Shown: in pieces, positions 1-32,000 of the stretch | How the letters are laid out: each line of letters begins with the position of its first letter | Numbering within the stretch: the stretch's first letter is position 1 | Assembly (NCBI RefSeq): GCF_004365815.1 | Contig: NZ_SODD01000001.1 | Span: 1 to 32,000 of the forward strand | Length of the DNA stretch: 32,000 nucleotides | From: Breznakia blatticola | Lineage (GTDB): Bacteria; Bacillota_I; Bacilli_A; Erysipelotrichales; Erysipelotrichaceae | Direction: 5' to 3' | The notes under the pieces: model-generated | The model's database searches: none | The model's input: the letters and a program-made list of their open reading frames with translations, nothing else | What the model was told of the DNA's origin: nothing | Position numbers and translations under genes: made by a program

Positions 1-51
1 TTTTACCATCACAAGAAATGCTTTAAAGACACATAAATTATTCAGTACTTA

Positions 52-765
52 TCAGTGATTTATCGAGACTTGGTATGCACTGGTTGAATTAAGCCTCACT
101 TTAAATTCTTTAAATGTAAATGCAATATCTGCATCATGTCTTTTCAACTTGAAAAACAGAAGTCCTACACCGATTGCACGAGCAATTGTTGTAGCTAAAC
201 CTAAACCAAATACACCCATTCCCATTTTAATAAACAATGCATTTAATCCAATATTAATCACATTGGAAACACCTGTCGCAAACATAGGTGTTCGTGTGTC
301 TTTAATTGAACGAAAACAACTTGATAATATAAGTTGTAAACACAAAAAGATTGCAGGTACAGTCACTATCAAAAAGTATGGTAGTACATAATCAACCACA
401 CTTGCTTCAATACCCGAAATTCGTAAAATTGGTCTAGCAAACACAAAGCAAATAACACCAACAACTACACCAAGGACAAGTCCAATATCGATGGATTGTG
501 TAATTGCTTTATTTGTATTTTTATAATCTTTACGTCCAAAATATCTTGAGACTATCGTACTTGTCCCAACACTTATCGCAGTAAAAAACGCGATGAAAAT
601 ATTCATCATCAAATTGGTAACACTTACTCCTGCAATTGCAATATCATTTAATTGACCTGCAAAGTAGGTGTCCGCTGTTCCGAGCAATGTTTGTAGGATA
701 TTTTCTACAATAATTGGCAATGACAATGTCAAAACACAAAGAATATCCCGTTTTAAAGATTTCAT
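52..765 (-). CDS. MATE-family efflux transporter, N-terminal half only (about 237 aa); probably truncated or a remnant
   Basis: The N-terminus MKSLKRDILCVLTLSLPIIVENILQTLLGTADTYFAGQL is a typical MATE start. The ATG at 765 is preceded by AGGGTGAGGA, and the GTG at 777 lies inside that RBS. The ORF stops at 49-51 after about 6 hydrophobic segments, whereas MATE proteins have about 450 aa and 12 TM. The other minus-strand frames in 1-51 carry stops or do not look like a MATE continuation. Confidence 0.6.
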   Translation of the reverse strand: MKSLKRDILCVLTLSLPIIVENILQTLLGTADTYFAGQLNDIAIAGVSVTNLMMNIFIAFFTAISVGTSTIVSRYFGRKDYKNTNKAITQSIDIGLVLGVVVGVICFVFARPILRISGIEASVVDYVLPYFLIVTVPAIFLCLQLILSSCFRSIKDTRTPMFATGVSNVINIGLNALFIKMGMGVFGLGLATTIARAIGVGLLFFKLKRHDADIAFTFKEFKVRLNSTSAYQVSINH

Positions 766-860
766 TTCGATCCTCACCCTTTTCTATTTCTTCCTAATCA
801 AAGCGTATCATGGACCTTTATTTATAGCGACTCAAACAAATGCAATTTTATAGAAGATGT

Positions 861-885
861 AAAAAGGAACACCTGCTGATGTTCC
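861..885 (-). terminator. Rho-independent terminator after the 180-aa gene
   Basis: The stem ggaaca/tgttcc (866-871 / 880-885) has an 8-nt loop. It is followed on the minus strand by TTTTT (complement of 861-865) and starts 8 nt after the stop codon at 893-895. Confidence 0.5.
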
Positions 886-892
886 CTGTTTT

Positions 893-1435
893 CTATTTCT
901 CTTTTGCCTCTTGGTTTCTTTTCTCATCTAACATAACAAATTCTTCCCAAGGTGTAACATAACTTAACTCTGATGAGTCAAAGTCTTTTTTTTCACTGAT
1001 TACACTATTCATGTATTCTGCTGATTCTAAAATAGGATCTCCTACTTTCTTTGTTTTAAAGAAACTAACATCTTTTCCTTTTTGCAAAAGCATTGCCATT
1101 AAGACATGCGCTTTTACATCTACTTTACCTTCTGTGTATCGATCGATTTCACCTAAGATTTTTTTAACTGTCTCTGTGATTTTATACATATCCATATTGT
1201 CTTTTAGTAACACAAAGTATTGTCCATTAATCTTAACGACTTCTGGACGATACATGACATGCATGTTTTCCACTAAGCCGTGTACTTCGCGTTGAATATA
1301 GGATAAATATTTCTTATGTAAATCATCATTTGCAAAATTATTTACATCATCAAAATCAAAGCTAACAATATAAGACAATTCACTACTTTTAAATCCATGT
1401 GGGACTCTGTCCATTTCTAATACTGGATATTTCAT
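893..1435 (-). CDS. Hypothetical 180-aa cytoplasmic protein, possibly a degenerate GGDEF-like palm domain (see findings)
   Basis: The ORF has the RBS GAAGGAGCAAGA before the ATG at 1435. Its start overlaps the stop of the upstream Cof gene (ATGA at 1432-1435). There is no signal peptide or TM segment. Confidence 0.55.
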   Translation of the reverse strand: MKYPVLEMDRVPHGFKSSELSYIVSFDFDDVNNFANDDLHKKYLSYIQREVHGLVENMHVMYRPEVVKINGQYFVLLKDNMDMYKITETVKKILGEIDRYTEGKVDVKAHVLMAMLLQKGKDVSFFKTKKVGDPILESAEYMNSVISEKKDFDSSELSYVTPWEEFVMLDEKRNQEAKEK

Positions 1436-2247
1436 TCTTGCTCCTTCAAGACATAGTTTTCAATTGCATAAGCAACTCCACTATCATCATTTGATAAAGT
1501 AACTACATCAACTTTTTCTTTTACTGCATCTGGTGCATTTTTCATTGCAACACTTAAACCTGCAACTTCAAACATTGGTAAATCATTGAAGTTGTCACCG
1601 ATACAAACTACATCAGATAAATCAATTCCAATATCCTTACATACCGCTTTAATTGCTAAACCTTTACTTGTCTCAATACTTGAGCATTCAAAGTAGTCTG
1701 GATAACGATATAAACGGATTCCTTCAATCTTTTCCACTTCATCGACCATTTGATTTAAACTATCCACATCATCTTGTAAAGAGATGATTTTTAGATATTC
1801 CGTATCGTGGTCAAGAATGGTTTGCGTATCTACACTATAGTACATATCCATACGATCTTTTTCAGGTGTTACATCTTTATATAAATCATAATCTAGTACA
1901 CCTGGATCTGTGCGCGTACAAAGTGATAAGTTTTTATTTTTAAAGTACGTTCTTACATTATATTTTTGTGCAAGATGTGCAATTTGATCTGCTGCACTTG
2001 CTGGTATTGGGAATGTTCTACTTTTCCCAGCAACACGATAATATCCTCCATTAAAAGTAATATGACTCATTTTTACTGAGATTTGATTCATAATACGGAT
2101 GGTAAAACAGTTTGGTCTACCACTAACAATTGCAACTTCAATACCTGCATCTAACGCTTTACGAATCGCTTTTTTATTTTGCGGCGTTATCATATTGCGA
2201 CTGTTTAATAACGTCCCATCTAAGTCTACACAAATTAGTTTATACAT
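1432..2247 (-). CDS. Cof-type HAD-IIB hydrolase (sugar-phosphate phosphatase family)
   Basis: The N-terminal motif I is MYKLICVDLDGTLLNS (DxDGT). The C-terminal motif is VVCIGDNFNDLPMFEVAGLSVAMKNA (GDxxND). The 271-aa length is typical of Cof/YidA-like proteins. RBS GAAGGTGAAGT. Confidence 0.85.
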   Translation of the reverse strand: MYKLICVDLDGTLLNSRNMITPQNKKAIRKALDAGIEVAIVSGRPNCFTIRIMNQISVKMSHITFNGGYYRVAGKSRTFPIPASAADQIAHLAQKYNVRTYFKNKNLSLCTRTDPGVLDYDLYKDVTPEKDRMDMYYSVDTQTILDHDTEYLKIISLQDDVDSLNQMVDEVEKIEGIRLYRYPDYFECSSIETSKGLAIKAVCKDIGIDLSDVVCIGDNFNDLPMFEVAGLSVAMKNAPDAVKEKVDVVTLSNDDSGVAYAIENYVLKEQE

Positions 2248-2302
2248 ACTTCACCTTCTCTTTCCTTACCTAGTATATCAAAAAATAGCATTTACTTCTC
2301 TA

Positions 2303-2929
2303 TCAATATTCTTTTCCACCACTTACTTTCACATCTTGATCGTATGCAATGCAAGTTGAAATAATCGTAATCGCCACTTCTGTTAATTTCTCTAAAGAAA
2401 TTGAAGGCTTTTTATCTTGAATATCCAAATATGGAACATGAATAAAACCTGCTTTTGTTTGTTTATTTGTGCTTTCTAAAATGTATAAAACTTCATACAT
2501 CACATGATTGCATACATACGTTCCTGCACTATTTGACACACTAGCTTTATAATCATCTGTGTTCAACTTTTCGACAATACGTTTTATTGGTAATGTACTA
2601 AAATATGCGTTCTTTCCAGTTCGCTCAATTGGTTCATCAATTGGTTGATTTCCTGCATTATCTTTAATGCGATAATCATCCACATTAATTGCAACACGTT
2701 CTACACGAATTTCATCAATTCCTCCAGCTAAACCAAATGAAATTACACAATCATAATCCCTGTCTAAATAGGTGCGTAGGATGTTATCCGTTTGTTTGCC
2801 AACAACAGGTAACAATACTGTATCAATTGATGCTCCTTTAAATTCTTTTGGTAATTGTTTTAATAATGCTTCGGTAGGATTGATTGCATCATTTCCAAAT
2901 GCTTCAAATCCAGTAACTAGTATTTTCAT
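2303..2929 (-). CDS. pcp: Pyroglutamyl-peptidase I (pyrrolidone-carboxylate peptidase)
   Basis: MKILVTGFEAFGNDAINPTEALLKQLP plus GTYVCNHVMY (catalytic Cys context) and FIHVP (His) give the canonical Pcp signature. The protein is 208 aa. RBS AAGAGGTG. Confidence 0.9.
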   Translation of the reverse strand: MKILVTGFEAFGNDAINPTEALLKQLPKEFKGASIDTVLLPVVGKQTDNILRTYLDRDYDCVISFGLAGGIDEIRVERVAINVDDYRIKDNAGNQPIDEPIERTGKNAYFSTLPIKRIVEKLNTDDYKASVSNSAGTYVCNHVMYEVLYILESTNKQTKAGFIHVPYLDIQDKKPSISLEKLTEVAITIISTCIAYDQDVKVSGGKEY

Positions 2930-2993
2930 AATACACCTCTTATGTGTATTATCTTATCAAAGCTACACTTTAAATACAAAGTCATATGGATAG

Positions 2994-3026
2994 AAAAAAA
3001 GAGATTCATTTTACCGAACCTCTCTT
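2994..3026 (-). terminator. Probable terminator of the PTS operon
   Basis: The stem aagaga/tctctt (2999-3004 / 3021-3026) is extended by ttc/gaa with a 2-nt bulge. On the minus strand it is followed by a U-run (complement of the A-run 2994-2998). It lies 20 nt after the IIC stop. Confidence 0.5.
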
Positions 3027-3046
3027 TCGCACAATCTATACTATTG

Positions 3047-4408
3047 TTAGGCTACTTTTTCTTCGTCTGTTTTCTTTGCCATATTTCTGTCTCGATTTGC
3101 TTGAAAGAAACAAAGAATTACAAATACACCAACAATAAGTGCTATTCCAATTACAGGGTTTGCAAGAATCATTGTTAAGATCATTGCATCAATACAGTCA
3201 TGTTGAACCCCTTCAACACCGTATGCAGAGAAATCAAACATATTTGATAACATTGCACTTAAGAAGATTAATAAGAATCCATAGATAAGTCCTGAGATAA
3301 TCGCTCCTCTTCTTCCACCTGTTGCATTCCCTAGAATACCAGCTATACCTCCAGTAAAGAATGCTCCAATAATTGATACTAATGGTACTGCTCCAAATAC
3401 TTGCGAACTTACAACCATTGCAACTAACATTCCCGCTACTGCAGTAACAAATCCAATCATTAATGAATTTGGTGCAAAACCGAATAATGCAGGTACATCT
3501 AGACCTGGAATTGCTCCTGGAACCAGTTTGTCTGAGATACCTTTAAATGCAGGTACAAGTTCCCCTAAGAACATTCGAATTCCTTGTAGTAATACAAGAA
3601 TTCCTGCAGTGAATCCTAACGCTTTCATAATTCCAAATAAGATGTAGTTTGTTGAACCACTTAATTCTCCAACACGACTTGGTCCAGCAAGTAATACAAC
3701 TACCATATAGAACACACCCATTACAATCGCTACTGAAATTGATGTGTCTTTAAAGATTTCCAATGATTTTGGAAGTTTTAAATCTTCCGCACTCTTTGAT
3801 TTATCACCTAATAATCCCCCGATATATGCTGAAGGCACAGTTCCTAATGTAGTTAAGTGTGCAATCGCAATATTATCATTGCCTGTAACTTTTCGTACCA
3901 TTGGTTGCGCTAGTGCTGGTAGAATTACCATCATTAACCCTTGAATCACACTACCAATCGCAATGATCATCGTTTCATTGTAATCTGCTCTATATAATGA
4001 GAAAGCTACGACGACTGATAAAATCCACATCATATGACCAGTTAAGAAAATATACTTTAGTGGTGAGAATCTAGCTAAAATTACATTCACTAAGAATCCT
4101 ACAGCCATAATAATACTACTTGTACTTGCAACAATTGGTATTGCACTTTGAAGTGCACCAACTACTGCCTCTGATGATGTCGCAAATCCATTTAAATTGA
4201 ATACATCTGTAAACAATTCAACAAATGGTAATATCTCAGTTACGATAAGTCCTGATCCTGCTGATAATACCAACATACCTAATGCAGTTTTTAGTGTTCC
4301 TGCAAACACTTGTGAAGCTGATTTTTTCTGTAACACCAAACCAATAAGGGCAACTAACCCAAGTACAATTGCAGGTGTCTTAATTACTTCAATTAAAAAG
4401 TCTAACAT
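3047..4408 (-). CDS. PTS ascorbate-family (UlaA/SgaT-type) EIIC permease
   Basis: This is a 453-aa polytopic membrane protein. It starts MLDFLIEVIKTPAIVLGLVALIGLVLQKKS, which is typical of UlaA/SgaT IIC components, and it is flanked by IIB and IIA genes. Confidence 0.9.
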   Translation of the reverse strand: MLDFLIEVIKTPAIVLGLVALIGLVLQKKSASQVFAGTLKTALGMLVLSAGSGLIVTEILPFVELFTDVFNLNGFATSSEAVVGALQSAIPIVASTSSIIMAVGFLVNVILARFSPLKYIFLTGHMMWILSVVVAFSLYRADYNETMIIAIGSVIQGLMMVILPALAQPMVRKVTGNDNIAIAHLTTLGTVPSAYIGGLLGDKSKSAEDLKLPKSLEIFKDTSISVAIVMGVFYMVVVLLAGPSRVGELSGSTNYILFGIMKALGFTAGILVLLQGIRMFLGELVPAFKGISDKLVPGAIPGLDVPALFGFAPNSLMIGFVTAVAGMLVAMVVSSQVFGAVPLVSIIGAFFTGGIAGILGNATGGRRGAIISGLIYGFLLIFLSAMLSNMFDFSAYGVEGVQHDCIDAMILTMILANPVIGIALIVGVFVILCFFQANRDRNMAKKTDEEKVA

Positions 4409-4417
4409 ATGTCCTCC

Positions 4418-4684
4418 CTACTTATTAAAATATTCGTTTAGTTTTTCTTTTACTTCTTGAACATCAACAATGTTATTGATGTACACAACATTATCCATAT
4501 CCGAAAAATTGTCTTTAAAGCCTTCTGCAGTCACAAGCATATCAAATGATTTTCCTTTTACGGTTCCCATATCCCAATGCTCGATATCACATTCACGACC
4601 AAGTTCCTTCATTGCACTATCTACTGTCATTTTTAAAATTAACGATGAACCTACACCGAGTCCACATACTGTAATTATCTTCAT
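4418..4684 (-). CDS. PTS EIIB component (ascorbate/lactose-type, Cys phosphorylation site)
   Basis: MKIITVCGLGVGSSLILKMTV has the UlaB-like CGxGxGSS loop. I moved the start to the ATG at 4684 because AGAGGAGAAATT precedes it. The protein is 88 aa. Confidence 0.85.
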   Translation of the reverse strand: MKIITVCGLGVGSSLILKMTVDSAMKELGRECDIEHWDMGTVKGKSFDMLVTAEGFKDNFSDMDNVVYINNIVDVQEVKEKLNEYFNK

Positions 4685-4700
4685 AATTTCTCCTCTTATT

Positions 4701-5435
4701 TTATAAGCATCCAATCAAATCGCGGTAATTTTTAATATATTCTTTGTTGATATCATCTCCTTCATCTAAGTTTGAACTTACATATATCGGTGGTTGAAAA
4801 CCATTTTCTACACATAACTCAATCACACGTGCACTAATTCCATCCAATACAGTCATTCCAAGAATTGTCGATGTTCCTGTAAATTTAACATCTAAACCTT
4901 CAACTGACATAGCTGCATCTCCTTTAACACACTTCACATCAATTACGATATCTGCTACATCACGTAAGTTCTTACCTGATGAATGACGTGAACCTAGTGA
5001 TTCTGAAAATTGTTTAGAAGTTAAGGCAATGACTTTCATTCCTTTTTCCTTTGCAGCATTTGCCATATCAATTGCTGCAGCATTTCTTCCTGAGATAGAT
5101 ACGATAATCATCGTATCTTTATCTGACGTGTTTTCTAAATCTAAGTATCCTTGCGAGAAGTTCTCAATACGTTCTTGCATCGTACTTAATTTCGCTTTCG
5201 GAAATAATGCAAGATGTGGGATTAACAATGCATTTACTGGAACTAATCCTCCTGCACGATAGAACAGTTCCATTGCAAACATTTGAGAATGTCCACAACC
5301 AAACACATGAATGAGTCGATCACTCATAATGGATTTTGCACAAACTTGTGCAGCTTGTTCAATTTGTGTAGCTTCTTGGCTAAACTGTTGTTCGAGTTGT
5401 TTTAAAACAACTTCTAAAAATTCATTCTGTTTCAT
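4701..5435 (-). CDS. SIS-domain protein of the UPF0309 type (putative phosphosugar isomerase or binding protein)
   Basis: IHVFGCGHSQMFAMELFYRAGGLVPVNALL and VSISGRNAAAIDMA are SIS/UPF0309-like motifs. The protein is 244 aa and has the RBS AAGGAG. The gene is embedded between the IIA and IIB genes. Confidence 0.75.
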   Translation of the reverse strand: MKQNEFLEVVLKQLEQQFSQEATQIEQAAQVCAKSIMSDRLIHVFGCGHSQMFAMELFYRAGGLVPVNALLIPHLALFPKAKLSTMQERIENFSQGYLDLENTSDKDTMIIVSISGRNAAAIDMANAAKEKGMKVIALTSKQFSESLGSRHSSGKNLRDVADIVIDVKCVKGDAAMSVEGLDVKFTGTSTILGMTVLDGISARVIELCVENGFQPPIYVSSNLDEGDDINKEYIKNYRDLIGCL

Positions 5436-5444
5436 CTTTGCTCC

Positions 5445-5888
5445 TTAATAGTTTTGTATTTTTTCTAGTATTGCTTCTTTACTTCCATGTGATTTCAGTA
5501 AAGTAATAAATTCTTGATCTTGCAGCAACATGGCAAGTTTTTGCAACATGTCCATATGAGAATCTTTATCTACTGCTGCAAATGCAAATGCTGCTTTAAT
5601 ATGGATATCTTTAAATTCACTAAAGTCAACATCATGTTCAAATGTAACTAAACTAAGACATGGCTCATTGACTTTATCTCCTGGTTCTCCATGAAACAAT
5701 GCAATCTCTGGTAGTAAAATCATGTATGGACCAAGTTTTTCTACAGTAGCAATCATTGAATCGACATACATAGGTTTGATTTTATCTTTTGCGACAAGTA
5801 GCTTTCCACAGCTTCTTACCGCATCTCTCCATGAATCAACACGTACCTCCGTCTCAACAAATGCTTCATTTAATATATCTTTTAACAT
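5445..5888 (-). CDS. PTS EIIA component (mannitol/fructose/ascorbate PTS_EIIA_2 type)
   Basis: The 147-aa protein carries ...PYMILLPEIALFHGEP..., the conserved His phosphorylation context of EIIA-2. RBS GAAAGGAGGG. Confidence 0.85.
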   Translation of the reverse strand: MLKDILNEAFVETEVRVDSWRDAVRSCGKLLVAKDKIKPMYVDSMIATVEKLGPYMILLPEIALFHGEPGDKVNEPCLSLVTFEHDVDFSEFKDIHIKAAFAFAAVDKDSHMDMLQKLAMLLQDQEFITLLKSHGSKEAILEKIQNY

Positions 5889-5904
5889 GCGCCCTCCTTT
5901 CTAT

Positions 5905-5924
5905 TGGTTATATCATTATAACCA
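5905..5924 (-). promoter_or_regulatory. Candidate GntR/HutC operator, TGGTTATA-tcat-TATAACCA, overlapping a TATAAT box just upstream of the EIIA gene
   Basis: Perfect 8-bp inverted arms are separated by 4 bp. On the minus strand the site reads AACTGGTTATAATGATATAACCA, containing TATAAT (plus-strand 5915-5920), and sits 17 nt upstream of the EIIA ATG. It shares AACTGGTTATAA with the palindrome at 6693-6710. Confidence 0.5.
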
Positions 5925-5949
5925 GTTAATTGAAAATAATACAATTAAG

Positions 5950-6669
5950 CTAGATAGCTAACTTAATTGTAAATTCAAATGTATCTCCACCAGCAACTGT
6001 GGTTGAGTAACAAATCACTTTTTCATCGCAAAACGATGTACGTTTTACTAACATACCAAAATGGTTTTTCTTAAATCCAAGTTTTTTACATTCATCTTCA
6101 GTTAACATACAACCAGAGAATGTTTCAATTGCACGATTGATATTTACATCATACTCATCTTCTAAAGTTTTATATAATGATCTCTCGTTCAAATCAATAT
6201 CCATAACAAAACCATAATGTTGATAACTAAAGTATGTTTTTTCAATCATAATCGGTTCATCATCAGCACAACGCAGACGTTCAATAAATATAATATCTTC
6301 CCCATCTTTGATCCCCAATTGATTGGCAATCTTAGCAGTTGCTTTCATTACTGTTTTTGTTATTACTTTGGTTGATGAAATTCTTCCTTGTTTTTCCATC
6401 TCTCTAGTAAAGCTATACAAGTTTCCTAAGTTTTGAACAATACTTTTTCCTAGTACAAATGTTCCTTTCCCTTGAATCTTTTCTAGTTTACCAGCTTTCA
6501 CCAATTCATCAATTGCTCCACGAACTGTGATACGACTTACTTTATAAATCTTTTCAAGTTCTCGTTCTGATGGTATTGGTTTTCCTTTTTTCCAAACACC
6601 ATCCTCAATGTTCTTAGCAATTTTATTTGCCAATTGATAGTACACTGGAACCTTATCTGTTTTATTCAT
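5950..6669 (-). CDS. GntR-family transcriptional regulator, HutC/UTRA subfamily
   Basis: The N-terminal winged helix is PVYYQLANKIAKNIEDGVWKKGKPIPSERELEKIYKVSRITVRGAIDELV. The C-terminal region of about 150 aa is of UTRA size. The protein is 239 aa. RBS AGGTGGTG. Confidence 0.9.
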   Translation of the reverse strand: MNKTDKVPVYYQLANKIAKNIEDGVWKKGKPIPSERELEKIYKVSRITVRGAIDELVKAGKLEKIQGKGTFVLGKSIVQNLGNLYSFTREMEKQGRISSTKVITKTVMKATAKIANQLGIKDGEDIIFIERLRCADDEPIMIEKTYFSYQHYGFVMDIDLNERSLYKTLEDEYDVNINRAIETFSGCMLTEDECKKLGFKKNHFGMLVKRTSFCDEKVICYSTTVAGGDTFEFTIKLAI

Positions 6670-6687
6670 ATAACACCACCTACTTTC

Positions 6688-6715
6688 ATTATAACTGGTT
6701 ATAACCAGTTGTCAA
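6688..6715 (-). promoter_or_regulatory. gntR promoter (TTGACA-16-TATAAT) whose spacer is filled by a perfect 18-bp palindrome, AACTGGTTATAACCAGTT (6693-6710)
   Basis: The minus strand reads TTGACAACTGGTTATAACCAGTTATAAT. The -35 is at 6710-6715 and the -10 at 6688-6693. The palindrome resembles NagR/DasR-type HutC operators (TGGT-N-ACCA core). Confidence 0.65.
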
Positions 6716-6720
6716 TACAA

Positions 6721-6757
6721 AACAGAAAAAAACCAGCATCTCTTGATTAGGACACTG
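6721..6757 (-). terminator. Possible terminator after the 253-aa lipoprotein gene
   Basis: The minus strand reads CAGTGTC..GAGATGCTG, a 7-bp stem including two G-U pairs, followed by TTTTTTT (complement of 6726-6732). The stem is weak. Confidence 0.35.
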
Positions 6758-6794
6758 TTTCTTAAAGGTATTTACATTTATGATTTGTCATTAA

Positions 6795-7556
6795 CTAGTC
6801 TATGATTTCTGCTATCACTTTACCATTTTGTGCTTGAAGTTGATCAATTTTTTCATCAATTTGTATATCTTTTTTCTTATTGATATCTAAGTATTTGTTT
6901 CTACTATTGAAAACCATATACGGATTCACATTGCATTTGGTAATACTTGATTCAATGAATCCATCTTTACCAATAACAAATTTCTCATATGCTTTTTCTG
7001 GTGCATAGTTTGCACTTTGTTCATATTCCGTATGATATGCATCATATTTTACAGAAACTTCAATTTTGCCATCCACTTCTCTTTTTGTGTACTTCATATT
7101 TTCAGGGCGATGTACATCTGAATTTCGTGCATTTAATTTCTTAATTAAAACATCTGACGAATTTGTTTCTGTATTTTCAAATGCATAAATACTTGTATCA
7201 TTTTCATCGTAGTCAACAAACGAATAATAGAGCGTTCCTTTTGCATCATCAATGTTATACAAATCAACTGTTTCACCATTTAACGTCACAAATTCAAAGT
7301 TTTCCCAGTACATTACACCATCTTTTGTTTTTAGATGTTCGCTATTCATGTACACAGTATTTGCCACATTACCATTTACTTTCTTATGTTCGCCTCGATA
7401 ATATGTCACATTTTCATTGAAATGATCAATTGCTTTATCATATGTTTCTTTCGCACTGAGATCATCATACATATCTAAAGCACTCTTTTCTTTACTACAA
7501 GCGCTTGTTGCAAAAAGCAACATACACACACTCACTACTTTTATTACTTTATTCAT
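6795..7556 (-). CDS. Lipoprotein of unknown function (253 aa)
   Basis: MNKVIKVVSVCMLLFATSACSKEK has a lipobox (F-A-T-S-A-C). I moved the start to the ATG at 7556, which is preceded by ACAGGGGGAACT. I recognise no family. Confidence 0.7.
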   Translation of the reverse strand: MNKVIKVVSVCMLLFATSACSKEKSALDMYDDLSAKETYDKAIDHFNENVTYYRGEHKKVNGNVANTVYMNSEHLKTKDGVMYWENFEFVTLNGETVDLYNIDDAKGTLYYSFVDYDENDTSIYAFENTETNSSDVLIKKLNARNSDVHRPENMKYTKREVDGKIEVSVKYDAYHTEYEQSANYAPEKAYEKFVIGKDGFIESSITKCNVNPYMVFNSRNKYLDINKKKDIQIDEKIDQLQAQNGKVIAEIID

Positions 7557-7604
7557 AGTTCCCCCTGTTTTATATAATTTTAACATATTTACAATTTGAA
7601 CCAT

Positions 7605-7632
7605 AAAAAAAAGCCATAGGATATCCTATAGC
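7605..7632 (-). terminator. Rho-independent terminator of the citrate synthase-icd operon
   Basis: The minus strand GCTATAGGATATCCTATGGC forms a stem of about 9 bp (one G-U pair) followed by TTTTTTTT. The 5' arm overlaps the icd stop codon (7626-7628). Confidence 0.65.
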
Positions 7633-8621
7633 TTAGCAATAATTGCATCTGTAAATTCAGTTGTTGAAGCACTTCCACCAATATCAGCAGTACGTACACT
7701 TCCTTCTTTTAATACTTCATCAATAGCATTACGGATTTTTGTAGCTTCATCACGATATTCTAAATAATCAAGCATCAAACATGCAGCAAGTAATAATGCA
7801 AGTGGGTTTGCTTTGTTTTGTCCAGCGATATCTGGAGCACTTCCATGAACTGCTTCAAACATTGCGAAATCTTCACCTAAGTTTGCACTTGGTAATAATC
7901 CAAGACCACCGATTAGTCCACTTGTAAGATCACTAACAATATCTCCATATAAGTTTGGCATTACCATAATATCAAATTGTTCAGGTTTCATCACAAGTTG
8001 CATACATGTATTATCTACAATCATCGTATTTGCTTCAATTTGTGGATACTCTTTTGCGACTTCATTAAAGACACTTAAGAATAAGCCATCACTTAGTTTT
8101 AAGATGTTTGCTTTATGAACACATGTTACTTTTTTACGTCCATTTGCTACAGCGTATTCAAATGCTGCTTTGGCAATATTTGTACTTGCTTCTCGTGTAA
8201 TTAACTTAATTGCATGTACGGTATTTTCATCGATTTGTACTTCTTCACCAATGTATAAATCTTCTGTATTTTCTCTAAATGTAATAATATCGATATTTTT
8301 AAATGGTGTATCAATATTTGGTAAACTTTTTGCAGGTCGAATGTTTTGGTACAAGTTATATTTGTTACGTAATTGTACATTCAAACTCTTAAACCCTTTA
8401 CCAATTGGTGTTGTAATTGGTGCTTTTAAAACTATTTTATTATTTTCAATTGAATCAAATACAGCTTGTGGAATTAACTCTCCACACGCTTCATAACAAG
8501 CTTCTCCAACTTCATACATTTCAAAGTTTAAATCTAATTTTAGTGTTTCAAGAACACGAACTACTTCCGAACAAATTTCTGGTCCGATTCCATCACCTTT
8601 TAATACTGTAATATTTCTCAT
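7626..8621 (-). CDS. icd: Isocitrate dehydrogenase (isocitrate/isopropylmalate dehydrogenase family, short ~330-aa NAD(P)-dependent form)
   Basis: MRNITVLKGDGIGPEI..., MPNLYGDIVSDL and FEAVHGSAPDIAGQNKANP are family signatures. The gene lies directly downstream of citrate synthase and opposite aconitase, which favours isocitrate over isopropylmalate as the substrate. Confidence 0.8.
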   Translation of the reverse strand: MRNITVLKGDGIGPEICSEVVRVLETLKLDLNFEMYEVGEACYEACGELIPQAVFDSIENNKIVLKAPITTPIGKGFKSLNVQLRNKYNLYQNIRPAKSLPNIDTPFKNIDIITFRENTEDLYIGEEVQIDENTVHAIKLITREASTNIAKAAFEYAVANGRKKVTCVHKANILKLSDGLFLSVFNEVAKEYPQIEANTMIVDNTCMQLVMKPEQFDIMVMPNLYGDIVSDLTSGLIGGLGLLPSANLGEDFAMFEAVHGSAPDIAGQNKANPLALLLAACLMLDYLEYRDEATKIRNAIDEVLKEGSVRTADIGGSASTTEFTDAIIAKL

Positions 8622-8623
8622 GT

Positions 8624-9979
8624 TTAATTTCCCCTTTTTTCTATATCGATATATTCGCAGATTTCGCCAACGTATTTTGTTGCTGGACGAACGATTTTTC
8701 CACTGTACATTTGGTTTTCAATGTTATGTGCTAGCCAACCAATACTACGTGCACATACAAATAGTGGTGTATATAAATCACGTGGAATGTTTAACATTTT
8801 CTCGTAGACAAAGCCACTGTAGAAATCCACATTGCTACAAACATTGATACCTTTCTTTTCTTTAATAACTTCTTTTGCTACTTTTTCAAAGCGCTCATAG
8901 AAATCAAATTCTGTTTCTAAGTTCTTTTCTTTTGCAAGTTCTCTTGCTCCATTTTTTAATACTTCACTTCGAGGATCACTTAGTGTGTATACTGCATGTC
9001 CCATTCCGTAAATTAACCCACGTTGATCAAAGTAATTACCTGCAAGTAGTTTCTCACAAACTTCTTTGATTTGTGCTTCACTTGCTTCATATCCAATATC
9101 TGCAATCACATCATCCATCATTTGACAAACTTTGATATTTGCACCACCGTGTTTTGGTCCTTTTAGTGAACCAATGGCACCAGCAAAACTGGAATAGATA
9201 TCTGTACCTGTACTTGACATTACTACATTTACAAATGTCGAGTTTGGTCCACCACCATGGTCAGCATGAACAACAAGGATGATATCTAATAAATGTGCTT
9301 CCAAATCTGTAAACTCTTGATCTGGACGAATCATTTGTAAGATATTTTCAGCAAAGCTTAAATCTTCATCAACATGGTGAATGTACATACTTTCATTTTC
9401 GAAGTAGTGAACTTTGCTTTGATAGTTGTATGCAACTAAACAAGGCATTTTTCCTACAATGTGCAACCCTTGATCAATAATATGTTCCAAACTTACATCA
9501 TCTGGTGTTTTATCATAGTTGTATAAAGTAAGCACATCTTGTTGAAGCTTATTCATTAAATTCTTCGTTGGAGCACGTAAGATTTTACTTTCCAAAAAGT
9601 CTTTTGGTAGGTGGAATTTTTTATGTAAAATTCTTGTGAAATGTTCCAACTCTTCACGATTTGGTAAATACCCAAACATGATTAAGAAACTTGTTTCTTC
9701 AAATAGATTGGCTTTACCTAAACGACTTTTATTTCTTGCACCATCAACAATTTCATTGATTTCAATTCCGCGATAAAACAATTGTCCTTGTTGGTCAACT
9801 TTCGTTTCACACTCACGACAGTATCCAACAACATCACTGACTTTTGTAAGTCCAACCAAAACTCCTGTACCATCTTCATTTCTCAATCCATTCTTCACCG
9901 AATGCGTTTTATATAATTGCTTATCGATATAACCAATTTCTTTTGCTTTTTCAAAAAATCTTTCTAATCTTTTATCCAT
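8624..9979 (-). CDS. Citrate synthase (Si-type citrate/2-methylcitrate synthase family)
   Basis: The motifs VHADHGGGPNSTF, GPKHGGANI and GMGHAVYTLSDPR are the conserved catalytic His regions of citrate synthases. The protein is 451 aa. RBS AGAGGTGGA. Confidence 0.9.
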   Translation of the reverse strand: MDKRLERFFEKAKEIGYIDKQLYKTHSVKNGLRNEDGTGVLVGLTKVSDVVGYCRECETKVDQQGQLFYRGIEINEIVDGARNKSRLGKANLFEETSFLIMFGYLPNREELEHFTRILHKKFHLPKDFLESKILRAPTKNLMNKLQQDVLTLYNYDKTPDDVSLEHIIDQGLHIVGKMPCLVAYNYQSKVHYFENESMYIHHVDEDLSFAENILQMIRPDQEFTDLEAHLLDIILVVHADHGGGPNSTFVNVVMSSTGTDIYSSFAGAIGSLKGPKHGGANIKVCQMMDDVIADIGYEASEAQIKEVCEKLLAGNYFDQRGLIYGMGHAVYTLSDPRSEVLKNGARELAKEKNLETEFDFYERFEKVAKEVIKEKKGINVCSNVDFYSGFVYEKMLNIPRDLYTPLFVCARSIGWLAHNIENQMYSGKIVRPATKYVGEICEYIDIEKRGN

Positions 9980-10229
9980 ATATCCACCTCTATAACACTA
10001 GTTCTACTGATTATATCATTTTTTGACTCAAAAATTAAGCACTAATGTAAATTATTACAATATTGAATATGTAAATATTTTCATAGAATGATATTCTTTC
10101 ATATTAGGAAGTGTATTGTACATGACGCACACATGTATTCCCTACAAACACAAATAATATGATTTTAGTCCGCGGATTGCATCGACTTATGGTATAATAT
10201 GAAACAACTATTATAAAGGGGGACAAACG

Positions 10230-12143
10230 ATGGCTACGTTATGCGAAAAAATATTACAAGCTCACCTAGTGGAAGGTACCTATGAAAAAGGTAAACAAAT
10301 TGGGATTAAGATTGATCAAACATTAACACAGGATGCAACTGGAACCATGGCATATTTACAACTGGAAGCAATGGGAATTGATAAAGTAAAAACAGAACGT
10401 TCAATGAGTTATGTTGATCACAATACATTACAAAGTGGATTTGAAAATGCTGATGACCACAAATACTTACAAACTGTGGCAAATGCATATGGTGTCTACT
10501 TCTCAAAACCAGGAAATGGAATCTGTCACCAAGTTCACTTAGAACGATTTGCAGCTCCAGGTAAAACACTACTAGGTAGTGATTCACATACACCAACTGC
10601 TGGTGGTATTGGAGCAATTGCAATGGGTGCAGGTGGTCTTGATGTTGCTTGTGCAATGGCGGGTCGTCCATTCTTCTTAACTACACCACAAGTGGTTAAT
10701 GTGAATTTAACTGGAAAACTACGAAAAGGTGTTAGTGCGAAAGATATTATCCTTAAAGTTTTACAACTTATGAGTGTAAAAGGTGGAGTTGGAAAAATTG
10801 TTGAATATGGTGGACCTGGAATTGAAAGTTTATCCATTCCAGAACGTGCAACTATTTGTAATATGGGAGCAGAACTTGGAGCAACAACATCTATCTTCCC
10901 TTCTGATGAAATTACAAAAGATTTCTTGAAGAAACAAAATCGCGAAGATGCATGGGTTGAATTAAAAGCAGATGAAGATGCAATCTATGATGAAGTATTC
11001 CACATTGACTTAGATGCATTGGAGCCAATGATTGCAATGCCTCACTCACCAGATGCAGTTGTTCCTGTATCTGAAGTTGAAGGAATGCATGTAGACCAAG
11101 TTGCTATTGGTTCATGTACAAACTCTTCACTACGTGATTTAACAATTGTTGGTAACATTCTTGAAGGTAAACAAGTAGATTCTTCAGTTAGTTTAGTTAT
11201 CTCACCAGGTAGTAAACAAGTACTACAAATGATTACTCAAAATGGTGCATTAAGTAATATGATTTCTAGTGGTGCTAGAATTCTAGAAGCAACTTGTGGT
11301 CCTTGTATTGGAATGGGACAAAGTCCAATTACAAATGCATTATCATTACGTACATTTAACCGTAACTTTTATGGACGTAGTGGTACATTAAGCGCAAAAG
11401 TATGTTTAGTTTCTCCTGAAACAGCAGCAGCTAGTGCACTGACAGGAGTGATTACAGACCCTCGTAAAGTCGATTTTGAATTACCAAGCGATGTAGATGC
11501 ATTTATGATTGATGATTCAATGATTTTAACTCCAGACTGTGACAAAGAAAAAGAAATTGTACGTGGTCCAAATATCAAACCACTACCAATCAACACACCA
11601 TTGGATGATCACATTCATAAAAAAGTTATGATTAAAGTAGAAGACAACATTACTACTGACCATATTGCTCCTGCAGGTGCGAAAGTCTTACCATACCGTA
11701 GTAACATTGAAAAGATTTCAGAATTCATCTTCATGAACAACAAACCTGATTTCGATAAAGTATGTAAAGAATATGGTGGTGGATACATTATCGCAGGTGC
11801 TAACTATGGACAAGGTTCATCAAGAGAACATGCTGCACTTGCACCTATGTATTTAGGTATCAAAGCAGTTATCGCAAAAAGTTTTGCCCGTATCCATAAA
11901 GCAAACTTAGTGAACTTTGGAATTCTTCCATTAACATTCGATAACGAAGCAGACTATGACACAATTGATGAAATGGATGATTTAGACATCAACAACTTAG
12001 ATCAACTTGCAGTGGACACTCCACTTATGGTGATTAACCAAACAAAAGATAAAACATATACAGTACACCATGGCTTAAGTCAATATGACATTGATATTAT
12101 CAAAGCTGGTGGTACACTAAACTACATTAAAGCAATGCAATAA
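10230..12143 (+). CDS. Aconitate hydratase (short ~640-aa aconitase with fused swivel domain)
   Basis: The motifs DQTLTQDATG, GSDSHTPTAGG, GSCTNSS and CGPCIGMG provide the Fe-S cluster Cys ligands. The C-terminal YGQGSSREHAA is the swivel domain. RBS AAAGGGGGA. Confidence 0.85.
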   Translation: MATLCEKILQAHLVEGTYEKGKQIGIKIDQTLTQDATGTMAYLQLEAMGIDKVKTERSMSYVDHNTLQSGFENADDHKYLQTVANAYGVYFSKPGNGICHQVHLERFAAPGKTLLGSDSHTPTAGGIGAIAMGAGGLDVACAMAGRPFFLTTPQVVNVNLTGKLRKGVSAKDIILKVLQLMSVKGGVGKIVEYGGPGIESLSIPERATICNMGAELGATTSIFPSDEITKDFLKKQNREDAWVELKADEDAIYDEVFHIDLDALEPMIAMPHSPDAVVPVSEVEGMHVDQVAIGSCTNSSLRDLTIVGNILEGKQVDSSVSLVISPGSKQVLQMITQNGALSNMISSGARILEATCGPCIGMGQSPITNALSLRTFNRNFYGRSGTLSAKVCLVSPETAAASALTGVITDPRKVDFELPSDVDAFMIDDSMILTPDCDKEKEIVRGPNIKPLPINTPLDDHIHKKVMIKVEDNITTDHIAPAGAKVLPYRSNIEKISEFIFMNNKPDFDKVCKEYGGGYIIAGANYGQGSSREHAALAPMYLGIKAVIAKSFARIHKANLVNFGILPLTFDNEADYDTIDEMDDLDINNLDQLAVDTPLMVINQTKDKTYTVHHGLSQYDIDIIKAGGTLNYIKAMQ

Positions 12144-12150
12144 ATATAGA

Positions 12151-12186
12151 AATCCCTGCACTCACATAAATGCAGGGATTTTTTTA
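12151..12186. terminator. Bidirectional rho-independent terminator between aconitase and the convergent GNAT gene
   Basis: AATCCCTGCA (12151-12160) pairs perfectly with TGCAGGGATT (12171-12180) across a 10-nt loop. It is followed by TTTTT on the plus strand and by a T-rich tract on the minus strand. Confidence 0.85.
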
Positions 12187-12456
12187 TCGATCTAAGTATT
12201 CTTTGTATTCTGGATGTAATGAGAAGTACTTTACAGCATAGCCACATACTGGAGAAGCCTTCGCATCTTGTTCTTTTAGTAATGTTACCATTTCTTCCAT
12301 CAGTTCCCCAGCAAGTCCTTGTCCACGATATGCTGGATTTACATATGTACTCATCAAGTGATATACATTATTTACTTCGCGATATTCTAAAGCTGCGATT
12401 TCTTCGCCTCTTTCATTCACCATTATAATGGCATCTTTTTTTCTTTCTATTTTCAT
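12184..12456 (-). CDS. Small GNAT-like N-acetyltransferase (YjdJ / Acetyltransf_CG type, 90 aa)
   Basis: VNPAYRGQGLAGELMEEMVTLLKEQDAKASPVCGYAVKYF matches the acetyl-CoA-binding R-G-Q-G-x-A motif and the conserved C-terminal CxY of this mini-GNAT family. Confidence 0.75.
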   Translation of the reverse strand: MKIERKKDAIIMVNERGEEIAALEYREVNNVYHLMSTYVNPAYRGQGLAGELMEEMVTLLKEQDAKASPVCGYAVKYFSLHPEYKEYLDR

Positions 12457-12583
12457 ATGATCACCTTCCTATTACAATTATTATAATTTACTTAACAATA
12501 TAAATCTAATGTTATGCAATATTCATCATTGTTTTCTTATACTTTGAAAATAAAACGATTTTCACTCAAATACGTAAATTCGC

Positions 12584-12612
12584 TTGTTGTTTTAGATTTA
12601 GTGTGTTACAAT
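12584..12612 (+). promoter_or_regulatory. Candidate promoter of the cold-shock gene
   Basis: TTGTTG (12584-12589) is followed by a 17-nt spacer ending in TGT, then TACAAT (12607-12612), an extended -10. This leaves a 5' UTR of about 70 nt. Confidence 0.5.
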
Positions 12613-12691
12613 CCAAGAGTAATGTAAGAAGTAGGTTGGCTTTAGAGTTTCAGTAATACCTCTTATTGTTATAGACAGGAGGTACAACTTA

Positions 12692-12892
12692 ATGGAATCA
12701 GGTAAAGTAAAATTCTTCAACGAAGAAAAAGGATTTGGATTTATCACAACTGATGGTGGTAAAGATGTATTCGTACACTACTCAAACATCAACGCAGACG
12801 GGTTCAAAACTTTAAAAGAAGGTGACTATGTTCAATTTGACGTAGAAACTGACCCACGTGGTGATAAAGCTGTTAACGTTACATTAGTATAA
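12692..12892 (+). CDS. Cold-shock protein (CspA family, 66 aa)
   Basis: [15 protein letters not shown] (RNP-1) and DVFVHYS (RNP-2) are present. RBS ACAGGAGGT. Confidence 0.95.
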
Positions 12893-12902
12893 TTAACAAT
12901 CT

Positions 12903-12930
12903 AGACGGTTCATACGAATCGTCTTTTTTT
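12903..12930 (+). terminator. Rho-independent terminator of csp
   Basis: AGACGGTTC / GAATCGTCT forms a 9-bp stem (one G-T pair) with loop ATAC, followed by TTTTTT (12925-12930). Confidence 0.75.
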
Positions 12931-12934
12931 AAGC

Positions 12935-12974
12935 AAAGAAGCAGTATTGGCATTTAGTCCAATACTGCTTCTTT
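12935..12974. repeat. Perfect 16-bp inverted repeat (hairpin) spanning the stop codon of the ceramidase-like gene
   Basis: AAAGAAGCAGTATTGG (12935-12950) is the exact reverse complement of CCAATACTGCTTCTTT (12959-12974), with an 8-nt loop. On the plus strand it is followed by ATGTTTTTC. Confidence 0.6.
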
Positions 12975-14243
12975 ATGTTTTTCACGAATTCTTTCTTTGA
13001 TCTTTTTTACCTTTTCATTGATGAAGTGTACAAATGCTTCCCCTTCACCTTTTTCATAGTAAGTCATTAATGCCTCATAGTATTCCATATCATAGGCACT
13101 TTTATCAGGTAAGTAATATGCATATCCATTTGCATAGTTTACAACGATACAATCCTCACACTCTAATTTATTTGCAAGCGTAGAAAACATCTCAAATGGC
13201 ATAAAGATAAAACTGATAGGTCCAAGAACGACAATCGCAAAATGAATTTCTTGTGTTGGTAAACCATCATCATGTTTGATTAAGTTACAAAACATGGTCT
13301 CCCCTTCCACAATACTTTGTAGAAAACGAATTTCCATAGGATCTTGTAAGTTATCGGCAATCGCTTGATCTAAATGTTTTTGTGCTTTATCGATTTGGTT
13401 TTGGCAAACTTCAAGTGGTGGTAGTTCGCGTTTTTTCATATCATACGAAAAATGAAGTGCATAAATTTCATCAAGTGGCACTTCACGAGCCTCCACTAGT
13501 GATTCTTTAATTGCTGTTGCTACTTTTTTACCTAAACGACGAACCTCTCTAGGAGTACTGCTTTTACGGGTAAAGCGTGTACTAATATTACCCGAAGGCC
13601 CATTTAAAAACATTTGGTTTTTATATTCTGGTAAATGATGCGCAATTCCACCAACTAAATCTGAAGAAATCGCAGTACTTTCCGCACGTAAAATCGTAGG
13701 GTGTACAGGATAATGATACAACAAGATTGGATCTTTATCTTTACGCTCAAACTTAAATGTTGTCACTACATTATCAATTGGTATATATGGATCATGACGA
13801 CTTGCAGCAACCCCTTCTACTTCTTTTTGGGCTACTGAACAAGTAAACTCACTTAAATCCATAACTGCATTTTTTACAGCACTAATACTATTTACTGCTA
13901 GATGACGTAAAAAAGCCTCGTCTACTTCACCAAATAGGTCCTGTAAAGATTTCGATTCACACACACCTTTTGGAGCAGAATGCGTATGTGTTGCAATAAT
14001 TTGAATATCACTAAAGTTGTAAAGGCGTACTTCCAACTCTCTTTTAAGTTCATTATAGAAATGATAATCTACCGCGACAATATCTAGAGTTAACCATAAA
14101 TATTGTTTTTTATTTTCTTGAAACACCAATGCTTTTGCATAAAGTGGTGTATCGATTTTCGTTGATACACGCTTACCTAAAAAACCGGCTAATTCAATAC
14201 CGACCTTTGGTGTAATATCAACTTGGGCAAAGCCTATTTTCAT
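12954..14243 (-). CDS. Neutral/alkaline ceramidase-like N-terminal-domain protein (429 aa, no signal peptide); function unknown
   Basis: MKIGFAQVDITPKVGIELAGF... and IIATHTHSAPKG resemble the start and the H-x-H-S zinc motif of the non-lysosomal ceramidase fold. I moved the start to the ATG at 14243, which is preceded by GAAGGGAAG. Confidence 0.55.
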   Translation of the reverse strand: MKIGFAQVDITPKVGIELAGFLGKRVSTKIDTPLYAKALVFQENKKQYLWLTLDIVAVDYHFYNELKRELEVRLYNFSDIQIIATHTHSAPKGVCESKSLQDLFGEVDEAFLRHLAVNSISAVKNAVMDLSEFTCSVAQKEVEGVAASRHDPYIPIDNVVTTFKFERKDKDPILLYHYPVHPTILRAESTAISSDLVGGIAHHLPEYKNQMFLNGPSGNISTRFTRKSSTPREVRRLGKKVATAIKESLVEAREVPLDEIYALHFSYDMKKRELPPLEVCQNQIDKAQKHLDQAIADNLQDPMEIRFLQSIVEGETMFCNLIKHDDGLPTQEIHFAIVVLGPISFIFMPFEMFSTLANKLECEDCIVVNYANGYAYYLPDKSAYDMEYYEALMTYYEKGEGEAFVHFINEKVKKIKERIREKHKEAVLD

Positions 14244-14360
14244 ACATTCACTTCCCTTCTCATCTTCTATTATACCTTTTTTCATTAAGCAATGAAAGAT
14301 AATGAAACTATTGTAACATCATTGTATGAAGTTTTCGTGAAGTTTTCATACGTTTTCAGT

Positions 14361-14391
14361 AAAAAATAAAAGAGATGCATTATACATCTCT
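14361..14391 (-). terminator. Rho-independent terminator of metY-metA
   Basis: AGAGATG (14371-14377) pairs with CATCTCT (14385-14391). On the minus strand it is followed by TTTATTTTTT. It begins 2 nt after the metA stop. Confidence 0.7.
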
Positions 14392-14392
14392 A

Positions 14393-15304
14393 TCATTGAA
14401 TATCATCAACATTATATGGTGTCTCTTGATAAATAAAATTTAACCAGTTTTGATATAGTAAATTCGCATGTGCTCGCCATGTATAGTATGGTAAACGTTT
14501 TGGATCTTCACCAACAAAATAGTTATGCGGTTTTGCAGTCGCAAGACCTTTATTTGCATCACGAATATACTCTTTTGCAAGTGTATCTAAATCGTATTCT
14601 AAGTGCCCTAAAATAAAGAAGTTCTTTTCATCTTTACTCATTATCATATTTGAACCGACATCACTCATTTTTGAAAGTACTGTAAGTGCATCACTATTTG
14701 ATACTTGCACTTCATTGACTCCCGTATAGCGTGATTGTGGACAGTCAAATATTTCATCAAAACCACCAACCACAAAATGTTTTCCTACAAGTTCTTGTTT
14801 ATAGATGCCAAATAGTTTCTCATCATAATCCACTTTTTCAATACCGTAGTGATAATAAAGACCTGCTTGTGCACCCCAACAAATATGTAAAGTACTTGTT
14901 ACATTGTGTTTTGACCACTCCATTACTTCACATAGTTCATCCCAGTAATCGACATCTTGAAATGCGTATTGTTCAACAGGTGCACCAGTAATAATCAAAG
15001 CATCATACTTTGTATCTTTCACATCTACAAATCGTAAATAGTATTTATGCAAATGTGATATATCCGTATTCTTTGATGTGTGTGATTCCATTCTTAGAAA
15101 ATCGACATCCACTTGTAAAGGTGTTTTACTGATTAAACGCAATAATTGAATTTCTGTTTCCACCTTTTTTGGCATTAAATTTACAATCAACAATTTTAAA
15201 GGTCGTATGTCTTGCGACATTGCTCGCTCATTGGATAAAGCGAAGATACTTTCCTGATCCAATGCTTTTTTTGCAGGAAAGTCATCATGTACATTAATTG
15301 GCAA
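14393..15304 (-). CDS. metA: Homoserine O-acyltransferase MetA (acetyl or succinyl specificity not decidable by eye)
   Basis: (M)PINVHDDFPAKKALDQESIFAL..RPLKLLIVNLMPKK..HICWGAQAGL is the canonical MetA signature. The start codon is TTG (15302-15304), 2 nt after the metY stop, with GGAG 7 nt upstream. Confidence 0.9.
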   Translation of the reverse strand: MPINVHDDFPAKKALDQESIFALSNERAMSQDIRPLKLLIVNLMPKKVETEIQLLRLISKTPLQVDVDFLRMESHTSKNTDISHLHKYYLRFVDVKDTKYDALIITGAPVEQYAFQDVDYWDELCEVMEWSKHNVTSTLHICWGAQAGLYYHYGIEKVDYDEKLFGIYKQELVGKHFVVGGFDEIFDCPQSRYTGVNEVQVSNSDALTVLSKMSDVGSNMIMSKDEKNFFILGHLEYDLDTLAKEYIRDANKGLATAKPHNYFVGEDPKRLPYYTWRAHANLLYQNWLNFIYQETPYNVDDIQ

Positions 15305-15306
15305 AA

Positions 15307-16578
15307 CTAAACTCCAACATGTGTAAGTGCTTGTTCAAGATCCGCAATAATATCATCTGCATTTTCTAGACCAATAGAAATACGCACTAGATTTGCAGGA
15401 ATATTTGCAGCTTCTAGTTCTTCATCACTTAATTGACGATGTGTTGCACTTGCTGGATGTAAAGCACAAGTTGCACTATCAGCAACATGAACTTCCATTT
15501 TAATTAATTTCAAGTTATCCAATAATTTTGCAGCATCTTCACGCCCACCTTTTAAAATGATTGATAATACGCCACTACAACCTTTTGGTAAGTATTTTTG
15601 TTGGAGGCTGTAGTATTTATTTGATGGTAAACCTGGATAGTTCACCGATTCAATTTTTTCATGATTTTCTAACCACGTTGCAACTTTGCATGCATTTTCA
15701 TAGTGACGGTCCATACGTAAGTGTAATGTGTCAATTCCTAGATTTAAGTAAAATGAATTTTGTGGTGCTGGTGTACATCCTAAATCACGCATCAACTGTG
15801 CAAGTGCTTTAGTAATGTAAGCTTGCTTACCAAATGCTTTTGTATAACTTAATCCATGGTATGAAGGATCTGGTTCACTAATTTGTGGGAATTTTCCATT
15901 GTCCCAATTAAACGTTCCTCCATCTACAATACATCCACCAACAGCTACTGCATGTCCATCAAGATATTTTGTTGTTGAATGTGTAACGATATCTGCTCCA
16001 AGTTTCAATGGATTACAGAAATATGGAGTAGGAAATGTATTATCCACAATCAATGGTACATCATGATCATGCGCTAGCTTACTAAACTTATCAAAGTCTA
16101 ATACACTCAATTGTGGGTTTGCTAATGTTTCAGCAAATACTGCTTTTGTATTGTCTTTAAGATATGTTTTTAGTTCATCTAATGGTAAATCTTGATCTAC
16201 AAATGTTACTTCAATTCCCATTTTCTTTAATGTATGCGCAAATAGATTGTATGTTCCTCCATAGATATTACTACTTGAAAGAATATGATCCCCACTGTGG
16301 GCTAGGTTCAAGATGGCAATAAAGCTTGCTGCTTGTCCACTACTTGTACATAGTGCACCAACTCCACCTTCTAATTCAGCAATACGTTTTTCAACTGCTG
16401 CAGTTGTTGGGTTTGCAAGTCTCGTATAAAAGAAGCCAGGAACTTTCAAATCGAATAAGTCACCAACATATTCTGTTGAATCATATGCAAATGTTGTGCT
16501 TTGCGTAATTGGTAAAACTCTAGGTTCTCCATTTTTCGCTTCATAGCCACTGTGTAATATTTTTGTTTCTACTTTCAT
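15307..16578 (-). CDS. metY: O-acetylhomoserine sulfhydrylase / aminocarboxypropyltransferase (PLP, Cys/Met-metabolism family)
   Basis: MKVETKILHSGYE.., YTRLANPT and VTHSTTKYLDGH (PLP lysine context) are present. The ATG at 16578 is preceded by AAGGGGGA. Confidence 0.9.
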   Translation of the reverse strand: MKVETKILHSGYEAKNGEPRVLPITQSTTFAYDSTEYVGDLFDLKVPGFFYTRLANPTTAAVEKRIAELEGGVGALCTSSGQAASFIAILNLAHSGDHILSSSNIYGGTYNLFAHTLKKMGIEVTFVDQDLPLDELKTYLKDNTKAVFAETLANPQLSVLDFDKFSKLAHDHDVPLIVDNTFPTPYFCNPLKLGADIVTHSTTKYLDGHAVAVGGCIVDGGTFNWDNGKFPQISEPDPSYHGLSYTKAFGKQAYITKALAQLMRDLGCTPAPQNSFYLNLGIDTLHLRMDRHYENACKVATWLENHEKIESVNYPGLPSNKYYSLQQKYLPKGCSGVLSIILKGGREDAAKLLDNLKLIKMEVHVADSATCALHPASATHRQLSDEELEAANIPANLVRISIGLENADDIIADLEQALTHVGV

Positions 16579-16600
16579 GTGTACATCCCCCTTATAAAAC

Positions 16601-16850
16601 AAAAAAATCTCTCATCCATAGGACGAAAGATTCGTGGTACCACCTATATTCGTATAGCTTTCACAAGACTATACCTCTTCGTGTTCTAACAAACACTATC
16701 GCTTTAACGGGCGAACCCGATATACATTTACAAATGCTCATGTATACAACTCCAAGACCATCTTCACTAATTATATCAATGTTCCTTTTCACCATCCAGA
16801 ACTCTCTAAGAATGACGCCATTAGTTACTCTTCTTTTCTTCGTTTTTGTT
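16601..16850 (-). promoter_or_regulatory. T-box leader (tRNA-sensing riboswitch), probable Met specifier, with intrinsic terminator
   Basis: The minus strand shows AGAGAG...GGATGGTGAAAAGG (Stem I motifs) and AGTGAAGATGG with ATG at plus-strand 16759-16761 in the specifier position. The T-box sequence TAGGTGGTACCACGAATC has its core at 16633-16644. The terminator AATCTTTCGTCC/GGATGAGAGATT plus TTTTTTT is at 16601-16632. Confidence 0.85.
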
Positions 16851-16856
16851 TTTTAC

Positions 16857-16884
16857 ATTGTAACATATCACTTTTCAGTGTCAA
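16857..16884 (-). promoter_or_regulatory. Promoter of the T-box/metY-metA unit
   Basis: The minus strand reads TTGACA (16879-16884), a 16-nt spacer ending in TGT, then TACAAT (16857-16862). Confidence 0.6.
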
Positions 16885-16963
16885 TCACGAAATGTATTTT
16901 TTATATTTTCTTGACAACTAATCAAGTAATTGCTTTCACTCACTTAAATGTTTCTCTATTTTT

Positions 16964-17491
16964 CTATCCTTCAGGATTGTATTCTATATCTTCGTATCCT
17001 TGTTCTACATACCATTCCAAGTAATCAAAGAAACCTTCATGACTCAATCCATATTCTCTATAATATTCGTTTACCCATGCCTCTGCTTCCTTCATGCTTT
17101 CAATTACTTCTTCATCACAATCAGTTTCTTCTGTTTCATAATAGTACATACAATATGTCATATTAGTATCTTTGCTATTATAAAACCTTGCCTTTTTTTC
17201 ACGTTTATTATCTATACTATCAAATATAACAATATTCTTATCTCCTTCATATCTATAGTCAATCGAGAATATTTTCTTTCCTAACCCTCGTGATAATCGA
17301 TTGTAATTCACTCCTAAATCAATCTTTGGATCGAGAGTAACACTTATTGAAGTTGATCGAGTATCAATTGAGTCAATTATGACTCCTGCCTTATCCATTT
17401 TCTCTTGGTACTTTTCTCCACTGAATGTTTGATTGCATCCTATCAGCATACACATTACAATCAATACACTTAGGATTCTTTTTTTTCTCAT
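16964..17491 (-). CDS. Lipoprotein (175 aa) in the immunity-gene position of the LXG cassette
   Basis: MRKKRILSVLIVMCMLIGCNQTF has a signal peptide and lipobox (L-I-G-C19). The start lies 4 nt after the LXG gene stop. I recognise no family. Confidence 0.7.
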   Translation of the reverse strand: MRKKRILSVLIVMCMLIGCNQTFSGEKYQEKMDKAGVIIDSIDTRSTSISVTLDPKIDLGVNYNRLSRGLGKKIFSIDYRYEGDKNIVIFDSIDNKREKKARFYNSKDTNMTYCMYYYETEETDCDEEVIESMKEAEAWVNEYYREYGLSHEGFFDYLEWYVEQGYEDIEYNPEG

Positions 17492-17495
17492 AGTA

Positions 17496-19229
17496 TTACT
17501 CCCCTACTTTCTTATTCATAAAATTTTCAACTCGTATTACAATCTCTTCAATCTCATTCACATATTCTAAATCGTTATACAAATCTGCTACATCTACTTT
17601 AGGAAGTCTAATATATATTGTCCCCTTTTTGTCATCAATATACTCACAACCTTCAAGACTCATACACATATCTTGTATTTCACTTATTTTTTTTATTTTA
17701 CTTGGATCAATCCCATACGTTGCTATTGCATCTAACTTCTGATTATAATTATCTACTGCTTTTCCTGTAGCTTCACTAAGAATAAACTGTGTATTATTTT
17801 TCACTGTTATACACTTCAGATCAAACTCATCTACCAACCCTGAATTAAGTAATACATCTTCATCTGTAAATCTTGAAGTACTTGTATACTTTCCGTTTTT
17901 ATACTTTTCTATTTGCTTTGAATCAATTCCATACACATTCATAATATCTGACAGTGCAATTGCACCATCTACTACAGTTAGTACTCCTATTTGATCCATA
18001 AATCCGACACCATAACTCATTAATCCTAGTAGAGTATCTACTCGATCCATCATTCGCTTATTTTCTACATAATCGATTATCATTTCTTTTTCTCCTAATC
18101 GACCATGTGATTTTACTTCAAATTCCACAGCATTGTTATTACCTGAATTTGCAAACGATACTCCAGTAAGCAATCCTTTTCCATCTATCTCGTCATATGA
18201 AAATAATGTTTCTGTTCCTAATATACCTCTTAGATCTAACACATAATCTAATTGTATGCTCATTTCCAACATTGCTTCTACTTTAACAAATCGTTTCGCA
18301 TATTTTTCCCATTCGAAATCTTTGTTGTTTACATTTAGGATTCCTTCTTCTCGTAGTTTATGTTCACTCATAAAAAGTACTAATTGAAATAGAGGTGAAG
18401 GTGAATACCCATTCTTCACCTGTGATTTTTCTGTGTCATATATTCGTGTTATGTCATATGGCACATTATATCCATACGTCATAATTAATGGCATTTCACT
18501 TTCATCAATGCGAATGATAATATCCGTGATATTTTCGAATTCTTCACGACTAACGTCACCAATATCTTTCTTGAGTATTCTTTCGATATACTTCTTTCCT
18601 TCTTCAGTCAATTTACCATCTGCAGTAATGTATTTAGATAAATATGCGTCTTTCGACTCTTCTACCCATGATAAATCAACATCTGTAAACTGCAGTTTTT
18701 TAGTATCAAAACTTACATCCTTTACTACTTCAATTCCGCGCTTTAACTGTTGAATGTATATCTCTGTGTGATCATAATACTTATTTGCTTGTATGTCATA
18801 ATCATAAAGATCATCTATCTTTCTTCTCAAAACTCTTAAATTATATTGATATAGTTCTTCAATTCCTGCAGTAAACTGCATTGGCATACTTTCCAATTTT
18901 CTTAACATTCCGTTTATACTCATAATTATCGTCTCAATTTCTTCCTCATTAAGATATTGATCTCCGAGCATACATGTATATAGATTTTCAGTACTTCGAT
19001 TTGATCGAATTAGTTCCTCACACAACCAAATATGAATCTGATATAAATTATAATACACACTCCGTATATAACGTTTATGAGCTGCAAAAGCTTGTCCTTG
19101 TAATTCTTGATTCACACAAAAAGCATCAATCTCTTTCAATACAGATTGACTAGTTTCTTTCATTTCTCTTAATGCACTATTTAAATCACTGAATTGGTTT
19201 TGCATTTCTCTAAGATGGAAGGACTTCAT
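17496..19229 (-). CDS. LXG-domain protein (type VII secretion polymorphic toxin candidate), 577 aa, with an unassigned C-terminal region
   Basis: The N-terminal ~190 aa look helical and contain ELQGQAFAAHKRYIRSVYY (L43-x-G45; nt 19095-19103), the LXG signature context. There is no signal peptide. The RBS AGAGGAGGAAACAGATA is strong. The gene is flanked by small helper-like genes upstream and a candidate immunity gene downstream. Confidence 0.75.
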   Translation of the reverse strand: MKSFHLREMQNQFSDLNSALREMKETSQSVLKEIDAFCVNQELQGQAFAAHKRYIRSVYYNLYQIHIWLCEELIRSNRSTENLYTCMLGDQYLNEEEIETIIMSINGMLRKLESMPMQFTAGIEELYQYNLRVLRRKIDDLYDYDIQANKYYDHTEIYIQQLKRGIEVVKDVSFDTKKLQFTDVDLSWVEESKDAYLSKYITADGKLTEEGKKYIERILKKDIGDVSREEFENITDIIIRIDESEMPLIMTYGYNVPYDITRIYDTEKSQVKNGYSPSPLFQLVLFMSEHKLREEGILNVNNKDFEWEKYAKRFVKVEAMLEMSIQLDYVLDLRGILGTETLFSYDEIDGKGLLTGVSFANSGNNNAVEFEVKSHGRLGEKEMIIDYVENKRMMDRVDTLLGLMSYGVGFMDQIGVLTVVDGAIALSDIMNVYGIDSKQIEKYKNGKYTSTSRFTDEDVLLNSGLVDEFDLKCITVKNNTQFILSEATGKAVDNYNQKLDAIATYGIDPSKIKKISEIQDMCMSLEGCEYIDDKKGTIYIRLPKVDVADLYNDLEYVNEIEEIVIRVENFMNKKVGE

Positions 19230-19458
19230 TATCTGTTTCCTCCTCTTTACTTATTTCTCTTTCTATTTCTTCTAACTCTTGACTTACTTTATTCATTGCC
19301 CTTTTATGAATATCCAAGCTTTCTTTTGACATATTCCCACTGTCAGTCAAAGGAAATATCTCATAAAGATTTGCAAACAATTCATTGCTTTCCTTTAATA
19401 ATTCTCTTAGTTCTTCAAGTTTCCCTTTTTGTATATACAACACATCTTTATTATTCAT
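19210..19458 (-). CDS. Small acidic helical protein (82 aa) in the Lap2/DUF3958-like helper position
   Basis: The composition is rich in heptad-like Leu/Glu repeats (KGKLEELRELLKESNELFANLYE...VSQELEEIEREISKEEE). Its ATG overlaps the stop of the 87-aa gene (ATGA), and its 3' end overlaps the LXG gene by 20 nt. The assignment rests on synteny and size. Confidence 0.5.
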   Translation of the reverse strand: MNNKDVLYIQKGKLEELRELLKESNELFANLYEIFPLTDSGNMSKESLDIHKRAMNKVSQELEEIEREISKEEETDNEVLPS

Positions 19459-19718
19459 TTTCCAATTTCATCTCCAATCTTCGCATCAAGATTTTTAAAG
19501 TTTTTGGAAATAGTTTCTACTTTACCTATATCTCTTTTAAAGTAATTATGAATACTTTTGTGTATAGTAAAAGTTTCATTTGCTTGAAATGAAATTCTTT
19601 CTTGTGTAGATAGATTAGTAGCAGATGAATATTTTACTTGATTGATAGTTGTTTTTACTTTAGTTTGTAGTTTATTAAGAAAACTACTTATATACTTATG
19701 ATTAACTCGCACTGGCAT
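19455..19718 (-). CDS. Small T7SS-effector-like protein (87 aa) of the TIGR04197/DUF3130 (Lap1-like) type
   Basis: First gene of the cassette, with the RBS GAGGGGAAAAGA. Its length, its Ser/Thr/Asn/Gln-rich N-terminal and central part, and its C-terminal ...VETISKNFKNLDAKIGDEIGK resemble the F-x-x-x-D-x-x-I/L tail of SACOL2603-family proteins. Confidence 0.55.
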   Translation of the reverse strand: MPVRVNHKYISSFLNKLQTKVKTTINQVKYSSATNLSTQERISFQANETFTIHKSIHNYFKRDIGKVETISKNFKNLDAKIGDEIGK

Positions 19719-19748
19719 TCTTTTCCCCTCATATCATTTAATTATATA

Positions 19749-19776
19749 ATTATAACAGTTGAGATTTTTTCGTCAA
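19749..19776 (-). promoter_or_regulatory. Strong sigma-A-type promoter of the LXG cassette
   Basis: The minus strand reads TTGACG (19771-19776), a 16-nt spacer ending in TGT, then TATAAT (19749-19754). It lies about 30 nt upstream of the first gene's RBS. Confidence 0.6.
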
Positions 19777-19827
19777 TCTTCGTTTGCTTTACCTAAAATT
19801 CGAAAAATGTAGTATTTTTTGTATTTT

Positions 19828-21285
19828 CTACTTTATTTTACTTAGTGCAGTTTCATTTACCCAAATGGAAACGGAACCATCATTCACTGGGAATTGAGCA
19901 CGACCATCTTCTTCAATCACCAGTTTCTCACTACGATTTCCAAGACAGTCCACAAAGATATGACCGGCTTGCATTGCCCCAACACTCATGCGTTTACTTC
20001 CACCTTTTGCATTGGTTAAAACAATGGCAATTCCTGAATCTGGATGTTCCAAATCTCCATAACGAGTAAACCCAACAATATCTGGATCATCAAAATAATC
20101 CATTTGTGAGCCATACGCTAAACATTCACGCGCTTTGATAATGGTACGAATTGGTGTCTTTACTTCTCCTGTTTGTACATCAAATAAATCGGTGTAAAAA
20201 ACACAAGGAATTCCTTCATCTCTAAGTAATATCAAGCTATAGGCCTGTAATTTAAACCATTCCTCTACCCAAGATTCTAAGCTTTGTCCTTGTTGGGTAT
20301 CATGATTATCCACAAAGGTAACTGCCCAATCATGTCTTGAAGCAAGTAAGGTTTGATCAAAGATTTTTCGCATATCGTATGTACCATTTGAACTGCTTGC
20401 ATGGAATAAATTAAAGTGTAATGGCACATCAAATAGATGCATCATCCCACCACATGAATCTAAGTAATTTTCCAAACGTTCGACTTCTCCATTCCAGTAT
20501 TCACCTACTGCAAATAGTTCACGTCCAGCTTCTTCATTTCGCTTTTTTAGCCAATCGATAAAAAATGAAAATTGAATGTGTTTGACGGCATCAATGCGAA
20601 ATCCATCCACATGGGTTTGTTCAAGATACCAACGCCCCCATAAATCAAGTTGTTCCACCGTTTCTTTGTAGTCCATATCCAAATCGGCACCCATTAAATA
20701 ATCATAGTTTCCATTGTCGTGGTCAACTTCACTTTCCCACTGTTTTCCTTCAAATCCCCAAATAGCATTATTTCCTGTGCGTTCATCATGATTTACACCT
20801 TTAAAGTTTTTCCATGTCCATGTGTAATCATTATATTTTTGCTGGCGATTTGGAAAAGTAAACTTCGTCCACGCAAGAATACTTTCTGGTTGACTGATAA
20901 CTTTGTTTCGGTTGTTATCGGCAAAACGTAAGGCCTCTACTTCTTCGGTTTCGTCTGCTCCTAAAAAGTGATCAAAAACAATATCGGCATATACTTGAAC
21001 ATCGCAATAATGAAATGTATCAATAAGATCATGATATTCTTGTTTCGTTCCATATTTTGTTGGTACACTTCCTTTTTGATCGAATTCTCCTAAATCATAT
21101 AAGTCATAGGTTCCATATCCTACATCATCGATTCCTTGTGCACCTTTATATGCTGGAGGTAACCATACACCTGTAATTCCCGCTTCTTTGATCGTATTTG
21201 CTTTATCTGCTAAAAAACGCCAATGACTCGCATCGGCTTTTACATACCATTCAAATCCCTGTAAAATTGTCTTGTTTCTCTTCAT
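19828..21285 (-). CDS. Cytoplasmic alpha-amylase (GH13, Bacillus licheniformis / E. coli AmyA-like)
   Basis: MKRNKTILQGFEWY..., GVWLPPAYKG, DGFRIDAVKHI (catalytic Asp region), EYW and FVDNHDTQ are conserved GH13 regions I-IV. There is no signal peptide. Confidence 0.9.
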   Translation of the reverse strand: MKRNKTILQGFEWYVKADASHWRFLADKANTIKEAGITGVWLPPAYKGAQGIDDVGYGTYDLYDLGEFDQKGSVPTKYGTKQEYHDLIDTFHYCDVQVYADIVFDHFLGADETEEVEALRFADNNRNKVISQPESILAWTKFTFPNRQQKYNDYTWTWKNFKGVNHDERTGNNAIWGFEGKQWESEVDHDNGNYDYLMGADLDMDYKETVEQLDLWGRWYLEQTHVDGFRIDAVKHIQFSFFIDWLKKRNEEAGRELFAVGEYWNGEVERLENYLDSCGGMMHLFDVPLHFNLFHASSSNGTYDMRKIFDQTLLASRHDWAVTFVDNHDTQQGQSLESWVEEWFKLQAYSLILLRDEGIPCVFYTDLFDVQTGEVKTPIRTIIKARECLAYGSQMDYFDDPDIVGFTRYGDLEHPDSGIAIVLTNAKGGSKRMSVGAMQAGHIFVDCLGNRSEKLVIEEDGRAQFPVNDGSVSIWVNETALSKIK

Positions 21286-21369
21286 ATTCCCTCATTCTTC
21301 GTTACCTATTATACCCTTTTTTTGGCACTAACAAAACTCTAAAGCAAGAGGATATCAATCATAATCAAA

Positions 21370-22038
21370 CTAGAGGGCTAATTCGTAACTTGTATCAATG
21401 CGACGTTTTATTTCCTCAATAGGCACAGAGTCATCAAGAATTATCGTATACCAATGTTTCTTATTCATGTGATAGCCAATATGATATCGTTTATAATCAA
21501 TCAAGTGTTCTAATTCTTCTGGTTTTGCACGTAAGCCGATAACCTCTACTTTTTTTGTATCTGCTAGGCCAAGTTTTTGTTTGGAAATACACATCATTGT
21601 CCCAAACCATTTATTACTATCTGCACGACGTAATATCGCATTATCAGAAAACTTCTCCCATAGAAATTCAAGTTCTGCATGATACATTTCACGAACATAA
21701 TGTAGAATCTCTTGGGCTTGTTGACTATGAAAGATTCCTTGTTCAAAACATGCGTCTTTGATCGCAATAAGCACCGCTTCATATTCACAACGAACCGTGG
21801 CTATAAATGCACCGCCCTCAATGTTTGCTTCATGTAAAAGATATGGTTCATCTGTATCTACATCAACCAGTTTGGTTTGCACATGACCTTCCATATCAAT
21901 TTCTACTTTCATTATAAATTGCTCATTTACAATTTTCGTAGTGTATACAAATCTTGAATTTGATTGCACAAATCCATATGCTTCTAATGTATCAAAATTA
22001 ACTTGTTCATTTTCAAAAATGTAATCGACTCGTTTCAT
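21370..22038 (-). CDS. MmcQ/YjbR-family (putative DNA-binding) protein with an extra ~100-aa N-terminal domain
   Basis: The C-terminal half, ...NKWFGTMMCISKQKLGL...HMNKKHWYTIILDDSVPIEEIKRRIDTSYELA, matches the YjbR fold signature (HWxT/I..D). The N-terminal half is unassigned. Confidence 0.65.
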   Translation of the reverse strand: MKRVDYIFENEQVNFDTLEAYGFVQSNSRFVYTTKIVNEQFIMKVEIDMEGHVQTKLVDVDTDEPYLLHEANIEGGAFIATVRCEYEAVLIAIKDACFEQGIFHSQQAQEILHYVREMYHAELEFLWEKFSDNAILRRADSNKWFGTMMCISKQKLGLADTKKVEVIGLRAKPEELEHLIDYKRYHIGYHMNKKHWYTIILDDSVPIEEIKRRIDTSYELAL

Positions 22039-22073
22039 GTACCTATCATATCATGTAGACAGTCACTTGCGTA

Positions 22074-22100
22074 TAAGAAAAGCATGTGCAAGCACATGCT
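22074..22100 (-). terminator. Probable terminator after the S-component-like gene
   Basis: AGCATGTGC (22081-22089) pairs with GCACATGCT (22092-22100). On the minus strand it is followed by TTTCTTA. The stem overlaps the stop codon. Confidence 0.55.
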
Positions 22101-22599
22101 AGAGTTTGTATTTTATACTAAGTTGACCAAGTACTTGGTTTACTTTTGAAAATAGTATTAGCATAATCATAAAATTGGCAATTCCGTGAATTACATCGTA
22201 TGGAATTCCACGCACATAATATGCAACTCCTATTTCAAATGACATCATAAAGTATGGAATCGAAAATAAGAAACCAAAACTTAAACCAAATAGTCCGCTA
22301 AAAAATGCCCAACGATATTCATCTGTACATATCTTTTTACACAATTTCGTTATACAAACAAGTCCTGGCCAAACCATGAAATAAACAGGTGTCCAAGTTC
22401 CTACGCCATAAAGAATCATTTGCAGAAAGCAAAAGAGTACGCTTATAAATAAACATCCACGTAGTTGAAAATGTAACGCATACATAATCAGTAGAAAGCT
22501 CACCAATTCGACATTTGGTAGAAAGGCTAACATCTCTTTGGAAACAACAAGTAAAGCTGCACACATTGTGTAAATGACAATACTTTGCACATTACGCAT
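22099..22599 (-). CDS. Small polytopic membrane protein (~166 aa, about 5-6 TM), ECF-transporter S-component-like; candidate cobalamin-specific
   Basis: The hydrophobic profile and size are typical of ECF S components. The gene is co-transcribed behind a cobalamin riboswitch. The start is uncertain: ATG at 22599 or TTG at 22608, neither with a strong RBS. Confidence 0.55.
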   Translation of the reverse strand: MRNVQSIVIYTMCAALLVVSKEMLAFLPNVELVSFLLIMYALHFQLRGCLFISVLFCFLQMILYGVGTWTPVYFMVWPGLVCITKLCKKICTDEYRWAFFSGLFGLSFGFLFSIPYFMMSFEIGVAYYVRGIPYDVIHGIANFMIMLILFSKVNQVLGQLSIKYKL

Positions 22600-22600
22600 G

Positions 22601-23032
22601 TTATTCAAAAGCCATTAAAGTAAATGTAAAGCTATCGTTATCAACGATATTTAAATCTTCAGCTGACGGGCAAAAATCTGCTTTTGTACATTGTTCATTT
22701 GTATCTGATGTATAAGTCCAAAATGTATTGGCAGTTTTATCTTCTTTATACATTTTTGAGCCACCCATTCCCGTAATATACATTCCATAGTCACTGTTTG
22801 TATAGTCTAGTTTAATGGTTTTTTCATCCTTCAATTCTTTTAGTAAATCAGCAAGTGAACTTGCATTAGTTTTTACTTGTTCATTGAAGACTTCTTTGTC
22901 ATCAGCAACAATTACGACTTGCACTGTTTTTTTACTATCATCTTTGTTGAGTTCGCGATATCCATAGATTCCACCTACAACAGCAAGTAGTAAAACGAGT
23001 GCTCCAACTATCAATTTTGTTTTTTTATTCAT
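22601..23032 (-). CDS. Membrane-anchored exported protein (143 aa), DUF4430 / transcobalamin-beta-domain-like; candidate surface B12-binding protein
   Basis: The N-terminal anchor is MNKKTKLIVGALVLLLAVVGGIYGY. The mature part includes ...YGMYITGMGG...FWTYTSD..., resembling DUF4430 proteins. It is the first gene after the cobalamin riboswitch. Confidence 0.55.
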   Translation of the reverse strand: MNKKTKLIVGALVLLLAVVGGIYGYRELNKDDSKKTVQVVIVADDKEVFNEQVKTNASSLADLLKELKDEKTIKLDYTNSDYGMYITGMGGSKMYKEDKTANTFWTYTSDTNEQCTKADFCPSAEDLNIVDNDSFTFTLMAFE

Positions 23033-23085
23033 CTATCTCTCTCTTTCCTTGTTTCAACCCTAGAAAACAATTATAAACATTAGAC

Positions 23086-23233
23086 AATGGCAGGTCTTCT
23101 GACTCTACTTCAACAAGCATATCCCTTCCCATGGATTCCACAGTGGTTTGATATACTTTCCATATTACAGCTGCTAGGACAGTTGTAGATTCTCACTACA
23201 TTCCCTATTCTCCATCTTTAGGATGGCACCATT
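23086..23233 (-). promoter_or_regulatory. Cobalamin (B12) riboswitch
   Basis: The minus strand reads AATGGTGCCATCC..AATAGGGAA..GTGAGAATC..AGCAGCTGTAAT..CCACTG..GGGAAGG..GAGTCAGAAGACCTGCC. This includes the B12 box AGTCAGAAGACCTGCC (plus-strand 23089-23104). A TGCTATAAT extended -10 lies at about 23255-23263. Confidence 0.85.
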
Positions 23234-23323
23234 GAATATAAATTGACATTGATTATTATAGCATGCAAGTCAAGTTTCATATAAACAAAAAATCTCAGCA
23301 TATGTTGATAAAGGAAGCAAAGT

Positions 23324-23356
23324 AAAGAGATATGGCACAATAATCCATATCTCTTT
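23324..23356 (-). terminator. Hairpin just downstream of metH (possible terminator)
   Basis: AAAGAGATATGG (23324-23335) pairs perfectly with CCATATCTCTTT (23345-23356). The trailing minus-strand sequence, ACTTTGCTTCCTTT, is only moderately U-rich. Confidence 0.45.
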
Positions 23357-23360
23357 TCCT

Positions 23361-25739
23361 TTATCCGATAATTTGTTGCACAATTTTAACTGTAGCCATG
23401 GCATCTACACCATAATAGTCAGCATGAATCTCATCTGCGATTTCTTGCGTTAAGACTGCCCCACCAACCATTATTGGACAAACCTCATCATATTGACGTA
23501 AGGCTTCAATGGTTTTCTTCATCGAAACAACAGTTGTTGTCATCAGTGCAGATAATCCAATTGCTTTTGGTTTATATTTCAAAAATGCATCAACCACACT
23601 TTGCACTGGAACATTTTTTCCTAAATCGATGACTTCATAGCCATACGATTCCAATACAACTTTCACAATATTCTTACCAATATCATGAATATCACCTTCC
23701 ACTGTAGCCATTATAATAGGCCCTTTTTTTGTTGCTGAGCTTCCTTGCATTCTACTTTGGAGTACTTCAAAAGCTACTTTCGTTGTTTCTGCTGATTGAA
23801 TGAGTTGTGGCAAGAAAATCTTTCCACTTTCATAATCATCACCTACTTGATTTAAAGCAGGAATAACAATATCTTGGACGATATCGAGTGGTTGTTTAGT
23901 TTCTAATTCTTGTGTAGCTAATGTATGCACTTCATCTTTTAAGCCGCGTATTATTGCATCATATAGTGACATTTGATCAAAACTTTGTGTTGTATTTGTA
24001 TGATGTTGAACTACTTTCTTTTCTACAGTCACATTTGCTTGATGTGCAATGTACTTTGTACTATCCACATCTTGATTAGTGATTACATTGAATGCGTCAA
24101 TAGTTGACATCAATTCAAAATCCAGTGGATTGATAATTGGCAAATCTAGGCCTGCTTGCATCGCCATCGTAAGGAATGTACGGTTTAGTAATGGACGATT
24201 AGGCAAACCAAAAGATACATTACTTACACCTAGTACCGTATGATGTCCAAGTTCTTTTACCATTTGTAGAGCTCGTAGTGTTTCTTGCACTTCTTTTTGT
24301 TGAGCACTTGCAGTTAAAGTTAAACAATCAATAATTACATCTTTAGGATGAATTCCATAAGCTTCTGCTTGTTTTATCATATCCTTAGCGAGTTGAACTC
24401 GTTCACTAGCTAATAGTGGAATTTGATCAGCAAGAGTTAAACCAATAACTACTCCACCATACTTCTTAGCAATCGGTAGTATATTATGCATTACTTCTGG
24501 TTTAGCATTAATCGAGTTAATTAATGGTCGTCCATTGTAATATCGACATGCTTTTTCTAGCGCTTCGGGTGAAGAACTATCCATCTGTAGTGGTAAATTG
24601 ATCACTTCTTGAATCATTTTCACCACTTTTGTCATGACTTGGCTTTCATCGATACCTGGCACACCAACATTCACATCAAGAATATCTGCACCAGCTTCTT
24701 GTTGGTGAATGGCTTCACGTAATACTTCATCATATTTTTCATCAAGTAGTGCTTGTTTTAACTTTTTCTTTCCCGTAGGGTTCAAACGTTCTCCACATAC
24801 AATTACCTGATTTTCAAAAGTAACAGTTTTACTACCACTGGATACTCTTGTTTTCTTCTTAGCAGGTGTAAAGTGCAATCCTAACTCACTTGCTTTTTTT
24901 GCTTCTTGAATAAATGCAGGTGTTGTTCCACAACAACCACCAATGATACTGACTCCCATTTCTACAAACCTATGGGCATACATTGCATATTCTTCACTTG
25001 TTAAATGATAATGTGTTTCTCCATGTTCTAAACATGGTAAACCAGCATTTGGTTGTACAATCATTGGAATTCTAGCAACAGCTAAAATTTCTTCGACAAT
25101 CGGTAATAGTTCTTTAGGACCAAGTGAGCAGTTTACACCAAGTACATCTGCACCCAAACCTTCAACGACATTCACAAATGTCAATGGGTCTGTTCCAGTT
25201 AATGAACGTCCATTTGCTTCAAAAGTCATTGATACAATAATTGGTAAATCACAGGTTTCCTTAATTGCGAGTATTGCTGCTTTGACTTCATAAATATCCG
25301 TCATTGTTTCCACAATAAATGCATCTACTTTATCTTTAGCAAACTCTACTTGCACTTTGAATTGTTCGTAGGCTTCATCAAATGATAATGTTCCCATTGG
25401 TTCTAACAATTGTCCAATCGGTCCCATATCATAGGCGATATATACTTCACGATCTACACCTATCTTTGCTTGATTTGCATTATCAATTGCATGTGTAATC
25501 AAATCTTCTAATTCATACAAGCTGTCTGCCATCTTATAAGGCGAACAACCAAATGTATTTGTACTAATAAAATCAGCACCTGCATCTAGGTATGACTTGT
25601 GAATACGAATCATATCCTCTTTACGGGTGATATTATATTCTTCAGGAATGTCTCCAGCTTTTAAGCCAATGTTTTGTAGTTGGGTACCCATCGCCCCATC
25701 AAAAACGAGAACTCGTTTCTTTAACTGTTCTAGTAACAT
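23361..25739 (-). CDS. metH: Cobalamin-dependent methionine synthase MetH, core only (Hcy-binding, pterin-binding, B12 cap and B12-binding domains; no activation domain)
   Basis: The Hcy methyltransferase domain is marked by VFDGAMGTQL and GGCCGTTP. The pterin-binding region includes INSI. The B12-binding motif is VEGDIHDIGKNIV (DxHxxG). At 792 aa it is about 440 aa shorter than full-length MetH. The ATG at 25739 is preceded by AAGGGGGAG. Confidence 0.9.
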   Translation of the reverse strand: MLLEQLKKRVLVFDGAMGTQLQNIGLKAGDIPEEYNITRKEDMIRIHKSYLDAGADFISTNTFGCSPYKMADSLYELEDLITHAIDNANQAKIGVDREVYIAYDMGPIGQLLEPMGTLSFDEAYEQFKVQVEFAKDKVDAFIVETMTDIYEVKAAILAIKETCDLPIIVSMTFEANGRSLTGTDPLTFVNVVEGLGADVLGVNCSLGPKELLPIVEEILAVARIPMIVQPNAGLPCLEHGETHYHLTSEEYAMYAHRFVEMGVSIIGGCCGTTPAFIQEAKKASELGLHFTPAKKKTRVSSGSKTVTFENQVIVCGERLNPTGKKKLKQALLDEKYDEVLREAIHQQEAGADILDVNVGVPGIDESQVMTKVVKMIQEVINLPLQMDSSSPEALEKACRYYNGRPLINSINAKPEVMHNILPIAKKYGGVVIGLTLADQIPLLASERVQLAKDMIKQAEAYGIHPKDVIIDCLTLTASAQQKEVQETLRALQMVKELGHHTVLGVSNVSFGLPNRPLLNRTFLTMAMQAGLDLPIINPLDFELMSTIDAFNVITNQDVDSTKYIAHQANVTVEKKVVQHHTNTTQSFDQMSLYDAIIRGLKDEVHTLATQELETKQPLDIVQDIVIPALNQVGDDYESGKIFLPQLIQSAETTKVAFEVLQSRMQGSSATKKGPIIMATVEGDIHDIGKNIVKVVLESYGYEVIDLGKNVPVQSVVDAFLKYKPKAIGLSALMTTTVVSMKKTIEALRQYDEVCPIMVGGAVLTQEIADEIHADYYGVDAMATVKIVQQIIG

Positions 25740-26353
25740 GTGCTCCCCCTTTTTAAATACTCGCAGTGTTCTTTTTGTGTACAACTTTTGCACGACTTCT
25801 TTTGTTTATCCATATGTAAACCCACAAATCCAGTCATGCTTTTCATTGGCACAAATAAACTGGATGCATCTAATGAAACCCCAATCTTTTTATGCAAATT
25901 CATGAGCTTGCATAACTGTTGATTTAATTCTAATGGTATATCACCATATCCAGGTGCATAGCGAAAACTATGATTTTTACCAAACACTTCATCTTCATAT
26001 GCATCGCAACAAGCTTCCACATAAGCGGAAGCAACTGCATCAAAGACTACAGCTTTTTGCATATCAAGAGAGTGATAATATCGAGTTCTACTATCGATTT
26101 CACTTCCTAAAGTACAAGCGATAATTGCAATTTCTTTACATGAACCTAATGCTTCAATTAAATCATTTGAATCTACGCGTAAATCAAAAGCAGTTAAAAT
26201 AAAAGGTGCTTGTAACTTACTAATCACATACGTTGCTTTAAAATGTGAAAGTTCTTTAACTTCTTTCTCGCATGTATCTAATAGTTCAAGAAATGAATCA
26301 CTCAATTCCTGATTACTATATCCTAAGTATTTTAATGCAGTTTGTTTAATCAT
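25730..26353 (-). CDS. Stand-alone methionine synthase activation (reactivation, AdoMet-binding) domain protein with a Cys-rich tail
   Basis: The 207-aa protein carries ...FRYAPGYGDIPL...SMTGFVGL..., which resembles the MetH C-terminal activation domain. The C-terminus is CKSCTQKEHCEYLKRGSTCY (C-x2-C-x5-C-x8-C). The gene overlaps metF (8 nt) and metH (10 nt). Confidence 0.7.
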   Translation of the reverse strand: MIKQTALKYLGYSNQELSDSFLELLDTCEKEVKELSHFKATYVISKLQAPFILTAFDLRVDSNDLIEALGSCKEIAIIACTLGSEIDSRTRYYHSLDMQKAVVFDAVASAYVEACCDAYEDEVFGKNHSFRYAPGYGDIPLELNQQLCKLMNLHKKIGVSLDASSLFVPMKSMTGFVGLHMDKQKKSCKSCTQKEHCEYLKRGSTCY

Positions 26354-27236
26354 AATGATAAAAATCTTTCAGGATATTTGGAATTTGCGCAAAGATACTT
26401 TTGGCAATTTCTGGTCGATTCATTGTATAAATATGAAGTCCATCTACACCATTCGCAATTAAGTCGATTATTTGATTTACAGCAAAACTAATCCCCACTT
26501 CTTGCATTGCATCATCGTTGTAATAGTATTTTTCAATTCGTGTAGATAATTCAAAAGGTACAGTACATCCACACATTCTTGTTGTTCGCAAAAGCTGTTT
26601 TGCATTTAATGCTGGCATAATTCCTGCTAGAATTGGCACATCAATACCAATTTTACGTGCTTCACGTACTAAACGATAGTAATAGTTATTGTCATAAAAA
26701 ATCTGTGTAATTACAAACTTTGCACCTGCATCTACTTTTGCCTTCAATGCTTTTAAATCATTTTCAAAACAATCAGCTTCTTGATGCACTTCAGGATAAC
26801 AAGCACCAGCCAAACAAAAATCATTTGGAAATGTTTCTTGAATGTGTTTAATCAAATCTGTAGCATATGAAAACTGTTTTGGACATACAACACGATCATC
26901 TAAAGGCATATCTCCACGTAATGCCAATATATTATCTACATTACTTTCTTTAAGTTTCATACAAAAATCATTTACATCTTCTTTTGTTGAAACGATACTT
27001 GTAAGATGTGCCATCGGTTCAATTCCATATGTATTTTTAATCACATCTGCAATTTCTAAAGTTTTACCAATAGTAGATCCACCTGAACCATAGGTTACAG
27101 AAATAAAATCTGGATCCAAATCTTTCAGTGCTTCAACCGTTTGATAAATACTTGAAATATCTCCACTTTTATTCTTTGGTGGAAAGATTTCAAATGATAA
27201 TGTTTTCTTCTTTTTTAATATTTGATCGATATGCAT
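26346..27236 (-). CDS. metF: 5,10-methylenetetrahydrofolate reductase
   Basis: MHIDQILKKKKTLSFEIFPPKN..., FISVTYGSGGST, MAHLT and LALRGD are MetF signatures. I moved the start to the ATG at 27236, which is preceded by TAGGGGGACACATT. The longer ORF upstream would run through a terminator and a promoter. Confidence 0.9.
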   Translation of the reverse strand: MHIDQILKKKKTLSFEIFPPKNKSGDISSIYQTVEALKDLDPDFISVTYGSGGSTIGKTLEIADVIKNTYGIEPMAHLTSIVSTKEDVNDFCMKLKESNVDNILALRGDMPLDDRVVCPKQFSYATDLIKHIQETFPNDFCLAGACYPEVHQEADCFENDLKALKAKVDAGAKFVITQIFYDNNYYYRLVREARKIGIDVPILAGIMPALNAKQLLRTTRMCGCTVPFELSTRIEKYYYNDDAMQEVGISFAVNQIIDLIANGVDGLHIYTMNRPEIAKSIFAQIPNILKDFYHYD

Positions 27237-27296
27237 AATGTGTCCCCCTATTACAATTTTGTTTATTATAGCATAAACACTTCTAAATATATTTAT

Positions 27297-27335
27297 AAAA
27301 ACAAAGAAAAACACCAGACCAAAATCTGATGTTTT
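27297..27335 (-). terminator. Rho-independent terminator of the phosphoesterase gene
   Basis: The minus strand AAAACATCAGA / TCTGGTGTTTT forms an 11-bp stem (one G-U pair) with a 6-nt loop, followed by TCTTTGTTTTT. Confidence 0.6.
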
Positions 27336-27390
27336 CTTCAATTCATCCATACATATATAGCTGTTGTACATATCGGACTACTTCTTATTG

Positions 27391-29622
27391 TTATTGCTTA
27401 CTACCTTTTTTGATAAAATATGTGCTAAGCATAATTCCACTTACTAACATAAGTAATACAAGTACATATGTTTGTGTATGATCCATCGTATCTACAGCAG
27501 CATGAACCGTACTACTATTTTCTGGTTTTGTTTTTGTATCTTCTGTTGGTTTTTCTGGTGTTTCTGGTTGTTTGATTTCTTCATCTATTTTCTTTGTCTT
27601 TTTAATTGTATAACTATCGAACACATCTAGTGAATCTGTACGGTATGATTCCATAGTAAAGGTATCTTCCGTAAATGAAAGATGCATAAATACTGGAACT
27701 TTATATTGTGCTGAAAATGCAAGATATTCATATCCACCAGCAACTAAATCATAGTACTTTGATCCAGTTGATGAACTTGTTGTTAGATAGAGTGTTCCTT
27801 CTGGGTCTTGCACTTGTGTTTGTCCAACATACTCTTCCATAACTTCGAATTCTTTCATGAATTCACTTCTTGCATAACAGTGATCATGCCCCATTAAAAC
27901 AACATCAATTTCGTGTCGATCAAAAGCAGGTACAAGTGTTTCTCTGCGCAGTGGTACATCTTTATTTGTCGATTGTTTTCCAGCTGCATAGATGGAATTA
28001 TGGAACATGACAACTTTCCAATCAAATGTTTCATCCTTAGTTTCTTCCATTACCGCATCCATGAAAGCAACGTGTTCTAAATCATTTGCTGAACTTGTAT
28101 TCAGAACCATATACAGTACATTTCCATATACGAAATAGTAATCACTATTCGCTACTGTTTTTCCATAAGACGAAGCATTTGGTTCATTGAAATGTGAACC
28201 ATAATTAGATGCAAGATCATGATTTCCTACAGCAGTTGCTGTTGGTAGTGTTTGCAGGATTTCTGTTGAAAAATATCCATCATACTCCCCTTCTTTTGTT
28301 GCTACATCAACAAAATCTCCTGTATTAATAATGAAACTAAGATTTGGAAATAATGAGGTAGCTTTAGTTAATGTATCATTCCAAGCATGTTTATCAGTCA
28401 ATACTGTACCTGTTCCGATTTGAGGATCTGATACAAATAAAACCTCATATCCACTTTGTATATCTTTTGTTTGCAGCTTATACACTTTTGAAAAGCCTTC
28501 ATCATTTCCTACACGATAGACGTAATTCTTTTCAGGTTCAATTGTTGTATAGACTGCTTTATTTGAGTAATAATGTTGATTTGTAAATTTGGTATACGCT
28601 AATGTTGGACTACTAGCCGCAATAGATGTCGCACGCTCTAATGGGAATGTAGCATTTGGATCATCACCTTCAGCGATTTGTAAATATCCCTGTTCATTTG
28701 AACGTGAATACCATGCAACATTTAGTTCATTCTCAGATGCACCTGTGTTTAATGCAACACTTTTTATCGCATCGCTTTCTGGCAAGATATCTGTTGCTGG
28801 ATTTAGACGAAATGACAACAACTCAAAATATGCATCTGTATCATTTTCATCACTTGTATGTAGTTCAACCGCTATGGTTATATCGCGGTAACGATTCCCA
28901 TCAGCATCCACATGATATACCGTGTTTTCTTCATCTACGACTTTTTGGTTTTCTCGTTCGGTACCATCTACATATTGATACTCACCTGCAATTCCACCAT
29001 TTTTAAAGCTTGTTGTATCTTCAATTAGAAATGCTTCTTCCTTATAGCCATCAACAACTTTATCCTGACAACCATATGAAAGATTTGTTTTATAGTTTGA
29101 AGTAGGTATATTAAACCATGAGTCTACTGGTTTTCCATTAATGTACATAATCATCGCATCATTGTAGCGCACTGTACCACTAATAGCGTACACCTCATTT
29201 GCTAAATCTTCACGAATACGAAATGTATGACGGAAGAAATATGTCGAACCAACAAGTTCACCTTCTCTTTTTTCTAGAATTTGTCCGTTAGTAGAAGCAT
29301 CCGTCGAAAAAAGCGATCCTTGAAAGTCTTTCCATCCATCTTCTTCAAATTGTAAATAGACTTCTCCATCCCAATCATGCCATGTTGTAGGATAACTCCA
29401 TCCATTTCTTTTATTCCAACTTTCAAACCATGTCCCGGTATTTGGATCACTAAAATCATCCAAGTATTTCCATTGCATATCATTCGTTACTAACTCTAAA
29501 TTATCAACTGACGTAATTGTTGATTCTGCTGCACTCACTTTTGATTGTTCTGCATTTAAAACAAGTGAGCCGCTAGCTAATAATACAAAAGCGATAATAC
29601 TAATCCCTATTTTCTTAAACAT
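27391..29622 (-). CDS. Exported, C-terminally membrane-anchored metallophosphoesterase (purple-acid-phosphatase-like) with a ~300-aa N-terminal accessory domain
   Basis: The signal peptide is MFKKIGISIIAFVLLASGSLVLNAEQSKVSA. The metallophosphatase motifs are VSDPQ, TGDFVD, GNHD, VMFHNS and MGHDHCY. The C-terminal hydrophobic segment YVLVLLMLVSGIMLSTYFI is followed by KKGSKQ. The ATG at 29622 is preceded by AAGGAGAA. Confidence 0.8.
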   Translation of the reverse strand: MFKKIGISIIAFVLLASGSLVLNAEQSKVSAAESTITSVDNLELVTNDMQWKYLDDFSDPNTGTWFESWNKRNGWSYPTTWHDWDGEVYLQFEEDGWKDFQGSLFSTDASTNGQILEKREGELVGSTYFFRHTFRIREDLANEVYAISGTVRYNDAMIMYINGKPVDSWFNIPTSNYKTNLSYGCQDKVVDGYKEEAFLIEDTTSFKNGGIAGEYQYVDGTERENQKVVDEENTVYHVDADGNRYRDITIAVELHTSDENDTDAYFELLSFRLNPATDILPESDAIKSVALNTGASENELNVAWYSRSNEQGYLQIAEGDDPNATFPLERATSIAASSPTLAYTKFTNQHYYSNKAVYTTIEPEKNYVYRVGNDEGFSKVYKLQTKDIQSGYEVLFVSDPQIGTGTVLTDKHAWNDTLTKATSLFPNLSFIINTGDFVDVATKEGEYDGYFSTEILQTLPTATAVGNHDLASNYGSHFNEPNASSYGKTVANSDYYFVYGNVLYMVLNTSSANDLEHVAFMDAVMEETKDETFDWKVVMFHNSIYAAGKQSTNKDVPLRRETLVPAFDRHEIDVVLMGHDHCYARSEFMKEFEVMEEYVGQTQVQDPEGTLYLTTSSSTGSKYYDLVAGGYEYLAFSAQYKVPVFMHLSFTEDTFTMESYRTDSLDVFDSYTIKKTKKIDEEIKQPETPEKPTEDTKTKPENSSTVHAAVDTMDHTQTYVLVLLMLVSGIMLSTYFIKKGSKQ

Positions 29623-29692
29623 TTGTTTCTCCTTTATTTTTATGAATCTCCCCGAATTTTCTTCCCCTAAAGAGTTCACCCAAAAGAAGTTT

Positions 29693-30304
29693 TTATGTAG
29701 TAATCGTTTTTTGATCTTTTTTCGTGATTGTTTGTAGTGTGAATTGTAGTACTGGACCAATGCATATAATTCCACAAATAGGACCTAAGCCAACCGTTCC
29801 ACCAAGCAGAAAACCAATCACACATAAGATTACATCACATCCACTTTTACTTAACCAAATTGGAATTCCTAGTTTATTGGATAGTCCACCAATGATTGCA
29901 TCATAACTCGACCGTCCCATATTGGCACTCACATAAACACCTAAGCCAATCCCAATACAAACAATACCGAGTCCCATTGCTACAAGATGTGGCAAGGCAT
30001 ATAACGTTTGCCAACCATATAGAATGGTTGCATCTAGTGTTATTGAAGCAATCACAGGTGATGCAATGGTTCCGATCCCTAATTGATCACGATAGAAAAC
30101 AAATGCGAGTGGTATCCAAATAAAGTAGAATAAAACTGTCGCATTTCCAATACTCGTACCAATTAAGATACTTACACCTTCTGAGAACACAGAAATTGCA
30201 TCTCCGCCTTGGGTAGAACATATCGCAAGTGCAATTCCAAAACCTAAGATAATTGAACCTACAATCATACGTATAATACGTCTACCTACATATTCATCAT
30301 TCAT
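29693..30304 (-). CDS. YczE/YitT-like integral membrane protein (203 aa)
   Basis: The protein has about 5-6 TM segments and Gly-rich motifs (GFGIALAICSTQGGDAISV...). It resembles the YczE family. Function unknown. Confidence 0.55.
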   Translation of the reverse strand: MNDEYVGRRIIRMIVGSIILGFGIALAICSTQGGDAISVFSEGVSILIGTSIGNATVLFYFIWIPLAFVFYRDQLGIGTIASPVIASITLDATILYGWQTLYALPHLVAMGLGIVCIGIGLGVYVSANMGRSSYDAIIGGLSNKLGIPIWLSKSGCDVILCVIGFLLGGTVGLGPICGIICIGPVLQFTLQTITKKDQKTITT

Positions 30305-30417
30305 GATTTACACCTTCAGTTTTCTGTAAGTGCTTTATATTTTTATATTTCATATTTCCTCCAATGAATTAGGTCACGACATAACTAATTCTTTTATTGT
30401 TTTGATGTCGCAGTTTT

Positions 30418-30450
30418 AAAAAAAGCCAGCTAGAAAACCTAGCTAGCTTT
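30418..30450 (-). terminator. Rho-independent terminator of the histidine phosphatase gene
   Basis: The minus strand AAAGCTAGCTAG / CTAGCTGGCTTT forms a 12-bp stem (one G-U pair) with a 5-nt loop, running into TTTTTTT. Confidence 0.7.
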
Positions 30451-30520
30451 TCTAAGTTACCTTTTGGTATACTTATGAAATTTCAAACTATATCGGTCTT
30501 GTTTGAATCTTTTATTCATT

Positions 30521-31303
30521 TTATTCTACGTACGTTGTGTCACCGATAACATCAACTGTGTACTTTCCATCTTTGTATTTCAGTACAGTAACACTGCAGT
30601 TTGCAATTTTTTCACCATTATACTCACCTGGTGCGATCGCTTCTAAAATTAGTGGAATAATTCCTCCTGATGAGACAATCAGTACATTACTTCCATCATC
30701 TCCAACCGACTCCATCATTAATTCCATTGCTTTTGCTCCACGTTCTTTAACTTGTTGTGCAGTTTCTGCAGTTTGTGAAGGGTCAACCTCTGCAATCTTA
30801 CTTGCTAGTTCTTCTGCAGTCATCGTTTCTTGAATAAAATCCCAAAGTGCATCACTTTCCGTAGGGTATTCTACGCCAAGCGTTTCTACTACTGCTAGAT
30901 TCATTGTGTCATTTGATCCACCTTCAAAGCTACCATAATTCTTCTCTCTAAATTCTAAAAGTTCAGTAATCGATGGAATCTCGTTTTTATTCTCAGACAA
31001 AATATACTGTGCAGTACTTCTTTGTCTACCTAAATCACTTGAGAAGGCATGACTAAATGCAACATCTTTTAATCCAACACCTACTTTTTTAGCTTGTTCT
31101 ACTCCAACATCAGTAAGCGGAGAATCACTCCATCCTTGTACTTGATTGTTTGTATTAAACCAAGTTTTTCCATGTCGAACTAAATAAATTGTAATTTCTT
31201 TTGATTCTTTCTTTTCTGCTTCTTCTTTATTTGCGCTTGTATTACATGCAGCCATTCCTACAAGTAATACAAGACTTAGTATCACTTTACATATTTTTTT
31301 CAT
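30521..31303 (-). CDS. Lipoprotein histidine phosphatase (phosphoglycerate-mutase superfamily)
   Basis: MKKICKVILSLVLLVGMAACNTS has a lipobox (G-M-A-A-C). IYLVRHGKTWFN is the RHG catalytic motif. RBS GAGGGAA. Confidence 0.85.
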   Translation of the reverse strand: MKKICKVILSLVLLVGMAACNTSANKEEAEKKESKEITIYLVRHGKTWFNTNNQVQGWSDSPLTDVGVEQAKKVGVGLKDVAFSHAFSSDLGRQRSTAQYILSENKNEIPSITELLEFREKNYGSFEGGSNDTMNLAVVETLGVEYPTESDALWDFIQETMTAEELASKIAEVDPSQTAETAQQVKERGAKAMELMMESVGDDGSNVLIVSSGGIIPLILEAIAPGEYNGEKIANCSVTVLKYKDGKYTVDVIGDTTYVE

Positions 31304-31354
31304 ATTCCCTCATGTATTAGATCAAATCTAATTTTTTATTATTTACGATCTGTT

Positions 31355-32000
31355 TTAATCTAAATCTGTTCCATCTGAAGCAATGACTTTTTTATACCAA
31401 TAGAATGAATCTTTACGAATTCGTTTACATTCTTTTGGATCTTCATCTGTACGATCTACATAAATCAAACCATAGCGTTTTTTATATCCGTTACTTGTTG
31501 ATAATAGATCTAATGCTGACCATGGCATGTATCCAAGCACTTCTACACCTTTATCCATTGCACGTTTTGTTGCTTGAATATGTGCTCTTAAGTAGTCAAT
31601 ACGGTAATCATCATGAATCTTTCCATCTTCAGTTAAATCATCATATGCTCCAAGTCCATTTTCGGTAATCATAAATGGTACTTTGTATCTTGTGTATAAA
31701 TCACGGTATACATATTCAAGTCCAATTGGATCAATCGCCCAATCCCATGCAGTTGTATCTAATTCTGGGTTTGGACACATTTGGTAGAACCCTGGATGTG
31801 TTTCAAATCCTGACATATCCCCTTTTTTCCCTGTTAGGTTATATCCAGACCATGAACGTTCTGCACCTTCTGGACATGCATGTGCACATTGTGAATCATA
31901 GTAGTTAATGGCAAAGAAATCCGAGATGTTTGCTCTAAACAATTCTTCATCTCCTTCTTCAATAACAGGAGCCAGTCCATTTTCTTGAAGATATGTTAGC
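31355..32000 (-). CDS. GH1 6-phospho-beta-glucosidase, 3' part (the 5' end lies beyond the window)
   Basis: ...FFAINYY..., FMITENGLGAYD (nucleophile Glu motif) and YMPWSALDLLS...YGLIYVD are present. The reading frame stays open to position 32000 (..LTYLQENGLAPVIEEGDEELFRANIS..), so the TTG at 31942 is internal and not a start. Confidence 0.9.
   Translation of the reverse strand, partial: LTYLQENGLAPVIEEGDEELFRANISDFFAINYYDSQCAHACPEGAERSWSGYNLTGKKGDMSGFETHPGFYQMCPNPELDTTAWDWAIDPIGLEYVYRDLYTRYKVPFMITENGLGAYDDLTEDGKIHDDYRIDYLRAHIQATKRAMDKGVEVLGYMPWSALDLLSTSNGYKKRYGLIYVDRTDEDPKECKRIRKDSFYWYKKVIASDGTDLD

Follow-up and report, generated by a model that had tools for sequence, protein, structure and literature searches.

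Do four tightly packed genes in Breznakia blatticola encode an LXG toxin together with its partners, and, if so, what kind of toxic part does it carry? Among the weapons that Firmicutes use against other bacteria, LXG cassettes are the main ones, and, to our knowledge, only a handful of activities have been described for their payloads, with very few of them acting outside the membrane. The window considered here (the whole stretch of DNA that was analysed, 32,000 nucleotides long) contains, on its minus strand, four genes for products of 87, 82, 577, and 175 aa. On the evidence set out below, this segment is probably a horizontally inserted cassette for an LXG polymorphic toxin associated with type VII secretion (probability about 0.8). 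The cassette is an ordinary kind of module; its toxic part resembles nothing described.

Gene Organization and Expression Signals

The features of the region are as follows:

16907..19821, no strand: inserted island of 2,915 bp, which holds the promoter and the four genes and has no counterpart in Erysipelotrichaceae bacterium MTC7, where the flanking region is collinear
19812..19829, minus: left 18-nt direct repeat, AGAAAATACAAAAAATAC, overlapping the alpha-amylase stop codon
19749..19776, minus: promoter-like site, TTGACG-16-TATAAT with a TG extension, within the island and upstream of the first gene
19455..19718, minus: Lap1-type helper gene, 87 aa, a divergent TIGR04197/DUF3130 relative
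19210..19458, minus: second small helper gene, 82 aa, in the Lap2 position (assigned by position), overlapping both neighbours
17496-19229, minus: LXG toxin gene, 577 aa (Breznakia blatticola EDD63_10121)
18630..19229, minus: LXG secretion-targeting domain, codons 1-200 of the 577-aa protein, with L43-Q44-G45
17496..18629, minus: family-specific C-terminal region, the presumed payload, codons 201-577 and the stop codon
16964..17491, minus: candidate immunity lipoprotein gene, 175 aa, with a signal peptide and the lipobox LIGC
16894..16911, minus: right 18-nt direct repeat, AGAAAATATAAAAAATAC, just upstream of the T-box/metY promoter

The first-pass annotation had described this packing, and a re-check of the coordinates reproduced it in full: the 87-aa and 82-aa genes overlap by ATGA at 19455-19458, the 82-aa and 577-aa genes share 20 nt at 19210-19229, and a 4-nt gap at 17492-17495 separates the 577-aa stop codon from the 175-aa gene. 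The near-consensus promoter sequence that it had proposed is likewise present. This promoter-like site matches the consensus at 11 of 12 positions and, in a promoter scan of 16500-20000, was the top-scoring site, equalled only by the T-box promoter at 16884-16857. Three of the genes have a clear purine-rich ribosome-binding site (GAGGGG, GGAGG, or GGGGAG) 8-9 nt before the start codon; the exception is the 82-aa gene, whose GGAG is weaker and lies 13 nt before its start. No convincing terminator was found 3' of the lipoprotein gene, where the downstream fold has a z of -0.8.

The 577-aa protein has two full-length homologues, P0003 (ENA ERZ27245259/58) and P0004 (Logan SRR24146879), both metagenomic, with 24-25% identity and E values of 8e-28 and 2e-14. 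The order of a Lap1-like gene, a small protein gene, an LXG gene, and a gene for an exported protein is conserved at both of their loci (L001/L003 and L002). This repetition of the four-part order at two independent metagenomic loci argues that the genes of the window are not chance open reading frames.

The Inserted Island

The closest relative available for comparison, Erysipelotrichaceae bacterium MTC7, carries the flanks and lacks the cassette. By blastn, positions 9963-11464 of its collinear region (L008) correspond to 21323-19822 of the window, and positions 11470-15519 correspond to 16906-12813. With up to 2 mismatches allowed, the 18-nt repeat occurs just twice in the 32 kb (0.04 expected), both times at an edge of the island. 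The alignment and the repeats show the cassette to be an insertion with flanking direct repeats. The island encodes no recombinase, and this, together with the clean insertion and the 18-nt repeats, prompts one to ask how cassettes of this sort move.

The LXG Domain

The 577-aa protein was originally assigned to the LXG family on the basis of a motif and the lack of a signal peptide. Both observations stand: ELQGQAFAAHKRYIRSVYY contains L43-Q44-G45, and there is neither a hydrophobic stretch at the N-terminus nor a Sec signal. Judged by the family libraries alone, however, the assignment would almost have failed: the LXG profile (PF04740) scores 19.1 bits (E 0.0013), which is under its gathering cut-off of 26.5, with residues 3-82 of the protein aligned to profile positions 2-82 of 202. 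P0004 clears this cut-off at 32.7 bits, and P0003 scores 24.4 bits.

It is the intermediate sequences that supply the homology. An exhaustive phmmer search of 1.84 billion representative proteins found 72 that match the 577-aa protein in residues ~4-200 only, with E values down to 1e-10, and all 39 of the N-terminal relatives that were tested hit PF04740. In a 40-sequence alignment, L43 is invariant and G45 is at least 90% conserved. Moreover, hhalign of the N-terminus against the 72 LXG N-termini gave a probability of 100% and an E value of 3e-41 over 203 columns. A search with the LXG profile against the PDB gave no meaningful match, and the solved LXG/Lap complex was not recovered. The computed comparisons show the N-terminal ~200 aa to be homologous to confirmed LXG domains. 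The C-termini of these LXG relatives vary, and include LHH, AHH, WHH, and HNH-type nucleases, EndoU, deaminase, TNT, and PT-TG domains.

The Two Small Helpers

With a pI of 9.9, the 87-aa product is basic; it ends in ISKNFKNLDAKIGDEIGK, an ending that had been likened to that of TIGR04197/DUF3130 proteins. In the family libraries, no match to TIGR04197 or DUF3130 (PF11328) was found at E up to 1, and a word-indexed protein search returned only the protein itself. The likeness nevertheless survives comparison with a custom HMM, built from three confirmed TIGR04197 proteins (which themselves score 55.8-77.9 bits on TIGR04197): the 87-aa protein scores 18.9 bits, which none of 2000 shuffles reached, and it scores 30.9 bits with a five-sequence HMM. 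Further tests of Lap1 homology gave an E value of 1.5e-5 and a probability of 79% by hhalign (A3 vs. A6), with F and D aligned, and z-scores of 4.4-7.7 by Smith-Waterman. The orthologous first gene at L002 clears TIGR04197 (32.2 bits vs. a cut-off of 26), and its counterpart at L001 reaches 17.6 bits with TIGR04197 and 23.1 bits with PF11328. A Lap1-like profile had no meaningful match in the PDB.

[quoted passage not shown] The 87-aa protein carries this motif as F74-K-N-L-D78, with the F and the D invariant across six aligned proteins. The loop motif DxxTxxxGN, described in the same work (PMC9600955), is reduced in the 87-aa protein to its threonine, T34, in the local sequence SSATNLST. Profile comparison thus supports the 87-aa protein as a homologue, and a divergent member, of the TIGR04197/Lap1 family.

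The second helper had been described as an acidic helical protein in the DUF3958 slot. It is acidic (pI 4.6), it occupies the slot, and, by eye, it has two helix-prone stretches flanking FPLTDSGNMS. Homology to DUF3958, in contrast, was sought and not found: there was no Pfam hit to PF13125, hhalign against DUF3958 proteins gave a probability of 0.8%, and custom HMMs gave 3-5 bits, a score reached by 113-358 of 2000 shuffles (6-18%). Even the proteins encoded in the same slot at the family loci showed no detectable homology to it, and a Lap2-like profile had no meaningful match in the PDB. The 82-aa protein is a Lap2 candidate by its position only.

Might the 82-aa protein be something other than a Lap2-type targeting factor, such as a chaperone, an intracellular antitoxin, or a dispensable product? 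This would fit with the failure to find DUF3958 homology and with its being shorter than its counterparts (82 vs. 105-121 aa). However, the slot between the Lap1-type and LXG genes is occupied at every locus examined (L001, L002, and L004-L006), and the acidity and the two helix-prone stretches also speak for a Lap2-type factor, so this alternative is rather doubtful and the Lap2 candidate is preferred.

The C-Terminal Region

The first-pass annotation had claimed that the payload was not obviously any described one, and the searches bear this out. In phmmer against the 1.84 billion representative proteins, the C-terminal region was matched by P0003 and P0004 only, and a C-terminal profile search added no members beyond these two; the payload family amounts to three sequence clusters among those proteins. 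Since some of the LXG-only relatives align as far as residue ~257, the unique part of the payload comprises ~320-380 aa. Word-indexed protein searches with the 577-aa protein and with the C-terminal profile returned only the protein itself and P0004. No hit was found in Pfam, and searches of PDB sequences, with the toxin sequence and, at E up to 10, with the C-terminal profile, gave no match, the TelC toxin domain (5UKH) included. Scans of a genome and metagenome collection, which does not contain the B. blatticola genome, found no instance of the toxin family.

Structure prediction was similarly without a match. The AF2 model of the C-terminal region, based on the three sequences, has a low-confidence pLDDT of 53.9, and its best Foldseek E value against the PDB is 0.28; the matches to I-CreI and EscJ were dismissed as noise. 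On the full-length single sequence, AF2 gave a pLDDT of 35, which is unusable.

The payload alignment contains no invariant His, Lys, Arg, or Cys, which argues against HNH nucleases, deaminases, and ADP-ribosyltransferases. Residues ~399-435 of the 577-aa protein are glycine-rich and moderately hydrophobic (Kyte-Doolittle peak 1.6). A payload of the glycine-zipper or pore-forming type was considered for this stretch and rejected, because the hydrophobicity is not shared by P0003 and the stretch lacks a regular GxxxG pattern; it is kept as a lead only. A tentative proposal, for which we would give slightly less than even odds, is that the ~320-380 aa payload represents a toxin family that is new, as is its fold or activity, directed at the Gram-positive envelope and accompanied by a new family of lipoprotein immunity proteins.

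The Downstream Lipoprotein and the Site of Action

The 175-aa product opens with MRKKRILSVLIVMCMLIGC, a lipoprotein signal peptide with the lipobox L-I-G-C and Cys19. The mature domain contains a pair of conserved cysteines, Cys114 and Cys125; both align with cysteines in the lipoprotein encoded after P0004, to which the 175-aa protein shows full-length homology (BLASTP E 6e-5). Searches of family libraries gave no hit, and the lipoprotein profile had no meaningful match in the PDB. At L001, the same slot is occupied by two tandem TM-anchored proteins (163/164 aa) without a lipobox cysteine, which show no significant homology to the lipoprotein of the window. Between the toxin gene and the downstream gene lie 4 nt in the window and 13 nt at L002; at L001, the two genes overlap by ATGA. 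Hence, at all three family loci, the toxin gene is directly followed by a gene for an exported or membrane-anchored protein, and no cytoplasmic candidate is present there.

For LXG toxins in general, the first-pass annotation had stated that an immunity gene follows the toxin gene. The lipoprotein gene is indeed in that place, its linkage is conserved at the family loci, and it has a homologue at L002; the role in immunity we infer from this arrangement, and the 175-aa lipoprotein is probably the cognate immunity protein that protects the producer. A precedent is TipC, a membrane-anchored, outward-facing immunity protein for the envelope-acting TelC (PMC10765036). The presence of an exported or anchored protein after every family toxin, taken with the lack of invariant His, Lys, Arg, or Cys in the payload, makes the envelope the likeliest target. 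As in the TelC/TipC case, the toxin may therefore attack Gram-positive neighbours at their envelope, whether at the membrane, at lipid II, or at the wall, although we put the chances of this at a little under one half.

The opposite possibility is a toxin with a cytoplasmic site of action in the target cells, in which case the lipoprotein would be an unrelated passenger or an accessory factor rather than the immunity protein. The C-termini of related LXG proteins are, after all, mostly cytoplasm-acting enzymes (nucleases, NADases, and deaminases), and the lipoprotein of the window has no detectable homology to the downstream proteins at L001. However, each of the three family loci encodes, right after the toxin gene, a small exported or membrane-anchored protein whose gene is coupled to the toxin gene or within 13 nt of it; the window and L002 lipoproteins are homologous to each other, and the lack of an invariant His, Lys, Arg, or Cys in the payload speaks against HNH nucleases, deaminases, and ADP-ribosyltransferases. 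A cytoplasmic target is thus unlikely, and an envelope-directed toxin with a lipoprotein for immunity is the preferred reading.

Proposed Mechanism and Export

The mechanism proposed here, from assembly of the complex and its export to toxicity, immunity, and the site of action, is modelled on the characterised systems of Streptococcus intermedius. In the cytoplasm, both small proteins, the basic Lap1-type one of 87 aa and the acidic one of 82 aa, would bind the helical LXG domain (residues ~1-200). The FxxxD motif of the Lap1-type protein (F74, D78) and the LxG region (L43-G45) would then constitute a composite signal that brings the complex to an EssC-type ATPase. The C-terminal ~320-380 aa would be the toxic payload, of a family not yet described, and the lipoprotein, anchored through Cys19 to the outside of the producer's membrane, would act as the cognate immunity protein.

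An important question is whether this cassette is exported at all. No genes of a type VII apparatus were found within the 32-kb window or the next 10 kb. One explanation is that the cassette is a stranded, non-exported remnant in a Breznakia that has no compatible type VII system and in which the genes are silent or decaying; besides the lack of an apparatus gene within ~42 kb, this would be consistent with a recent insertion, missing from the nearest relative available, and with the finding of no closer LXG paralogue in the exhaustive search. Decay, however, is not what the genes look like: the four reading frames are unbroken and closely coupled, a near-consensus promoter precedes them, a clear ribosome-binding site is present at three of the starts, and the FxxxD and LxG motifs are retained. 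Moreover, the LXG loci of Listeria, Bacillus, and Staphylococcus are often far from the secretion genes. A remnant is therefore very improbable, and a cassette whose toxin would be exported is favoured. Variant type VII systems have been described recently, and a less likely possibility is that Breznakia lacks a canonical T7SSb and exports via such a variant.

The general picture of type VII toxins is unchanged by the cassette. What the latter provides is a compact and complete pair of a toxin and a surface lipoprotein from an insect-gut bacterium of the Erysipelotrichaceae. With a payload that has no known match, this pair is a reasonable candidate for an envelope-directed activity of a new kind. 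The cassette also illustrates that divergent Lap1 and LXG proteins can escape curated models and be recovered through intermediate sequences, and that a second helper may lack any family signal.

Comparison with Known Systems

No literature was found that links Breznakia or the Erysipelotrichaceae to type VII secretion or to LXG proteins. TelE of Streptococcus gallolyticus is an LXG pore-former with a glycine-zipper motif. The window protein shares with it the LXG domain and, possibly, the membrane as its target, and has the glycine-rich stretch at ~399-435, without a regular GxxxG zipper; no sequence relation between the two was detected, and a classification with TelE was rejected on the same grounds as the pore-former above.

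The loci of P0003 and P0004 have the same four-part order as the window and an exported downstream protein. That of P0003 differs in having the two tandem TM-anchored paralogues downstream, with no lipobox cysteine.

The closest LXG domains are those of Listeria and Bacillus cereus-group loci (26-28% identity, E 1e-9 to 1e-10), for example, WP_118907344.1 (P0006) and WP_440034641.1 (P0007). These loci comprise TIGR04197, DUF3958, LXG, and immunity genes and, like the window, they have a TIGR04197 gene and a second small helper upstream and are sited among housekeeping genes. Their second helper, unlike that of the window, is clearly DUF3958 (E 1e-13 to 1e-24). P0006 also differs in having nuclease domains of the HNH/colicin-DNase type and immunity proteins of the SUKH/SMI1 kind, which are cytoplasmic, and P0007 has no annotated toxin domain.

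The TelC cluster of S. intermedius (lapC1/DUF3130, lapC2/DUF3958, telC, tipC) differs from the window in several respects: the payload of the window has no sequence similarity to the TelC toxin domain (5UKH), its candidate for immunity is a lipoprotein, whereas TipC is a single-pass membrane protein, its second helper, unlike lapC2, is not detectably DUF3958, and its Lap1 loop keeps only the threonine of DxxTxxxGN. The gene order is nevertheless the same, and both have a Lap1 protein with FxxxD, a second helper, a ~550-aa LXG toxin whose C-terminal domain is large, and a membrane-anchored immunity protein, or candidate, that faces outwards.

Cassette Layout and Expression Signals

The four minus-strand genes that the first-pass annotation had assigned to an LXG (type VII secretion) toxin cassette were reproduced exactly as placed:

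19455-19718, minus strand: gene of the 87-aa protein
19210-19458, minus strand: gene of the 82-aa protein
17496-19229, minus strand: gene of the 577-aa protein
16964-17491, minus strand: gene of the 175-aa lipoprotein

The ATGA and 20-nt overlaps and the 4-nt gap between these genes were each found in the sequence, and the cassette promoter (TTGACG-16-TATAAT, 19776-19749) was recovered by a promoter scan, with 11 of 12 positions matching and a TG extension. A clear purine-rich ribosome-binding site lies 8-9 nt upstream of three of the four starts; before the start of the 82-aa gene there is just a weaker GGAG, at a distance of 13 nt. The 577-aa protein is identical to EDD63_10121 of Breznakia blatticola, labelled “LXG domain-containing protein” in UniRef, and the 87-aa protein to EDD63_10123.

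A search for a terminator 3' of the lipoprotein gene gave no convincing candidate, so cassette transcripts may run on into the T-box leader that precedes metY/metA (16616-16849, minus strand; Rfam RF00230, 122.6 bits). This leader has its own promoter (16884-16857) and terminator (16633-16605).

The LXG Domain

Library searches by themselves leave the LXG status of the 577-aa protein equivocal: the Pfam LXG model gave 19.1 bits (E 0.0013) over residues 3-82 only, below its cut-off of 26.5, and NCBIfam models gave no match. Homology searches were then positive. When 1.84 billion representative proteins were searched exhaustively with phmmer, there were 75 hits, namely the query, two full-length metagenomic homologues (P0003 and P0004), and 72 proteins in which the similarity, with E-values down to 1e-10, is confined to residues ~4-200. 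A domain scan of the 39 best hits, P0003 and P0004 included, found Pfam LXG in every one at E 0.001 or better, and the C-termini among them comprised LHH, AHH, WHH, GHH, SHH, colicin-type nucleases, EndoU, two deaminase families, TNT, and PT-TG. Polymorphic toxin families are recognised by this pattern of a common N-terminus and many differing toxic ends.

The LQG context had been quoted correctly from the 577-aa protein, as had the C-terminus of the 87-aa protein, and across a 40-sequence alignment L43 never varies and G45 is at least 90% conserved. Profile-profile comparison of the three family N-termini (the window protein, P0003, and P0004) with the 72 LXG N-termini gave a probability of 100% and an E-value of 3e-41 over 203 columns; P0004 clears the Pfam LXG cut-off unaided, at 32.7 bits. 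The N-terminal hits, the two conserved residues, the profile alignment, and the score of P0004 all argue, at the level of sequence, that residues 1 to ~200 form a divergent but genuine LXG domain.

Relatives and Conserved Gene Order

P0003 (563 aa, E 8e-28) and P0004 (599 aa, E 2e-14) are each 24-25% identical to the 577-aa protein along its whole length, and the gene order on their contigs is that of the window:

L001 and L003 (P0003): 92 aa, 105 aa, toxin, two tandem 163/164-aa proteins with an N-terminal membrane anchor
L002 (P0004): 96 aa, 121 aa, toxin, 189-aa lipoprotein with lipobox VTGC

The nearest relatives sharing only the LXG domain come from Listeria weihenstephanensis, a Bacillus cereus-group strain, and a metagenome (loci L004-L006). 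Their order starts with a 91-110-aa protein and a DUF3958 protein, followed by the LXG toxin and, where the contig reaches, by genes in the immunity position; housekeeping genes surround the cassettes in both genome-derived loci.

The Two Small Partners

The 87-aa protein had been likened to TIGR04197/DUF3130 proteins, the Lap1 helpers of LXG toxins. It matches no curated Pfam or NCBIfam model, but the likeness emerges once its counterparts are used. The L002 counterpart clears TIGR04197 (32.2 bits, cut-off 26), the L001 counterpart reaches 17.6 bits with TIGR04197 and 23.1 bits with DUF3130, and the first genes of the Listeria, Bacillus, and metagenome loci score 55.8-77.9 bits on TIGR04197 (n = 3). 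An HMM built from those three TIGR04197-confirmed proteins only gives the 87-aa protein 18.9 bits, which none of 2000 shuffles equals, and 30.9 bits when the L001 and L002 counterparts are added. Pairwise Smith-Waterman z-scores are 4.4-7.7, and a profile-profile comparison spans the full length at E 1.5e-5. Four positions are invariant in a six-way alignment: the initiator Met, the loop threonine T34, and F74 and D78 of the FxxxD motif. Klein et al. (2022, PMC9600955) found that this motif (F77 and D81 in LapD1) is required for LXG toxin export and dispensable for complex formation. Only the threonine is left of the second Lap1 motif, DxxTxxxGN. The 87-aa protein is thus best read, from these comparisons, as a divergent Lap1/TIGR04197 relative.

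The first small proteins of L004-L006 clearly pass TIGR04197, yet have no precomputed Pfam DUF3130 hit. Pfam DUF5344 (the Lap3 family) gives weak hits for L005 and L006, L004 matches neither Pfam model, and the first small gene of L002 (53-343) gives weak hits to both. For the TIGR04197-passing subfamily, there seems to be overlap between the Lap1 and Lap3 models.

As for the 82-aa protein, placed by the first-pass annotation in the DUF3958 (Lap2) slot, its acidity (pI 4.6) and the position of its gene, between the Lap1-type and LXG genes and overlapping each, were borne out, but DUF3958 homology was not found: there was no Pfam match, the hhalign probability was 0.8%, and custom HMMs gave 3-5 bits, equalled by 6-18% of shuffles. 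Nor did its L001 and L002 counterparts, the second small proteins at those loci, show significant similarity to it. Read by eye, the protein has two helix-prone stretches joined by the linker FPLTDSGNMS. Since DUF3958 proteins are without conserved motifs (PMC9600955), the missing homology is weak evidence against a Lap2 role, and the protein is a candidate Lap2 by position and composition only.

The Payload and the Lipoprotein

Some of the LXG-only relatives align with the 577-aa protein to about residue 257, and the sequence further on is specific to the three-member family. This C-terminal payload had been thought not obviously like any described one; it matched no Pfam or NCBIfam model, sequence and profile searches of the PDB gave nothing meaningful, and its profile retrieved only family members from 5.8 billion proteins. 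An AF2 model from the three sequences has a mean pLDDT of 53.9, with moderate confidence at ~193-256 (helical) and at ~464-574 (alpha/beta), the part between them being poor; Foldseek of this model against the PDB gave a best E of 0.28.

In the three-way alignment 47 positions are invariant, the polar ones among them being E191, T208, Y214, E229, Y254, S278, S288, N299, Y310, Q326, D395, D398, T488, N496, and D549. Because no His, Lys, Arg, or Cys is invariant, HNH nucleases, deaminases, ADP-ribosyltransferases, and the common proteases are disfavoured. This would leave carboxylate-based chemistry or a non-enzymatic effect on membranes.

The gene downstream of the toxin does encode a lipoprotein, as claimed: its 175-aa product opens with the lipoprotein signal MRKKRILSVLIVMCMLIGC, in which LIGC is the lipobox. 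It aligns over its full length with the L002 lipoprotein (BLASTP E 6e-5), with a conserved Cys114/Cys125 pair. The proteins in the same slot of L001 are likewise exported or anchored and have no detectable homology to it. From the exported or anchored nature of these downstream proteins, a target in the cell envelope is tentatively proposed, at a probability of roughly 0.45.

In the immunity slot of the P0003 locus (L001 4826-5811; also L003 3207-4192), the 163- and 164-aa proteins are tandem paralogues (alignment z = 63) that have a membrane anchor and lack the lipobox cysteine. The pair looks like a duplicated immunity gene.

The Island and Its Surroundings

The closest genome among those available, Erysipelotrichaceae bacterium MTC7, whose amylase is 83% identical to that of the window, is collinear with it on both flanks and is without the cassette. 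The alignments pair 9963-11464 of the MTC7 region (L008) with window 21323-19822, and 11470-15519 with window 16906-12813, which delimits the following:

16907-19821: inserted island of 2,915 bp, absent from the collinear MTC7 region
19812-19829 and 16894-16911: 18-nt direct repeat AGAAAATA(C/T)AAAAAATAC, 17/18 identical, flanking the island

With up to two mismatches, the repeat occurs twice in the window against 0.04 occurrences expected. The island lies between the alpha-amylase stop codon and the T-box/metY promoter, and has its own promoter and no recombinase gene. The cassette is probably mobile. An independent assembly with identical neighbouring genes (L007, Logan contig SRR8436184_64, 103,607 bp) ends, by coordinate arithmetic, ~80 bp beyond the amylase stop, which places its end close to the promoter and within the island's left edge.

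All other Pfam-matched genes of the 32-kb window are metabolic, transport, or regulatory: citrate synthase, aconitase, isocitrate dehydrogenase, PTS components, alpha-amylase, metY/metA behind the T-box leader, and metH/metF behind a cobalamin riboswitch. No type VII secretion genes were found in the window or in the 10 kb past its high end, and a search for literature on type VII secretion in Breznakia or Erysipelotrichaceae found nothing.

The cobalamin riboswitch (23072-23248, minus strand; RF00174, 107.1 bits) precedes the genes of a DUF4430 protein (22601-23032) and of an uncharacterised protein of 169 aa (22099-22608), in a region adjoining the B12-dependent methionine synthase (23361-26353, minus strand). 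The latter appears to be split into two ORFs: an 810-aa part with homocysteine-, pterin-, and B12-binding domains, and a separate, overlapping 207-aa ORF with the activation domain (Met_synt_B12).

Comparison with Known LXG Systems

By analogy with the S. intermedius systems (PMC9600955, PMC10801868), the cassette proteins would form a complex and be exported, with toxicity and immunity residing in the 577-aa protein and the lipoprotein, respectively. The interest of the cassette lies mainly in its payload, which may plausibly represent a new toxin directed at the envelope. The cassette itself is a genuine and complete LXG-Lap-toxin-immunity unit, and hence a known kind of system, in which the helpers are divergent and the payload and lipoprotein are undescribed.

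Follow-up and report, generated by a model that had tools for sequence, protein, structure and literature searches.

What does the long C-terminal region of an LXG-type protein do when no known toxin can be recognised in it? Uncharacterised C-terminal regions are common in LXG proteins, and the question is raised here by EDD63_10121 of Breznakia blatticola, a protein named 'LXG domain-containing' in UniRef and encoded within the 32,000-nucleotide stretch of DNA that was analysed (the window). An initial annotation of the window, made by eye, had singled out positions 17499..18629 of the minus strand, and its coordinates and residue numbers proved correct, as the segment encodes residues 201-577 of the 577-residue open reading frame 17496..19229 (minus strand). 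That annotation had proposed either a divergent TelC-like cell-envelope toxin or a candidate new effector domain with an undescribed activity. The answer favoured here, with slightly better than even confidence, is that EDD63_10121 is a polymorphic LXG effector encoded in a four-gene cassette, with an orphan payload that has its site of action outside the cytoplasmic membrane and is neutralised by a lipoprotein.

The family and the cassette

The family to which the protein belongs is small. When 1.84 billion cluster representatives were searched exhaustively with phmmer, only the protein itself and a metagenomic sequence, P0002 (E=5e-17, 27% identity), were returned; the latter is the distant homolog referred to below. 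Two word-indexed searches covering 5.8 billion proteins gave nothing for residues 201-577 beyond this 27%-identical relative, and scans of genome, metagenome and viral loci revealed no further relatives. The six family members found so far fall into two lineages, one of them Breznakia and the other a low-GC metagenomic lineage, and the B. blatticola genome carries a second copy of the toxin.

In the window, the gene is the third of four in a cassette that encodes, in order, a Lap1-like protein with an FxxxD motif, a Lap2-like protein, the LXG protein and a lipoprotein:

19749..19776, minus strand: promoter-like site TTGACG, 16 nt spacer, TG-TATAAT, located 5' of the four-gene cassette and recognised by 11/12 consensus matches only
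19455..19718, minus strand: small Lap1-like protein (87 amino acids, helical), a possible targeting factor for T7SSb; cassette gene 1, Shine-Dalgarno sequence GAGGGG
19485..19499, minus strand: FKNLD, residues 74-78 of the 87 amino acid protein, a match to the FxxxD motif
19210..19458, minus strand: 82 amino acid acidic helical protein, Lap2-like by position only
17496..19229, minus strand: 577 amino acid LXG-type protein EDD63_10121, stop codon included; open reading frame with Shine-Dalgarno sequence GAGGAGG
16964..17491, minus strand: 175 amino acid lipoprotein, candidate extracytoplasmic immunity protein by lipobox and position; Shine-Dalgarno sequence GGGGAG

The next strong promoter-like site, at 16884-16857, is part of a T-box/met unit.

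The counterpart of the first gene in the distant locus encodes a 92 amino acid protein, to which the 87 amino acid product is weakly similar (BLASTP E=1e-4; hhalign E=0.0027, probability 11%). This 92 amino acid protein has a sub-threshold match to DUF3130/Lap1 (23.1 bits against a cut-off of 25, E=9e-5). The aligned position of FKNLD in the distant locus reads FDEYD, and the FxxxD motif of Lap1 is known to be needed for LXG export (PMC9600955). The 82 amino acid protein has no family match and no detectable similarity to the 105 amino acid protein of the distant locus, which reaches DUF3958 at E=0.089 only. The T7SSb core genes EssC, EsaA, EssB and EsxA are absent from the 32-kb window and from the relatives' loci, which span 13-15 kb. 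EDD63_10121 is probably exported by T7SSb, and the two small helical proteins would bind its N-terminal LXG helices and direct it to the type VIIb secretion system.

The N-terminal domain and the middle region

18645..19229, minus strand: N-terminal helical LXG-like domain, residues 1 to ~195, from a sub-threshold Pfam LXG match, PHROG matches and predicted helices
18225..18644, minus strand: middle region, residues 196-335, with MSExKL (287-292) and DFxW (304-307), the best conserved part

The Pfam LXG profile (PF04740) matches the window protein with 19.1 bits (E=0.0013, residues 3-82 on profile positions 2-82) and P0002 with 24.4 bits (E=3.1e-5, profile positions 138-190), both below the cut-off of 26.5, and these sub-threshold matches of the two homologs are co-linear. 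An E42-L43-x-G45-x-A47 motif is conserved, and its LxG, encoded at 19095-19103, is invariant in the family. PHROG families 24213 and 22940 match residues 5-165 (E=1.5e-14 and 3.5e-11, respectively), and four long helices are predicted for the domain in the AlphaFold2 model.

Identity to the distant homolog is 33% over residues 196-335, as compared with 19% in the N-terminal domain and 23.5% in residues 336-577, and the Breznakia alleles hardly differ in the middle region (dN 0.008). It is also the sole moderately confident part of both AlphaFold2 models, most of its 10-residue block means lying at ~55-90, with a low-confidence gap at ~256-275. Residues 196-335 would be a conserved middle module, and residues 336-577 a diversifying payload. 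An OXA/PBP enzyme, suggested by the conserved S288xxK291 of the middle region and by weak OXA-48 matches, was rejected because of match probabilities of 0.03-0.04, the mid-helix placement of the SxxK in the model and the lack of a conserved SxN or KTG motif.

The C-terminal region

17499..18224, minus strand: variable C-terminal region (residues 336-577), which probably holds the payload and determines specificity, from its divergence and the lack of a family or PDB match
18012..18047, minus strand: D395-x2-D398-x2-L-G-L-M-x-Y406, the strongest conserved C-terminal motif, invariant in 6/6 family members
17952..18032, minus strand: Gly-rich hydrophobic stretch LLGLMSYGVGFMDQIGVLTVVDGAIAL, residues 400-426
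17820..17870, minus strand: acidic cluster FTDEDVLLNSGLVDEFD, residues 454-470, not conserved
17607..17717, minus strand: hypervariable mosaic patch, residues 505-541, with C522, C528 and the second YGID, differing in all three Breznakia alleles

By eye, no recognisable toxin motif had been seen in residues 201-577, and this was borne out by searches of Pfam, NCBIfam, PDB, plasmids and phages as well as by regular expressions, all of which were blank. No family was found for these residues in Pfam at E<=10, in NCBIfam or among the PHROGs; phmmer and two profiles run against PDB at E<=10 gave nothing but one noise match at E=2, and tblastn of plasmids and phages gave no match. Scans with regular expressions were negative for HxxH, HExxH, CxxC, GxSxG and P-loop patterns, and motifs of the nuclease, deaminase or ART type were likewise not found. 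A family-1 lytic transglycosylase (SLT), an idea that came from E380...GLM...YN, was also rejected: hhalign comparison of family sub-alignments with an alignment of E. coli Slt70, MltC, MltD, MltE and MltF gave probabilities of 0.1-0.2%, and there was no Pfam SLT match. The proposal of a candidate new effector domain with an undescribed activity stands in so far as none of the searches connected residues 201-577 with a known family, a solved structure or a characterised toxin. The window protein and the distant homolog have no conserved His or Cys in common, and so the chemistry of the payload, if it is an enzyme, would be expected to depend on carboxylates or on Ser/Lys/Tyr, with E380, D395, D398, D467, D500, D546 and D549 as candidate catalytic residues.

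The four sequence features highlighted by the initial annotation lie exactly where it had placed them, namely the acidic cluster at 454-470, the Gly-rich stretch at 400-426 and two YGID copies, VYGIDSKQIEKY at 432-443 and TYGIDPSKIKKI at 504-515. The acidic cluster lost its standing as a notable feature on comparison, as only N462 and D467 are invariant and common to the distant homolog, and a 94%-identical ortholog carries D456E and D458N; the other conserved Asp residues are D395, D398, D500, D546 and D549. The YGID repeat is at chance level, with a repeated 4-mer occurring in 70% of shuffles and hhalign self-comparison giving ~1% probability, and its second copy sits in the hypervariable patch, where sister alleles read YGVD or YGIN. 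An internal duplication, considered for the YGID pair and for a DxYN pair, was discarded, neither shuffle tests nor hhalign self-comparison being significant.

The Gly-rich stretch held up in part. The core D395xxD398xxLGLMxY406 is conserved, whereas the remainder has a 6-residue indel. In the window protein, residues 400-426 reach a Kyte-Doolittle 19-residue maximum of 1.61 (1.6-1.7 across the Breznakia alleles) and include Asp, two of them in the Breznakia segment. In P0002, the corresponding stretch has a 6-residue deletion and lower hydrophobicity and is not the most hydrophobic window of the protein, and the part that follows the LGLMxY core consists of 22 uncharged residues. There is no GxxxG in residues 400-426 of the window protein and a single one (GQVLG) in P0002, with no GxxxGxxxG zipper.

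Divergence between orthologs is concentrated in the C-terminal region, with a dN of 0.078 for residues 336-577 versus 0.0047 for residues 1-350. Between the 94%-identical orthologs, residues 505-545 have a dS of 0.50 and a dN of 0.32, as compared with a dS of 0.07 and a dN of 0.005 for residues 1-350; since both rates are raised in the variable patch, recombination is indicated, and positive selection is not proven. The hypervariable patch, residues 505-541, is a plausible immunity-specificity surface.

Two AlphaFold2 models were made, of the full-length protein and of residues 196-577, each from a 2-sequence alignment, and both were poor (pLDDT 47.1 and 43.6). A mixed alpha/beta organisation was predicted in both runs, with at least 8 beta-strands in residues 336-545, where the pLDDT was 20-50. 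Foldseek, one of the checks that had been proposed along with the initial annotation, gave no PDB match at E<=0.001 for either model, and no TelC was present among the 50 matches listed; because both models are poor, these negatives carry little weight and the structural evidence is weak. The best Foldseek matches (XLF, Arp2/3 and OXA-48) were dismissed as noise, with probabilities of <=0.63 and rmsd values of 15-25 Å.

The downstream lipoprotein

The lipoprotein gene starts 4 nt past the toxin stop codon, and residues 1-19 of its product (17435-17491) comprise a signal peptide and lipobox, MRKKRILSVLIVMCMLIGC. Seven relatives were found at E<=0.01, all of them in Breznakia. Two paralogs lie directly 3' of the orthologous toxin, and four paralogs, two of them truncated, have locus tags that adjoin the tag of the second toxin copy. 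The ends of the lipoproteins are conserved and the centre (residues ~50-112) is variable; the family has no Pfam or PDB match and is not DUF576. One truncated paralog is named 'BLIP' in UniRef, a name that could not be reproduced.

In the distant locus, two tandem signal-anchored paralogs take the place of the lipoprotein and overlap the toxin stop codon. The gene directly after the toxin therefore encodes an exported protein in 3/3 loci, translationally coupled or nearly so, and no cytoplasmic small open reading frame follows the toxin in the three loci. Between the two lineages, no homology of the immunity candidates was detected (BLASTP E=7.5; hhalign probability 0.7%), and because of this the role in immunity rests on position and paralogy. 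By these two measures, multiple copies included, the lipoprotein is the putative downstream partner gene expected of an LXG toxin, and truncated, multi-copy paralogs beside a toxin copy are typical of immunity islands.

As the only candidate immunity proteins are exported, it is most likely from the outside of the cytoplasmic membrane that the payload acts. The analogy to a cell-envelope toxin, already drawn when the region was first annotated, gains support from the exported downstream lipoprotein and from the signal-anchored paralogs in the distant locus. The payload would attack a Gram-positive neighbour at the outer leaflet of its membrane, at a lipid-linked precursor of the wall or at the wall itself, and the surface-tethered lipoprotein would bind the payload and so neutralise the toxin.

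Alternative explanations

A highly divergent TelC-like (prok-TelC / Lipocone) Ca-dependent lipid II phosphatase would explain several of these properties at once, as the payload is of similar length (~350-380 amino acids after the LXG domain), Lap1/Lap2-like partners are present as for TelC, the extracytoplasmic candidate immunity proteins occur in multiple paralogs as does TipC, and the conserved Asp residues D395, D398, D467, D500, D546 and D549 could supply the metal site. However, the idea arose from the Asp cluster at 454-470, which is not conserved, the phmmer and two-profile searches of PDB at E<=10 gave no TelC chain (5UKH presumed present), the exhaustive phmmer search made no link to a TelC-family representative and no TelC was among the Foldseek matches listed for the weak models. 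In addition, the low-confidence prediction of at least 8 strands in residues 336-545 is at odds with the largely alpha-helical TelCtox and its one beta-hairpin (PMC5555719). Homology to TelC is highly improbable on these grounds, and the payload is, as far as its sequence can be read, without detectable relation to TelC or any other characterised toxin. A toxin that depolarises membranes or forms pores, in the manner of TspA, TelE or EsxX, is unlikely too, though to a lesser degree; in this case the Gly-rich residues 398-426 would insert in the target membrane. This idea draws on the most conserved C-terminal motif, the LGLMxY core with its Gly-rich and mostly uncharged stretch, and on a Kyte-Doolittle maximum of 1.6-1.7 in the Breznakia alleles, and a membrane attack from outside would suit a surface immunity protein. 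Yet there is only one such segment, no GxxxGxxxG zipper occurs in the window protein or P0002, and the two Asp in the Breznakia segment, the 6-residue indel between the lineages and the lack of conserved hydrophobicity all argue against insertion. Furthermore, the immunity proteins known for depolarising T7SS toxins are integral to the membrane, and the candidate here is a lipoprotein.

The cytoplasm is the site of action of most characterised LXG payloads, and the poor models leave the fold open, both of which favour a nuclease, NADase, ADP-ribosyltransferase or similar toxin of an unrecognised family, for which the lipoprotein would not be the immunity protein. Such a toxin is quite unlikely, given that the next gene always encodes an exported protein, with no cytoplasmic small open reading frame after the toxin in the three loci, and that conserved His or Cys and any nuclease, deaminase or ART-type motif are missing from the payload. 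Very unlikely, too, is a T7SS-secreted surface or recognition factor, not a toxin at all, that serves kin recognition or adhesion by docking on the variable lipoprotein. The absence of a toxic motif would suit a recognition pair, as would the variability of both partners, in a patch of the protein and in the centre of the lipoprotein, but the cassette has the same architecture as LXG toxin-immunity loci, truncated lipoprotein paralogs occur, four paralogs have locus tags adjoining the second toxin copy, and we know of no precedent for an LXG protein as a recognition or adhesion factor. The preferred reading remains that of an LXG effector that acts outside the cytoplasmic membrane and is neutralised by its lipoprotein. 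A bolder proposal, put forward as a tentative and rather doubtful one, is that residues 336-577 (possibly 196-577) represent a new fold with a new activity that attacks the Gram-positive envelope from outside, with immunity specificity set by the recombining patch 505-541, as read by a co-diversifying surface lipoprotein.

Relation to known systems and significance

Known T7SSb toxins that act outside the cytoplasmic membrane of the target are few, those characterised being TelC and the TslA/TslM lipases, and the field has yet to explain how they get to the inner wall zone. The TelC-TipC system of Streptococcus intermedius resembles the cassette in having an N-terminal LXG domain followed by a payload of ~350-380 amino acids, two small helical genes upstream, the first of the DUF3130/Lap1 type with FxxxD, immunity candidates tethered outside the membrane in several paralogs, and the envelope as the inferred site of action. 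The payload here differs from TelC in that neither sequence nor profile comparison detects a similarity, in that its Asp-rich motif is not kept among the relatives, and in that its secondary structure is predicted, from low-confidence models, to be mixed alpha/beta and not almost all alpha. TipC has an N-terminal transmembrane segment, resides in the inner wall zone and has multiple paralogs (PMC6193138), whereas the candidate here is a lipoprotein that is unrelated in sequence.

The T7SS phospholipase TslA of Staphylococcus aureus and its partner TilA offer a second parallel, as TilA is an extracellular immunity lipoprotein of a multi-copy, variable family, two small helical partners are present and the toxin is believed to attack from the exterior of the cell. 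[quoted passage not shown] The glycine-zipper depolarising toxins TspA, TelE and EsxX share the LXG-type architecture and a conserved Gly-rich hydrophobic segment in the C-terminal part, but the protein studied here has no glycine zipper, only borderline hydrophobicity and a lipoprotein as its candidate immunity protein.

With its tiny family and predicted function, the payload of EDD63_10121 is for now a moderate-priority candidate and not a surprise. The three natural alleles, the localised mosaic patch and the matched lipoprotein paralogs make up a ready-made system for mapping toxin-immunity specificity. If the reading of a new fold is true, this would be the second class of envelope-targeting LXG payloads after TelC. 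A third, unrelated outside-acting payload with a surface-lipoprotein partner would widen the class of such toxins, and could reveal a new antibacterial target or chemistry.

The C-terminal region and its relatives

The LXG-type protein of the window has the same sequence as EDD63_10121, a hypothetical protein from Breznakia blatticola (Erysipelotrichaceae) that UniRef names 'LXG domain-containing protein'. It is encoded by the third gene of a compact four-gene cassette set among housekeeping genes, with an alpha-amylase upstream and, downstream, genes for a Cys/Met-metabolism PLP enzyme under T-box control and for a homoserine O-succinyltransferase. All four cassette genes have a Shine-Dalgarno sequence, and they overlap or nearly abut.

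Gene 1: 87 aa, FKNLD at residues 74-78
Gene 2: 19210-19458, minus strand, 82 aa, Lap2-like by position only
Gene 3: 17496-19229, minus strand, LXG-type ORF, 577 aa
Within gene 3: 17499-18629, minus strand, C-terminal region under study, residues 201-577
Gene 4: 175-aa lipoprotein with a signal peptide and the lipobox MRKKRILSVLIVMCMLIGC

In Pfam, the full-length protein matched only LXG (residues 3-82, 19.1 bits, below the cut-off of 26.5) and residues 201-577 matched nothing at E<=10; NCBIfam had no match for the protein. Runs of phmmer, and of hmmsearch with two family profiles, over the full set of PDB chain sequences gave only one noise match (E=2) at E<=10, and two word-indexed searches of 5.8 billion proteins returned the protein itself only. 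When 1.84 billion cluster representatives were searched exhaustively by phmmer with residues 201-577, the query came back with just one other protein: P0002, 563 aa long and encoded in an ENA metagenome assembly, which matches along the entire region (E=5e-17, 27% identity). Scans of genomes, metagenomes and viral contigs, with tblastn against plasmids and phages, added no further relatives. After an exact-sequence cluster look-up the family stood at six sequences in two lineages: the window protein; P0011 (EDD63_12915), a same-genome paralog that is 94% identical; P0010, a 94%-identical syntenic ortholog from an unclassified Breznakia (locus L002); and P0002 with its near-identical copies (three in all). 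The initial annotation had offered two readings, an undescribed payload or a relative of TelC, the lipid II phosphatase of S. intermedius. With no family or PDB match and a single distant relative, residues 201-577 bear out the former, while homology to TelC is not supported, as the PDB sequence and profile searches returned no TelC chain and the acidic cluster is unconserved.

Conserved and variable positions

The four sequence features singled out in that annotation were all found at exactly the residues given, yet their significance is lower than it seemed once the Breznakia alleles and the distant homolog are aligned. Within the acidic cluster (454-470) only N462 and D467 are invariant, and the ortholog P0010 already carries D456E and D458N. 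The YGID repeat loses its significance, since a repeated 4-mer arises in 70% of shuffles of the region; hhalign self-comparison gave it a probability of about 1%, and the second copy lies inside a hypervariable patch, where sister alleles have YGVD or YGIN. The Gly-rich stretch survives in its core, D395xxD398xxLGLMxY406, the best motif of the C-terminal half, but outside the core there is a 6-residue indel, and GxxxG is absent. The stretch includes Asp residues and is only borderline hydrophobic (Kyte-Doolittle 1.6), a level that P0002 does not keep. The alignment of all six family members contains no conserved His or Cys; a catalytic payload would be expected to use carboxylates or Ser/Lys/Tyr.

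Several other identities were considered and set aside. An SLT-type lytic transglycosylase, an idea drawn from E...GLM...YN motifs, scored 0.1-0.2% probability in hhalign against an alignment of five E. coli SLT domains, and the sole basis for a PBP/OXA-like SxxK enzyme was noise-level Foldseek matches. Internal duplication was not significant in the hhalign self-comparison (about 1% probability), and a glycine-zipper pore former is disfavoured by the lack of GxxxG and by a borderline hydropathy that is lost in P0002.

Two AlphaFold2 models, built on an alignment of only two divergent sequences, had poor pLDDT (47.1 for the full length, 43.6 for residues 196-577), with moderate confidence only at residues ~196-255 and ~278-330. 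Foldseek against PDB found nothing at E<=0.001 for either, and TelC was absent among the matches listed; both results carry little weight, the models being poor. Residues 336-577 are predicted as mixed alpha/beta with at least 8 strands, a pattern reproduced in both poor models, whereas TelCtox is described as mostly alpha-helical, with just one beta-hairpin (PMC5555719).

Compared codon by codon with the 94%-identical ortholog, the gene in the window is almost invariant over residues 1-350 (dS 0.073, dN 0.0047) and strongly diverged over residues 505-545 (dS 0.50, dN 0.32). Because dS and dN are both raised, this patch looks like a recombined mosaic segment, and its divergence is not proof of positive selection. 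The patch differs in all three Breznakia alleles, with C522 and C528 kept; variation of this kind is what one would expect of a surface that sets toxin-immunity specificity.

The cassette

Gene order is conserved across the lineages. The positional counterpart of gene 1 at the P0002 locus (92 aa) has FDEYD at the aligned position and matches DUF3130 (E=9e-5); LXG toxin export requires targeting factors of the DUF3130/Lap1 type, which carry an FxxxD motif (PMC9600955). The gene 2 counterpart matches DUF3958 at E=0.089. In the LXG protein the N-terminal ELxGxA motif is invariant, the sub-threshold LXG Pfam matches of both lineages are co-linear, and PHROG families match strongly (E=1.5e-14) at residues 5-165 only.

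Start codons differ between gene 2 (19210-19458) and L002:7473-7697. The internal Met that serves as the start in L002 is Ile (ATA) in the window, so the start must lie 8 codons upstream, at an ATG overlapping the preceding gene's stop codon. Just upstream of the Lap-like genes, one P0002-type locus has an extra 227-aa predicted membrane protein of no known family (L001:1223-1906, plus strand), of whose gene the L003 copy apparently holds only the 3' end. The downstream boundary of the cassette is marked by a T-box leader (16616-16849, minus strand; RF00230, 122.6 bits, E=5.8e-27), which separates the lipoprotein gene from the genes for the PLP enzyme and homoserine O-succinyltransferase (14393-16602) and has its own promoter-like site (16884-16857) and a terminator-like hairpin (16633-16605).

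Candidate immunity lipoproteins

At the gene 4 position, the P0002 locus has two tandem paralogs (163 and 164 aa), each with a signal anchor at its N-terminus; the first of them overlaps the toxin stop codon. The Breznakia lipoprotein family counts seven proteins at E<=0.01, the gene 4 product included, and its relatives lie within Breznakia only. When the syntenic loci were compared (L002:7189-10525 and window 16964-19718), L002 (GCA_029893515.1) had two full-length lipoprotein paralogs behind the orthologous toxin and the window one. Four more paralogs in B. blatticola, two of them truncated, have locus tags adjoining that of the second toxin copy.

EDD63_12910-12915, outside the window: second B. 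blatticola set, P0011, P0005, P0006, P0008 and P0009

Judged by its neighbouring locus tags, this set looks like an immunity island. The lipoproteins are conserved at their termini and variable in the centre, where the paralogs fall into two sequence types (…KKIFSIDYRYE… and …E[KR]TITIGFEYKDD…). The truncated paralog P0008 (EDD63_12913) is named 'Beta-lactamase inhibitor (BLIP)' in UniRef, a link reproduced neither by Pfam (E<=10) nor by a PDB profile search of the lipoprotein family. The arrangement resembles two characterised systems. TipC, the immunity protein of TelC, has an N-terminal transmembrane segment, belongs to the inner wall zone and occurs as multiple paralogs (PMC6193138). TilA, which accompanies the S. 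aureus T7SS phospholipase TslA, is a member of a multigene family and confers immunity as a lipoprotein outside the cell (PMC10730906); the Breznakia candidate is likewise a lipoprotein from a multi-copy family.

Other features of the window

A cobalamin riboswitch (23072-23248, minus strand; RF00174, 107 bits) immediately follows the gene for a B12-dependent methionine synthase (23361-25793) and lies upstream of ORFs 22601-23032 and 22099-22608, encoding a DUF4430 protein and a multi-pass membrane protein of 169 aa that lacks an annotation; together these may form a B12 uptake module. A 443-aa ORF (12954-14285, minus strand), also conserved in L002, gives a match to the neutral/alkaline ceramidase N-terminal domain (Pfam E=1.6e-19), an annotation unusual in an Erysipelotrichaceae genome.

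A putative envelope-acting effector

Orphan C-terminal regions are common among LXG proteins, and T7SS payloads acting on the envelope are rare. The findings favour a polymorphic effector of the LXG type whose C-terminal region is an orphan, one in which residues 196-335 form a conserved middle module (33% identity between lineages) and residues 336-577 a more variable, putative payload. The protein is probably exported by a T7SS and toxic, with the lipoprotein as its likely immunity partner. Since all the candidate immunity proteins are both exported and membrane-tethered, the site of action is most likely outside the cytoplasmic membrane; envelope targeting, as suggested in the initial annotation, thus gains support from these partners. 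The protein would thereby share its compartment with TelC and TslA, though it has no detectable relationship to either family. The locus offers a natural allelic series that can be used for testing.
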